This document shows, piece after piece, positions 1-64,000 of a stretch of 64,000 bases of DNA; within the stretch, counting starts at the first letter, position 1, and each line of letters opens with the position of its first letter. The stretch covers positions 4,290,523-4,354,522 of the forward strand of contig CAWHJG010000002.1 of assembly GCA_963829655.1 (NCBI GenBank), read 5' to 3'. The notes beneath the pieces are model-generated. The model was not told the DNA's origin and searched no databases. It saw only the letters and a list, made by a program, of their open reading frames with translations. A program made the translations under genes and the position numbers. The stretch comes from Pirellulales bacterium (GTDB lineage: Bacteria > Planctomycetota > Planctomycetia > Pirellulales > JALHPA01).

Positions 1-1239
1 GCGGCTTGCGCCGAGGGCCTGTTTTCCTCGAAATTACTTGTGCGCACTGAGTGCGCGCCGTGCACCGGAATCACGTGTGCGGGCGCCGTCACCTTGGCGA
101 AGGGCAGGGCGGCTATCGCCGCTCGCTTCGACTGGCTATGAGACTTCGCATACACGTCCATGGTCAACGCCAACGTGCTATGGCCAAGGATCTCTTGGAC
201 CGACTTTGGGTTCGCCCCACCGTCGATGGATAGGGTCGTGAATGTACCGCGGAGGGCGTGAATGTCAACGGCGCCGCCCGGGTGAGCGTCGTCGATCCCC
301 GCCCGCTTGCAAATCGCGTAGAACCGGCCAAGCAAGTTGTTTCGCAATGGAGTATTCGCCTTGGTGACGAAGACATGTTCCGCCGAAAAGTTCCTGGCCT
401 GCGCAGTCGTCTGCTTTGGCGTCGTGCCAGCGACCGGTTGCCGATATTGCGCCCGTCCCGGAGAACGGCCAGCATCGCGTACACGCGATCGTCCAGCGGG
501 ATTTCCCGGGCCTTATGGTTTTTGGACCGGTCCGCGCGAATGACGATCGTCCGGGCCTCGAAATCGACGTCGTCCCATCGCAGTTCGACAAGCTCATTCC
601 GGCGGATCCCGGTACACGCGAGCGTCCACCAAACCGGCCGAAGTTGCTCCGGACTGGCGTCGAAGAGGCGTTGAACCTCTTCGGCGGTCAAAGCGCGCCG
701 ACTCTTCGCCAGCTTATCGTGGCGCAGTGGCTTTAGATCGGCGATGGGATTATGACCGATTCGCTTCCATTCAACGCCGCGATTGAGCATGTTTTGCAAC
801 GTGCCAACCTCTTTGTTGACTGTCCGCGGCGTGACGGTCCGTACCACGACCGTCGGCGGTTTCTCTTTTTCCCGATCGTCTGCCCGAGCCGCCACGTTCG
901 GAAGCCAAAGACAAATTGGTGGTCAATCTGTCGGATCGATCGCACGGTGCAGTAGGCTTCGAACCGGTTCAAGTCGGCTTCGTATTCGTGCGGGCGCCGC
1001 TTGGTTTGCTTCACCCAGCGCAAAAACTCTGCCTTCAATTCCGACCATTGGTAATCGTTGTCGATTAAATTGAAGTCCGCCTTGTCGGCCCGCGCACGCA
1101 TATCGCGGAGTAGCTCGCACGCGGCATCGAAGTCGCTAGACAGCCGTTTGCGAACGAGCCGACCGCCTCCTCTAAAACGAGCGTAGTAGGTGCCGTTCCG
1201 CTCCCAGAGACCTTCTGGGAGCTTTCTCTTTCGTGCCAT
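1..1239 (-). CDS. Tyrosine recombinase/integrase (frameshifted; 3' end runs off window)
   Basis: ORFs 733..1299 and 164..895 plus a third frame. Motifs TGIRRNEL, SKNHKAREIPL, DIHALRGTF, ILGHSTLALTMDVY (R-K-H-R-H-Y set). SD AAGGAG before ATG 1239. Confidence 0.9.
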
Positions 1240-1322
1240 AACGTTCTCCTTCTTGAAAGCGCCGCTGCGGGTTACCGTTTCCAGTCGGCAAGCCCGCAAG
1301 CGGCAAAGGGAACCAACGCATT

Positions 1323-1398
1323 ATACGCTCGTTGACGCATACGTCAATGAGCTAATACGCTAATTGACGACTATCGGACCCAGTTGTATACTTTCTGC
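1323..1398 (+). promoter_or_regulatory. Sigma70-type promoter with operator-like repeats between integrase and HTH gene
   Basis: TTGACG(1364-1369)-17 nt-TATACT(1387-1392)-6 nt-ATG. Palindrome TTGACGcataCGTCAA at 1332-1347. ATACGCT-NN-TTGACG twice (1323, 1355). Confidence 0.7.
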
Positions 1399-1593
1399 AT
1401 GATTCGAGAAACGCTACTGAAGCAGATTCGCGGCAGCGGCAAGACGCTATACCGCATCTCGCGCGATACGGGGATCAACCATACGGCACTGACCCGTTTC
1501 GTCACCGGTGACAGGCCGGATATTCGTATCTCGACCGCCGACAAGTTGGCAGCCTACTTCGATCTATCCCTCAGGCTTTCCAAGAGACAGTGA
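1399..1593 (+). CDS. XRE/Cro-like helix-turn-helix regulator
   Basis: TLYRISRDTGINHTALTRFVTGDRPDIRISTADKLAAYF; divergent from integrase. Confidence 0.8.
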   Translation: MIRETLLKQIRGSGKTLYRISRDTGINHTALTRFVTGDRPDIRISTADKLAAYFDLSLRLSKRQ

Positions 1594-1632
1594 CTAGCGC
1601 TGAGGTGAGATTAGTCGGGACTGTGGACGGGT

Positions 1633-1870
1633 ATGGATGTGAGCGCGTGGTTTGGTGGTCCCGGGACTCACGGCATCCGAGTCGGAAGTGGAAACCGCGA
1701 ACAGTGGTTCAAGCAGGAATGGACCACGATTACGGTGAAAATGGACGGTCAGAATCACACGCTCAAGTTGACTCCGGGCTTCTGGAGAAGGTGCCCGGAG
1801 TTTCGCGACTGCGGTAAACCCATCATCCGCGAGTGACTGCGTCGGCATAGAACTGTCAAATGGAAGCGCG
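1633..1870 (+). pseudogene. Hypothetical protein, interrupted by TGA at 1834 and truncated
   Basis: Protein-like ORF (SAWFGG..GIRVG..FWRRCPEFR) continues LRRHRTVKWK after the stop. Confidence 0.4.
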
Positions 1871-1871
1871 G

Positions 1872-1986
1872 TTCATCGCGACGATCGGTCCAGGACACGC
1901 ATCAACTGCGAACCGCACCAACGGCCCCCCGGTTCTCGTCGCCTGGTTCAGATTATTGAGCCGAGCGGCGATCTGTCGATAACCCC
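1872..1986 (-). pseudogene. C-terminal remnant of a serine recombinase
   Basis: Translates GYRQIAARLNNLNQATRTG..W..SQLMRVLDR, paralogous to the end of 2372..3049. Shares 19-mer ATTGAGCCGAGCGGCGATC. Confidence 0.7.
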
Positions 1987-2268
1987 TCAATTGCTAGAAC
2001 CATCCGCCCGGAGCTTCCGCACAACCGCCCCGACGGCGGCCCGCATCTGCTTAAGCGCCATGGCGTAGTCCAGCACGCTTTTCTTGTCCATCGCCTGGAG
2101 CACGTCGGCACACTCGGCCTTGATCGCCTTCATTTCACGCAACAAAGCTTCCGTCGCTTCGTACTTCGCGCGATCCCTGCGTTGCTTCAACAGCAAGATA
2201 CGGATCTCATCGATTACGTCGTTGATTTCCTTGCTCAACGCCTCAAGGTCGCCACGATACCCACTCAC
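1987..2268 (-). CDS. Hypothetical helical protein
   Basis: 93 aa coiled-coil-like ORF with SD-like GGGGAG upstream. Confidence 0.5.
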   Translation of the reverse strand: MSGYRGDLEALSKEINDVIDEIRILLLKQRRDRAKYEATEALLREMKAIKAECADVLQAMDKKSVLDYAMALKQMRAAVGAVVRKLRADGSSN

Positions 2269-2371
2269 GCGCCACTCCCCTCATCAAGCTGCACATCTTA
2301 GATGCACCCCCGCTGTCACCACGCCAGCACAATGTGGATGCCCACTTGTCGTGCTGATAGGCCAGCAGATT

Positions 2372-3049
2372 TCATGCCCGGTCCAGGACCCGCTTGACTT
2401 GGCACGGATACCACGGCCGCCCCATCCTCGTCGTGTGGCCGGCCTCATTGAGCCGAGCGGCGATCCGCGTTAATGACTCTCCGCACTTCCGCCACTCGAG
2501 CATCTGCGGCACGATGTCCGTGTAAGCCTCGGCCGCCTTTTGCTGACTGATGACCGCCGCGATCCGTTGACCCTTGAGCCGTGCCTTCGTTGACAATTTC
2601 CTGCACCGTGGATCATGGGCACCCAACACACCACCACGGGCTCGGTATGCAGCAAGTGCCGCCTTGGTCCGTGCGCTGATCCGGTCCGCCTCGTCCTCCG
2701 CCACGGCCGCCAAGATGTGGATGGTCAACTTGTTCGCGTAGGGATTATCGCAGGCGACGAAATCCACTTGGCTCTTGAGCAGCGACGAGGTGAAGTGCAC
2801 ATTGCGGGCGAGCCGGTCCAGCTTGGCGACGACGAGAACCGCCTTGGACCGTTTCGCGTGAGCGATCGCCTTAAGTAGCTCCTGCCTACTCTCCCGGCGG
2901 CCGGATTCCGTCTCCGTGTACTCGGCGATGCGGTGGTGTTTGTGCTGCACCAGGAACCGGTTGGCCTCGGCCTGTTGGGCTTCGAGACCGAGCCCGGATT
3001 CCTCTTGGCCCTTGGTGTTGACGCGGTAGTAGAGGATGGCGGGTTTCAT
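2372..3049 (-). CDS. Serine recombinase (resolvase family), catalytic Ser replaced by Asn
   Basis: YYRVNT..Q..SGLGLEAQ, ETESGR, LVVAKLDRLARN, C-terminal IAARLN HTH. Confidence 0.9.
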   Translation of the reverse strand: MKPAILYYRVNTKGQEESGLGLEAQQAEANRFLVQHKHHRIAEYTETESGRRESRQELLKAIAHAKRSKAVLVVAKLDRLARNVHFTSSLLKSQVDFVACDNPYANKLTIHILAAVAEDEADRISARTKAALAAYRARGGVLGAHDPRCRKLSTKARLKGQRIAAVISQQKAAEAYTDIVPQMLEWRKCGESLTRIAARLNEAGHTTRMGRPWYPCQVKRVLDRA

Positions 3050-3299
3050 TGTGCGGGTCCTTTGCGGTCTTAACGATGGGCATCACCACAACTGCAAAAC
3101 CCATCAAATCAGACCGAAAACCCGCCCACAATTATTCCCCCACGGAACCCAGACCCATCGAACCAATTCAACACGCACGCTCGCACGCGCGACCAGACTC
3201 AGGAGCCGCCCCTTCGCCCCGGGTCCGAACCATCGGTTCTTCAACCGGTCCTTTCTAGACCGATATAATTGGAGCGACGCCCCTGAGGCTACACGCGTC

Positions 3300-3715
3300 A
3301 TGCCTTCCATCAAGAATCAACATTACGTTCCCCGGTTCTACTTAAGGCGATTTCTTTCGAAAGCGAAACGATTGCACGTTTTCGATAAGTCAACCGGAAA
3401 GTCGTTCTTTACCAGGCCTGAGAATGTTGCCTGCGAGCGGTACTTCTATGATGTTCCAGATGACTTGATGTCCAGCGGCCTCGATCGACAAGGGGTCGAA
3501 CGATATCTGCAACAGATCGATGACGATGGCAGCACCGTGCTCGGTGAGGTTCTACACGATCTCGTAGGCGGCCGTCCATTTGATGGTCGCCTTGCCCCTC
3601 GCCTAGCCCACTTCATCGCGATTCAACACGTGCGGACGATGTTGCACCGAGAAATAGGTGCCCAGCTCTGGTCAACTTCGTTGAACAATCTACTCGAGAA
3701 GAATTGGGAGATCCC
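3300..3715 (+). pseudogene. DUF4238-like protein, N-terminal part only
   Basis: NQHYVPRFYLRRF..ENVACERYFY..FIAIQHVRT. Similarity ends at ~3715, where it meets an opposite-strand fragment. Confidence 0.65.
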
Positions 3716-4098
3716 AGAGCCCCGTAACCAAGAAGGCCGAGTAAAGCTGTATACGGTTCGGGCACGGGATGCACGCTCAAATTATCAATGTCCTGCGATG
3801 AATTCTCGCCGCCGGTTCGCGCAGCGAGTATGATGCGACTTTCGAATGGGGTCAGGCCTGGGACCAGGGCTCGATCGAATATGAGGTTCCCATCTACTGG
3901 CACAATTCTCGGGAAACGAACTTTCGAGACGCGTTTCGCTGGCAGCTCGACCTTCAATACAGCCTCAAGAGCTACTTCGACAAATTCTCGGTACGCAATT
4001 GTGACGCCACAATCTTGATATAATGCGAGTGCCACATTTGCCGTTTCATGCGGTTTGTACGCGAAAATGTATTCTTCGTTGACCGGTCTCTGGGTCAA
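3700..4098 (-). pseudogene. C-terminal fragment of a PEP-CTERM protein
   Basis: AARTGGENSSQDIDNLSVHPVPEPYTALLGLLGYGALG (VPEP at 3754-3765); no N-terminus and no basic tail. Confidence 0.6.
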
Positions 4099-4192
4099 AG
4101 GTATGTCGCGGCCGACAAAATGGACTGAAACTCCGATTTCTTTTTAAGACGCGGCCTCTATTGGCGTCTCAATAGATAGAGAACCGAGGCAG

Positions 4193-4714
4193 GTGTCGAT
4201 GTCATGCCCAATTGATAGGCACACCGTTGACCAATTGGTTATCCAACATCTGCCTTTGGCCCTTCGCCTGGCGCAGCAACTCACAAACAACCCTGACACG
4301 GCTGAGGACGTAGTGCAGGAAGCACTATGTCGTGTGCTGAAGTGCTGGAAAAGCTATCGCGGTGAGGCGACATTCAGCACGTGGATGATGCAAATTGTGG
4401 TGAACGTTGATCGTGATCGTCGACGACGCTGGCGAAAGACGGATGAACTACCGCACGAGCTTCGCGTCTTTGGTGCAGGCGACGCGATCGAGCAAGCCGA
4501 GGTAGCTGAGCTCAATGTGACAATCCGCGCGGTGATCAATCGCTTACCTGACCGGCAACGTGAGGTCGCCTTGCTCAGTCTGGGCGAGGGATTGGAGGCG
4601 AGAGACGTCGCCTATATTTTGGAGACGACTGAGGCGAATGTGCACACGTGCGTCCATTTAGCGCGAAAGCGAATCGCCGAGGCGATTGGAATCGACTACG
4701 CACGTCGAAAATAA
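4193..4714 (+). CDS. ECF sigma-70 factor
   Basis: DTAEDVVQEAL..FSTWMMQIVVN (region 2), LPDRQREV..VAYILETTEANV (region 4). Confidence 0.9.
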   Translation: MSMSCPIDRHTVDQLVIQHLPLALRLAQQLTNNPDTAEDVVQEALCRVLKCWKSYRGEATFSTWMMQIVVNVDRDRRRRWRKTDELPHELRVFGAGDAIEQAEVAELNVTIRAVINRLPDRQREVALLSLGEGLEARDVAYILETTEANVHTCVHLARKRIAEAIGIDYARRK

Positions 4715-4715
4715 C

Positions 4716-5853
4716 ATGAAGCGCGACAACGACAACCTGCCATCCGACAAAGGCCTTGACGAGGCAATTCGAGCATCGCTTTTGTCGCAAACCGACGAGT
4801 CTCGTCTGAGGCGCCTGGAACGTTTTTGGCATCTGCAGTCACAGCGACAGGCCCGACTACGCCAGGTATTAGTGACGCTCCCGTTGGCGACCGCAGCAGT
4901 GGCCGCAGTTGTTTTCTGCGCAATCTTATGGAACCGTCACGAAGACACACAATCCGCACAGGCAAATCGAAATACGTTGCCTCGCGGCAATAATTCGGAT
5001 CTCGCCGACACTGGCAACACTGACCGGACGCCGATCGACCAATCGCAGTTGGGTGGCCGACCACCAACTGGGTACGAACGGTTTGTATTTGCGGTTCGAA
5101 CCAGCGCACTGGTCCCCGCGACAACAATGTCGGCTACGATTGATGAGGCGATCAATCAACTCAGGCAGAACCCTGAATCAAATGCAAATCAGATAGTCAA
5201 TTCGCCGGGTTTCGAACGGCGCGTCGCGGAAGCCCTATTACTGCGAAGATTGCCCCGCTCCACGAACGAGGATCAACGCGCCATATTACGACTGTTAGCC
5301 GTTTGTGGCACGTCGCGTTCAACCCCGGCGATTCTGGGGCTTAGCAGGCACGATTCATTACGTGACGACGCCTTGCAAACGATTGAACAAATTGTGGGAA
5401 TTGAGAATCTGGCTCAACTTGTCGGGAGTGGGCTCGACCGTCGCATGCGAGCGGCACTCATCCGACGACTACTCGCAGCCGACTCTGAACCGGCGTTGAT
5501 CGGATTCTTGTCGCTGTTCTCGCGATGACAAGATGCGCGACGAAGCGTTAGCCCTGGCGTCGGAAATGCCCCAACTGCCGATTGCCACACTTATCGGCCT
5601 TCTGGATTTCAACGAAGAATCGGTGCGTGTCTCCGCGGCCATGCTGCTTGGATACATAAATAATGCGGAGGTTACGCAGCTTCTTATCGCCCGCGTATCG
5701 AAGAAGCCATCGAAGTCGACGGAAGCCTGGATGGCCTTGATGGTCAGCGATGGCGAGTTGGCTGGCAAATTCTTAGCCTACGCGGCACATCGTCCGCAGT
5801 TGCTCGGGCATTTCAATGCCGTGCGCGTGCGGTGGGCCCAATTGATTCCTTAG
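4716..5853 (+). CDS. Membrane-anchored HEAT-repeat protein, probable anti-sigma factor (frameshift ~5525)
   Basis: Short cytoplasmic N-terminus, TM helix VLVTLPLATAAVAAVVFCAILW, HEAT-like repeats (VRVSAAMLLG); directly follows sigma gene. Confidence 0.65.
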
Positions 5854-5876
5854 TACTTCAAGTGAAGGAGATTGCC

Positions 5877-7202
5877 GTGTGTATGCCTCGCGTATCGCTC
5901 CGCGATTTGTATGTTGTACTCATTGCTGTAGTTGTGTGTTTGCCGCAGAGGATCGCAGCCCAAACACCCGCAGAATCTCAAAACGCGCCCAAAAGGGCCG
6001 CCGTGGCGCCACCAAAGGGCGATTATTTGCTCCGGACCTACGAGGTCAGTGACCTCGTTATCAACATTCAGGACCATCCCTATAGCGAGTCACTCGACGC
6101 CGATTCAAAAGGTTTCGGCGGCAGTGGTGGAATTGGTGGTGGAGGCGTTGGAGGCTTCTTCAGCGTACCAGAAAGTGACAAGCGGCTCGGTCTCAACGGT
6201 GCTTCAACCGACCCACGAGCTATTAGAGTACAGTTTTGTCAATTCGGAGGCGGCGGAACTGGCGGCGGACGAGCTGTAGGTGTCGGTGCGGGAAATCTCC
6301 CGCCTGCCACAACGACTATCACTTTGAACGACCTCACGTGCGTCTTGGTTAACACCGTTGCTTCGGACACTTGGGCAATTAATGGGACGGGCCAGGGTCA
6401 GGTTGAGCCGATCGGGACCGCCTTGGTCGTATGGCAAACGCCAGCGGTGCACGAACAGATTCTGGAGTTGCTGGACCAAATACGCCAGGGCTCGGGTGAT
6501 CGCAAGACGGTAACAGTTGACGCCCGTTGGTTACTACTCGACTCTGACGATCTTGATCGCCTTGTACTTCCCGATCAGACAGGTGTTCCAGGGGTCGACC
6601 GCAAAGTGCTCGACGAGTTCACGCGGCGCCCCGGTAGTATCCGCGGCATAACGAATTGCTTCAGCAGCCAATTGGTATATCTCGTAAGTGGCACACGGCG
6701 GAACGTTGTCTCCAGTTACATTCCGGTGGTCGGGAGCCTCGATAACGACAAAGCGGCCGAGAAGCTCGTTTCCGTGCGCCGCCAATCGCTGATTCGATTT
6801 GCGTCGGAAACGGAGGCCGTAAGCGGTGGAAAGGAGCCGAGAGTCGGATACCAGCCGATCGTTGAGAAGCCAAACTTAGGGGCGCTGCTCGAAATACGCC
6901 CGACCTTGATGCGCGGCGATGACTCAGCGATTGTTGATCTCAAATCGACACTTACAGTTGCTGCTCAGGCGATGCAAGCAGATGGCGTCAACGACGCGAG
7001 TTCTCTAGCGCCACCGGTGGACCGAATCGCGGTTGAAACTCAGGAGTTCGCAACCACGCTTCGAATGCCATTGAAGAAACCAGTGTTGGTCGGTGGCCTG
7101 ACCTACGTGCCCGGCTCGATGGAGCCAAACAAGGTCGCAGCCAAAACAGACGGAGAAACAACGGAGAACCCGCAGCTCTACTTTGTGCTTGAGGTACGCT
7201 AG
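5877..7202 (+). CDS. Secretin-like (GspD/PilQ-related) exported protein
   Basis: Signal peptide; LRTYEVSDLV, TVASDTW, LVVWQTPAVHEQILELLDQIR (N3-like), TVTVDARWL, GALLEIRP, TTLRMPLKKPVLVGG. SD AAGGAG. Confidence 0.65.
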   Translation: MCMPRVSLRDLYVVLIAVVVCLPQRIAAQTPAESQNAPKRAAVAPPKGDYLLRTYEVSDLVINIQDHPYSESLDADSKGFGGSGGIGGGGVGGFFSVPESDKRLGLNGASTDPRAIRVQFCQFGGGGTGGGRAVGVGAGNLPPATTTITLNDLTCVLVNTVASDTWAINGTGQGQVEPIGTALVVWQTPAVHEQILELLDQIRQGSGDRKTVTVDARWLLLDSDDLDRLVLPDQTGVPGVDRKVLDEFTRRPGSIRGITNCFSSQLVYLVSGTRRNVVSSYIPVVGSLDNDKAAEKLVSVRRQSLIRFASETEAVSGGKEPRVGYQPIVEKPNLGALLEIRPTLMRGDDSAIVDLKSTLTVAAQAMQADGVNDASSLAPPVDRIAVETQEFATTLRMPLKKPVLVGGLTYVPGSMEPNKVAAKTDGETTENPQLYFVLEVR

Positions 7203-7578
7203 GCACTTGCATCGAGTAAAAGGTTTTTCGCTGATGCCACGGGCGAATAACAGACTGCGCAAACGTTTCAAATCGTAAAAGTTGAAGGTTGCGCATATCA
7301 GAAAGAATTGCAAAAGACCGGAAAGTGTCATAGTCGTGCACGTATCTCAGAAAGTGCCATAGTCTGACCGTGCTGACTCACCTCGCCGGCGGTCCGACCT
7401 GCTCGGTTGGATTGGCGCTTCCACACAGTGTCTCAAGACTCATCAATGCGCCATCTTGTGGCACACCCGGGTCGTGCCGAGAAGTCATCCGTTTCTCGGT
7501 ATCGTAATCGGGACTGCTCGTGCCCCGTCAGATGTATCGGCAAACGAACCTTAATTGGCTTGGCTGCACGGTACCGCT

Positions 7579-8025
7579 TCAATGCGGTGGTCGATGTGAC
7601 CAAAGGCGGTCAATTGTAGATTTGAGGTCGGCCCAGACGACGGGCTTCGGCAGAACATAGTCGAAGCCCGCAGCCTCGCATTGCTGGCGGTGCTCATCGT
7701 CGGCATACCCGGTCACTGCAACAATCAATTTGTCCTTAAGTTGCTCGTCTTCACGAAACAGAAGTGCGAGGTGAATGCCGTCCATTTCGGGCATCCCTAG
7801 GTCCAAAAGAATGATGTCCGGCAGGTGAGCTCTTGCGGTATCGAGGGCTGTGGCCCAGTCAAAAGCAACGTGGACCTCGAACCCGTGTGCGCCAAACAGG
7901 CTACTGAGCATGTTCGCCGAATCGCGAGAATCATCAACGACGAGAACGTTAGGCACTCGCACATTCGAATGGCCGTCTTGATCTCCGTTCCGTGCGTTGT
8001 TTTCCCCTGACGAAGTCATATCCAT
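7579..8025 (-). CDS. Single-domain response regulator (REC)
   Basis: VLVVDDSRD, IILLDLGMPEMDG, VAVTGY, VLPKP. Confidence 0.85.
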   Translation of the reverse strand: MDMTSSGENNARNGDQDGHSNVRVPNVLVVDDSRDSANMLSSLFGAHGFEVHVAFDWATALDTARAHLPDIILLDLGMPEMDGIHLALLFREDEQLKDKLIVAVTGYADDEHRQQCEAAGFDYVLPKPVVWADLKSTIDRLWSHRPPH

Positions 8026-8122
8026 TTTCCTGAAACAATGGTCAATTTGTGAGGCTACGTGCCCAAACCCAGCACTCTCGATTCTACTTTCTGTGCCTTC
8101 CCAAATCATCTGAGGCGCTCGG

Positions 8123-11100
8123 CTACATTTCGACCTCGACCTGGTGTTCCCGGCGATCGTCAACGAGCGTGACGAAGTCGTCGAACAACTCGGACCCATC
8201 CAGCGACAGGCGGCGGACCCTCGCGCCTGCGCCGCTGTGGTGGATGCTAATGTGGTAAAAAGTCTCGCGATAGCGATAGTGGATCTGGAACTGTTTCCAT
8301 GCCGCGGGCAGGCACGGCGTTAATGCGTAGCTTGTCCACCTCCACGTGCAGGCCCAGCAGCGACTCCACGATCAGGCGGTACATCCAGCCGGCCGATCCG
8401 GTGTACCACGTCCAGCCGCCCCGCCCGGTGTGCGGATCAACCCCGTAGACATCGGCCGCCACTACATACGGCTCCACGCGGTAGGTGGAAATCTCTGCCG
8501 GTGTCGCACCGTGCGAAATGGGATTGATCAGTGAGAATAACTCCCACGCGCGCTCATTGTCCCCCATCGCGGCCCTGGCCATCACGGTCCAAATGGCGCT
8601 ATGCGTGTACTGGCCGCCATTTTCTCGCACGCCAGGCACGTAGCCCTTGATGTAGCCGGGGTTGAGGTCCGATTTGTCGAACGGCGGATCGAGCAGCAGG
8701 ATCAACCGGGCATCCCGGCGGACGAGCCGACGATCGACGCTCTCCATCGCTACGGCCGTCCGCTGGTGCGTGCCGGCGCCCGAAAGAATCGACCAGCTTT
8801 GCGACTATCGCATCGATCTGGCATTCTTCATTCGTGGCGGAGCCCAGCGGCGTGCCGTCGTCGAAGTACGCCCGGCGATACCACTCGCCGTCCCAGCCGT
8901 GCTCCTCAATATTTCCCCGCAGTCGGCCGGCTTCGACCGAGTACCGGTCCGCGAGCACCATGTCGCCGCGCCGCCGCGCCAGGTCGGCGAACTGCGTGAG
9001 CACATGAAACAGGAAGAACGCCAGCCACACGCTCTCGCCCCGGCCCTGCTGGCCGACAAGGTTCATGCCGTCATTCCAGTCGCCGCACCCCATGAGCGGC
9101 AGTCCGTGGCTGCCAAAGCGCAAACCGTGTTCGAGTGCGCGGACTCCGTGCTCGTAGAGCGTGCCGATGTCATCCGACACTTGCGGCAGGTCGTAGTTCG
9201 ATTCCTCGTCGTCCCGCAAGGCGCGCGAAGTCAAGAAGGGGACGCGCTCCTCCAATACTCCAGTGTCACCGGTTATGCCGACATAGCGGCAAATGGCCAA
9301 GGGCAGCCAGAGGTAGTCGTCGGAGAAGTGCGTTCGCACGCCGCGCCCAACGGGCGGATGCCACCAGTGCTGCACATCACCTTCGCGAAATTGGCGGGCT
9401 GCGGCGCGCAGCAGGTGCTCGCGGAGCAATTGCGGCTGGGCATGCACCAGGGCCATCGCGTCCTGGAGTTGGTCGCGGAAACCGAACGCGCCGCCCGATT
9501 GATAGAATCCGGAGCGGGCCCACATGCGGCAGGCCAGTGTTTGATAAATGAGCCAGCCGTTGGCCAGGAAATTGACCGACGCGTCGGGCGTTTCCACATA
9601 GACCACGCCGAGCGTCCGGCTCCAGTAGTGCCACACGCCCTCGATCGCCCGATGGGCGCTGTCAACGCCGCGGAACTGCTGCGCAAGGTTCTTGGCTTCC
9701 GCGGCCCCGCGCGCGCATTCCGATCGTGAAGGTGATGATCCGCTCTTGCCCGTCTTCGAGCCTCAGCGGGGATTGAAAGGCCGCGCACGGATCGAATCCG
9801 GCACCGACGCGGCCCGAGAGTCGCACGCGCCGCAGGGCCGCGGGACTGGCCGGATTTCCATTGCGGCCCAGAAACTCCGCGCGGTCGCCGGTGAGAGTGC
9901 GGTTCGTTTCGCTGCAATTGAAGAACGCCACGCGATCCCCGAACTCCGGGCTATACACGTTGCGGGCAATAATCGCTCCGCTGGCCGGATCGGTCTCGGT
10001 AACCACGTGCATCAGCCACTTGCTGCGCGTATCGCCGAGCACCAGCTCCCAATAGGCGGTGACGGATAACTGCCGCGGCCGCCCCGAGCGGTTCGCGATC
10101 TTGAGCTTGTAGAATTTCACGGGCGCGTCGGTAGCGACATAGACACACAGTTCCGTAGTCAGGCCCTCTTCGGTGTAATCGAAAATGCTGTAGCCAAATC
10201 CGTGGCGGACGATATAGGTGTTTTGCCCGCGCGCCGGGAGCGGCGAGGGAGACCAGAAATGCCCCGTTTCCTCATCGCGCAGATAGATGGCTTCGCCACT
10301 AGGGTCGGAGACAGGGTCGTTGTGCCACGGGGTGAGGCGGAACTCATGGCTGTTTTCCGCCCATGTATAGGCTCTGCCCCCTTCCGAGACGACAGTGCCA
10401 AATTGCGAGTTGGCGATCACGTTCACCCACGGCGCAGGCGTCGTCTGGCCCGGCGGCCAGAATCGTCACGTATTCGCGGCCGTCGTGGCTGAATCCGCCT
10501 AGGCCGTTAAAAAATGCCAGATCGCGAGTAGGGGGCTCGTACGGGATTCTTCGGCTGGGGCCGGCCGAGGAGCGGCTTCAGTTGCGGGATCAAAACCTCC
10601 GTTCGCCCCCGGCGCTCGGTTTGTTCGGCCAGCGTTCCGCCGTCATCCATCAACACGATGCGCGCCACGGTCTGCAGCAGATCGCGATCTTCGTCCGACA
10701 TCTGTTCGCCGCGGCGGATAAAAATCCCGCCGGGCCGGTCGATGAGCGAGGCTTCGGGACTGGCGGCGACGAGATCGACGATGGCTTCCTGCAATGTCTG
10801 CCGATAAACCGAATCGTCTTCGTTCCAGATCACCAGATCGACAGCGAGGCCTTTCAGCCGCCAGTAGGCATGCGCCTGCACCGCTTGGCGCACCAGGGCG
10901 ATGCGCTCGTGATCACGAATCCGCACCAGCACGATCGGCAAGTCCCCCGAAATGCCATAGCCCCACAGCCCGGATTGTCCCCGCCTGTTGCGGCTCAGGA
11001 TGCTTGCCTTGGCTCGCCGCAGCGCCGAGGCATAGATGATTGAGCCGGCGAGGCGGCCATAAACCTGGGCATCCGCTTCGGAAGCACTAAGCTGCTGCAG

Positions 11101-14100
11101 CAGAATGTGGCCGTGCGTCCAGGCCAGGTCGAAGACACGATCGGCCAGGCTGGAGTCGCTGTACTTCTCGGTCAGCGCTTCGATACCTGCGCGCGACTCG
11201 GCCACACCGGTGACAATGTCGATCCGCACGGGCTCGTTCGGCTCTAGCAGCACGGTCTGGCGGATGCTGACGATCGGATCGAGCACGGATCCTTCACTGT
11301 TCGAAAGACTCGTCTTACCATCGAGAGCCGCGGGGAACGCGAGCGTCCGGTGCCGGCCGATAAAACGCATCCGGTCGGTCTCGTACGACGGCTCGCCAAG
11401 GGCGGCGCCTCGAACCGTCATCATGTGCGTCATCCAAGGCGGCAGCTCCTCGGCCGAGCGCGGCCGGCGGGTGCAATAAATCGCCTGACGGCTGCGAATC
11501 AGCTCGGTCTGCACGAACAGGTTGCTGAAGGCCGGATGCGCCTCGTCCTGGGCCTGGGTCGCCAGGACGACTTCCGCATAGCTGGTGATCTCGATGATGC
11601 GCGGCGTCTCTGAGCGATTCGTAAGCGTCAAGCGTCGCAGTTCAATGTCATCCTCGGGCGAGACGCTAATCTGGGTGTACGTCTCGATTTGGTCGTCGGC
11701 ACGGCGGAACTCAGCCCGCGACTGCGTGAAGATCGCCTCATACGCCTTGGCAGGCTTCGTCGTCGGCTGCCAGGTGTTGGACCACAGAGTGCCGCTTTCC
11801 GCATCTCGCAAATAGCAGAAGCTGCCGTAGCAATCCCGCGTCGCATCCTCGCGCCAACGCGTCACCGCCAGGTCGCGCCAGCGGCTATATCCGCCGCCGG
11901 CACTCGTTACGGCAACGTGATAACGGCCGTTGGAGAGCACATGGGCTTCTACCGCCGCGCTGTTGGGGTCGGTGAAGACGCGCATGCTGCCCGTTTCCTC
12001 CGCGGAAGCGAGGCGCGTGGCGCTGACTTCGCTCGCGTGCGGGACTACGGGCGCCACCGCTTTGGGAACGCGCTCTTGCAGGAGCAGGTCGGCCGCGCGC
12101 AGCATGGGATCGGCCAGAAAGCGGCGCTGCATAGGCTTGTCGAGCAGTAGATACGCCAGCGACAGCAGGACCATGCCTTGGTGATGCGCCATGAACTGCC
12201 GCACGGTGACTCGATCCGCACCCGGCGGCAACCGCGAAGGGGTGTAATCCACCGCTTCATAAAAGCCGTACGGGCCTTGCTGGCCGTCGGCGTCCAGACG
12301 CTCCAGATTGCGACAGGCCGCCTCCGGCGCCACCATCAACGCTAGTGCGCTCGCATAAGGCGCAACCACCAGGTCGTCGGCCAGGCCGCGCTTCAGCCCC
12401 AGCCCAGGCACGCCAAACGCCCGATATTGATAGGTCTTGTGCTGATCGAGGGCGTTATAGCCGGACTCGGACATTCCCCATGGTACGCCGCGTTGCCGGC
12501 CGTATTCGATCTGCCGGCGGACGACGGCGTGATAGGTGCGGTCGAGCAGCGTATTCTCATAGTTCGGCATCACCAATAGCGGCATCAAATACTCGAACAT
12601 CGACCCGCTCCAGCTCAAGAGCGCAGGCGCGCTGCCCGCGCTTGTCAACAGTCGGCCAAGTGCGAACCAATGCTCCTGACCGAAATTGCCCTGGGCGATG
12701 ACGATGAAACTGGCCAGTCGCGCTTCGGACGCTAGGAGATCGTAAAAGCTCGCATCGAGCCGCCGCTCGCTGACGTTGTAGCCAATGGCGAACAAATCAC
12801 GCGCCGAGTTGTACAGCAAACCGAAATCCATGTCGGCCAGGTCGCGGCACTGCGCAGCCACCTCCTCGAACATCCGGATCCGCGCGGCGGCATGCTCCGA
12901 AGAAACGACCAGTGCGGCTCTCAACTGCATGAGCCAGTCTTGCGTCTCGGCGGGCGATTGTCGCATCGCCGTATCGATCAGCGGCAGCGCCGCGCGCTCG
13001 CACGTCCGCGACATTCCGCAGCGTGGGAGCGGTGTCTAGACGATGGAGTGTCTCTCGCAACTGGTCCAACTGCTCGATTGGTTCGCCACCATTAAGCCCC
13101 CATATCCTGGACGGGGGAGCAGGCAGCGCCAGCCACGTAGCCAAGTGCAGCAAGTCGGCATGGTGGTCGATACAGGATCGCTCGTAGGCGCTTGCCCACC
13201 ACGCAAGCTCGGCGTTGCTGCTGCCCGCAGCGGCGGTCAATTCTGCGGCTGCCTTCCCCAGCCTGACCAGCAAGGCGTTGGCGGCGCGCGAGCGATGAGG
13301 GAGCCCGGTCGAGATCGTCGATTTGGCGCTCGATCTTGCGCAGCATGTCGGCACTGGCCGCCGGCACGTCCGTGCCACGGGCCACGTCCAGAAGCACCCG
13401 CAACGTATCGCGTAAGCCGCCGAACACTCGCGGCGGCAAGACGGGCGCCTCGCTCAGTTCCGCGCAGCCGCTGGCGAGCACCAGTAGATTGGCTGCCAGG
13501 TTGCCGCTATCGACCGTCGAAACATAGCGGGGGTGCAAGGGCGCGAGCGAACGGGTGTCGTACCAGTTGAAGAAGTGCCCCCGATAGCGCTCCATCCGCG
13601 AAAGTGATTCAAAGGTATGCTGGGTTCGCACTAGCAACTGCGCAGCCGAGCAATAGCCGAAATCGTAGGCCGCCAGATTAGCAAGTAGCGCCATGCCGAT
13701 GTTCGTTGGACTGGTGCGCGGCGCCACCACCAAATCAGGATTCCGCTGGATGTTGTCCGGTGGCAGCCAATTGTCTTCAGGCGTAACGAACGCTTCGAAG
13801 TACCGCCACGTCTTGCGCGAAAGCTTTTCCAGGAATTGCCGCTGATTCTCGGAGAGCCGCGGCGCCGGCTTGCGAATTGGTTGACTAAGCCACCAAGCGA
13901 TCAGCGGCGCCGCAATCCACGCGGCGATCAAAGGCCCCGCATAGAACAGTACCGGGGGATTGTAGTACGCGAGTGACAACAATACCGCGGCGGCGAGCGC
14001 GGGAGAGAAAGCCATTGAGCGGAACGTGGCCACCAGGCTTCCGTTGCCGCCTCGTTCAGAGTCGCTGGCCGTCTTCCATTCGAGCAGATGTCGCTTGGTC

Positions 14101-16884
14101 CAAGCGATGCGGAGCAGCGTGCGCACAATCGCATCGCTACTGATGTATGCCTCGTAAGGCAAAAAGATGATTAACAGCACACGCTGGGAAAGTGGCCGTC
14201 CCAAGGACTGCAGCGTGGCCCGCAAATGTATGGGCAGCGGCAAATCAACAGGCTTGTGAAGCAGATCTGCCGCAGCGTCGAACAGCGTAGGAAGCAGAAG
14301 CACGCTCGCCAGGAAAAGCAGTGAGGCCGCTGCCATGGTCGGCGAGACGAACCAAGACACAAGCAGCAGGAGGAGCATTGCCACCGGAGTCAGACTGCGG
14401 CGGAGATTGTCGAAAATCTTCCATCGCGACAAGGCAGAGATCGGGTTGCGGATGTATCGGCCGGACCGACCGGGCACCCAAGGCAGCAGCCAAGCGGCGA
14501 TCTGCCAATCCCCACGCATCCAACGATGTCGGCGGGCGATGTCGCCCGCGTACCGCGAAGGATGCTCTTCGTACAACGTCACATCGCTGAGCAGGGCGGA
14601 ACGAGAATATGCGCCCTCAATCAAGTCATGGCTGAGAATCGCGTTTTCGGGAAAGTCGCCGCAGCACTGCTCGAAGGAATCGACGTCGTAGATCCCCTTG
14701 CCAATGAACGACCCTTCGCCAAACAGATCCTGATACACGTCCGAGACGACCCGGGTGTACGGATCGACGCCCGTATCCCCAGCATACAGTTGCACGAAGC
14801 GCGACCGCCGAGCACTGGGCAGGCTGACGCCGACTCGCGGCTGCAGAATCGTGTAGCCATCGACGACGCGACAATTCTGTGCATCGAAGACAGGCCGATT
14901 GAGCCGATGTGCAAGCGTACCCACCATGAGGCGCGCCGCGTCGCGCGGCAACTGCGTGTCGGTGTCGAGCGTGATGACGTAGCGCACGCTCTGCAGGATC
15001 GCGACATCGCCGACGACTTCCGCGAAACGCCCATTCGCGCCGCGGAGCATGGCGTTCAGATCGGCCAGCTTTCCACGCTTGCGCTCGTAGCCCATCCAAA
15101 CGCCTTCCTGGGCATTCCAGCGGCGCGGGCGATGAAAGAGATAAAAGATGTCACTCCGAGACGGCATATTTCTCATTCAAGCGCTCGACGCCTTCGCGCG
15201 CCAGGCGGACGAGCTCTGCGTCGCCGGGCAGCGTCTCGGCCGTGGCATCAACAAAATCCGTTAATAGCGCAAAGTGCAGGCACGGGTCCCGATTGGCAAG
15301 ATACCGCACTTCAAGCCCGTCCAGCACATGTTCGATTCCGGCAGCGCTCGTGAGCATGGTGGGCACGGCCACGAGCGTGCGATGCTCTGGCGGAATTCCT
15401 TGCTCAAAATCCAAACGCGGCAACGATTGGGGACTGAGCAATTGAGTCGCCAGCCAGTTGACGAGTTCCAGTCCCAGGCCCGAGGCGCAGATCATCGCCG
15501 GCACAACCAGCATGAGCATCGCCGGCCAGCCAGTATCGAGCTGTTGGACAGAGCGCAAAAAAATCAGCGTCGCCGCGAGCGTGACCAGACCGATGGCAGA
15601 AAGGTAACACGGTGAGCGGAAGCCGCCGCCGCAACTTGTCGATCACGACCGCCCGAGAGAGCCGCATTTCGGCCACACGTTCCAGCACCGGACGGCCGCG
15701 ATCGACCAAGTAAATAACCTACGTGAGCTGCGCGGTCATTGGGCTTCTCGCGGGCATGACCTTCGGCCAGTTGCACTGCCTTGAGCGCCACGTCGTACTC
15801 GGTCAGGTGACTGCGGCGGGCAATGCCTTCGACGGCGTGTCGGTAGCGGTCACGGGTCGCGAAATCCATTTTCGCATAAAGGCCCGACGGGATCCGCTGC
15901 CAGCGTCTGCTCGACAAGGCTCTGCTCGCCGACGAATTGGCGCCAATCGTTGGAATTCAAAAACCGCAGGCTGCTGATGCTATTGCCGATCGAAACCTGG
16001 TCGGCCGCCTGAGCTTGTCCCTCGGCGCGAACCAGTTCCTCGGTCGTCATGCCTTCGTCGGCTAAGCGATGCTCAAGCCAGCTATTGGCGAAGGCGAAGT
16101 TCGGGTTTTGCCCCTGCAAATGACGCGTTAGCTCTGCCAGGAAAGCCCCGGAGAAAGGCGGGTTGGCGCGGGCCATATCCGCGAGCACCAGGATCAGGTC
16201 CGTGGGCTTCTGCTCGACAACCCGGACCATGCGATCCGCCCAATCACCGGCCAAATCGCGGTCGCGGCGCCTCGCTGCAATCCGAACCGCGACGCGACGA
16301 AGGTTTTCGATCAGCGCCAGACGCAGCATCAGCGGCAGCGCCCATAGCTCGCCAAGCTTGAGCGGCTCGACGGATTGATACGATGTGATGAAGCCGTTGA
16401 GGCTGGCAGAATCGACGCGCCCATCGACGTGAGCGATCAGCTCGAGGGCGATGCCATAAGCACGCGGAAGGTTTGCGGCAGGCCCGCTCGCCAGGCGAGG
16501 CAGTTCGCGGCTAAAGGAGGGCGGCAAGAGCCGCCTGATCGCGCGGATTTGCTCTTCGATCAGGTAGAAATTGTCAAGCAGCCATTCGGCGGCCGGCTCG
16601 ATGCGGCGGTTTTGATCGGCCGCCGCCGTCACGAGATCGTAGGTCTCAATCAGCACGCGCTCGTTGTCATCAAGCCGCCGCAATAACGTGTCGCGTACCC
16701 GGCCCGCGGCCAATTGGTGCGACGCCGCGATTGCCTTCGCGTGCCGCTCCAACTGATCGATACTGAATAGTTCTGCCCGTAGCGGCTGTTGGTCCGCGGG
16801 TTCGGTGAATGACGACGCCGGATCAGCGGACTGGCGCCAGGACATCAGCCGGAGGAACTTTTTCGAGATGGCCGGAACATGCAC
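8123..16884 (-). CDS. ndvB: Cyclic beta-1,2-glucan synthase / GH94 phosphorylase (NdvB/ChvB-like), about 10 frameshifts
   Basis: Consecutive ORFs with [103 protein letters not shown]. Stop TAG at 8123. Confidence 0.9.
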
Positions 16885-17238
16885 TTAGTCGCCTTTTGCT
16901 TCTGAGCCGTCACTGACAGCAAGAGCGAAAGATCTGAGTATAGTTGGACTCAAGCATTTTCCGAACCGGCAGAAGACGTGCGCCGCGGGTCGGCCGCTGA
17001 ACTTGTAATTGATCAACACTCTCGCGCGGCAGAGAAACGACAAACAGTGCCGAAATAGGTTGGCTACTTAGCAACCTCGATCTACCCGCTGTGGCAACGA
17101 AGAAAGGACGCAAGTTCGAGTTTTGCCACCTCCCATTTCAAGCGCCGACTACTCGTCCTCTGAGTGGTTCTTGCACGAACCTGCTTCCGACACTTCACAT
17201 CACATGGACCGCTAAACCAACCACGAGCCAGTGTATTA

Positions 17239-17394
<156 letters not shown>

Positions 17395-17554
17395 CTATTG
17401 GCCCATTCGCGAACGAGATCGAGAATCCGCAAGTTCGATACCAAAGCCTCAGGGTTGAATTGCGGAACACTTGGCGCGGTCCTTCTCATCGAAACGGCTG
17501 TACGAACTCGGCATCGGCTTCGTGGCATATGTCCGCTAGGCCGCGCCTTCCTAA

Positions 17555-17696
17555 CGGTGCCAGCGCCGAAGTCCACCACGGCGTCTCCCGCAACAACGCC
17601 CGCATCATCGATCAGCAATTCGACGAGCGCAGCGGGATAGGTTGGCCGGGAGCGTCGGTAGGAGTTGGCCTGTTGCGAGAAGTCTCCCAGCGTCAC
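17555..17696 (-). pseudogene. Class I SAM methyltransferase, N-terminal fragment
   Basis: FSQQANSYRRSRPTYP..VVDFGAGT, then similarity stops abruptly. Confidence 0.7.
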
Positions 17697-17966
17697 ATTC
17701 GTCTCCGATCAGAATCAATTTGCTTGAGCCAATAGAGAATAGCAGCTGGCAGCTCTCCTGCCGCAGCGTTTAAATCGGCAGCTTTTCTGGCCGATTTCGC
17801 TGCACCCTTCGGTGCCTTCCCGCGCCGATCGGAAGGGCCAATCGCCTAACCCTGTCAGAACACGCGCAGAAAGACGGTCGTCGAATACTATCTCAGCCCC
17901 AACAGGGCGTTTGCCGCCGAGACGCTGTTTTGTAGCAGAAAGAGAAGCTCCCCGAGAACAACCCTC

Positions 17967-18101
17967 TTACGGAAGTTCTCTCTGGGAAGCGGCTTCCACC
18001 ATATGGTTATCGGCTCCGAGTGCAATCCGTTCGCGCCGGGCGTAATGGTTCGGCTCGTTGGTTCGGTCGATGATGATGCGCGAACCGGGCGGCAGATTCA
18101 T
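17967..18101 (-). CDS. Small hypothetical protein (44 aa), possibly leaderless
   Basis: TACTCT-6 nt-ATG; no recognisable homology. Confidence 0.3.
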   Translation of the reverse strand: MNLPPGSRIIIDRTNEPNHYARRERIALGADNHMVEAASQRELP

Positions 18102-18437
18102 TCCCGCAGAGTAGCGACGAGCGGCAGCGCCGCAAGCGGAATGCAAAACGCTGGCAGAAGATTGGCCACGAAGTGGTTTTCCGTTGCCGGTGAAGCGCGT
18201 CTGAACAGTGTGTTGGCCGAAGGGCGCGTAGTTGGTGCTAACGGCCAATGACCGGAGTGGGCGTGTCCCACGCCATCTTGAACAGCGCGTACGCGGTCAG
18301 AGCGAAAAGCGCCGGCAGCAACATTGGCAACCATTTGGCAATTGCGCGAGCCGTGTTGGAGCGTGTCTGCGGTGCTTTGTACGGGTTCACGTCCATCACC
18401 ATTTGCGGCTTCGATTGACGGGTGGTGTGCTAAGGGC

Positions 18438-18791
18438 CTATTGGCGCAGAGGGTTATCCACGCCCCACTCCCAAGCCGGCTTCACAACGTCGGCCTCGGG
18501 AAACAGGCGTTGCGCCTTCTGGAAGTCCGATTCGTCGTCAGTGGATAGAACCACGAACTGCGCTCCCTCCTCACCAAAAACCCAAATCAGACTGGGTGCC
18601 TCAACGGATTGACCGGGCTGAGTATGGATAATGGCGTTCAGCTCGCCACCCTCACCCACGAAGTCGCGCCTATCCCGAATCCAGTTGAGGCTCGATGCTA
18701 CCCATCCAGCCAAAAGCGCGACCAATGTCACCACCACGAACAGCGTTCGTAAACTAAAGCGAAACCAGCGTCGTCTCGGCTTTTCGTGCAT
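18438..18791 (-). CDS. Planctomycete-type small membrane protein (RRWFRFSLRTL N-terminus)
   Basis: Motif plus TM helix; paralog of 30556..30894; leaderless promoter GCTACAATACCCGC-ATG. Confidence 0.75.
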   Translation of the reverse strand: MHEKPRRRWFRFSLRTLFVVVTLVALLAGWVASSLNWIRDRRDFVGEGGELNAIIHTQPGQSVEAPSLIWVFGEEGAQFVVLSTDDESDFQKAQRLFPEADVVKPAWEWGVDNPLRQ

Positions 18792-18940
18792 GCGGGTATT
18801 GTAGCGGGCGGCTTACTCGTCGTCGGGTTCGTCCGCCGCTGCACGATTACGCGCAGGATTATGTCGTCCGGCACAAAGCTGCGCCACCGCCCAAACCCCC
18901 GCCCCTCCGAGATTCCTTCCTTAATACCTATTCAATTTTG

Positions 18941-18970
18941 TTGACACTACGCCAGGGCGACTGTTAGGTT
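18941..18970 (+). promoter_or_regulatory. Sigma70-type promoter of the PEP-CTERM polyprotein gene
   Basis: TTGACA(18941)-18 nt-TAGGTT(18965) with extended TG; ~400 nt leader to ATG 19376. Confidence 0.55.
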
Positions 18971-19166
18971 ATTCGCCGGTGGGCCACCGGCCGCGTTGGG
19001 CATAACAGGCCGGCTCTTGAATTGGTGTGGTTTGACCGCAACGCTGCGTCAGGGCCGCGCGTGCGGGTTCGTTAGCGGTTTCAATCTTGCTTCCCGCTCT
19101 TTACCGCGCCTGCTCGGCACTCATCGATTTCCTGCGCATTCTCCTCGCGTGGGCGAGATCCTCATT

Positions 19167-19295
19167 CCCTGGCCTGAGCTTGGCCGAAGGCCCTGTCCTG
19201 AGCTTGCCTGCCATGAGCTTGTCGAACCGGTCGAAGGACGCATTCGCTCGCCTGAGCACCGCCGAAGGCCCTGGCCTGACCTCGGTCGAAGGCCC
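19167..19295. repeat. Cluster of REP-like CCTGAG-N5/6-CGAAGG repeats (4 copies plus 1 nested)
   Basis: cctgagcttggccgaagg 19173; cctgagcttg[..catgagcttgtcgaa..]gtcgaagg 19197; cctgagcaccgccgaagg 19251; cctgacctcggtcgaagg 19275. Confidence 0.75.
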
Positions 19296-19375
19296 CATTT
19301 CCTCTTCATTCATCCGTCCGTCAAGGCGCCCTCCGCCTTTGCATCATCGTTTCATACTCCTTCCTGGAGCTCGTC

Positions 19376-21290
19376 ATGCACGCCCTCATCCGCGTTACGG
19401 CCGCGCCGGGCCAATCCCGCCGCCGCATGCTTCCGCTGGCTCTTTCGCTCGCGGCACTCCTACTGTTTTCGCACGCGCCCTCGCTTCCCGCCGCGATCTT
19501 CCGCTGGGATAACCAGGCGCTCATTCCCGGCACCGCGCTCATCACTCCCGGCCCCGGCGTCCAGCTTGATCACCGCGATCTGGCCTTTGCCAACCTGTCG
19601 AACGTCAATCTCACCGGCGCAAACTTCAATTCCAGCAACTTGAGCAATGCACTTCTTCAGAGCACGACTCTCACCTCAGTGGACTTTTCGAGTGCGCAGA
19701 TCGGCGGAGCAAACTTCGAATTTGCAACCTTTCGTGGTCTCACCGCGGCGCAAATCTACAGCACAGCCAGTTATCAGGAAAAGAATCTCGCATCCATACG
19801 TTTCGCGAACAACAACCTGACCGGCTGGGATTTTGCGCCAAATTCTGACAGGCGTTTCGTTCCTCAGCGCCACGCTAACGGGCGTCGATCTCACGGGCGC
19901 CGAGATTGGTGGAACTTCATTGACCGGCACCACGTCGCGCGGATTCACGAAGGAACAGCTCTATAGCACCGCCAGCTATCTGCGAAAGGATCTTTCGTCT
20001 GTAGGCCTGGGAAGCAACGACCTCTCGGGATGGGATTTCGGCGGCTTTAATCTGACGCGCACCAGCTTCAACGGGAGTACGTTATTAAATACGAACTTCG
20101 CCGATGCAATCGTCGATCGAGGGATATTTGACCGTGCCACGCCGCGCGGCTTCAGCTACGAACAGCTCGCAAGCACTGCCACCTTTCAACAGAGGAATCT
20201 CGTCGGCATGAGTTTCTCGGAAAACGATCTGACCGGTTGGAATTTCAGCGTTCAGAATTTGAGACAGTCGCAGATTTCGCAATCGAATCTCACCAGAGCA
20301 AATTTCTCGGACGCGGATCTGACCAATGTCTCATTCGTTTTGAGTTCGGGTATCGATACCGCCGATTTTTCCGACGCCATCGTAAACGGCGCACATTTCG
20401 CGCTAACAACTCTTACGAAGGAGCAGCTCTATACCACCGCCAGCTACAAGCAAAAAGATCTCAGCCGAACAATTTTGCAAAGCATGGATTTGACGGCCGG
20501 AGACCTAAGCGGACAGAACCTTTCGAGCGCAAATCTCGGCGGTGCGCGACTCACAGGCGCAGACTTCACCGGTGCCATCATCCAAGGCGTGGCGATTAAC
20601 ACGACCTCAGGCAACTTTACGGCGGCGCAGCTCTATAGCACCGCCAGCCACCAACAAAAGAATCTCAAGGGCATTGCGCTAAGCGGTGATTTGTCCGGAT
20701 GGGATTTCAGTGGGCAGAATCTTATCCAGTCCAATCTTGGCGAAACTGTATTGACCAACGCAAACTTCTCCGAGGCCGACGTCCGAAGTGGCACGGGTTT
20801 ACCGTCCTCTCCCACGACCATTCTCCGAAATACCATCCGGCCCGATGGCAGAATTCGCGGCTTAGAATTGACCGGCACTGAGTCGTTGTTGGTCCGCGAC
20901 TTTGAGTTGGCAATCAACGTGACTCAGGGCTTTGCCATGTCGCAACAAGGAACTCTTAACCTGCAACTAGCCGACGCCTCGTGGGGTTCCAAAATCACCT
21001 TCACGCCAAGCCTGATTCCCGATCTCGGCGGAGTCTTAGAGCTCAGCTTTGCCGCGTCTGCCGATCTCGCGACACCTGGCGCGGTCTTCGATTTGTTCGA
21101 TTGGCCATCCCCACTCGACGCGGCAAATCGCTTCGACCGGATAGAGGTACCGACTGGATCAGAGTGGGATTTGACCCAGCTCTATACCACCGGCGAAGTC
21201 CGCCTCCTCGCCATCCCGGAGCCGGCTTCCATCGCGCTTTTCGCAATTGCCCTAATACCACTGTTCATTCTGCGTCGTTCCCGCCGCCTG
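19376..21290 (+). other. Polyprotein module 1: pentapeptide-repeat PEP-CTERM protein
   Basis: ANLSNVNLTGANF, repeated QLYSTASY, IPEPASIALFAIALIPLFILRRSRR. Confidence 0.85.
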
Positions 21291-24200
21291 GTTCGTACAC
21301 TGGCTCTTTCACTCGCGGCACTCCTACTGTTTTCGCACACGCCCTCGCTCCGCGCCGCCATTTTTCGTTGGGATAACCAGGCGCTGATCCCCGGCACCGC
21401 GCTCATCATTCCCGGCCCCGGCGTCCAACTGGATCACCGCGACCTGGACTTCGCCAACCTCTCGAACGTCAATCTTACCCGCGCAAACTTCAATTCCAGC
21501 AACTTGAGCAATGCACTTTTTGAGCGCTCAGACCTCGGTTCCGCTGACTTTTCCGAAGCGCAAATCGGCGGAGCAAATTTCTCTTTTACCACGCTTCGTG
21601 GTTTAACCGCGGCGCAAATTTACAGCACAGCCAGTTATCGGGATAAGAATCTCACTTCGGTGCGTTTCCCGAACAACGATCTGACCGGCTGGAACTTCCG
21701 CGGCGTCAACTTGTCAGGCGCTTCGTTCCTCGAAACCAGGCTAACGGGCGTCGATCTGACAGACGCCGAGATTGCCGGCAGCAGCTCTCCCGCCCGGTCT
21801 ACTACATTGACTGGCACTACATCTCGCGGATTTACCAAGGAGCAGCTTTCCAGCACCGCCAGCTATCGGCGGAAAGACCTTTCGTTCGTTGTGCTGGGTA
21901 ACAACGATCTCTCCGGCTGGAACTTCGGCGGCTTCAATCTGACTCGCACCAGCTTCAGTGGGAGTACGTTGCTAAATACGAACTTCGCCAATGCAATCAT
22001 CGATCGCGGAACGTTCAGCCGTACTACCCCTGGCGGCTTCACCCACGAACAGCTCGCAAGCACTGCCAACTTTCAACAGTCGAACCTCGTAGCGATGCAT
22101 TTCTCAGAGAATGATCTCACCCGCTGGAATTTTAGCGGTCAAAACTTGACTTTCACGAGTTTTGAACAATCGAATCTCACCAACGTCATCTTTTCTGGCG
22201 CGAATCTGACCAGCACTCACTTCGCTCACAGCTTCGGCATCGACACTGCCGACTTTTCCGATGCCATCATAAATGGTGCAGGTTTCACGTTAACAACGTT
22301 TACGAAGGAGCAGCTCTATACCACCGCCAGTTACAAACAGAAGGACCTTAGCCGAATCAATTTTGGTGCTGTTGACTTCAGAGGCGTGGACTTAACCAGC
22401 CAGAACTTTTTCAACACTAACCTGTCGCTTACCAACCTGTCTGCGTCTGACCTTCGCCGCGCGACAGAAATTGTGCTCACCGGTGCAGTACTTCGCAACG
22501 CAATTCTGCCTGACGGCTCGATTCCAGGCTTGGAACTCAGAAATACCGAGAGACTGGTTGTGCGTGACGTTGACCTGGCCATCAATGTTTCAACCGGCTT
22601 CTCCATGGCCGACCAGGGAACACTGGACCTGCAATTCGCAGACGCCTCGTGGGGTTCCAAAATCACCTTCACGCCAAGCTTAACCCCCGACCTCGGCGGC
22701 GTCCTTGCGCTCAGTTTCGCGCCGTCCGCCGATCTTGCTGCGATGCCTGGAACGGTCTTCGATCTGTTCGATTGGCCGGCGCCGCTTAATGCGGCCAACC
22801 GCTTCGACCGAATCGACACACCCGCTGGATCAGAGTGGGATTTGAGCAACCTCTACACCACCGGCGAAGTCCGGATTCTGGCAATCCCCGAGCCGTCCTC
22901 CTTCGCGCTAACGGCCGTTTGCGCGCTGGCACTCTGCATCATATGGCGAACAAAACGCAAAGGGTCAGTCGCCACCGCCGTTGCATGTCTGCTCGCAGTA
23001 TTGTGCCCTGCGACCCTCCTTGCCGAATCCATCACTGTCGAGCAAGGCAATCAGGTTGTGCGCAGCGGTAACATAACGGTGAATGCCACCGAACAAATCA
23101 CGGTGCGAGATCCCGGCAGCAAACTTGAAATCCAGGACTTTCTCACTTTTGTAAGCGGGATACTTCGCGTGGAGTCGAGTGGCACGCTAAGCACGAATAC
23201 AGGCGGCACGTCACAAAGCCGGCTGAGCGGCGACGGCGCGCGTGCGTTCGTTGTTGGTCCCGGTTCCATGTGGACAGTCGCCGGTCCACTATCCATCGGA
23301 GACCTCTATGAGGGTCATTTAACGATTTCCAATGGAGGAATAGTCGAAAGCGGCCTTCGAGGGAGTTGGTCACGTGTTATTGGCGGGTTGGGCGACCGAG
23401 CTGCCGCAGCATCAACGGCGACCGTGGAAGGTTCGGGTTCTAAGTGGATTGTGCACGCCAATTTGGAGATCGGCGATAGCGGCGAGTCTCATCTTTTCAT
23501 ACGCGACGGCGGCCATGTCACCAGTGGCCTTAACGGTGACCGGACTCGAATCGTGGCGGCGGGACTCGAGCGCGGCGAGCCCCCATCAACGGCTACTGTC
23601 ATCGGCGTCGGTTCCGCGTGGGACATTCACGGTGACTTCTCGGTGGCGAGCTTTGGAAACGCATCTCTCAAAATTCTGAATGGGGGACGTGTGACGTCAG
23701 GAATTGGCGGCCGTACCGACCTTGGTGGATCGGCAACCCGACCCGGCTCCGCAACGGTCGAGGGCGCCAACTCAATTTGGACGATCGAAGGCGCGTTTCA
23801 AATGGGAGTGGGCGACGTGCCTGCGACAATGCGTGTAGCCAATGGGGGATTGCTAAGCGTGGGAACGACCTTTTTCGGCGGGACACGAAGCGTCTTGGAG
23901 CTTGCCGGTGGGAGTGTGGAAGCCGCCGAGATTGTCATGAATGGTGAAATTCGTGGTGGTGGAATGATTGTCGCAGACCTCACGAGTCAAAGCAGATTAG
24001 CTGTCGGCAATTCCGCGGGTCAGTTAAGTATCGGAGGTGACTTTACGCAACTGGCTGGCGCTTCGCTTGCGATGGAGCTGGCTGGCCGAGGCGGAGTGCC
24101 CGGGATCGATTTTGATCAACTTGTCGTGCGCGACGCTGCCTTGTTGCGCGGACGAATTGATGTCACGCTCCTTAACAACTTCGCCCCCGCGAAGGGGGAC

Positions 24201-26547
24201 TCATTCAATCTAATCCGCTACGGTTCGTTGCAATTCGCCACACCCGGAGTTCCGCCGCCGCTTAACCTGCCGTCGCTCACCGGCGATCTCTTATGGTCCT
24301 CAAACTTCGGACCACAAGCGCTGACCATCACCGTCGTCCCCGAGCCGAGCACGTGGATTCTCGCGGCGTTTGCGCTCGTCGGATTTCTGGCATCGAGCTG
24401 GTATGCAATACTCCGACGCAGGTCTCTCTGGTGTGGCCGCTCGGTGTCGCTGATTCTCATCGGGTTACCTAGCGTCCTTTCAATGGCAACCGCCGCAAAC
24501 GGCCAAACGCTGCGCGCAGGCAGTCGCTACCAGCGGACTAACCGTACCGTTGTATCTCACAGCGCCGCCGGGCGACATGAATCGTCTATTCATTGTCGAA
24601 AAGGGGCTTGCAGATCAATTTCAGAATGGAACTGGCACGATTCGCGTATTTGACCTGACAACGAACACGCTGCTGCCGACGCCGTACCTATCGATACCCG
24701 TTTCGGCCGAACGCGAACGCGGTCTCTTGGGAATGGCTTTCGACCCGAACTTCAGTATTAATGGTTGGTTCTACACATATCACACCCAATCTGGCGCTTC
24801 GAACGACCCGAACCGTGGCGATATCGTCGTGTCGCGATACACCGCCAATGGCAGCCCCTTGACGTCGAACAGTGCCAATGTGGCCAGCGCACAAACACTG
24901 TTGACTATTGAACACAGCTCGCATACCGATCACAACGGTGGTTGGATTGGTTTCCGCCCCAACGACAGCAACCGGCTTTACATTGCGACTGGCGACGCCG
25001 GTCTGAGCAATGATCAGTCGAACAATGCTCAGAATCCTAACGTGCTGCTCGGAAAAATGCTGCGAGTGGACGTGAGCGGACCGGGCGACTACACAATTCC
25101 CGCCGATAACGCCTCCGGTGGTTTGCCTGAGATTTACATGCTTGGCCTCCGCAATCCGTGGCGCAATAGCTTCGACCGACAGACAAGCGATTTCTATATT
25201 GCCGATGTTGGCGAAAGGAATTGGGAGGAAGTCAATTTTCAGGCCGGTGGTGGCACGACTGCACCTTCCGGCGGCGAAAACTACGGTTGGCGTGCGCGCG
25301 AGGGAAAACACGACAACGCCGCTGTTGACGACCTGCCCCCCGCCGGCGCAATCGACCCCATTTACGAATACAATCACAACGTTGGCGGGTCCATCACTGG
25401 TGGATATGTCTATCGTGGCAGCAAAGTCAATGGTCTTCAGGGTGACTACATCTTCGGCGATTACACGGACGGGCGATTCTGGACCGGTGAAGTTAGCGGC
25501 AACAGTTTGATCAATATCGTTGAACGGACGTCTCAGCTTGGCCCTAACGGCGGTGGCCAAACGTGGGCTGGACGGATTGCGTCGTTCGGCGAAGGCGCAA
25601 ACGGGGAACTCTACATCGTGGGGCTCAACGGCGCGGTGTATCGCATCATTCCCGAACCCGGGACTTGGGCTCTCGCGGCTTTGGCCCTCGTCGGTCTGAC
25701 ATTGGGGCTCCGCCGCAAGCGGCATACGCTACCCATCATGAATCGAACCACTGTCATTGCTCTCGCGCTTGCTTCAATCCTCGCCCTGACCAATGCCACG
25801 TCGCGCGCCGACCTCACCTTCGACCTCCGCGCCGTCTCCGGCTCTCAAATCATCATTCACGGCCCCAAATCCGTCGCCGTCAGCCACAACAGCGTCGGCG
25901 GCTGGATCGACTTTGAGCTGCATGCGCTCGTTACAGGGGACAATGCAATTTCGACCGATGATGGAATGCAGAACTTCATTGGTAGCATGTTGAGCACGCA
26001 CGCCGGGCGCGGTGCCGTCATCGGCAACATGATCAATGCCGGTGAAATCGCTCCAAGAGTTGGCCGCGGCGTCATTTCGCCTTTCGACGGTCGTGCCCAC
26101 CAGAACGGGACGATCCAGAACCTCGATGATGACCCCGAGCTTGAAATTGGCGGAACGAGCCACCTTGCCGAGTCCGGATTAATTGCTGCGCGGACCGGCA
26201 CTGGATCAGCTTGGTACCGCGGCACTGCGGAAGTAGCCGATTTTCCGCTCTATCGTTTTACACTACCAATCGAATCCGTCCCGGCCGATTCGCTGGCCGA
26301 CATGACTCGCGTGCATTTCCATATCCCATTTCACCCGGGTGCTTTCCTCTGGGCCCAGGATAGCCTGTCGTATTCGGCATCGACTTTCGCACAGCGTACC
26401 GGCGCGATGTTGGTCAACGAGGGTGTCCTCATCCACACCGCGCAAACCCCAGAGGAGCTCGCCGCCATACCCGAACCAGGCACGTGCCTACTCGCACTGC
26501 TTGGCGCGGTCAGTGCCGGCTGGTTTGCCAAACGTAGACGTTTTTAA
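19376..26547 (+). CDS. Five-module PEP-CTERM polyprotein (~2390 aa; frameshifts ~19837 and ~24515)
   Basis: ORFs 19376..19966, 19833..24653 and 24550..26547. PEP motifs at 21213, 22884, 24336, 25648, 26467; the first four are followed in frame by TM, basic cluster and a new signal peptide. SD GGAG before ATG. Confidence 0.85.
21291..22962 (+). other. Polyprotein module 2: pentapeptide-repeat PEP-CTERM protein (duplicate of module 1)
   Basis: Signal LALSLAALLLFSHTPSLRA-AIFRWDN nearly identical to module 1; IPEPSSFALTAVCALALCIIWRTKRK. Confidence 0.85.
22963..24425 (+). other. Polyprotein module 3: T5SS/PEP-CTERM-associated beta-strand repeat protein
   Basis: Repeats such as VVGPGSMWTV..LSIG..GHLTISNGGIVES and VEGSGSKW..LEIG..LFIRDGGHV; VPEPSTWILAAFALVGF..RRR. 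Confidence 0.8.
24426..25722 (+). other. Polyprotein module 4: PQQ-dependent sugar dehydrogenase-like (GSDH beta-propeller)
   Basis: RLFIVEKG, ERGLLGMAFDPNF, HNGGWIGF, LYIATGDAG, GLRNPWRNSFD, SITGGYVYRG, SFGEGANGELY; IPEPGTWALAAL..RRKR. Confidence 0.85.
25723..26547 (+). other. Polyprotein module 5: uncharacterised PEP-CTERM protein
   Basis: Signal MNRTTVIALALASILALTNATSRA-DLTFDL; terminal IPEPGTCLLALLGAVSAGWFAKRRRF-stop. Confidence 0.8.
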
Positions 26548-26637
26548 GTCACTGCCGCGCCCCCACACCTTGCCCAAGCTGGCCGCCATCGCCCGCATGC
26601 GTTGTGACTAACAGTGTGTTGACCGAATGGCGGCCAA

Positions 26638-26803
26638 TTAGAAGAAAAACCCGCAGACCCAAGCGATGACCAACCCCAGGATGATCGGCACGAAAATCTC
26701 GCGGAAGGAAATGACAAGGTAAATTGGGAGTTGCGCCCACTTCCCGAACCGCCACCACTGTGGCGTGTCGTCAGTGTCGGGCACTGTTCTGCTTCTCGTC
26801 CAT
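26638..26803 (-). CDS. Small membrane protein (~55 aa, one frameshift), leaderless
   Basis: Same GCTACAATACCCGCATG 17-mer as at 18791; C-terminal TM IFVPIILGLVIAWVCGFFF. Confidence 0.5.
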
Positions 26804-26918
26804 GCGGGTATTGTAGCCAATCGCGACGCCGCGATTTGCGCGCCTCGCTCAACTGCGGCTTATTTTGCTAAGCTAATTCGACGGACAATCGAAAACTTTG
26901 GCGAGTAAGGCGGAGGCG

Positions 26919-27437
26919 ATGCGATTCTCTGTTCGCTGGCTATTGATCTTCATTCTGGCAATTGCGGTTGGCGTGGTTGCTCTGTTGAACGCGAATGAGT
27001 ACTGGGCGGGGGCTGCACGAAGCACGCTCATTCTGCTTCTGTCTCTAGCAACTGCCATCGCCTCGTTATCGACAGGATCAAGACGAGCGTTTTGGATCGG
27101 TTTTGCTGTCTTCGGCTGGATTCAGTTCGCAAGCGTAGGGTTTGCCAAGAACCTAGAGCGCGAAACGACCAGCGGCTACCTGCTCACCGATCAAGGGATC
27201 GAATGGCTGCACTCAAAGCTTGTGCGGAATGTCGAAATCCTGGTGCCGATCTTTAATGCCGGGGTGCAAGTTCGGACACAGCCAGCAATCGTGCGGCGGC
27301 CGCACATCGATTACTTTAACGTCGTGGCCCGTTGTCTCCTTGTCGCATTTCTTGGAACCCTGGGCGGTTATGTTGCCACGTGGATTTTCGGGCGCAGTAA
27401 TCCGCTTGGGGCTACTCTTGCACCGCGGCAGTCATGA
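26919..27437 (+). CDS. Planctomycete-type membrane protein (MRFSVRWLL N-terminus)
   Basis: SD GGAGG; 4 TM segments; RRAFWIGFAVFGW motif. Confidence 0.75.
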   Translation: MRFSVRWLLIFILAIAVGVVALLNANEYWAGAARSTLILLLSLATAIASLSTGSRRAFWIGFAVFGWIQFASVGFAKNLERETTSGYLLTDQGIEWLHSKLVRNVEILVPIFNAGVQVRTQPAIVRRPHIDYFNVVARCLLVAFLGTLGGYVATWIFGRSNPLGATLAPRQS

Positions 27438-27604
27438 CTGCGGCGACACAATGGCTGCGAATTATTGGTCCATCATTTGAAAAAAGCGTCGAGATACGCG
27501 CTGGCGTCGGTCGATACGCGGGACGTTGGAGCCGAGAGGGCGGGCGAATGGTAATTGGCGGCAATAGCGACCGCAAGCACTATCCGCTTCCCTGCCGGCG
27601 TCTC

Positions 27605-28567
27605 TTATTTCCCTTTCTTAAGAAACTCAATGACCAACTCGCTACACCGCTCCGGCTGGTCCAGCCAAGGAAGATGACCCGCATCGCGCAGCACCTCACA
27701 ACGCGCATGCGGCGCCATGTTCGCCATTTCCTCACCAAGTGTCGGCGGTCCGAATTTATCCTCGTCTCCCCAGACAAACAGCGTCGCCGGCCGCAGCCCC
27801 TTCAGCTCAGGCCGCAGATGATACGTTCCTTGCTTATCCTGGATGAACCTTGCAATTAGCGTGTTCCAGCTTTCATCCGCACCCGGCAATCGCCTGGCGG
27901 CCATTGCAGCCTGCACGTATTCGTCCGGCACGCGGCGAACGTCGGCCACCTGCCGAGCGCCAATCGCCGCGCGGACGCCATCGATCGTTGGATTCTTTGT
28001 CGCTGGCGGTGGCGCATTCGTCATCTCGCGTGGGCTCCATGCGGGTTCGCCAAGCAGCACGAGTTTGGTCACACGCTCCGGCCTGGCCAGCGAGAACTGC
28101 ATCGACCACAGGCCACCCATCGACGCGCCGATCAGCGTTGCCTTCGGCAATTCCAGTCCGTCCAATACGCTGGTCACGAACTCGATGGCGTGTTCCCGAA
28201 TCACCGTATTGCGATAGTCACACTTGTCCGTAAGCCCACAGCCGGGGCGGTCTACCGCAAAGACGTGAAATTCCTTTTGGAGTGCGCCCAAAAGCGGAGC
28301 AAACTGGCAGGCAAAGCCTCCTCCGCCATGAAGCAATAACACCGGTTCGCCGCGCCCTGCCACCAGGACGTGTGCGGTCATGGCGGGCTGTTTGAGTTTC
28401 ACATACCGTGATTCAGCCTTCACGCCGTACTTCTTCAAAAGCGCCACTTGCGCTTTCTTAAAATCCTCTACCTCCGGACCAGGTGTCACCGGCGTGATCG
28501 GCTCTGCGCTGAGAGCACAGCGGCAGATCGCGAAAACCAGGGCGGTAAGGATCGTCGCGTGCTTCAC
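27605..28567 (-). CDS. Secreted alpha/beta hydrolase
   Basis: SD AGAGGA plus GTG 28567, signal peptide, LLHGGGG, GASMGG nucleophile elbow, WGDEDK, AGHLPW. Confidence 0.85.
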   Translation of the reverse strand: MKHATILTALVFAICRCALSAEPITPVTPGPEVEDFKKAQVALLKKYGVKAESRYVKLKQPAMTAHVLVAGRGEPVLLLHGGGGFACQFAPLLGALQKEFHVFAVDRPGCGLTDKCDYRNTVIREHAIEFVTSVLDGLELPKATLIGASMGGLWSMQFSLARPERVTKLVLLGEPAWSPREMTNAPPPATKNPTIDGVRAAIGARQVADVRRVPDEYVQAAMAARRLPGADESWNTLIARFIQDKQGTYHLRPELKGLRPATLFVWGDEDKFGPPTLGEEMANMAPHARCEVLRDAGHLPWLDQPERCSELVIEFLKKGK

Positions 28568-28588
28568 GATTCCTCTTGAAGCTGTGGC

Positions 28589-28675
28589 CCGCGGCTGAAT
28601 CGGCGGCAGGCTGTTCAGGCCAAAGTGCTCGACGAGCACCGCTTGCGAACTGCGAAGTGTGAATCGACCGCACAT
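28589..28675 (-). pseudogene. SRAP (SOS response-associated peptidase) N-terminal fragment
   Basis: MCGRFTL..HFGL...IQPR, broken just before the YNIAP motif; fused in frame to the hydrolase. Confidence 0.75.
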
Positions 28676-28688
28676 AAAAGCTGTTTTG

Positions 28689-28928
28689 CTAGAGTCGTGT
28701 TACTTGTCGCCAAAGCAAATTCAGGCTTCGCGCGATAATAGGGATGGCGGCGATCGCAAGAACGACCACGCCGACAACCTTTAGTCCTGGATTATCTTGC
28801 AAGCTGCCCGACACGCAAAAGAAAAACCCTAAAGCGCCGAGAAATGGCGAGTGTTGGCTGAGCCTAACTAGCATTTGAGGTGCCTCGGAATCGGCCTGGG
28901 CTGCTCTGTATGGATTCTCGTCCATCAT
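28689..28928 (-). CDS. Small membrane protein with MDENPY N-terminus
   Basis: NPY motif common in planctomycete small proteins; 2 TM segments. Confidence 0.6.
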   Translation of the reverse strand: MMDENPYRAAQADSEAPQMLVRLSQHSPFLGALGFFFCVSGSLQDNPGLKVVGVVVLAIAAIPIIARSLNLLWRQVTRL

Positions 28929-29035
28929 GGCAACTCGACTACTGGTACGGCTCTTTATCCGAATTAAACTAGACACACGGACGGGGAAGCGATTGATACG
29001 TGTGTCCATTTATGTTTTCGGGGCAGGAATTGAAA

Positions 29036-30118
29036 ATGAACAGCCATCGCCGTCCATTCTCCGCCATCGAACGACTTGAAGCGCGGGACTTAATGGCTGG
29101 AAACATCGTCGCCCAAAAAGTCGGCGATGATTTGATCATTACAGGTGACGATGCCGGGAATAATCTGGAAATCCAATTGATAGGAGACGATTTTTACGAG
29201 TTGCGCGGCAATCACAACGAGTCGGGATTGCCCGACACAACCATCAACGGGGCACTAGGGTGGGTCTTCGATGGCATATCTGGCAACATTGTAATCCGAC
29301 TTCAGGGCGGCAACGATGCGTTGTTTGTCGTGAATCAGAGCATGGTTGTGAAAAAGGCCCTTGTAATCGATATGGGCGCAGGGAGTGATGTAATTAACAC
29401 TACGTCGTCCCCATATCTTTCAATCGGAACGGAATTGTTGGTGAACCTAGGCGACGGCAGCGATTCGATCAATATGCGGAATGGCACCGTAGGGACGAGC
29501 GCAGTCATTGATGCCGGAGGAGGCAACGATCGGATTAGTTTGCTTTTTGTAGGCGTTGTTCAGGACCTAGTGATCCGTGGCGGAGACGATGGCGACGCCA
29601 TCAGTCTTCTTAGCTCCCGGGGCGACAGGTACGCACTAGTGGATGGACAGGGTGGAACCGATTTTCTGCACACCTCATTCTGTCTTTTTCGCCGAGATGT
29701 CGCGATTATCGGTGGACAAGGGGCAGACAACGTAGAAGTACAGGGCTGCTCCATCGAAGCTAGCCTGCTTGTGGATCACGGCACTGACTATGGCAAAACA
29801 GCTATTCTCAGAACTGCCGGTCACACGGTTTACATTTTGGGGGAAGGACAACAACTCGCGGAAATCTTTGAATCTAAAGTTGGCCGAGTTGAATTAGGCC
29901 TAAAGGGCGGTAACGACGCCGTTCAAATCTACGCGTCAATTCTTGATGAGATATACCTGGCGCTGGGTGCCGGTGACGATGGGGTGGAAGTGAGCTACAG
30001 CATAGTCAATACACGGGCCAGCGTTGCGGCCGGTGTCGGGAGCGATCGATTCGTCAATCGTCAAAACCAGTTTGCCTCTTTGCAAGCATTTGATTTTGAA
30101 TTAACAGAGATTCTTTGA
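29036..30118 (+). CDS. Planctomycete extracellular protein with Gly/Asp-rich beta-roll repeats
   Basis: IERLEARDLMAG export motif; repeated IxxGxGxD. Confidence 0.8.
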   Translation: MNSHRRPFSAIERLEARDLMAGNIVAQKVGDDLIITGDDAGNNLEIQLIGDDFYELRGNHNESGLPDTTINGALGWVFDGISGNIVIRLQGGNDALFVVNQSMVVKKALVIDMGAGSDVINTTSSPYLSIGTELLVNLGDGSDSINMRNGTVGTSAVIDAGGGNDRISLLFVGVVQDLVIRGGDDGDAISLLSSRGDRYALVDGQGGTDFLHTSFCLFRRDVAIIGGQGADNVEVQGCSIEASLLVDHGTDYGKTAILRTAGHTVYILGEGQQLAEIFESKVGRVELGLKGGNDAVQIYASILDEIYLALGAGDDGVEVSYSIVNTRASVAAGVGSDRFVNRQNQFASLQAFDFELTEIL

Positions 30119-30169
30119 TCGCGCTCGTCAGCGTGGTATCCATGAGCGCCTTCAGCCACTTGTGACACA

Positions 30170-30559
30170 ATGCCAGAGCGCAACGGCTATGACCTGGAGA
30201 TGATTCGCGACTTCCCGGAACAGTTGCTTTGGGAAGTGCGTGTTTATCACTTCGATAACACCAACACGAATCCGGACAACCCGGAGCTGGCTGAGCAGCT
30301 CAAGAAATACCACCGGAAGTACCATCGCACGCTCGTGCCCTTCATCAAGCTGGATACTGCCGGATTGAACAAGCAGCAAATTGACGAAGGCCGGCAGCGT
30401 CTGCGGTCGCGCGTTGCGGCACTACGTCAGCGTCAGCTTGACGCGCTCGAATCCTTGCAGCCGTTGTTCGAGTACGCGATGGTTGCGGCCCAGCAGCCAT
30501 CCTCCATCGATCATGCGCCCGTGGTCCCCGTCAGAGTCGATCAGATCGATCAGGATTAG
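30170..30559 (+). CDS. Hypothetical protein
   Basis: 129 aa ORF; decayed paralog at 52806. Confidence 0.6.
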   Translation: MPERNGYDLEMIRDFPEQLLWEVRVYHFDNTNTNPDNPELAEQLKKYHRKYHRTLVPFIKLDTAGLNKQQIDEGRQRLRSRVAALRQRQLDALESLQPLFEYAMVAAQQPSSIDHAPVVPVRVDQIDQD

Positions 30560-30894
30560 CGACGATCGAGGTATTCGGCCTTCCAAATCCAATCGGGCGT
30601 ACTTGCGATTTGTGCCTCAGGAAAGAGCCGACGAGCCTCTGCAGCGTCTGATACGTTTAGAAGCACGATGGACTCAACGCCATCCTCGCCGAAAAGCCAA
30701 AGCAAACCAGGCGCATAAAAGGCAGAGTCGAATCGGGTGATTGCAAAAGGGTCCGAGTCTAGCTTGCGCACAAACTCGCGCCGCTCGCGAATCCAATTCA
30801 CGCTGTAGGCTGCCCATATCGCGACCAACGTCACGAAGATGAAAAGTGAACGCAGACCAAAGCGGAAGCGGCGGCGACTCGGCTTATCGTCCAT
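30556..30894 (-). CDS. Small membrane protein (RRFRFGLRSL), paralog of 18438..18791
   Basis: Shared NWIRxRRxF, APxLxWxFGExG and RLFPEA motifs. Confidence 0.75.
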   Translation of the reverse strand: MDDKPSRRRFRFGLRSLFIFVTLVAIWAAYSVNWIRERREFVRKLDSDPFAITRFDSAFYAPGLLWLFGEDGVESIVLLNVSDAAEARRLFPEAQIASTPDWIWKAEYLDRR

Positions 30895-31227
30895 CTATTC
30901 CACTGCCTTCCATTCGCTATCCGCACTGACGCTTGGAGGCTTCAGCTCAACGATCGATGTGAAGTTGGCGGCAACGGGTAGGATGACGTCCTTTGTAGTC
31001 ACGATGAGCCAGTCATTGCTACCCGGTTCCAATCGGGCGTCAGCCAGAACTGTGGCGCGTCGGCCAAGTGCGCCGGTCCTTTCGTTCCTCACAATCGGAA
31101 GTTCATCATAGGGAACAAAGATCAGAGTCGCGCCGTTCTGGTTAGACGAAACGCGCACTGTCCCCTGGTCCCCGTTTTCATTGAGCACCGCTGGAAAGTT
31201 CGAAGTGGGGACGCGATAGGTAGCCAT
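30895..31227 (-). CDS. Hypothetical protein, leaderless
   Basis: TAGAAT-7 nt-ATG; its stop TAG abuts the next ATG. Confidence 0.5.
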   Translation of the reverse strand: MATYRVPTSNFPAVLNENGDQGTVRVSSNQNGATLIFVPYDELPIVRNERTGALGRRATVLADARLEPGSNDWLIVTTKDVILPVAANFTSIVELKPPSVSADSEWKAVE

Positions 31228-31322
31228 GTCGGCCATTCTAGCCGAACAAAATCCGCCGTTCGCTTCCTGGCGCAGCCTTTGCACAACGGCAGTGAGGGCT
31301 TGCAACTTACTTGGAGCATGCA

Positions 31323-31523
31323 ATGGCTAAGCGTAAGACAGCAAAGCGAGGAAGCGGCAAACGGGAGCGAATCAACACAGGCCGAGACGCGCGATTTGTG
31401 CGCCGCGACGGCGCTGGGCGATTCAACGAAAGCGACGACGTTGGCCGCTCACTGACCATTGACCGCCGCAAGAAGGCCAAGAAGAAGGTCCGTTCCGGTT
31501 ACGGCGACAAAGGCGACCGCTAG
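31323..31523 (+). CDS. Small basic conserved hypothetical protein
   Basis: FVRRDGAGRFNESDDVGRSL..DRR..AK....GYGDKGD; SD GGAG. Confidence 0.7.
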   Translation: MAKRKTAKRGSGKRERINTGRDARFVRRDGAGRFNESDDVGRSLTIDRRKKAKKKVRSGYGDKGDR

Positions 31524-32449
31524 CTGATAAGGTGCGCGTGCCGTAGTCCCGTCGCTTCCCAAGATGCAAACTTGATGAATACCCGGACTGCGGGCTTGAA
31601 CCATTGGCACGATTGAGTCTCGTCCTCAGTCCTGCCTTCGCCCCATGAGCTGTCTTTCGCCATGGGAATCGAATCGAAAAAGCGGCGCTTCGTGGCGAGC
31701 TTAGCAAGTCGAGCCGCCAAGGTTTCCCGTGCCTCTTTGACCAAACCGCCGCGTACTTTGCCGGCGTAATGGAAGCGTCTGCCCTCGAATTGGCCGACGA
31801 TGAGCGCCTCCATTTCACCGATCACACCGCCCACGAGGAACTCGTGCTGTTGACCAACGCGGAATTTCACCCAAGCGGGATTTCGCTTGCCTGCCGTGTA
31901 CTTCGAGTGGCGGCGCTTAGCCACGATGCCTTCCAATTGATGCTCTTGGACAGCGCGTAAGACAGCTTGTGCGTCGCCGTCGAGCGTCCTGGAAAAGTTC
32001 ACGTCGCTTCCGGACAGCAACTCGCTCAGCCGTTCGCGGCGCTCAACCAACTCCCGACTGACGAGTGATCGGCCGCCCAGCCGAAGCAAGTCAAAACCGA
32101 AGTACCGATAGACCGGCGTGCATCCACCAGAGCCGCGCATCAATCGAAATGATGGTTTGCCGTGGTGGTCTAGCGCAACCAGCTCCCCGTCCAGTACGGT
32201 TGAGCGGACCGGCAACTCGGAAATGTGCTGGGCCACCGAGGGAAAGCGTGCGGTTAAGTTGTGGCCGTTGCGTGAAAACAGGATCACGCGGCTGCCATCC
32301 TTTACCGCGATACATCGGTAGCCGTCCCACTTCACCTCGTACTGCCACTTGTCACCGACAGGCAACTGGCGGGCGGAAGAGAGCAGTATCGGAGGGATGA
32401 AGCCGGACAGACGAGTGACCACTTGCAGATTCCAAAATCGGTAGGACAA
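31520..32449 (-). CDS. ligD: ATP-dependent DNA ligase (LigD/LigC ligase domain)
   Basis: YEVKWDGYR, VLDGELVA, FDLL, LEGIVAKRRHSKY, WVKFR. Confidence 0.85.
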   Translation of the reverse strand: MSYRFWNLQVVTRLSGFIPPILLSSARQLPVGDKWQYEVKWDGYRCIAVKDGSRVILFSRNGHNLTARFPSVAQHISELPVRSTVLDGELVALDHHGKPSFRLMRGSGGCTPVYRYFGFDLLRLGGRSLVSRELVERRERLSELLSGSDVNFSRTLDGDAQAVLRAVQEHQLEGIVAKRRHSKYTAGKRNPAWVKFRVGQQHEFLVGGVIGEMEALIVGQFEGRRFHYAGKVRGGLVKEARETLAARLAKLATKRRFFDSIPMAKDSSWGEGRTEDETQSCQWFKPAVRVFIKFASWEATGLRHAHLIS

Positions 32450-32478
32450 GCGATAAGGATTGAATTATCGCAAGGTGG

Positions 32479-32685
32479 TCAAGGGGCGTCAGCTGATCCG
32501 TTCCGCACGCAACTCAATCGTCGCCAACGCTTTACCGTCCGCTTGAACTGGTCCAAGACAATCTCGGTCACTTCCTCCTTCGTGGCGTGCTCTGGCAGCC
32601 ACTGCTCGTTCGCGAACCGCTCTAACTGTTCGCGGATGTTGAGCGGGTCGGAGCCGATGCAGTGGGCGGTGAAACGGAAGGGCAT
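32479..32685 (-). CDS. Small hypothetical protein overlapping the tail of the HAF-repeat gene
   Basis: MPFRFTAHCIGSDPLNIREQLERFANEQW..; protein-like composition only. Confidence 0.35.
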   Translation of the reverse strand: MPFRFTAHCIGSDPLNIREQLERFANEQWLPEHATKEEVTEIVLDQFKRTVKRWRRLSCVRNGSADAP

Positions 32686-33856
32686 GCGAAGTCTCTTTGC
32701 CAAACCGTCCGAAGCGCCAAAGGCAGACCACTCCGAACACAAGTCCCAATAACAGCATCGTCGGGGGCTCTGGAATTGGTGTCAGAAGAAATGCGCGCTG
32801 CTCCCCGTTGAATAAGCCACCGCCGGCGATCTGACCAAGGTCGTTAATTGCAGTGGCTTGCAGCAATATCCATCCCGCGCCAGACGAATCCAGCAGGTCA
32901 TTCAGGTCGTACATGCGATCAAAGTAAACGAATGCATGACCCTGTCCTGGTACCGCAAGGAGGCTTCCTCCCACTACAACGCCCGCTTCGTTCACCGCAA
33001 ATGCATTGCTGGACTGGCCCCCGAGTGTCCCCAGATCATCAGTGGCAGGGTTGATGTCAGCCCGCGGCGCAGTTCGGAAGGCGTGTGTTGCAGTGTCGCC
33101 GGTGATAGCCGAATGCCCGACCACTTGTCCTGCATCGTTTATATCTGTTGCTGATGTCGCGGTACCGCCCAGGCTTCCAATGTCATCGTTGATAAGATTG
33201 ATTGGGCTTCTCGGGGCGGTGCGAAACGCAATCAGTCGAGGACTAACAAACGCCTGGCCAACGACTTCACCAGAATTATTGATCCCACTTGGCTCTGTTT
33301 GTGGTGGCCCCAGGTTGCACCCGGGAGTGATTGGTTGGTGCGGTCCCGTTCGGAAACCGTAGCGGACGAAATTGCTATCTTGGGATGAACCGACCACTTC
33401 TCCTAACTCGTTAATGTCGGCACCACCGCTGACGTCTCCAAATGAGCCTAGGTCATCCGTTGCTGGATTCACAGGAGCGTTTGGCGTGGTTCTATAAGCG
33501 TGAGCGGGGATCGTTCTCAGAACACCAGTGGCTTCACCAAGGTCGTTAACAGCAGTGGCCCGCCTGGATGCCGCGCGAAGGTCGTCGGTGAGGGGGTTGA
33601 TTGGTGAGTTGGGCGCGGTACGAAAGCCTCGTTCGTTGAACGGATCAGTGCCGCTATACCCGACAACCTGACCAAGATTGTTTAAGCCGAGGGCCCAGCT
33701 CGCCGGATGCCCCAACGTTCCCAAGTTCAAGACGCTGTAGGTAGGTGGCTGAGCCGACACGCTTGCAACGAGCAGGGGGAGCACAAAGAAAAGTGCCAAC
33801 ACACTTTGACGTGCAATCGGTCCATTCGACGGTGCAATTTCGTTGTGGAAGGGCAT
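32489..33856 (-). CDS. HAF-repeat PEP-CTERM protein (tail reads through into unrelated sequence)
   Basis: Signal peptide, LGTLG..A.GLNNLGQVVG repeats, IPEPPTMLLLGLVFGVVCLWRFGR. Confidence 0.85.
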   Translation of the reverse strand: MPFHNEIAPSNGPIARQSVLALFFVLPLLVASVSAQPPTYSVLNLGTLGHPASWALGLNNLGQVVGYSGTDPFNERGFRTAPNSPINPLTDDLRAASRRATAVNDLGEATGVLRTIPAHAYRTTPNAPVNPATDDLGSFGDVSGGADINELGEVVGSSQDSNFVRYGFRTGPHQPITPGCNLGPPQTEPSGINNSGEVVGQAFVSPRLIAFRTAPRSPINLINDDIGSLGGTATSATDINDAGQVVGHSAITGDTATHAFRTAPRADINPATDDLGTLGGQSSNAFAVNEAGVVVGGSLLAVPGQGHAFVYFDRMYDLNDLLDSSGAGWILLQATAINDLGQIAGGGLFNGEQRAFLLTPIPEPPTMLLLGLVFGVVCLWRFGRFGKETSHALPFHRPLHRLRPAQHPRTVRAVRERAVAARARHEGGSDRDCLGPVQADGKALATIELRAERIS

Positions 33857-33951
33857 GGTTCACTCGATGTTGCAGACTGCAAACCGATTGACGTGTATCG
33901 CATTAGGATTGATCCGACGGCGAAAATCAAGAAAGCGAATAAACTGCCCCT

Positions 33952-34257
33952 CTATCGGAGCCTGCGCACCAGCGCCGCAGCTTCACGGTCTGAAGTCTTT
34001 GGATTCTGCCAGCGAATCGCCGCGACCGTTGGCAAAACACGCTCGGCAACTTTGCCTTCGATGGTTAGGTAGCCCATCGCTTCCAGCTTGCCAAGCATGG
34101 GCCGCAAGCGGCCCACAGTCGTACCAAGCTCCTCTGCGAGCGCGTCCACGTCGCCAATGTCGGCGTGAGTGCCGAATGCAACCGCATTGAGAATGGTCGA
34201 AAGAATCTCGCGGCCACGAGGCGTGAGCGGAGGCAGGGACTTGGGTTTGCGTGGCAT
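33952..34257 (-). CDS. Winged-helix-like DNA-binding protein
   Basis: LTPRGREILSTI..ALAEELGTTVGRLRPMLGKLEAMGYL. Confidence 0.65.
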   Translation of the reverse strand: MPRKPKSLPPLTPRGREILSTILNAVAFGTHADIGDVDALAEELGTTVGRLRPMLGKLEAMGYLTIEGKVAERVLPTVAAIRWQNPKTSDREAAALVRRLR

Positions 34258-34289
34258 GGGTCGACGAGGCAGTAGTCGAGCTCCGCACT

Positions 34290-36035
34290 TTATCGCCGCG
34301 CCCGCGTAAACAAAACTGCAAGACCGCAAACTATCGCCAATGACCATGCGGCTGGCTCTGGCACGGCCAACACTTCGTCGTCTCCGCTCAAGGGCGCGCC
34401 CTGGAAGAAGAACGCCTGATCGACGACCGTGTAATCGTCGAAGTTGATGAGCCCATCGAAGTTGATGTCGCCTGTGGCCCAGCCGAGATTCGGGATCAAG
34501 CCAAAAAATGCGTTGTCCATGCCGACGTAATCATCGAAGCTCACCAAGCCGTCGAGATTGCCATCGCCGATATAAGTGTACTTCACCAAGATGTCGTCTG
34601 GCGTAACCGGCCGGCCGCTGAACGTTGTGTACGACTCACCCGGCAAGCCGGTAATGATGTCGATGTCCGAGTTGCGGATCACGCCAAGGCCGGTGAGATC
34701 GAAGCCGGCGGCGAGGTTCGATGTGCGAGCAAATGAGCTGGTGATGCCCGGGCCGTCCCAATTGGTGATGAAGTTGGCGTCGAGACCGTTTTGCGCGGAG
34801 ACGATGTCTGCTTGGGCGGCGGCGTGAATGGCGTCTTTGGTGGCGGCCGTGGCGTGGACAACTAGGTCGTTGTTGTTCAAATCGAGTTTGGTATTTCCGC
34901 CGACGCTCAGCGAGTTGAGTTCGGACGTCCCCAGACTGCTGCCTTCGGGAGTTATCACAACTGCGCCGCCGTTGACGGACAACGAGGCGGCGCGAACGCG
35001 AGGCACGATGACCGTGCCCGATCCGGCTTTGGTGACCGATTGGCCACTAACGTTGAATCCGCCACCGATGGTCAAGGGCTGCGTGCTGTCCTGAGTGATG
35101 ACCAAGCTGTCGGCAGCGATGAGGGGGGAGTTGATAGTGTGAGCGCCGTTGCCGTTGGTGTTTAGTACGGTGATTGCGGCGTTGCCAGCGCCAGGGACTC
35201 TGAGCGTGATGCCTGCGCCGCCAGCGAGTGTGTAGTTGTTATTGTCGTTGAAATTGAGCGTGCCCATGGTGACGCGGTTGGCGACGGTTACGGTGCGGTT
35301 GGCGGTGATGACGTTGCCGAAGGAGGCGGTATCGCCCTCGCCGGCAGGCGCGACGCCGCCGGTCCAGTTAGCGCCAACCGAGAAGATACCGTCGGCGTCG
35401 ATATTCCAGGTCTTTTCCGGGAGGTTTACTGCGAAAGAGGCGAAGGATGCCACCACGCCGGATAGCTCAAATAGTGGAGCCGGTGGTGATCCCCATTGCG
35501 AGATTGACCACCTATTCGTTGACCACGGATTGAGAGAAAAGGCCTGCTCAGGTAGATCCGTGTTATTAAAGTTAGTACTTGGTCCATCGAGTTGCCATTG
35601 AAAGAGCCAATACTCGGCTCGGTTAGCGTTCGGCTCGTCTGGCGTGAGTAAGTCGATGCGAGAATGGCCGACTTCGTAGCTATCGTGAGTGCCACTAGGC
35701 CCAGTGAGATCATTGCCCACGACAATGAATGTCGGTGACTGATTCGCACCTGACCACTCCCAGCTACCAACTTTGAGCGAAACGACGCTCGGTGGAAGGT
35801 TTGTATGGTAAGTTCCAAACGACGTAGAGTCGCTAGTATCAACCGCGTCCGTGTCGAAGATGAAGGTGCCGGTGAATGGACTACCTATGGCCGGCGCATT
35901 CACAGGAGCGGGCTCAAGTCCTGAAACGCCAGCAAGAGTACCAGCAATCTCGAACTGAACCAACTCAGCCGTCGCACACTTCGGTACGTACCCGACTGCG
36001 CTTGCCAGCGCAACAAGGAAGATAGTTGAACGCAT
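34290..36035 (-). CDS. PEP-CTERM protein with beta-strand repeats and dockerin/EF-hand-like domain
   Basis: Signal peptide, VTKAGSGTV, YTYIGDGNLDGLVSFDDY..GDINFDGLINFDDY, VPEPAAWSLAIVCGLAVLFTRARR; SD AAGGAGGA. Confidence 0.9.
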   Translation of the reverse strand: MRSTIFLVALASAVGYVPKCATAELVQFEIAGTLAGVSGLEPAPVNAPAIGSPFTGTFIFDTDAVDTSDSTSFGTYHTNLPPSVVSLKVGSWEWSGANQSPTFIVVGNDLTGPSGTHDSYEVGHSRIDLLTPDEPNANRAEYWLFQWQLDGPSTNFNNTDLPEQAFSLNPWSTNRWSISQWGSPPAPLFELSGVVASFASFAVNLPEKTWNIDADGIFSVGANWTGGVAPAGEGDTASFGNVITANRTVTVANRVTMGTLNFNDNNNYTLAGGAGITLRVPGAGNAAITVLNTNGNGAHTINSPLIAADSLVITQDSTQPLTIGGGFNVSGQSVTKAGSGTVIVPRVRAASLSVNGGAVVITPEGSSLGTSELNSLSVGGNTKLDLNNNDLVVHATAATKDAIHAAAQADIVSAQNGLDANFITNWDGPGITSSFARTSNLAAGFDLTGLGVIRNSDIDIITGLPGESYTTFSGRPVTPDDILVKYTYIGDGNLDGLVSFDDYVGMDNAFFGLIPNLGWATGDINFDGLINFDDYTVVDQAFFFQGAPLSGDDEVLAVPEPAAWSLAIVCGLAVLFTRARR

Positions 36036-36210
36036 GGTAGACGCTCCTCCTTAGCTGGTTCGACTGTCAGGCATAGGACGAGTGTCCGCTCATCATAGGC
36101 CCCCTCAAATCGGAAAACAATCAAGTGCCATAGGATTGCGCCTGTCGCCATGCCGAGGCGTCGGTCGAGCGCGATTACCTTGGAGGGAGAGGGCGGGAGA
36201 GGACTGTGTT

Positions 36211-36512
36211 AAAACAACGCGGGCCGCCGTCGTCAAAGAAAAGCGGCCCGCGCTTGGGTTTCCCCGCGTGGCCTTCGATCAGGGTCGGTGGCCACGGTCA
36301 GCGATCAGTTTTCGGCGAGATCACTGACGGGTTCAATGTACTGGACGGCGAGCGCATTAAAAAACCCGCCGTCCGAGTCGGCGAGACAGAACGGGCGGGT
36401 GCAGTGCCTTACCGGGAGGAGAGGCACTGGCCGACAACGCGAGTGTAGCGGCGTGGGAGCGGATTGGAAAAACAAATACCCCGCTCGGCTCGAGCAGGGA
36501 GACCGAGCGGGG
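36211..36512 (-). other. Run of stem-loops (structured leader, ncRNA or terminators)
   Basis: Six to seven consecutive inverted repeats, three followed by T-rich tracts on the minus strand. Confidence 0.55.
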
Positions 36513-36591
36513 CGAATACCGTCGTTCTCACATGGAGATCAGCAGTGAGGGTAGCGCAATCAGAGCCGCAGAAGGAAACTACAAGGAGAGT

Positions 36592-37014
36592 TCATTTTCC
36601 CCGTTCGGTGATGTAGTCGGCCATCCTGACTGCATAGTAGGACTCCCGTCGCCCTTCCTCTACCACCAAATCCAGACTGGCCTTTTCCGCAAGTTCGGGT
36701 GCAATTTGAGCTGACACGTGAACTCCTTCGCCCTTCTTGCTCATTTGGAGCGGGGCGCGGACAAGAAAGTTCTTCCCATTCTCCGCGGTAATGCTCAGCC
36801 GCACGATTCGCAGGTCTTCGAGCTTGCCGCGCTTCGGGATTGTCATACTGACGATAACAGCATCTGGCTCACGAATCGCGGAAAGTTCGTAGTCCAGGCC
36901 GATCTCCTTCTGGTTCGCTTTTGTGACGACCTTTCCCAAGCTGCTGGCGACGATGACATGCGCAGAGGACATCAAAACGGCGGCTATTGCGATCGGGAAG
37001 ACGACGCGTCGCAT
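36592..37014 (-). CDS. Secreted hypothetical protein
   Basis: SD AAAGGA, signal MRRVVFPIAIAAVLMSSAHV. Confidence 0.7.
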   Translation of the reverse strand: MRRVVFPIAIAAVLMSSAHVIVASSLGKVVTKANQKEIGLDYELSAIREPDAVIVSMTIPKRGKLEDLRIVRLSITAENGKNFLVRAPLQMSKKGEGVHVSAQIAPELAEKASLDLVVEEGRRESYYAVRMADYITERGK

Positions 37015-37127
37015 ATTGGGTCCTTTCATCTGAGGGCGGCCAATCGGACTTTTAGACGCCAGGGATGTGCGAAGAGTTCCCCACGGGCCCGCCGAAGCTT
37101 GTATTGCTCGGCGGTGTGTCGACGGGT

Positions 37128-37530
37128 CTAGAGGGCCGGCTCGATGGCCTTGCCGACTTGCGAAAGGCGTATTACTGCGCGTGCGCGACAGCACCTCCAC
37201 GGACAGGCGAAGAAGAATGAGACCGCGAACAGACCAAGCAACGCAGCAGATGGCTCGGGGATATCCAGACGGCCCTCCAAGATTTCGGTGATCGTGAAAT
37301 CGCCGTTGATTTCAACGTGATAGCTGCCAAGACCAAAAGGCAGCGGCTGGCCGGAGACGCTGAAGTTAGACTTCAGACCTTCAAAACGATCCCAATCGGT
37401 TGCCGTTTCCGGCAGTACCGCCAGAACGTAATCGCCGACGACTGGCACTCCCTGAATCTGAAGCACCGTGTCTGAAACGCGGTTTGCTGCAAGGCCCGAA
37501 ACGTCCAGGCTCCCTTATGGGCCTTGACGA
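37128..37530 (-). pseudogene. C-terminal fragment of a PEP-CTERM protein
   Basis: EILEGRLDIPEPSAALLGLFAVSFFFACPWRCCR; no N-terminus. Confidence 0.6.
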
Positions 37531-37534
37531 TAAA

Positions 37535-37947
37535 AGCCAGTCCGTCGGTGGCATCCGGCGCCATGATCTCAACCAGCTCGTCCTTCGAGAAGCCGAGCAG
37601 TTCGAGGTCGTAGTCCATCTCCTGGAGGCCGGTCAGCTCCATCGCAAGCAGTTCATAGTCCCAATCGCTCAACTCAGCCGTTTTGTTATCCGCGAGCCGA
37701 TATGCCGTGATCTGCTCGGGCCTCAGCCCCTTGGCTACATGTACGGGGACTTCAGCCAAGCCGAGCCTGTCAGCGCCTTCAGCCGTGTATGGCCGACGAT
37801 CACCACGCCGTCCTCGTCCACGACGATCGGCTGGCGGAAGCCGAACTCCGAAAGTGAACGAGCAACCGATTCCACGGCTGAGTCGTTCACGCGAGGGTTG
37901 CCGGGATACGGCTTGACGTCATCAGGCTTCCGCAATTCGATCTTCAT
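37535..37947 (-). pseudogene. ParB/Srx-domain protein (phage-type ParB-methyltransferase N-terminus), frameshifted and truncated
   Basis: PYPGNPRVN..SLSEFGFRQPIVVD..IVGHTRLKA..AYRLADNKTAELSDWD. Confidence 0.8.
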
Positions 37948-38138
37948 TGGAGCACCTACACGTGAGGACCGTGCTGGTTGCTCCGAGTCACGGAGTGCGG
38001 CCCCGGAAAGACCAGGACGGCGGGCAGGCTGACCAGAGACTCAACTGCCGCTATGAGCGATTGTAATGATTTGGTTACAATCGTGCGCTAGACGCGGCGG
38101 TCGATGTAATCGATTCATTTGGCGGTTCCAATTCGACG

Positions 38139-38948
38139 CTACGCGCGCCCGGCTCGTCGTGTCGCTTTTTTCGCCTTCTCGGTCAAGGTGATCCAGGTAG
38201 GGGCATGATCGCTGGCTTTTTCCCAGCCGCGCACTTCTCTGTCAACGTCGCCCGCGATAACCATCTCGGCGGCTTCACTGTTCAGCAAGAAATGGTCGAT
38301 GCGTATGCCTGCATTGCGCGCGTAAGCGTTGCGAAAATAGTCCCAGAAAGTATAGACCGCCTCGTTCGGGTGCAGACTCCTGATGGCATCAATCCAGCCT
38401 TGGGAAAGGAGCTTTTGATAAGCGGCGCGCGACTCTGGAAAAAACAGTGCATCATCTACCCAGCGCTCCGGCTTGTATGCATCCAGCTCGGTGGGGATGA
38501 CGTTATAATCGCCGGCGAGAATGACGGGCCGGTCAGAAGTGATTAGCCCTTTTGCATACTCAATCAGGCGATCGAACCATTTGAGCTTATAATCGAATTT
38601 CGGGCCTGTGCACGGATTACCGTTCGGAAGATAAAGACAACCGATCAAGATGTTGCCAATGATCGTCTCGATATAGCGGCTGTGACTATCATCTGGGTCG
38701 CCTGGCAACCCTCGCCGCGTCTCTTCCGGTTGGCGGCCGCGAGCCAGTATCGCAACGCCGTTCCAACTCTTCTGCCCGTGCCAAATCGCCCTGTAGCCCG
38801 CTTTTTGAATCGCGGCAGCCGGAAACTTTTCATCTGGCGCTTTCAGCTCCTGCAGGCAAACGACATCTGGCTCTGATTGCTCCAGCCAGCGAAGCAGAAC
38901 CGGCAGGCGGCCATTGATGCCATTGACGTTGTAAGTTGCGAGTTTCAT
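38139..38948 (-). CDS. xth: Exodeoxyribonuclease III
   Basis: ATYNVNG, CLQELK, YLPNG, AGDYNV, RIDHFL, SDHAP. Confidence 0.92.
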   Translation of the reverse strand: MKLATYNVNGINGRLPVLLRWLEQSEPDVVCLQELKAPDEKFPAAAIQKAGYRAIWHGQKSWNGVAILARGRQPEETRRGLPGDPDDSHSRYIETIIGNILIGCLYLPNGNPCTGPKFDYKLKWFDRLIEYAKGLITSDRPVILAGDYNVIPTELDAYKPERWVDDALFFPESRAAYQKLLSQGWIDAIRSLHPNEAVYTFWDYFRNAYARNAGIRIDHFLLNSEAAEMVIAGDVDREVRGWEKASDHAPTWITLTEKAKKATRRAGRA

Positions 38949-38985
38949 GGCATTGTCGGTGACCACGATTCGACCACGAGGGCCA

Positions 38986-39642
38986 TCACGATCGCGGTCG
39001 GCATTGCTTTGAAGCGGCGCCTTGCAATGCCTTCAGATCGTGCTTATCGAGTCCGTGGGGACAAAAATCAATCCCGACGGGGTTCACGTTCAGAAGTTTC
39101 GCAAGGAACACGCACGCGGCAAGATACGAGCCGGCTAATGTGGGATGGCTTTGGTCACGATCGTACAACGGAGGTCGGTCGTGCTTTGCAAGGAACTTCT
39201 CCCACACGGAGCCAACGGGCACGACAATGGCGCCGATTTTCTTTCCCACCGAGTTATACGTGTCAGTGATCGCCTTTTGCGACTCGGGTGCGTTTTGCCT
39301 TGCCCAGGTCATGTAGAGGACGGGCTTGGAGCCGGATTGTTTGATAGCCTCGTCAAAAAGCAGCACGTTTTCTGCCATTCGCTGGGCATTCTTCACTGGC
39401 AGCGTGCTTTGCTCTTGCAGTACGACGTAGTCGTAGCCACCGGCCGCGATTGCCTGGGCGGCCCTGCCGGCATTCCAGTGCATTCGCAGAGATGCCCCGC
39501 CCGCGCTGATGAGTTTGTGCTGAATGCGCACGTCCCGCTCAATGGCCATTCCGGCCAGCAGTCCCGGCAGGTCGTTGCGCTGCGTAAAGCTATTGCCAAT
39601 GAATAAAATGTCGATCGCTGAAATGTGCTTCGGCTTGGTCAT
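38986..39642 (-). CDS. SGNH/GDSL-like hydrolase
   Basis: ILFIGNSFT, YVVLQEQS, LYMTWAR, DQSHPTLAGSYLAA; SD AAAGGA. Confidence 0.8.
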   Translation of the reverse strand: MTKPKHISAIDILFIGNSFTQRNDLPGLLAGMAIERDVRIQHKLISAGGASLRMHWNAGRAAQAIAAGGYDYVVLQEQSTLPVKNAQRMAENVLLFDEAIKQSGSKPVLYMTWARQNAPESQKAITDTYNSVGKKIGAIVVPVGSVWEKFLAKHDRPPLYDRDQSHPTLAGSYLAACVFLAKLLNVNPVGIDFCPHGLDKHDLKALQGAASKQCRPRS

Positions 39643-40475
39643 ACCGGTTCCTTTGGTCGATCGGTTTACCCCAGCAATAACCAGCGAACACCCCCGACGA
39701 TCACCACTGTTAGTGTGACGTCCAGCACGTTGGCAGCACAATTCTGACTCGACGCAGAGTGAAGCGTGGATTGACCGATTTGCGAGGCTCGCCGATTTGT
39801 GCCAGACCGGCGTTCCGAGAAACGGTGGTTTATTGGCACGACTCACGCACCAGGGGTAGTTGGGACGGCAATTTCTTCGTCGTCTCGCGTTTCCCATCGC
39901 GGTCGGTGTGCCGCTACCGACGCGCTGCACCTCCATCCAAGGATGGTGCCCGTCGTATTTTGCGGGGCGAGACCTCCTCGATTTAGGATCTTGTGCTGAA
40001 AGGTGTCCGGGTTCGAGTCCTGGAGCCAAGCGGTGATGATTGTTGAACTTCCAGGGAGCCAACCTTCTAACTACGCACAGCGGCCACTCACGCTTACAGT
40101 GACGTCGCGCGTAAGCTACCCGCTCCTGGACTCCAAACAGTTCGACCAACGACGGCACGAACGCGGTCATCCCTTGGGGCGTTGCTTCGATTTTTGCGTT
40201 GAGCGGAGTGCCCCAATTAATTCGATCAATGGCGACCCAGTTATCCAGACAATGGACGCCAAGGCCCATGCTACGTTTTGGCCCCAGCCCGCAGACCAGG
40301 AGATAACCCACATCATTGCCCCGGCAGCGGCGACAACAATCCCTTGGCCAATGATTGTCCACACGAGGCGGTGACCAGTTTCCGGCTGATTCATTCGAGT
40401 TTGTCTTCGGGCGGCTTCATACCAATCGACCGACGCACCTGATCGGCTAGCTTGGCAACTTTTACTTGTTTCGGT

Positions 40476-40522
40476 CTGATGACTCCTACTCACTGCGCCG
40501 CACTACGCACTTGGAGTAGGAG
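40476..40522 (+). promoter_or_regulatory. 3' half of a fluoride (crcB) riboswitch plus SD-sequestering hairpin
   Basis: CTGATGACTCCTAC matches the aptamer 3' end; CTCCTACTC(40483) pairs with GAGTAGGAG(40514), covering the SD. Confidence 0.65.
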
Positions 40523-40524
40523 CA

Positions 40525-40896
40525 ATGCAACAGATTCTACTTGTCGGCCTTGGCGGCTGTCTCGGCTCCATAGCCCGCTACAAGCTCAGCGGGCTTGTCT
40601 TGCATCATACGGTTGACTGGCGATTCCCGCTGCCTACGTTCCTGGTCAACGTAGCGGGCTGCCTCGTTGCTGGCGTCCTGTCTGGTCTGGTAGAGCGGTA
40701 CGGCTGGTTTTCGCCGAACACGCGCCTACTTCTATTCACCGGCATACTTGGCGGATTCACCACATTTTCGGCGTTTGGTGTCGAAACTGCGTACCTGCTT
40801 AAGCGTGGCGAAGTAGCAGTAGCGTTCGCCTATGTCGGTCTTAGCGTGTTATGCGGGCTTGGGGCGTCGCTGTTGGCGATGAAGGCCGTGCCTTAG
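40525..40896 (+). CDS. crcB: Fluoride efflux channel CrcB/Fluc
   Basis: GGCLGSIARY, FPLPTFLVNVAGC, TGILGGFTTFSAF. Confidence 0.93.
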   Translation: MQQILLVGLGGCLGSIARYKLSGLVLHHTVDWRFPLPTFLVNVAGCLVAGVLSGLVERYGWFSPNTRLLLFTGILGGFTTFSAFGVETAYLLKRGEVAVAFAYVGLSVLCGLGASLLAMKAVP

Positions 40897-41805
40897 ACTG
40901 GCTTCACGGCATACACCTTCACGCTGGCCGCGTAGTCATTGACGTTGTACCGCGCGAGTAGGTCCGTCAACTCGCCGTGTAGGATAGTAGTTGTGCCATT
41001 CGAACAGCACGATACTAGAGGCAGCGTTGCCACCGCGGGCTTGTCGCAGCATGCCGAACCGTCCGCTGGTTGTTCGCAGCACTCGTCTTCCTTCATAGAT
41101 GGCGAGCAACAGCCCGATTGCCCTTCTACGCTCGCATAAGCGTTTAGGTCCGCGCCGCTGTCGATTACCTGGACGGCGGAGAATCCAGCCTCCGCCAGCC
41201 CGGCCTTATAGTCGTCAATTGGAATTGCTCCCGCGATACAGCCGACGTAGGCCATGAGGCTGCTCGCCGACTTCCGGCGGTAGCGGTTGCTTCAGTGCAA
41301 TGTCGCTCACAGCAAGGCGTCCGCCCGGCTTCAGCACGCGGGCTATCTCCCGAAAAACTGCCGGCTTGTCGGACGCCAGATTGATAACACAGTTGCTAAT
41401 CACGCAATCGACCGACGCATCGGGCAGCGGCAGGTTGTCAATCGTCGCTTGGTAGAACTCGACATTGTCGTAGCCAGCGGCATTCTTGCGAGCGAGGGCG
41501 AGCATTTCCGGCGTCATATCAATGCCGATGGCTTTGCCCGTCGGGCCGACTTTAGCCGCAGCTAAAAACACGTCCAAGCCGCCGCCGCTGCCAAGGTCAA
41601 CCACTACTTCGCCCGGCTTTAGGCTGGCGAACGCCGTGGGGTTGCCGCACGACAGACCCATGTTGGCTTCGGCCGGAATGGAGGCTAGTTCATCGCCCGT
41701 GTAGCCGAACACTTCCGCCACGGCTTTGACTCCGGCGTGGTCGCTGGACAGCCCAGCCTTGGCAACGTCGCCGTACTTCGATTGCACCACTTGTTCTACT
41801 GACAT
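40893..41805 (-). CDS. arsM: Arsenite methyltransferase (frameshift ~41255)
   Basis: [36 protein letters not shown], Cys-pair-rich tail. Confidence 0.9.
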
Positions 41806-42165
41806 AGTTCTTTGACCTTCCTTCCGATTAAGTCTCTCACTTCTCGAAACTGATTAGGCGACATTTCACGTGGGTCGGGAATGTCCCAATCCTGGCGGCG
41901 CTTCGCCTTGAGATTCGGGCAGGCGTCACCGCAGCCCATCGTAACGGCAACGTCGAACGTCTCATCGGGCAAATCGTCTAACGACTTGGAATGATGAGCG
42001 GCCAGATCGTAGCCAAGCTCGCTGCATCGCCTCGATCGCCTTGGGATTCACCTTGCCTGAGGGACGCGAACCGGCGCTATAAGCGTCAATGCCGGCCATT
42101 CGGGCAAAGGCTTCTGCCATCTGGCTGCGATTAGAGTTTTCGACGCAGACGAACACGGCTTTCAT
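41802..42165 (-). CDS. arsC: Arsenate reductase, LMW-PTP family (frameshifted)
   Basis: [23 protein letters not shown]; second frame [16 protein letters not shown]. Confidence 0.85.
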
Positions 42166-42203
42166 GGCTTGTCTCCGTTAGACATTTCCAATACTATGAA
42201 ATT

Positions 42204-42521
42204 ATGGAAATAAAACAAGCCGTCATCGCACTGACCGCCTTGGCCCAGGAGTCCCGTTTGCGTGTGTTCAGGCTCCTGGTTGCTGCTGGTCCGGAAGGAA
42301 TGCCAGCGGGCGAGATTGCCGAGCGGTTAGACCTGCCGCCCGCAACGCTCACGTTTCATCTAAAGGAACTAAGCCACGCCGGGCTTGTAGAGTCTCGGCG
42401 GGAAGGCCGATCAATCATTTATTCGCTGCGCTGCGATGGCATCCGTGACTTACTGACGTTTCTTGTCAAAGACTGCTGCAAAGGACAGCCGGATTTGTGC
42501 GGACCAAGGCGTAAGGGCTGA
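42204..42521 (+). CDS. arsR: ArsR/SmtB repressor with C-terminal CC..C site
   Basis: ALAQESRLRVFRLL, TLTFHLKEL, DCCKGQPDLC; leaderless TACTAT-6 nt-ATG. Confidence 0.9.
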   Translation: MEIKQAVIALTALAQESRLRVFRLLVAAGPEGMPAGEIAERLDLPPATLTFHLKELSHAGLVESRREGRSIIYSLRCDGIRDLLTFLVKDCCKGQPDLCGPRRKG

Positions 42522-42645
42522 CTGCGCGCCCTGGAACCTAGAACCGACCGCCACTAGTACGCGCACAGGACGAACCGTCCTGAGCAGTAAGTGCGTATTG
42601 CTTTTGCGCTGAGTGGATCGCGACCGAAGGTTCGAACCACAATCG

Positions 42646-43395
42646 CTACCATGAATCGGGTGAAAGTGCTGGAGCGGCGGGCCGACATCCGAACGGACAC
42701 GCCCGCAAGTACGGCGCCTTTTCCAACGTGTAATCGAGCTGGTGGCCGTGGCGAAGGTCGTCGAAACCGTGGCGGTTATCGACCGCCTCGTGCGAAAAAT
42801 ACACTTCTCGGCCGCTCGCATCTTCGATGATGCCGTAACCCTTATCGTTGTGGCCTGGTGCGTTTCCCCCAAGATAGGGCGGCGGCGGTGGTGTGAATCC
42901 GTCGGTGCTGCGCCACTCGAGAATTGCCTCGGCGACTGTCTGCCCCCATTCGACGCCGCGCTCGAGGGAATTGCCGTCTGCATCGCCAATGGCAGCCAGC
43001 GATGTGGTGCGCTTGGCGTTCAGATCGGCCGACTGCGCCGGAAACCTCGCCAGCAAAATCACGTATGCGGCCTGAACGGCCGCCGCTCGCTTCGAAGCTC
43101 CCCGCGGCGCGTCGGCGGCAACGTGGATCGGCGCGTACCGGCGTTCGATTCCATTCACCGCATCGAATACCGCCGCCGAAACGAGCGCCGCATCGCGAGT
43201 GCTAACAATGGGGTTGACCGCCGCCGTGCGCAGGGCACTGAGCATGTGCTCGTGCCAATCGGTCACTTCATCAGCGCGGGCCGCGCTGGTTATGGCCAGC
43301 AGCAGCACCGAGAGCAGCAGGCCCAGCGCGAAACCTTTGTAAAGAAGCAACTCATACGCATACCCTTTCGAATTGAAGCGCGGTCTGCGATACAA
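42646..43395 (-). pseudogene. Chimera: vanadium haloperoxidase-like N-terminus fused to cold-shock-domain fragment
   Basis: ADEVTDW..AVFDAVNGI..AAAVQAAY..WRSTDG..PG joined at ~42853 to DKGYGII..GREVYFSHEAV. Confidence 0.7.
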
Positions 43396-43678
43396 TGAAA
43401 GGACATCGCTTCGGTGCGCAAACCATGCGCCACAAGCGGTGCCAGGCCGGTGAGGAACTTACTTGACGGTTAGGGCCTCACTGGCCGTTTTGTTGCTCTG
43501 CTCTGCAAATCCATCGAATTCTTGAGATTGGCAATCGCGGCATTCCACTCGCCTTGAATCATGTGCGCGGCCGCAGAAGCGTAAACATCAAACCCACTAG
43601 CGCGGCGCCGAAGCACGCGCCAGAGACAAGGAGTTGGATGACGTCCACGGTGCGATACGACTCGAATTCTGTAATGGT

Positions 43679-46202
43679 CTACTGGGCCAAACCGCGCTTA
43701 ATGAGCTGCTTCAGCCAGTTTCCTGATGGCGCCTCTTCTTTGATGTCCAGCAGTTCCGCCGCCTGGGCACGCATGTGCTTCAACCCACCGTCATCTGGGT
43801 TGTTTTTCTCCATCCACTCGACGCCCTGGTCATACCACTTACGCCCCTGTTCCTTCTCGCCGAGTTGCCCGTGAGCCATAGCGAGGAATAACCAATCGAG
43901 ACCATCGCCGCCATTGCGGAGCTTCGCCGCCTGCTGAAATGCCACGAGCGCATCGCTCCATTGTCCGGCCCGGTAGTGGGCCGTACCGAGTGTGCCCCAA
44001 TAGTTCCCCGCGGTTGGGGTCGCTTTGACAGCTTTTTTGGCCAGGTCGATGGCCTCTTTGAAGTGTTCAGTGCCGGGACGAGGCCAATTCGCCAGCAACC
44101 AAGCGAGGCTATGCTGTGTTTCGGCGTTTTCGGGGTGCAGCGCAAGAGCCGCTGTATAGAAGCGAGCCGCGTCTTCCCATTGAGGTGGCTGTTTGTTTGC
44201 GTGCAGCGAGGCTAGGGAGTAGTTGTTCCAAAAGTCGTCGGGGCGCTGGCGGTGGAGCTGACGCGTCAGGGTCATTACCTCCTCCCATTGCTCTGATTGA
44301 AATAATGCCGCAAAATAGAGACGCGAGGTCGGCCACTGTAGGACCCGGTCATTTTCAGTCGTGAGGAAGTCGCTCAGAGCTTTCGCGTCGCGAGTTTCCT
44401 GCGCGTCCCTAATACGATTGCGTAATTCATCCGCGTCGGCCAAGCGCGCGGCGGTCACCAGCTTCTTCGCGATCTCGTCACCCTGAGGTCTCACAAGGCG
44501 TCGAGTAAAAACCCAGTTATCGAGCGCCGAAGCTAGCTCAAGCCGGATCGTCGTGGCCGCAGTGTGATCGGCGATCTCCTGGGGGCTGAGCACGATTGCA
44601 TCCATGCCGAACTGTCGAAACGCCTCGGCATATGCTTCATCCTCCTTAGCGAAGTCGAATCCGCCCTCGCTCGTGGAACGCGATCCTTCGAGAGGGATGC
44701 TCTCCAAGCGCAAAACCATTTGCAAGTCTTTGCGCAGTTCGCCAGCGCGTTTTTGTAGCGCCTCACTGCTGCCGCCGGACAACAGCACCTCTGCGCCTGG
44801 GCCGCTGACAGGGCCTCGGCATACTTTCGCTGCGCCTGAAATCGCGCAGCTTCTTTCAACGCCGAGTCCACTTCCACATCGATGGCAGCCTGCCGGGTAG
44901 CCCGATCATGGACGGCCCAGCCGATGCTCCCGGCCACAACACCCAAGACTGCAAGCAGGGCCAAGGTCAGGACGGACGCGATCACTAGCCCGGCCTTGTT
45001 CCGCCGAGCGAACTTGCGAAAGCGATACGCTGCCGATGGCGGACACGCCTGCACGGCTTCATCCGTCAGATATCGCCCCAGGTCCTGCGCGATAGAATTG
45101 GCAGTGTCGTACCGCCGGCTGCGATCCTTCTCCAGGCACTTCATCACAATCCAGTCGAGCTCGCCGCGAACATCCTTGCTCAACCGCGCTGGCTCCGACT
45201 GGCGATTAGCGGCAATCGACGCCAGCGCGTGACTCGTGGTAAGGCGCGTACTGGGCTTTTGCGGTTCCTCCTCGCGAATGATCCGCAACATTTCATCAAA
45301 CGCCGCCTCTTTCAGCCGCTTTCCTTCAAAAGGCGTGGAGCCGGCCAAGAGCTCGTAGAGCAGCACGCCCAGAGAATAGATGTCGCTGCGCGTGTCGATG
45401 TCGAGCTGATTGAGCTTGGCCTGTTCGGGGCTCATGTACTCCAGTGTGCCGACCACCTGGCCGAACTCCGTGAACATCGTCCGTTCGGTGAGACGGTGCG
45501 CCGTCGCTTTGGCCACGCCAAAGTCGATCACCTTGGGAACGGCATGGTTGTCGTACTCAGCCACGAGCACGTTGGTCGGTTTGATATCGCGGTGGATGGT
45601 GCCCTTCTGGTGGGCATGCTGCACGGCCTGGCACACTTGCATGAACAGCTCCAGCCGTCGCGAAGCGGCAAGTGTTTTTCGTCGCAGTACTTCGTGATCG
45701 GCACGCCTTTGACCAGCTCCATCACGAAGTACGGACGGCCGCTTTCGGTCGTGCCCGCGTCCAGGACTTTGGCAATGTTCGGGTGGTCCATCAGCGCCAG
45801 CGCCTGCCGCTCGGCTTCGAAGCGGGCGATCACTTGGCGGCTGTCCATGCCGGCTTTGATCACCTTGAGCGCAACTTTGCGGTGAACGGGGTACGTTTGC
45901 TCGGCCATGAAGACGGTACCCATTCCCCCTTCGCCGATCTGTTCCAGCAGCTTGTAGGGGCCGATTTGGGTTCCGGGGAGTTCCAGTGGCTGGTCGATCG
46001 TAGGGTTAGAGTTGACCACGACTGCGGGTGACTCTAAAAAGCTTCCCACCTGACGGTGGTCATTCAGAAGCCGCATCACCAGGTTATGCAGTTCGGTATC
46101 TTCGCCACACGCTGCCGCGATATATCCGTCCCACTCCTCCGGCGGGAGTTTACCCACGGCATGTAGGAACAATTCACGGGCTCTTTGCATGTTTGCTGCC
46201 AT
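43679..46202 (-). CDS. Ser/Thr protein kinase with TM and TPR repeats (2 frameshifts)
   Basis: IGEGGMGTV, VALKVIK, HRDIKPTN, DFG, YMSPEQ; TPRs (YWGTLGTAHYRAG). Confidence 0.92.
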
Positions 46203-46293
46203 TACAACGACGCTCCTGCTCGTCATCCTATAGTGCGGATTCCCGGAGGATTTGTCCGGAAGAAAATCAACAAAAACTCAAAATGCCGACCCG

Positions 46294-46851
46294 TCACTCG
46301 CCATCTAGAAGCGATTTGAGGCGGACGCGAGCGTATGACCAGTGTTCATACGCCGTGGATCGAGAAATGCCTACGATCTCAGCAGCGTCTTCGATCGACA
46401 ATCCGGTGAAAAACCGCAACTGAACCAACTCCGCCGACTGTGGATCTTCCGCAGCCAGCCGTAACAGTGCTTCATCGATGTCGAGGAGTTCGTCCGCCGG
46501 CGAAGAAAGGCCGATTTGGACGGCATCTAAAGGTATTTTTCGACCACCGCCTCCGCGCTTGTCAGCTTGCTTGCGGCGGGCCTGATCGACGAGGATACGG
46601 CGCATCGCCACAGCAGCGGCCCCAAAGAAGTGGCTCCTACTCTTCCAACGCTGCGACTGCTCAGCATCAGTCAGTCGTAAATATGCCTCGTGCACTAGTG
46701 CCGTTGCCTGGAGCGTTTGGCCGGGCTTCTCCTGAGCCAGTTTTGCCGCCGCCAGCTTGCGCAGCTCCTCATAAACCAGCGGGAGCAATTGCTCTGCAGC
46801 GTCCGGATCGCCGGACTCGATTTGTGACAAGATGCGGGTGACATTTGACAT
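46294..46851 (-). CDS. Planctomycete kinase-associated ECF sigma factor (TIGR02999-like)
   Basis: VTRIL..LLPLVYEELRKLA..TLQATALVHEAYLRL..KRGGG. Confidence 0.9.
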   Translation of the reverse strand: MSNVTRILSQIESGDPDAAEQLLPLVYEELRKLAAAKLAQEKPGQTLQATALVHEAYLRLTDAEQSQRWKSRSHFFGAAAVAMRRILVDQARRKQADKRGGGGRKIPLDAVQIGLSSPADELLDIDEALLRLAAEDPQSAELVQLRFFTGLSIEDAAEIVGISRSTAYEHWSYARVRLKSLLDGE

Positions 46852-47638
46852 GGGCCAAATTGTGGTCGACGCACTACATGCCCGCAATCAGCGCCCGAAC
46901 TTGACAAACGACGCAATAATCCGCGACCAAGATGCCTCAGAGAGAGCGGCAGACAGTTCGCAAATCAACCTGCCTCAGTTACATCGCCCGAGGCACAACG
47001 AGGATTGGGGTCCAGCCGAGAAATCGTTCGTTTCCCATGAAGTGTGACGGCACGTCTTCTGGCCCCAAAAAATGCGGATACCAATGTCTGCAAACTTATC
47101 TCAGCAATCAAAGTGCCGAGAACTCGTTGAAAACGAGCTGGTTGACGCACCGTTCAACTCCTGGGGCGGCCACACCGACGTAGCCAGAGCATCTATTAAT
47201 CCTAGATGTGCTCGTCTGGTGTAGCGATTCGGGGCGTGGTTGGTTCGCTTGGGTCATGAGCGAAACATCGCCCTGCCGGCACCATGCTCGCGCACCCGGC
47301 GGCCCTCTCCACCAGCAAGTCGCTTAGGAGCACCGCAACGTCACGACGAGTAGAGCAATAGGACGTAATCAGCGCTGCTTCGCCGAAGAAGAATATCTCC
47401 GCTATGTCGAGAGCCTTTCGCGGTGATCCGGAGCGGTGGCGACGAGCCCGCTGTGAAATACATTGCAGAGACCGGGCTCGGACCGAACGGCACGATAGTA
47501 CACCATCCGGTGCTTGCGCGGTGCTTAGACCACAGTTTCTGATGTGACCAGTGACACTAGTTTTGTGGTTTACTACACTAAGCCCACCACGTAAGGAAGC
47601 GTGCGGGTGTGCGAAGGGATTCAATAAACTGGCGCCCG

Positions 47639-47678
47639 AAACGGCCGCTTCTTCTTAACCTTAAGAGGCGGCCGTTTA
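47639..47678. terminator. Possible intrinsic terminator hairpin
   Basis: AAACGGCCGCTTCTT..AAGAGGCGGCCGTTT. Confidence 0.4.
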
Positions 47679-47948
47679 CGTTTAATGGCCATGCGTTAGT
47701 GATTCACGCAACCAGCGGCGGTACGTGTCGAGCACCGGCGGAAGTTTCGACGCCCAGATTTGTGCATTTTCGAGTTCGCCGCGCCGTTCTCAGCGAACAA
47801 CCGACTGAAACACCGCCCCTGCCGGCGCTGTAATCGCAATCCGTGCCCGCCCCCCCTTGCGGCCAAGTGCAGCGGTCAATCTTTGCGAAGTGAAAGAATC
47901 TCGTAGATAAATCCAGCTGGTCAGTCACTGTATGTGGTGGATGGACTG

Positions 47949-48503
47949 ATGGAGCAACGAATGTCGGATCACCCAGAAGACGCCGCTCTAGTACGGGCTG
48001 TCCTATCCGGAAACACGCCGTCATTCGGCGGCCTATATGACCGGTACGTCCGCCTTGTGCGGGCCATCTGCCTGGGTTTGACGGGTCGATTACAGGACGC
48101 AGACGACCTGTGCCAAGAGGTTTTCTTGCGGGCACATCGCGAGCTTCAAACGCTGCAAGACGGTTCGAGGTTCGGGGCATGGCTTGTGGGGATTGCACGA
48201 CTCACGGGCAAAGAGTGGCAACGAGCGCGTCGCCGTGAGCGGCTCCGGTCAAATACCGACCACGAGCCATCGTGCACTTGGCCGGATCGGATTGAGGCGG
48301 CGGATGAAGACGCTAACCTGTTACGGATGATCTGCCGGCTAAAGGAGGATGAGCAACTGGCGCTACACTTGTTTTACTTGAAGGAAGAGCCGGTCGACGC
48401 AGCGCGAGCCGTGATGGGATTGTCGCGTTCGGGTTTCTATCGAGTGATAGATCGAGCGAAGCGGCGACTTGCCATGCAGTTCGCACAAAAAGTGAGGATG
48501 TAG
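47949..48503 (+). CDS. ECF sigma-70 factor
   Basis: DADDLCQEVFLRA, FGAWLVGIAR, region 4 LHLFYL..MGLSRS. Confidence 0.88.
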   Translation: MEQRMSDHPEDAALVRAVLSGNTPSFGGLYDRYVRLVRAICLGLTGRLQDADDLCQEVFLRAHRELQTLQDGSRFGAWLVGIARLTGKEWQRARRRERLRSNTDHEPSCTWPDRIEAADEDANLLRMICRLKEDEQLALHLFYLKEEPVDAARAVMGLSRSGFYRVIDRAKRRLAMQFAQKVRM

Positions 48504-48507
48504 AGCC

Positions 48508-49726
48508 ATGAATGAATCGATTGAAAGCGACCTTCGCGCACATTATGCGGTGATCCGCGATGTTGACCCGAACGGCCGGGCAAAGCTGTTGGCAAGATTA
48601 ATGGAAGAACTGCAAGCGCCATCAACAAGAGTGGTGCGCCGACAGAGCCGCATCAGAGTGAGAGTGCCGCTGTTTGTGGCAGTTGGTGCGGGAATCCTCT
48701 TGGCGGCGCTGGTTTGGTTCCCCAGAGGCCCGCAGAGCGTGCTTTGGGCCGACGTGAGCGAAAAGCTAAATTCGACGGAGACTCTGCAATATCGGTGGCT
48801 ACAAAGGATGGCGCCTAACCGCTCTGAGGAGAGTCCGCGATGGAATTACGCAACGGTATACCAGGCGAAACATCGCACTCGATCGGACAATTGGACAACC
48901 CCCGATGAGACGAGCCTGCCGAGCCGGAACACGGCCCGACTCAATTGGGTTTGGATTTGAAGACGTCGAGAACCGCATTTTGGAGTCGTATTCGTTCGAC
49001 TATAAGGGACAGCGCTTTGCCCGCAGCGTGATCTACCGCTCGGTTCACTATCCGGTATTAGACAACAAGCCGGAAGAAGCAAACGCTTCGGACTTGCTGA
49101 AACAACTCACAACTCTTCCGCCGGAAGCCGTACTGAAACGAGGGCGCGAGCAAAAACATGGTCGGGAAGTCGTCAAGTTTGAAGTAATCGACCTCGCGAA
49201 GCTGAAACTATCGACGATGTTTGGGGTCACGTCAGCCAACATCTTCGTTGATGTGCAGTCGCGATTACCCATCGCGATCGAGGGAGTTGGCATCGGCGGC
49301 CATGTCTCGCGCATCTGGGCCATCGAGATCAATCAGTCGGCAACCTCGATCTTTGACTTGCCACCGCTGCCTGCGGATGTCGATGCCGAGGAGAATTGGA
49401 CTTTCTGGCTTCCGGTCGGCCTTTGGGAAAGAGATAGCGGGTTTACCATCCGAGTTTCTGGACCAGACGGCGACCCCGTAATTAGCGAAAGCGACTTTCG
49501 CTCCATGGGTCCTTATCGTGGCGGCGGCTTCGAGTCTGAACTGCTATCGGAAGGGATCGAGAAGCTGGACCGTTTCATGGCCCGGCACCCGGGCGCTTCG
49601 GTAAAAATTGAAATTGCGGGCGAACCACCAATCCAGCGCAAAGTGTTTGGGCGACTAAGTCGTCAGATCGGTGTCGCGCCGGTTCGTCTCATCGGGTTCG
49701 GGCCAGTTGAGTGTGGGGAAAAGTAG
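48508..49726 (+). CDS. Probable anti-sigma factor with TM and LolA-like periplasmic region (frameshift ~48930)
   Basis: TM VPLFVAVGAGILLAALVWF, WADV, IFVDVQSRLPIAIE, IFDLP; follows sigma gene by 4 nt. Confidence 0.65.
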
Positions 49727-49775
49727 GCGAACGGTGTGGTCGCTGCACGCCTTTGAACGTCCATAGGGAGTGTTG

Positions 49776-49870
49776 TCATTCTCCAAAATCCACGGATCGA
49801 AACACCGCCTCAGCCGGCGCCACGATCGCGATCCTGGCCCGCCGCCCCTTGTGCCCTACGAAGCGCTCAA
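49776..49870 (-). pseudogene. Remnant paralog of the CsrA-like ORF 51621..51818
   Basis: RFVGHKGRRARIAIVAPAEAVFRS; DNA similarity to 51640-51700. Confidence 0.5.
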
Positions 49871-50243
49871 GGTCGACTCTGTACGGCAAAAGCTTGTTGC
49901 TCCGAGTTGCGGAATGCGGCCCCGAAAAGACTAGGGCGGCGGGCAGGCGGACCAGAAACTCGACTGCCGCTGACATGAATTATTGTATCGAATTTGCCCC
50001 CGTCGTGTGGCTTTCCACGTGGCGGTCCACGCAACGATGGATCTCGGGCGTACGTTATTGTTAGCCGTGCGACGCAATTCGATGCTTGTTACGCGGAGCA
50101 TGCAAGCATTTGATTGACCAGCTCTGATGGTCGATGGTCGGTCAACGATAAACTCTTATCGCAATCCTCCAGTTGGGCAGTTATCTTGTAACGCGCTCAA
50201 GGAACGGGCGTTCTGACACTGTCTGATTCTGGTCGCAACATTG

Positions 50244-51527
50244 ATGCACGGGCTTCCAGCCGCGATTCGCCAGCGACTTGATCAGTTGCCACATCGTGCC
50301 CCGATTTTGCGGTATGCCCTAACGCTGGGTATCGTTGGCGTCATCACTCTGGTGGTGCATCGCAGCCCGCTTACCGAGATGGCGCGTGGCGTGATCGCGA
50401 TCTCGGTGGTCCTGCTCTGTGCTTGGTTTGGAGGACTTGGACCGGCACTTCTGCTTACTCCGCTGCTATTGCTGATCGCCCGGCTAGTCCGAGACGAGCC
50501 TGATCGATGGGCAGCAATGAACTCGGACGACGTCATGGGGCTTACGGTCATGACGCTGATTTGTTCTTCGATCGGCCTAGCAGGACAGTACCGTCGGCGC
50601 ATTCGAGCCGTCACGGAGCAACATGCTCAAAAATTACAAGACCAAGCCCTGCGCTTTGAATCAAGCCCCGATCGTGTTCCGCGACGTCGAAGGACGGATA
50701 ACGGAATGGCATGCGGGGACCGAGCGTCTGTTTGGATGGTCAAGCGTGGACGTTATTGGACAACTGCTGCACGAACTTCTGCAAACTCGCTTCCCCCAAG
50801 ATGTGGACCAAATCAAGGCCGAGCTAGTCAACACCGGCGAGTGGCAAGGCGAAGTAATTCAGCGTCATAAGGACGGGCACGAGTTGCACGTCGCAACTCA
50901 TTGGATTCTGTACCAAGACAAGACAGGTAATCCAATCGGAGTCCGGCCACGAGTTAAGTGTGTCGCTTCCAGATCATCCTGTGTTTGTCGAAGCAGATCT
51001 CATCCGACTGGCGCAGATTATTGCAAAATGGTGGCACAGTAACAGCGTCGAGTGCAGGCGTCGGTGAAGGAAGTGAATTTGTCCTTCGATTACCAGTTCT
51101 GAACGAATCGCGAACATTGGGACATCAGGACCAGCAGTGGACTCTGTCTCACGTCAACGATGGGTTAGAACGACGCGTGTTGGTGGTAGACGATAATGCA
51201 GACGCTGCCAAAGCCATCGAGATGATTTTGAAACTGTCCGGATACGAGGTCCATTGCGTGCATGACGGTCCCGCCGCGCTGGAAGCGGCCAACGCTTTGC
51301 GTCCGGATGTGGTGGTGTTGGATATCGGTCTGCCGGGAATGACCGGATACGAAGTCGCGGAACGCTTGCGCGGGCAACCGCAATTCAAGCAACTTCAGTT
51401 GATCGCCGTGACCGGCTACGGACAAGACGCAGATCGCCGCCGCTCGAAAGAAGTTGGCATCGACCACCATCTTACAAAGCCGATCGATGCAAACGCTCTT
51501 CAGACAATTGTTGCCAGTTCGTTTTAG
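50244..51527 (+). pseudogene. Hybrid sensor kinase (TM-PAS-[HisKA/HATPase largely deleted]-REC)
   Basis: TM domain, PAS (GRITEWHAGTERLFGWS), stub VEADLIRLAQII, GGTVTASSAGVGEGSEF, intact REC. Confidence 0.75.
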
Positions 51528-51620
51528 CATCAAGCAGAACCCAGCCGGGGGCATGACCGAACGCTATCAATTGAGCCACGTGAAGTACGGCGGTTCAGGA
51601 ACTGAGATAACTCGCAAAAC

Positions 51621-51818
51621 TCAACAGAATCGAACACCGCCCGACGGAGCCTCGATCGCGATCTGGCCCGCCGGCCCTTTGCGGCCGACTAACCGGACAA
51701 TCACGTCCACGCCATTGATCTCCACCGTGCGGCTTTGCCCCGGGGAATACCAGTCGAGTGACTGGCTTGATCGCCGCGCTTCACGGGGATTTTCAGTTTC
51801 CTTCGGTGCTTCTTTCAT
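51621..51818 (-). CDS. Small protein with CsrA-like beta-rich C-terminus
   Basis: VEINGVDVIVRLVGRKG[RRAR]IAIEAP resembles the CsrA VRIGIEAP segment; probable small indel. Confidence 0.45.
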   Translation of the reverse strand: MKEAPKETENPREARRSSQSLDWYSPGQSRTVEINGVDVIVRLVGRKGPAGQIAIEAPSGGVRFC

Positions 51819-52019
51819 TGCAGTGGGTTAGATCTGCGCACGCCTGCATGCAACAGGAGTTGATTCGGGCAACGACGAGGCGATGTTTATCCACCGATGT
51901 TTGTTGCGGTGCATCTTGTCCATGACCGTTTTTCTCCTCAATCGCTCCCCGGCAGCTACTGTCGTGCACTGTCGCGACAGTTGGCATTGCTCTATCGCAC
52001 GCGCCCGCCCGCGCACGCG

Positions 52020-52250
52020 CGCGGGAGCAAGGCACGCTGCATCATGGTTGCGGACGTTGTTGACATGAGTGGTGACTGGCTCGGCGAACATTACGTCGGC
52101 CGGGAGCATGTACTTCACGTCCGCAGGATTGACGAGCGTCGAATCCAGCCACTTGTCGTAGTCGGTCGCCCCAAGAATGACCGGCATCCGGTCGTGGACC
52201 TTGGCGACACAGTTCATTTGGATTCGTCGTGAGAATCGTCGCCATCCATC
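52020..52250 (-). pseudogene. SRAP C-terminal fragment
   Basis: TILTTNPNEL..KVHDRMPVIL...WLD...VNNVRN. Confidence 0.8.
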
Positions 52251-52262
52251 GGCTGACGGGTT

Positions 52263-52640
52263 TTACTCGCTTTGGCCAATATGCCAACAGACCCCCGCGA
52301 GATCGATCAAGTTGACTTCCCGCCCCCACGGATGGTTGGTGGGACCACTGAACCGCACACCCGGATAGGTTCGGTCGAGGCCTTTTTGCGAAATGGAACC
52401 CCACCACCGATCCAAATCGTCAACATTGAGCCGCACCATGAAATTCTGCGCAAAAACGCTCGTCGTTAAACCGTTGGAGAATGAACTCTGCGCCGCCGTT
52501 GCGGAACCCAGCGTATCCATTGTTCTCCCAAACCTCCTCGAAACCAAGATCAGCAAAGAGACGGCGACTGGCATCGTAATCTTTGCCGCTGGGAACAAAT
52601 GGGAGTAACGACTTCGCGCTGAGATCTTTCACAGGACTTC
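52263..52640 (-). CDS. VOC/glyoxalase family protein (frameshifted)
   Basis: PFVPSGKDYDASRRLFADLGF..FILQ; LNVDDLDRWW..PWGREVNLIDLAGVCWH. Confidence 0.8.
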
Positions 52641-52805
52641 CTACGTGGCAGGTTGAATTGGTGCGGATGCCTAAAGTGAGTGCGAGCTGAATGTAGTTCG
52701 GCAGCGAGCGTCTTGCAAGAAACGCGAACCCAGTTGACAACATTGATCGGCGGAGGCACCATCGCGACCGTGGCTGCGACGTTGCATTTCAACCGCAGGT
52801 GAAGG

Positions 52806-52960
52806 ATGGCAAAGCCCAACGGCTACGATCTCGAAATCGTGCGCGACTTCCTGGAACAGTTGCTTCGGTAAGTGCGCGTTAATTACCACAGTGCGAAAAT
52901 CCTGACCCCGAAACTTTTACCGTCGTTATCGTAGAGAGGCAAAGGATTGGACAAGGCGCA
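52806..52960 (+). pseudogene. Decayed paralog of ORF 30170..30559
   Basis: NGYDLEIVRDFLEQLLR-stop-VRV versus NGYDLEMIRDFPEQLLWEVRV. Confidence 0.7.
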
Positions 52961-53011
52961 TTTTCAATTTGCCTTTGATCAAGTTTCTGCCGTTCATACC
53001 GAGTTGCTTTC

Positions 53012-53598
53012 ATGGCTTCCGATGTCACCAAGCTTCAGGAGAATCTTATCGTGTGGGCGGCAGGTTATGGCATTGCCGTAGGGCAGGCCGACCTGGACGA
53101 CGACATTGCGGGGAAATTCGACGGCCCCAGCATTGTGCTCAACGAGGAATACGATCCCACCGAACGCGCCTTCTATCTGGCGCATTCGATTGGCAGTATT
53201 GCCGAGTGGAGCATCCGACCCAATCAATCGCAACAAATTATCAGCGAGCTACGACAGGCCAAACAACAGAGAGATGTGGATGAGGCTCGCTTTGACGGTG
53301 CACTTGCAGCTTACCTCTCATTTGAGAATACGACCTGGGAGTATGCAGTATGGCTGTTGCAAAACGTCGGGCAGAAGCACTTCGTGCCTCAATTCACCAA
53401 TTTCGGCGCACGGACATGGAGGCGATGCGTGTGTTTCATACGACCGGCAAGGCGCCGGTGTGGCGAGATTTCTTCGCTGCCTGGAATACTCAGGTCAGCC
53501 AAGGCCTACAAAAAGTAATTTCCTTCACGGCGCGATCCATTCCTACGTTTCAAGCGATAAGAATCCCAACTCAGGAGATCGTACAAGAAGAGGATTGA
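53012..53598 (+). CDS. Hypothetical protein, ImmA/IrrE-like N-terminal region (frameshift ~53410)
   Basis: AGKFDG..IVLN....ERAFYLAHSIG; HExxH not intact. Confidence 0.5.
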
Positions 53599-53813
53599 CT
53601 GGTGTGATGGTCAGTTATCCCACAAGTCGCTTCATTGACCACTCAAGTGGGCCCTCCCTCAAGAAAAGCGCGACAACCAGCGCTAAGAAAGAGAAAATAA
53701 GCGCACAGGTATCGCCCTGAGGTAGAATCGGAAGTCTACTGCAGCTTTTCGTCATCCACGTTGTTGCGTTGGCTAGACAACGATTTAAGCCCATATCTAC
53801 CCAGGAGTTCGCC

Positions 53814-53993
53814 ATGATCCGTGTTGTAATTGTCGATCAAGACGGGAAACCTGTGTTGCCAAAGGATGTTGCGACCGCTGCAGAGTTGCGCGAGGTGGTG
53901 GAGCAATCGCGAGGTCTGATCAGGGATTGTGAGCGCCTTGCATCGCAAAAGGATCCGAAGGCCGGGAAGGGACAAGTTCCCTATCTCTCATAA
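53814..53993 (+). CDS. Small hypothetical protein
   Basis: SD AGGAG, 59 aa. Confidence 0.45.
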   Translation: MIRVVIVDQDGKPVLPKDVATAAELREVVEQSRGLIRDCERLASQKDPKAGKGQVPYLS

Positions 53994-54437
53994 TTCCGTG
54001 GCCGGTCGGGAAGGACGCAGGCTAGTACGATGGCGGTCCAGAGTTGGCCCACCTGAATTGCCAATGCGATTAAATCCGACACGACCGCTTCTGGGGACGC
54101 GAACGAGCGTCTGTTTTGCCCTGGCGAGTTGTCGGTGACCATCCGGCTGGTCGGACGCGCAGGGTTTCTAGCGTGTCGTTCTGCGACACACAATTCGCCG
54201 GCGTTTGTCGTTGCCAGCCGTGGCCTGACTGCCGACGATCAGCACAACCCTCGCGCTCGATGGCTTGTGCTACATCTTGTGTCGCACCTAGAGGGTAGAA
54301 CAGCGAAAAACAGCGTAACGAATCGCTTGCTAGACCGCCGACAAGTGCGCGAAAGAAAGCCCGAAATCCTCGTGTTTTCCGGAGATTTCGGGCCTTTGGG
54401 GCTTCGCGACTACTTGCCCGTCAACGATACACTAAAT

Positions 54438-54477
<40 letters not shown>

Positions 54478-54556
54478 GGAAGATGCAAGTATAGCGGAGC
54501 AAGCAGCTTGTGACGAGGGGCGTGGTTCGCGCGGACCAACGGCTACACGTCGAGAA

Positions 54557-56017
54557 TTATTGGATCGCACTTTCTAATTGGCGGTGTTCGTCGGGCTCGC
54601 GAAACTTCGCGTCGGCATGAATGCGACGGGACATGGTGAGGTTCAGCAGAGGCCCTGTCGCGGCGGTCGTTACGAGCGCCATGATGACCAGGATCGTAAA
54701 CATTTGCGGTGGAATGAGGCCGCATTCCAGCCCGATGTTGGCGATGACGATTTCCATCAGCCCGCGAGTATTCATGAGCGCACCGAGCGAGAATGCGTCG
54801 TTCCAGGCGAGGCCTGCCATGCGGGCGGGGATCACCGTACCGATCAGCTTGCCAGCGGTGGCGACGACGATGACGAGTATGCAGATCAGCCAACCGTCCC
54901 ATCCATGCAACAGGCCAAATTCAGTGCGCATGCCGCTAGTCACAAAAAACGCAGGCATCAATACCCAGGCAGTCAGATCGTCGAGCCTGGTTCCGAGGTG
55001 GCTGCTCAATTGCGCACCGCGGGGAAGGCAAAGGCCAAACAAAAACGCTCCGAAGAAGGCGTGAACGCCGATCCATTCGGCGGCAAGCGCCGAGCAAGAA
55101 CAAGCCGATGATCAATGTGGGCAGGATGGCTTGCCGGCCGTTGGCCGTCAGACGATGGATCAAGGGCCGCACCACCATCCACATGAGTACGCAGAACCCG
55201 AAAGTAGCCGCGAGTGTTTCAATGCCGGCGGTGAAACGTGAATTTGCAATGCCTAGCACCACGGCGAGCAAGGTCCAGGCGGTGATGTCGTCGGCGGCCG
55301 CACAGGCGAGGGCCATCACGCCTAGATCGGTAGATTGAAGCTTCCGATCGCGAAGGATCCGCGTCAGAACGGGGAAAGCCGTGACTGACATCGCCAGGCC
55401 CATGAACAGCGCAAACGGCAGGAACTGAACGGAGCCGGAATAGAATGCAGGGTAGAGGAATAGCGCGAGGGTTGTACCGCCGAGGAAAGGCCAGCAAATG
55501 CTGGTGTGTGACACCAGAAAGGCGATATGGGTTTTTCGACGGATGAGCTTAAAATCGAATTCGAGACCCACGAGAAACATGAACAGGATCAGGCCGAGTT
55601 GGCCGATGGATTCCAAGAGGGATAACGTGGCGTGAGGAAAAAGCTGAGCGGAGACATTTGCGCACAGAGCCCCTAGCAGCGACGGCCCGAGGGCGATGCC
55701 GGCGACGACTTCACCGAGCACTTTTGGCTGTCCGAGGCGCACGAACAGGCGCCGCAGATTTGACTGGCAATGAGGATCAGCGTGAGGGAGACCAGGAGGC
55801 GAAGCAGAGGCTGGGGCTCATCGGCCAGGTGGAGATTGGGCAAAGAAGACGTTGTGCCGCTGAAGAAGCGTGTGCCGAGGTAGCATGTGGTCGCGGCAAG
55901 CAGGAGCGGACCGCCGACCGCGAAAGTGTAAGCGGCTATATGATCGCTTACGTCCCGCCAGACCCGGCGAAGCGCCCTTTCGCCCCTCGCGGACTTGGAC
56001 ATGACGTGGTTTCTCAA
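54557..56017 (-). CDS. Cation:proton antiporter (CPA2/Kef-like), frameshifted
   Basis: GQPKVLGEVVAGIALGPS, MFLVGLE, SVTAFPVLTRIL, AAADD, LMNTRGLME. Confidence 0.88.
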
Positions 56018-56054
56018 ATGGGGGTTAGAGACGGCCGCCGCTAACCGTAGCGAA

Positions 56055-56918
56055 CTAGATTCGTTCCGAGACGAAGGTGGCGAGCACTTGGAGGCTGCGT
56101 GCGTTTGTTCCTAGAGGCGTTAGTGCCGCGCAGGCGGCTGTGACAAGTCGAGCCACGTCGGCACGGCTCTGCTGTTCTCCGACGAGATTAGGATAGGTGA
56201 GCTTACCCCAATCGCCCTTTTTCTTTGTCGCAGCCCCGCGACCGTCCTCGCGGACATCCAGCAAGTCATCGGTAATCTGGAACGCGAGACCGAGGTTGAA
56301 ACCGAACTCTCGCAGCGCATCCAGTTCCGACTGTGATGCGCCAGCCACAAGTCCGCCGAGTCTCAACGAAGCCAGAAAAAGTGCACCGGTCTTGCGGTTG
56401 TGAATGGATGTCACCAATTCGGCAGAGCCCGAGACGAGTTGTTCGCGAATGTCGTCGCACTGACCGCCAACGAGCGCGGTCGGTCCGGCCGCGGCCGCGA
56501 GGGTTGCACAACATGCTACGGCCGTTTCCGCCGGTGTTACGTATTTGGCGAGTATTTCGAAGGCCAAAGCTTGAAGTGCGTCGCCGGCCAGGATGGCGAC
56601 GCCATCTCCAAATTTCTTGTGGCAGGTGGGCCGACCGCGACGTGAGTCATCGTTATCCATCGAAGGCAAATCGTCGTGGATCAACGAGTAGGTATGGATC
56701 ATTTCCACGGCGAAGGCGGCGGGCACTGCCATATCTGCGTTTCCACCACAGGCTTCGCTAGCGAGCATGACCAACATGGGGCGCAGGCGTTTACCGGGCG
56801 TTAGCAGGCTGTAGCGGATTGCTTTGCGCAGACTTTCCGGGCAATCGGAGGAGAATTGCGTGTAGTTATCCAATGCGGATTCGATCAGCCGCTGTTTGTG
56901 CCAACGGAGTCGTTGCAA
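56055..56918 (-). CDS. ispA: Short-chain polyprenyl diphosphate synthase (FPP synthase-like)
   Basis: GKRLRP, YSLIHDDLPSMD (FARM), RRGRPT, FQITDDLLD (SARM). Confidence 0.88.
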   Translation of the reverse strand: MQRLRWHKQRLIESALDNYTQFSSDCPESLRKAIRYSLLTPGKRLRPMLVMLASEACGGNADMAVPAAFAVEMIHTYSLIHDDLPSMDNDDSRRGRPTCHKKFGDGVAILAGDALQALAFEILAKYVTPAETAVACCATLAAAAGPTALVGGQCDDIREQLVSGSAELVTSIHNRKTGALFLASLRLGGLVAGASQSELDALREFGFNLGLAFQITDDLLDVREDGRGAATKKKGDWGKLTYPNLVGEQQSRADVARLVTAACAALTPLGTNARSLQVLATFVSERI

Positions 56919-56979
56919 CGTTGAACGGGCGGTAAAACCGACGCAGTTCCATCCGTCGAAAGAGTGACAGAAACGTTAT

Positions 56980-58622
56980 TCATGTTAAACCCGCGTAGGT
57001 CGTGCGAACGTTGTCAGGGCACGAGTATCGAGCCCAGGAGAGTAATTCAGCAATCAGCACTTGTATCGACGACACTCCATTGATCACGGGGACAACGACC
57101 CCATCGTGTTCATCCTGAAGTTCGTCGCGGAGCGATTGAGCGCGGTTGGTGAGCGCGTCGGCGGTTCGTAAAAGCTCCGGGCGTGAATCGAACGGGTTTT
57201 CGACAGGCTGATGCACGTTGACATAGTTCTGGATCCACCGGAGAAAGCTGCCTCTGCTGACGAGTCCGACCGGACGGTTGTTCTCGACAATCACCACTCG
57301 ATGGAGCTGTACACGGCAGAGAAACTGGAAAATCAGTTCGGCGGGGGTGTCAGGCTCGTAATGAATGACGCGGGGGGTCATCACCTCCGCCAGGGGAGCG
57401 TTCCAGCCGTCGGCATGTCCAAGCGCCTCCATGATATCTTTTTCAGAAATAACACCCGCAAGCGAGCCATCACGATGTGTAACAGGCGCAGAGCTGATTT
57501 GCTTTGTGAGGAACACCTGTGCTGCAGTGGCTACCGAGACGTGCGCTTCCAACGCGGTAATCGGGGCAGTCATGATTTCGCGTGCGCAGTCCCTGGAAAA
57601 TGGCGGCATACGTTTGGACGCGGGGCGCGGTCGCCAGATCCTGGTCGAGCTCCGTCGATCGCACTATCCGATCTCGGCCGGCCAGCTTGGCCGCTCGAAG
57701 CGCTTCATCCGCCTTTTGCACAAGGTCTTGTTGGCGAAAGATAGCAGTTCTTCGGCTGGCTACACCGAGGCTGGCAGTAAAGCGAAGCTCATGTGAACCG
57801 ACGGGCAAAGTGCTGGCGGCAACGACTTGTCGAAGTTGATCGGCCCAGGCGCAGGCCGGCTTCGTCAGTATTGGGTAAGAGAAAGCAGAATTCCTCACCG
57901 CCGTACCGTGCCACAACATCTCCGGGGCGAGCATAACGGCTGAGCAGGTCGGCAATCAGCATCAGGGCCTGGTCGCCTACGGCGTGGCCGTAGATGTCGT
58001 TGATCATTTTGAAGTAATCGATGTCGAGCATGACGCAAGCGAGGGGCTGTTCTTCGCGGAGGGAGTACGCCCACTCGCGGCGGAGGTGTTCTTCGAATGA
58101 CCGGCGGTTAAGCAGGCCGGTGAGAACATCGGCGCGAGATCAGCCAGCGCTCGGTTAGGGCTGCCGCACATTGGCGGACTTCGACATTCTCGAACGGTTT
58201 GCGAAGAATTAGGAATCGATCGGTGCGGCCCAATTGGGCAACGATGTCATCCCAGGAGTAATCGGAGTAGGCAGAGCAAAGGACAATCAGGATTTCGGGA
58301 TCGATGGACCAGATTTCGCGCACGGTCTGGATTCCATCCCACCCTGGCGGCATGCGAATGTCGACGAAAGCAACCGCATATGGCCGTCCTTCGGCGAGCG
58401 ATTTTTCGACCATCGCGAAAGCATCTTGCCCCTGGAAGGCGGAATCGACCTCGTAAAACTCGGCTCCCTCAAAGTCTTTGGCACATCACCGAAGAGCTGC
58501 GATTCAACACCGGTTAGCGCGGCGAGGCAGGGCCGAACGGGACAGATGATCTTTCGGTAATCGTCGTGGATGGCCTCCTGATCGTCGATGATCAAGATGC
58601 GTCTCTTGTTTATGGCTGCCAT
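56980..58622 (-). CDS. REC-GGDEF-CBS-CBS diguanylate cyclase (frameshifted)
   Basis: ILIIDDQ, AFVDIRMPPGWDG, DVLTGLLNRR, LDIDYFKMINDIYGH, RYGGEEF, tandem CBS. Confidence 0.85.
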
Positions 58623-58977
58623 GTGCCAAATCCGGGGCTAGTGGTCCCACATAACGTTCAAAGTTATGTAGCTTTTTCGGTGCGAAGTTCAAGCCGCATC
58701 GCCGGCACTCGCGGGTCGATCGGTACGACCGTTTCTCCCAGCAGGACCACGTTGCACAGGTCGGCTAGCTGAATTACCACGGATTCGCCGGCGCTGATCA
58801 CAACCGGCCGCGGCGCCTCGCGGCGACGCAAGAATCATGCGGTCGCGAGTGTTTGACAGTGTTGGTGGCCGCCATAGAGTAGCTGGGGGAGTCCCCTTGC
58901 ACTTATGTGCATTTTTGGTTCGGAATCCACTACGCGCCTGACAAACGGACATCTGCCCCGGAAGCGGAAGGTTACCA

Positions 58978-59403
58978 ATGCCTGATATCTTCTTGACCGG
59001 ACTTGACGCGGGCAGCGCGCAGGCGTGTCAACTCGCCGACGACCTCTGTGAGCTTGATACGCTCCTGACACGGTGCATGGACGACGCCGCGTTAGCATCA
59101 AATTTGCTCAAGAGGTTTGATGCGCGGCTCGCAGCGGTGGTGAACGAAATCTGTCACCTCGTGGCGGAAACCAAATGGTCAGATGCGATCAGGCGAGTTC
59201 ATTCGTTGAAGGGCGAGGCCGGTAGCCTGGCAACGACGCGACTGCAGAAGTCGGTTGCTGAACTGGAACAATGCCTTCGCATTGGTCGATGGAGCGAGAT
59301 CTCGCCGACTGTTGCCGAGATGGAATCGAGTTGCGAGCAGTTTCGACTGGCACTTCCATCGCTCTTGGAGCGGCTCGCCAAATCTGCCAACGACAAGGCC
59401 TAA
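58978..59403 (+). CDS. Hpt phosphotransfer protein
   Basis: VHSLKGEAGSL. Confidence 0.85.
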   Translation: MPDIFLTGLDAGSAQACQLADDLCELDTLLTRCMDDAALASNLLKRFDARLAAVVNEICHLVAETKWSDAIRRVHSLKGEAGSLATTRLQKSVAELEQCLRIGRWSEISPTVAEMESSCEQFRLALPSLLERLAKSANDKA

Positions 59404-59414
59404 CGTCTTCGCTC

Positions 59415-60491
59415 ATGCGCATCCTCATTGTGGACGACAGCGATATCGCACTTGACCTGCTCGAGAAGCCTCTCGTGCAAGCGGGGCATACGGTGGATCG
59501 AGCCACCGACGGCGATAAGGCTTTGGCATGGCTTTGCAAGGGGGTGCATCGGCTCGTGATCTCCGATTGGGACATGCCGGGAATGGACGGGCTCTCGCTG
59601 TGCCGCAAAGTGCGGGCGCTTTCGTCAACGTACATCTATTTCATTTTGGTGACGAGTCACAACAAGCCCGCCGACATTGTCATGGGCATGTCCACCGGGG
59701 CGGACGATTTTATCAGCAAGCCGTTCAATCCAGCCGAGCTGTTGGTTCGCGTGCGGGCGGGAGAACGAGTGTTGTCACTGGAATCGCGAGATATCGCGAT
59801 TTTTGCGATGGCGAAGTTAACTGAATCGCGCGACCAGGAAACCGGTCAACACTTGGAGCGCGTGCGGAGCTTTGCGCAGTTGCTCGCGCGGCGAATGATG
59901 GAGTGGCCAAAATTCCGCGGTGTGATCGACGATAAGACGGTTCGCTTGATCTATGAGACCAGCCCGCTACATGACATCGGCAAGGTGGGAATTCCAGACC
60001 ACATTCTGCGCAAACCTGGAAAACTCACGGAAGCGGAAATGGCGATCATGCGAACGCACACAACTCTGGGAAAAGAGACGCTGGATTCGGCGTTACAGAA
60101 GTACCCCGATGCGGAGTTTTTGCGGTTTGCGCGGGACATTGTCGCTTGTCATCACGAACGCTGGGACGGAGCTGGATATCCGAATCGATTGGCGGGCGAA
60201 TCGATTCCACTGTGTGCTCGGATCGTGTCGGTGGCCGACGTTTACGATGCGTTGACCTCCGACCGCGTTTATCGGCGCGCCATGTCACCGGACGAGGCAC
60301 GACAAATCATTATCGACGGCTCAGGAAGTCAGTTTGATCCGGACGTCGTTGCGGCGTTCGTGGAATTGACGGCCGAGTTCGAGGAAATTCATAGTTCATT
60401 GGGAAACTCATCTGTCCCCGCGGGCACATCAGCCGCGGCGCCAATCGCGTCGTCGAGCGCAAGCTTCGCGCCTCAACTGGCGTCTGGATAA
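59415..60491 (+). CDS. REC-HD-GYP c-di-GMP phosphodiesterase (RpfG-like)
   Basis: ILIVDDS, SDWDMPGMDG, ETGQHLERV, LHDIGKVG, HHERWDGAGYP. Confidence 0.92.
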   Translation: MRILIVDDSDIALDLLEKPLVQAGHTVDRATDGDKALAWLCKGVHRLVISDWDMPGMDGLSLCRKVRALSSTYIYFILVTSHNKPADIVMGMSTGADDFISKPFNPAELLVRVRAGERVLSLESRDIAIFAMAKLTESRDQETGQHLERVRSFAQLLARRMMEWPKFRGVIDDKTVRLIYETSPLHDIGKVGIPDHILRKPGKLTEAEMAIMRTHTTLGKETLDSALQKYPDAEFLRFARDIVACHHERWDGAGYPNRLAGESIPLCARIVSVADVYDALTSDRVYRRAMSPDEARQIIIDGSGSQFDPDVVAAFVELTAEFEEIHSSLGNSSVPAGTSAAAPIASSSASFAPQLASG

Positions 60492-60501
60492 AGGTTGTTG
60501 C

Positions 60502-61425
60502 ATGAAAATCGTGCTCGCACGCCCGCGCGGATTTTGCGCCGGCGTAAACATGGCTGTGACGGCGCTGGAAAGCGCGCTTGAGATTTTTGGATCGCCTTTG
60601 TATGTGTATCACGAGATCGTGCACAACAAGCATATTGTGGACCGATTTAGGGACCAAGGTGTGTTGTTCGTGGACGACATCGAGTCCGTTCCGCGCGGTG
60701 CGCGCGTGATGTACAGCGCGCATGGGGTTTCGCCATTAGTGCAAACTGCCGCGGCGCAGCGGCAGCTCGAAGTGATCGATGCCACTTGCCCGTTAGTGCG
60801 GAAGGTGCATTGGCAGGCGGGGCGCTTTGCCGAGCAGGGTTACACGATTGTCCTGGTCGGTCATCGCGGCCATGATGAGGTGGTCGGCGTTCTCGGAGAA
60901 GCGCCCGAGCAAATGATCCTAGTGGAATCGGTCGAAGATGTGAATGCGCTGGCGATTCCCGCAGGACAAAAGATCGCATTTCTTACGCAAACGACTCTCA
61001 GCGTGGACGAAGCCAACGTGATCATCGGACGGCTCAAGGAGCGATACCCAGATTGCGTGGGCTCGCCCAAGGAAGATATTTGCTACGCGACACAGAATCG
61101 CCAGGAGTCGCTGAAAGCCGTGCTGGACGATGTGGACGCCGTGTTGGTCGTCGGCAGCGAAAACAGTTCGAACAGCAAGCGACTGGCGGAAATTGCCGCG
61201 GAACATTCCATTCCCACCTATTTAATCGATGGACCCTCTGACATTGACCCCGGGTGGTTTCACGGCGACGAGGTCGTGGCAGTTACCGCGGGGGCCAGTG
61301 CGCCGGAGGACCTCGTTGAGGGCTGCCTCGATCTTTTGCGGCGAAGGTTTGGCGCCGTGGTCGAGGAACGTGCGACCCGAGAAGAAAACGTTGTATTTCC
61401 GCTGCCGCTGGAGTTGCGCCCGTGA
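60502..61425 (+). CDS. ispH: 4-hydroxy-3-methylbut-2-enyl diphosphate reductase
   Basis: PRGFCAGV, IVHN, SAHG, DATCPLV, DICYATQNRQ, NSSNS, TAGASAP. Confidence 0.95.
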   Translation: MKIVLARPRGFCAGVNMAVTALESALEIFGSPLYVYHEIVHNKHIVDRFRDQGVLFVDDIESVPRGARVMYSAHGVSPLVQTAAAQRQLEVIDATCPLVRKVHWQAGRFAEQGYTIVLVGHRGHDEVVGVLGEAPEQMILVESVEDVNALAIPAGQKIAFLTQTTLSVDEANVIIGRLKERYPDCVGSPKEDICYATQNRQESLKAVLDDVDAVLVVGSENSSNSKRLAEIAAEHSIPTYLIDGPSDIDPGWFHGDEVVAVTAGASAPEDLVEGCLDLLRRRFGAVVEERATREENVVFPLPLELRP

Positions 61426-61510
61426 TGCCGCAACCGGTTTTGTGATCGCCGATTCGAGCGATCCTTTTAGCGCACTATTTGCCACCGGGGCCGCACGATT
61501 TGGCGCCGCA

Positions 61511-62788
61511 TTAGTACGGGATCATCAGGCTGAACGAGATCCAATGCGCTTCGGCGTCGAACGTGCTGTTGTCGAAGTCGCCGCCGATGATGTCGCTCGT
61601 TCCAACCTGTCGTTCCGGTGCGAACGAGTACTGATAGGCCAGGTTGAGCGAGGCGTCGTCGTACCACCTGGTGACGCCTACGCTAAACGCGTGCTCCAGC
61701 ACGCCATCTAACAACGGCGTCAGGGTGGCGTCTGGCGCTGGGCTTTCGTGATACACGTAGCCGGCCCGCCACGTCGTCACGTCGGAGGAATCCCATTCGT
61801 AACCCAGGCGGAGTGATACCGAATCGTCCCACCCGACCGGAAACGTATCGCGCACTTCCGGTCCGACGACGGCCGCCACTACCGGGTTCGATGGATTGCG
61901 AAATACAAGATCCAATTGGTCAAAAGCGTGCGACCAGTCGAACCAGATCACATCCACGCCGATCCGTCGGCAGCAGCAGAGCTCGTGCTTGAGGCCGACG
62001 CCGAGCGAGCGCGGCCAGACCAGATCGAGCTGCGTATCGAAGTCCGAGGCCAAGGGACCCAACGGCGTCAGCAACGTCACTCGCGAACTGCCGTCAAAGA
62101 CGAACCGCGATTCCTCGGTGTACGCTACACCGAGTGTTGTGGCGGGTGTGATTTGATATTGCAGGCCGATTCCGCCTGTCGGTGTTGCGCCAGTGGCTTG
62201 AAGATCCAAAAGCGTTAGCGCGCCGGCCAAAGGCCCGGTTTGAACGTAAAACGGCGCTTCGAGCTCCGCTTGTCCAATTGCGACGCCTAAGGTGGCGCCG
62301 ATCGACAATCGATCGGTGACTTGGTAGGCAAGACCGGGCAGGACTTTACCGAGCACCCCAAGTGACTTATAGCGGGTCTGTCCAAAATGAGGGTTGACCA
62401 GGTCGAATTCCGCGCTGAAACCAGCCGGAGCGTAGACGCCGAGTCCCCATGCGAGGGGGCTATCGGGCGAGCGTCGAACATAGCCGACCATACCGGAGGG
62501 AAATCCCTTCACCTCGCCATCGGCATCGTTGTCCGGATCGGAGTAATGTAAGTCGCAAATAACGGTGTCAACACCCAGGTCCAAGAAACCGCAGCCCGGT
62601 GCGTTGGTCATTGCGGCCGGGTTGTCCAAAATGATCGCGCCGTTATCGGCAAAAGCGATATTCGTGCCTCCGCGCCCGGTGGAGATCGCGCCGACCGCAT
62701 CGCGCACGACCCCATCGGCGCGAACTTCGGCCGCCACGATGGCTAACGCAAATGCAAGCAGACACGGAAGCGGGGCGAATCGATGCAT
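61511..62788 (-). CDS. OmpP1/FadL-family outer-membrane channel
   Basis: Signal peptide, GRGGTNIA..D....DNPAAM hatch motif, amphipathic beta-strands. Confidence 0.85.
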   Translation of the reverse strand: MHRFAPLPCLLAFALAIVAAEVRADGVVRDAVGAISTGRGGTNIAFADNGAIILDNPAAMTNAPGCGFLDLGVDTVICDLHYSDPDNDADGEVKGFPSGMVGYVRRSPDSPLAWGLGVYAPAGFSAEFDLVNPHFGQTRYKSLGVLGKVLPGLAYQVTDRLSIGATLGVAIGQAELEAPFYVQTGPLAGALTLLDLQATGATPTGGIGLQYQITPATTLGVAYTEESRFVFDGSSRVTLLTPLGPLASDFDTQLDLVWPRSLGVGLKHELCCCRRIGVDVIWFDWSHAFDQLDLVFRNPSNPVVAAVVGPEVRDTFPVGWDDSVSLRLGYEWDSSDVTTWRAGYVYHESPAPDATLTPLLDGVLEHAFSVGVTRWYDDASLNLAYQYSFAPERQVGTSDIIGGDFDNSTFDAEAHWISFSLMIPY

Positions 62789-63297
62789 GCAGCGTGCTCA
62801 AGTGGGAGAAGTAAGTTTGTGCCAGATCGGGCGCTAGCGATTTAAGGCCCAGAATGATTCGTCCTAGAAAATAGGGAATCTTGGCCAAAATAGGTCGAGC
62901 CGGCAAAGCAGGAATAATCGGTATGCGGTTGGTGGAGCGCGGGCCGTAAATTCTCTAGCGGTGGTCTGCCAGGTTGCTAGCGGAAGCTGGCTGCCGGTTA
63001 AGAGTCAATTAACGACCACGGCCCAAAGGTGAGCGGCCCTATTACGCCGCTGCTCGATACTTTCCCCCTCGCTGCAGGACGGGAGCGGCCTAGCGTCTGA
63101 GCCCGCAAGGATGCTTGCGTCGATCCCTTGGTAGATAGGCAAGGCAGAGAAACCCTGCGGCGATTAACGGTTGAACTTCAGGTGTCGATTGTACTACCCG
63201 ATCTCAACATTGAGATTTGTAACGGACGTAACACCAAGTTTTGGAAACCCTGACCATAACGGCCGCGCACTGACGCGGGACGAACGTGAACAACGGA

Positions 63298-64000
63298 ATG
63301 AAGTCTACGCGGTTGTTATTGGTGGTGTTCATGCTGACGTCGTGCACTGCCGACGCCAGAGCTCAGCAGTCGCAGCATTCGATCGAGCATGCTTCAGCTG
63401 GCTACGAACCGGGTCTGTCGGGCGGGACGCCCACGGTGGGTTGCAACTCGGGCTGCGATTCCGGGTGCACCCCTTGTGAGGACGAGTGCAATTCGAGCCG
63501 CCGATCCTGTTTTTTTGCGGGGGCCGAGTATTTGCATCTGCGCACTCACTTTAGCGAGGCCGTTGCGTTCGCCACGGTAACAGACTCACTCTCGAATCAG
63601 GGCTTCAACCGGCAAGTGGTGGCACATGAGCTGGACTTCGACTATGAAAATTCGTTTCGCGTGTTTCTCGGATACCATCTGAACGAATGCTGCGACGTGC
63701 GATTCTCGTACTGGCAGTTGGACACAGAGACGTTTGTTACTGGCACCGCAGGAGTTGGCCAAACGATCGTTGACCCGTTTGGAAATCTGGGATTGGGTGG
63801 TTCAAGCATCAACACGACGGCATCAGTCAATATGGAGGTGTACGACATCGAGTTCCAACGACCGGTTGACTTTAGCTGCGGTGGTATCGGCTTCCTGTAT
63901 TCCGCAGGCGTTCGGTTCGCCGATGTGGATCAGTTTTATGGCTCGACCATCACCGGAGCGGCTAGTGCCGTCACCAGCGATGGACGGTTTGACGTGGATT
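63298..64000 (+). CDS. Outer-membrane beta-barrel protein (BBP7/Lpg1974-like), partial and frameshifted
   Basis: Signal peptide, Cys-rich linker, FFAGAEYLHLR, FDYENSFRVFLGY, VYDIEF, AGVRFADVDQ. Confidence 0.7.
   Translation, partial: MKSTRLLLVVFMLTSCTADARAQQSQHSIEHASAGYEPGLSGGTPTVGCNSGCDSGCTPCEDECNSSRRSCFFAGAEYLHLRTHFSEAVAFATVTDSLSNQGFNRQVVAHELDFDYENSFRVFLGYHLNECCDVRFSYWQLDTETFVTGTAGVGQTIVDPFGNLGLGGSSINTTASVNMEVYDIEFQRPVDFSCGGIGFLYSAGVRFADVDQFYGSTITGAASAVTSDGRFDVD

Follow-up and report, generated by a model that had tools for sequence, protein, structure and literature searches.

A stretch of the Pirellulales bacterium genome (positions 19376-26547 on the plus strand of the 64,000-nt window, the whole contig segment analysed here) conceptually translates into five PEP-CTERM proteins fused head to tail. 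From its sequence features, the locus likely encodes one secretory precursor carrying several cargo proteins, which signal peptidase I and exosortase would cut apart. The coding sequence is distributed over ORFs at 19376-19966 (frame 1), 19833-24653 (frame 2; 1606 aa, with junctions J1-J3 inside), and 24550-26547 (frame 0; 665 aa, with J4 inside and a stop codon at 26545-26547). The four junctions between modules, at 21213, 22884, 24336, and 25648 (J1-J4), are all open in frame, and the junction peptides given in the original prediction agree with the translation letter for letter. The features of the locus are as follows.

19376..19492 (+): signal peptide at the start of module 1 (39 aa), ending in SLPA and followed by AIFRWDNQ
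19493..21212 (+): cargo of module 1, pentapeptide repeats and a C-terminal domain (Pfam PF00805, PF13599)
21213..21287 (+): PEP-CTERM 1, internal, with IPEP, a TM helix, and RRSRR (TIGR02595, aa 461-485 of the 1606-aa ORF)
21288..21356 (+): signal-peptide-like segment 2, internal (LVRTLALSLAALLLFSHTPSLRA), with no in-frame ATG, GTG, or TTG
21357..22883 (+): cargo of module 2 (paralogous to module 1), pentapeptide repeats and a C-terminal domain
22884..22961 (+): PEP-CTERM 2, internal, motif read in the translation
22962..23024 (+): signal-peptide-like segment 3, internal (GSVATAVACLLAVLCPATLLA), with no in-frame start and no nearby stop in any frame
23025..24335 (+): cargo of module 3, T5SS/PEP-CTERM-associated repeats (TIGR04393, 4 stretches, E 8.4e-31)
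24336..24422 (+): PEP-CTERM 3, internal (PF07589, aa 1502-1520 of the 1606-aa ORF)
24423..24503 (+): signal-peptide-like segment 4, internal; GTG in frame at 24444, out-of-frame TGA at 24449-24451
24504..24520 (+): frameshift 2, from frame 2 to frame 0 (+1 base or -2 bases)
24517..25647 (+): cargo of module 4, a GSDH-like beta-propeller (PF07995, E 1.2e-27)
25648..25722 (+): PEP-CTERM 4, internal (PF07589 and TIGR02595, about aa 367-391 of the 665-aa ORF)
25723..25809 (+): 15-nt spacer and signal peptide 5 (MNRTTVIALALASILALTNATSRA), with its own ATG at 25738
25810..26466 (+): cargo of module 5, a conserved family with the mature N-terminus DLTFDLRAVSGSQ and no Pfam match
26467..26547 (+): PEP-CTERM 5, the sole terminal one, stop codon 26545-26547 included

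All five PEP motifs are read directly in the translation, together with a helix of about 14-20 residues and a basic cluster, and HMM scores exceed the curated cut-offs. Searches with PF07589 and TIGR02595, a check proposed earlier, returned matches at internal positions in addition to the C-terminus of the 665-aa ORF. As defined by Haft et al. 2006 (PMC1569441), PEP-CTERM is a C-terminal signal, and the median distance to the stop is 3 residues. A position at the extreme C-terminus, usually within 10 residues of the stop, is found here only for the fifth PEP-CTERM (26467-26544), which the original prediction had already singled out as the one ending in a stop. The other four are internal and continue directly into a signal peptide; they are followed by 274 to >1100 in-frame residues, or, after J3, by 76 residues up to an assembly frameshift. 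Internal PEP-CTERMs score like terminal ones (median 38.6 vs. 39.8 bits, Mann-Whitney p 0.26). In their PEP motif, TM helix, basic cluster, signal peptide, and typical cargo (TIGR04393), the modules otherwise share the features of the PEP-CTERM/exosortase sorting system.

By inspection, the segments that follow carry a positive n-region, an h-region, and small residues at -3/-1, as signal peptidase I substrates do, although four of the five signal peptides are internal rather than N-terminal. Putative cleavage sites, assigned from A-x-A and homology, are SLRA/A, TLLA/E, ATA/A or ANG/Q, and SRA/D. The h- and c-regions of the N-terminal signal peptide of module 1 are near-identical to their counterparts in the segment that follows J1. 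Every residue of signal peptide 5 pairs in register with the signal peptides found at the N-termini of 11 homologues, and (D/A)LTFDLRA comes after the signal peptide in module 5 and in all homologues aligned. Likewise, the N-terminal SSRA/QILRWDN of the protein P0002 matches the internal AEA/QVLRWDN. Two elements of the original prediction are borne out: the basic cluster lies between two hydrophobic segments, as expected of a cytoplasmic loop, and the second of these has the features of a signal peptide. Its cleavage-site register is the one seen in stand-alone paralogues, whose signal peptides are N-terminal.

These features suggest a route by which the chain could be processed. [quoted passage not shown] The next hydrophobic segment would then act as an internal signal peptide and engage the translocon again, with the basic cluster as its n-region, and signal peptidase I would cleave past A-x-A, releasing the N-terminus of the next module. 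Exosortase would take off the PEP-CTERM anchors, and each junction would leave behind, in the membrane, a hairpin some 45-60 residues long. Both enzymes are encoded in the genome. Exosortase genes, which the original prediction expected elsewhere in the genome, were located by PF09721 at C2:1487418-1488170, C3:82574-83326, and C3:90877-91642 (the last split by a frameshift) and also occur in both same-order relatives described below; signal peptidase I genes are present as well. Taken as a whole, the earlier interpretation is borne out in part: it holds for the architecture, for J1 and J2 as a single unit, for the signal features, and for the enzyme genes, while cleavage by either enzyme, a fixed stoichiometry, and a single initiation site are predictions.

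At J1 and J2, the stretch ahead of the h-region lacks ATG, GTG, and TTG in frame, and the other two frames contain no stop for >30 codons. The claim of one translational unit therefore stands at these two junctions, where there is neither a start codon nor a hidden stop. This bears on an alternative that we regard as unlikely, in which the locus is an array of tandem genes whose stops were lost by chance, the modules are made mainly from internal starts, and read-through is incidental with no role of its own. Such an array would fit J4 and 18 of the 31 junctions with DNA sequence, which retain a possible in-frame start codon (ATG, GTG, or TTG), several with a Shine-Dalgarno-like motif, and internal initiation may contribute there. 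Methionine is also present in 72 of 282 public junctions (26%), paralogues occur unfused with an ATGA overlap or with a stop and spacer, and stops are found at one further locus (L033) and in 8 in-frame matches in the two same-order genomes (G008 and G037). A usable start is missing, however, from J1, J2, the remaining 13 of the 31 DNA junctions, and the 210 public junctions that lack Met, and modules without one can only be produced as fusions. Even where internal starts exist, the upstream ribosome reads through, which implies that a fused chain is made and needs handling.

Within this genome, 11 of 121 PEP-CTERM-like signals are fused in frame. Two well-assembled genomes of the same order (97% and 99% complete) contain unbroken chains, in ORFs 1432-3221 aa long that carry 3-4 PEP-CTERMs each, and among the 150 of 283 profile matches listed for them, 23 reach the signal-peptide half with no stop. 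Orthologous chains of the two relatives are 88% identical and differ by indels of whole codons only, with a Ka/Ks of 0.27 overall and of 0.36 and 0.31 across two orthologous junctions. The junctions are thus under purifying selection between species, which keeps them in frame and speaks against incidental read-through. The same junctions were found at seven further loci in other families of the phylum. The particular chain at 19376-26547 is not conserved: in relatives of the same family, the pentapeptide protein and the GSDH protein are each encoded by a gene standing alone, and this lack of conserved composition at the family level would be compatible with chance stop loss. The same gene pairs occur unfused, overlapping, and fused. 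Chains probably originated by stop loss in tightly packed tandem PEP-CTERM genes, a fusion that would come at low cost since PEP-CTERM and signal peptide are topologically complementary.

A search of public proteins, of the kind suggested earlier, recovered many proteins with internal PEP-CTERM/signal-peptide junctions. A junction profile matched 4090 protein clusters (E <= 0.001) among 1.84 billion representatives, and 147 of the 150 clusters listed contain at least one regex-verified junction (285 junctions in total, up to 9 per protein among the 150 listed), counts obtained with a profile and regex derived from the very feature counted. The junction pattern exceeds chance, as the domains downstream are recognised and the grammar recurs in the genome, its relatives, and public proteins. 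Across 282 junctions from 146 proteins, the first TM helix has a median length of 16 residues, and the loop a median of 10 residues with 5 Arg+Lys and 0 Asp+Glu. Public gene callers treat a chain of this type as one protein; an instance is the 1485-aa 'pentapeptide repeat-containing protein' of NCBI. The finished genome of Roseateles chitinivorans P36 contains an in-frame junction with no start codon. On balance, it seems plausible that these proteins represent a protein-level 'operon' widespread among bacteria with exosortase systems, a Sec precursor from which two to ten or more unrelated surface proteins are cut apart, and, as part of the same reading, that the chained class is an unrecognised bacterial secretory polyprotein occurring in thousands of protein families of Planctomycetota, Verrucomicrobiota, and Betaproteobacteria.

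A polytopic membrane protein would likewise show hydrophobic segments in alternation with basic loops, and the chain might instead be a stable inner-membrane protein whose hairpins are permanent anchors presenting several domains in the periplasm, with the internal sites left uncut by either enzyme. The suggestion of Haft et al. 2006 (PMC1569441) that PEP-CTERMs with long tails are possibly non-functional would fit such a protein. We consider this improbable given that A-x-A lies past the h-region of the second helix in 218 of 282 junctions (77%), compared with 26% of random control windows, that its register, counted from the conserved mature N-terminus, matches that in stand-alone paralogues with ordinary N-terminal signal peptides, and that conservation is as good in internal PEP-CTERMs as in terminal ones.

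The reading of the locus as a precursor of five proteins also depends on the quality of the assembly. The original prediction placed all five modules in one frame; translation is continuous through J1-J3 and again through J4, but two frameshifts break the chain. The first, at about 19833-19845, lies about 150 codons into module 1 and moves from frame 1 to frame 2; it was placed by aligning module 1 with its paralogue, module 2 (identical columns 1300/1981). The second, at about 24504-24520, falls directly past the fourth signal-like segment. In this 3-contig genome, essential genes are likewise fragmented (rpoB into 3 pieces, rpoC into 8, dnaE into at least 6), at a rate of about 1 frameshift per kb, and both frameshifts in the chain are therefore almost certainly assembly errors. 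Both lie at GCGC, as had been pointed out, but this context carries no weight because the motif occurs once per 93 nt and just 8 of the 17 windows taken at the rpoB, rpoC, and dnaE frameshifts contain it.

A continuous five-module chain requires both frameshifts to be assembly errors and J3 and J4 to be free of single-indel artefacts. At J3, another frame runs into a TGA 9 codons past the basic cluster, and GTG occurs in frame, so this junction could be an indel artefact. J4, which has its own ATG and a 15-nt spacer, might stem from a one-base assembly error, since in a paralogous pair of this genome the two genes are unfused, the spacer being 14 nt and stop and start overlapping as ATGA. The odds that either could have arisen in this way are low, at roughly 3-5% for each; an error rate of about 1 per kb over a 20-30-nt target gives a chance of about 3% per junction. 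More radically, an error-rich long-read assembly could have merged or broken separate genes, in which case the whole chain would be artefactual or an array of pseudogenes in decay. The frameshift rate, the two frameshifts at the locus itself, the vulnerability of J3 and J4 to one indel each, and the sequencing run found, which covers neither junctions nor frameshifts, would all allow for this. We judge it very improbable: no single indel accounts for J1 and J2, near which all frames are free of stops and a start codon is absent, and the same architecture is found in short-contig assemblies that are 97-99% complete, in one genome that is finished, and among public proteins by the thousands.

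Several known arrangements resemble the chain in part. In flavivirus and pestivirus envelope polyproteins, stop-transfer anchors alternate with internal signals, and host signal peptidase is expected to make the far-side cuts. The chain likewise alternates stop-transfer anchors and internal signal sequences along one polypeptide, but it is encoded on a bacterial chromosome, would rely on Sec and LepB, would use removable exosortase sorting signals as anchors, and carries unrelated cargo that also exists as stand-alone genes. FbcH of Bradyrhizobium japonicum is a cytochrome b/c1 precursor from which two proteins arise by a split at a signal-peptide-like sequence inside the chain. It has a single junction, joins two subunits of one complex, carries no sorting tag, is neither repeated nor modular, and is not known to be widespread. 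The original view that such a system is undescribed in bacteria is accordingly narrowed: no description of chained PEP-CTERM precursors was found in the published literature, while FbcH provides a precedent in principle. Tandem PEP-CTERM genes in this genome follow the same module order, with a pentapeptide gene followed by a module-5-like gene through an ATGA overlap at about C2:3.835 Mb, and a T5SS-repeat gene followed by a module-5-like gene after a stop and spacer at about C2:1.099 Mb. Each of these genes has a stop and its own start, whereas the chain has no stops and, at J1 and J2, no starts.

If the precursor reading is correct, PEP-CTERM is not strictly a C-terminal signal, bacterial signal peptidase I routinely cuts internal signal peptides of natural substrates, and thousands of multi-protein precursors are mislabelled by genome annotation as single giant proteins. 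Several surface proteins would be delivered per single initiation and membrane-targeting event, with consequences for stoichiometry, for how fast-folding beta-helical cargo is exported co-translationally, and for the evolution of tandem arrays. Exosortase research would gain a natural test substrate for which exact neo-N-termini and a leftover hairpin peptide are predicted, and R. chitinivorans P36 offers a start-less junction in a named strain.

The cargo assignments made from the translation agree with profile searches, which identify PF00805, TIGR04393, and PF07995 and leave the fifth module with no Pfam family. Pentapeptide repeats match PF00805 in 9 stretches (E 4.1e-52); against the Qnr, PipB, and HetL models, these modules score far below the NCBIfam cut-offs and are therefore not placed in those families. 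An AF2 model of module 5 (pLDDT 62.7) gives a weak cohesin-like fold match. The GSDH module scores far below the cut-off of the PQQ-dehydrogenase subfamily TIGR03606; it aligns over positions 22-322 of the 332 of PF07995, and family relatives encode stand-alone GSDH-like homologues.

Three ORFs that overlap one another cover the locus at window positions 19376-26547 (+), a chain in which five PEP-CTERM proteins (modules 1-5) are fused head to tail through four internal junctions, J1-J4, at 21213, 22884, 24336 and 25648. The cargo types originally predicted were recovered by Pfam and NCBIfam HMM matches.

19376-19966, + strand: ORF, frame 1
19833-24653, + strand: ORF of 1606 aa, frame 2
24550-26547, + strand: ORF of 665 aa, frame 0
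Modules 1 and 2, + strand: two paralogous pentapeptide-repeat modules (PF00805, E 4.1e-52)
Module 3, + strand: T5SS/PEP-CTERM-associated repeat module (TIGR04393, E 8.4e-31)
Module 4, + strand: GSDH-like propeller (PF07995, E 1.2e-27)
25810-26466, + strand: module 5, without a Pfam family

Three-frame translation gave junction readings identical to those of the original prediction. No stop intervenes at J1-J4, which share a common grammar of a PEP motif, a hydrophobic helix, an Arg/Lys cluster, a second hydrophobic segment and small residues at -3/-1. As had been claimed, a stop (26545-26547) occurs only after the fifth PEP-CTERM signal (26467-26544), and the internal motifs score above the curated cut-offs of both Pfam PF07589 and NCBIfam TIGR02595. 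A scan of 18500-27200 found no promoter- or terminator-like sites at the junctions, and overall counts were near shuffle level (3 promoter-like sites vs. 3.8 in shuffles, and 12 terminator-like sites vs. 10.3).

At J1 and J2, the stretch from the basic cluster to the following h-region lacks any ATG, GTG, or TTG in frame, so modules 2 and 3 can be made only as a continuation of the preceding module. At both junctions the two other frames are stop-free for >30 codons, which places these fusions beyond the reach of any single-base assembly error. At J3, a GTG lies in frame at 24444 and a TGA out of frame at 24449-24451. J4 has an ATG (MNRTTV...) after a 15-nt spacer; in a paralogous gene pair from another part of the genome the spacer is 14 nt and the upstream TGA overlaps the downstream ATG. 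For these reasons J3 and J4 could each be reversed by one indel.

The source genome (6.32 Mb in 3 contigs) is 79% complete by marker genes, and frameshifts break rpoB into 3 pieces and rpoC into 8 (C2:671943-679831), one dnaE copy into at least 6 (C2:3653228-3656312), and one of three exosortase genes into two (C3:90877-91642). Because a cell with rpoC in eight pieces would be inviable, we attribute the breaks in essential genes to assembly indels, at a rate of ~1/kb. The locus itself carries two frameshifts, one at ~19833-19845, located by aligning module 1 with module 2 (1300 of 1981 columns identical), and one at ~24504-24520, past the fourth signal-like segment and ahead of the GSDH domain; as essential genes are also broken, neither is evidence of decay. 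The chance of an assembly error within the critical 20-30 nt is about 3% for each of J3 and J4. An artefact or pseudogene is excluded for J1, J2, and the phenomenon at large; for J3 and J4 the risk is small. The one sequencing run listed, a soil-metagenome DNA run (word share 0.10), yielded 10 short contig pieces, 90-97% alike, all lying off the junctions and frameshifts, and is uninformative on the assembly and on expression; no RNA run was listed. Frameshifts or “pseudogenes” anywhere in this genome are in need of read-level confirmation. The GCGC context remarked on originally is found at three frameshifts, both in the locus and the one in the exosortase gene. It is not enriched at other error sites, occurring in only 8 of 17 frameshift windows of rpoB, rpoC, and dnaE (background 28% per 30 nt), and was dropped as a systematic error motif.

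Similar chains are present among public proteins. A word-indexed search returned 13 proteins, each called as a single protein with up to three junctions, including a 1485-aa chain labelled by NCBI [quoted passage not shown] and others labelled Planctomycetales and Chthoniobacterales. Searched with a junction profile, 1.84 billion cluster representatives yielded 4090 proteins at E <= 0.001 (135 at E <= 1e-10). An independent regular expression found at least one junction in 147 of the 150 proteins listed of the 4090, for a total of 285 junctions among those 150 and a maximum of nine in a 2500-aa protein. The finished genome of the betaproteobacterium Roseateles chitinivorans P36 encodes a 1271-aa ORF related to one public match, with an ordinary N-terminal signal peptide and one in-frame junction devoid of ATG, GTG, or TTG.

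At the same R. chitinivorans locus (L038, NZ_CP192577.1; ~nt 3950-4170 of the locus), a second junction is +1 out of frame inside the basic cluster, and the signal-like segment and next module continue in the shifted frame. In the protein P0021 the homologous junction is in frame. A genuine frameshift mutation, recoding, or a sequencing error could each account for the shift.

The junction grammar was quantified on 282 junctions in 146 public proteins other than the one from the window. The first helix spans 14-19 residues (median 16), and the loop that follows has a median of 10 residues (interquartile range 7-14), carrying a median of 5 Arg+Lys and 0 Asp+Glu. An HMM was trained on half of the terminal PEP-CTERM copies of these proteins and the remainder held out; internal copies score a median of 38.6 bits (n = 294) and held-out terminal copies 39.8 bits (n = 59; Mann-Whitney p 0.26). 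A 2006 paper (PMC1569441) notes a few PEP-CTERM copies followed by long tails and suggests that these may not function, and the similarity of internal and terminal scores argues against this suggestion of degenerate, misplaced copies.

Only 72 of the 282 junctions have a methionine within the loop or where the h-region begins, and 13 of 31 junctions with DNA sequence contain no ATG, GTG, or TTG. Internal initiation as the main route to the downstream modules is consistent with J4 and the Met-bearing junctions, but does not fit the majority, which lack Met.

An A-x-A site, resembling that of signal peptidase I, follows the second hydrophobic segment at 218 of the 282 junctions, against a rate of 26% in windows drawn at random from those proteins. 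The register of this site is shared with true N-termini: the N-terminal signal peptide of module 1 and the segment after J1 both contain LALSLAALLLFSH(A/T)PSL(P/R)A followed by AIFRWDNQ, and in the related chain protein P0002 an internal ...AEA|QVLRWDN parallels the N-terminal ...SSRA|QILRWDN. In 11 aligned homologues of module 5 (mostly stand-alone, 257-296 aa, four of them paralogues in the source genome), the Met-led N-terminal signal peptides match the internal one at J4 column for column, and (D/A)LTFDLRAVSGSQ follows the signal peptide in every homologue and at J4. A permanently uncut polytopic protein explains neither the A-x-A enrichment nor the shared cleavage register.

The module 5 family (P0159-P0169) consists mostly of stand-alone proteins with a signal peptide, the domain, and a PEP-CTERM signal, often encoded directly downstream of another PEP-CTERM gene; one member, P0161, is a two-module chain. 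The AF2 model of module 5 is of mediocre confidence (pLDDT 62.7; 34-47 for the other four models of it), and a Foldseek search with it returned no PDB match at E <= 0.001, the best being weak matches to cohesin modules (E 1.3e-3). Three related chain proteins (P0002, P0003, and P0008) carry a dockerin PF00404 annotation. Pairing of a cohesin-dockerin-like type at the cell surface may be taken as a lead only.

Chains recur within the source genome. A six-frame scan for PEP-CTERM-like signals with at least 80 open codons upstream classed 11 of 121 as fused, defined by a stop-free in-frame run into a hydrophobic segment plus at least 100 more codons; one of the 11 (APEPK...) is apparently spurious, and J3 escapes the count owing to the frameshift that lies downstream. 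Fused examples outside the window are:

C2:138686, + strand
C2:2559688, + strand
C2:4922393, + strand
C2:2265516, - strand
C2:243846, - strand

Unfused counterparts coexist, with a module-5-like gene following a PEP-CTERM gene once through an ATGA overlap and once after a stop and spacer. The five-module chain of the window was rejected as a conserved unit, since genomes of the same family carry the GSDH-like and pentapeptide PEP-CTERM proteins as stand-alone genes.

Two genomes of the same order, G008 (97% complete, 110 contigs) and G037 (99% complete, 60 contigs), encode chains that are each a single ORF, 1432, 1629, 2468, and 3221 aa long, along with two truncated by locus ends; every one has 3-4 PEP-CTERM signals linked by the same junction grammar. 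Two of these loci, L011 and L012, are orthologous chains with 88% amino-acid identity, whole-codon indels only, and Ka/Ks of 0.27 overall and 0.36 and 0.31 over the two junctions. A profile built from 17 junctions identified, among 150 listed of 283 matches in both genomes, 23 that run stop-free into the signal-peptide half (13 of them members of the profile itself) and 8 with an internal stop. In a sample of 401 genomes (16 candidates scored per genome, 150 of 913 matches listed), stop-free full-length junction matches also occur in other families of the phylum, and seven loci from these were confirmed (L026-L031 and L036). Matches were obtained in 134 of the 401 genomes, a figure that was rejected as a chain count because it stems mostly from the part of the profile covering the PEP-CTERM signal. 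What the sequences establish is the chained layout, its conservation, and the lack of start codons.

Translocation, the two cleavage steps, and what becomes of the hairpin are inferred. The topology fits alternating membrane passes without strain: the PEP-CTERM helix would cross from outside to inside, leaving the basic cluster in the cytoplasm, and the next segment would cross back, exposing its A-x-A site on the periplasmic side to signal peptidase I, with the PEP motif at the membrane surface, the usual position for exosortase. Exosortase genes, which the original prediction proposed to locate elsewhere in the genome, are present, as are signal peptidase I genes, and G008 and G037 each encode an exosortase.

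Chains probably originated by stop loss in tightly packed tandem genes. Fusion would be cheap because PEP-CTERM and signal-peptide signals are complementary, and decay of the internal start, as at J1 and J2, would make it obligatory. Intermediate states exist in relatives (L011-L016, L029, and L033): the control locus L033 (G399:C5) has a stop, a 5-codon spacer, and an ATG in the same frame, L029 is a fusion retaining “RRRR-T-MKKL...” with a Shine-Dalgarno-like motif, and L014, L015, and L016 are fusions without any start. Taken together, these states suggest a stepwise evolution of tandem genes into obligate chains.

Viruses provide known examples of polyproteins cut by signal peptidase, and one bacterial cytochrome b/c1 precursor (fbcH) is likewise split, which gives the layout a bacterial precedent in principle. 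For chained or internal PEP-CTERM signals, searches of openly available full text found no description, and term searches within PMC1569441, PMC3237569, and bioRxiv 10.1101/2023.06.07.544157 found nothing on them beyond the 2006 long-tail remark. The chains belong to the PEP-CTERM/exosortase system as a variant with chained, internal signals, and they are widespread and so far unremarked in that literature.

Several other features of the window were noted. A further PEP-CTERM protein at 32489-33856 (-), with a weak DUF3466 match and its PEP motif near 32776, continues for 71 in-frame residues past the basic cluster without a signal-like segment, a tail that may be frameshift-extended given the assembly quality. 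At 8599-15176 (-), GH94 catalytic, supersandwich, and GT2 domains are spread across at least 3 consecutive ORFs, which look like one large cyclic beta-1,2-glucan-synthase-like gene split by assembly frameshifts. An ATP-dependent, LigD-like DNA ligase (PF01068 and PF04679), unrelated to the chain, is encoded at 31520-32449 (-).
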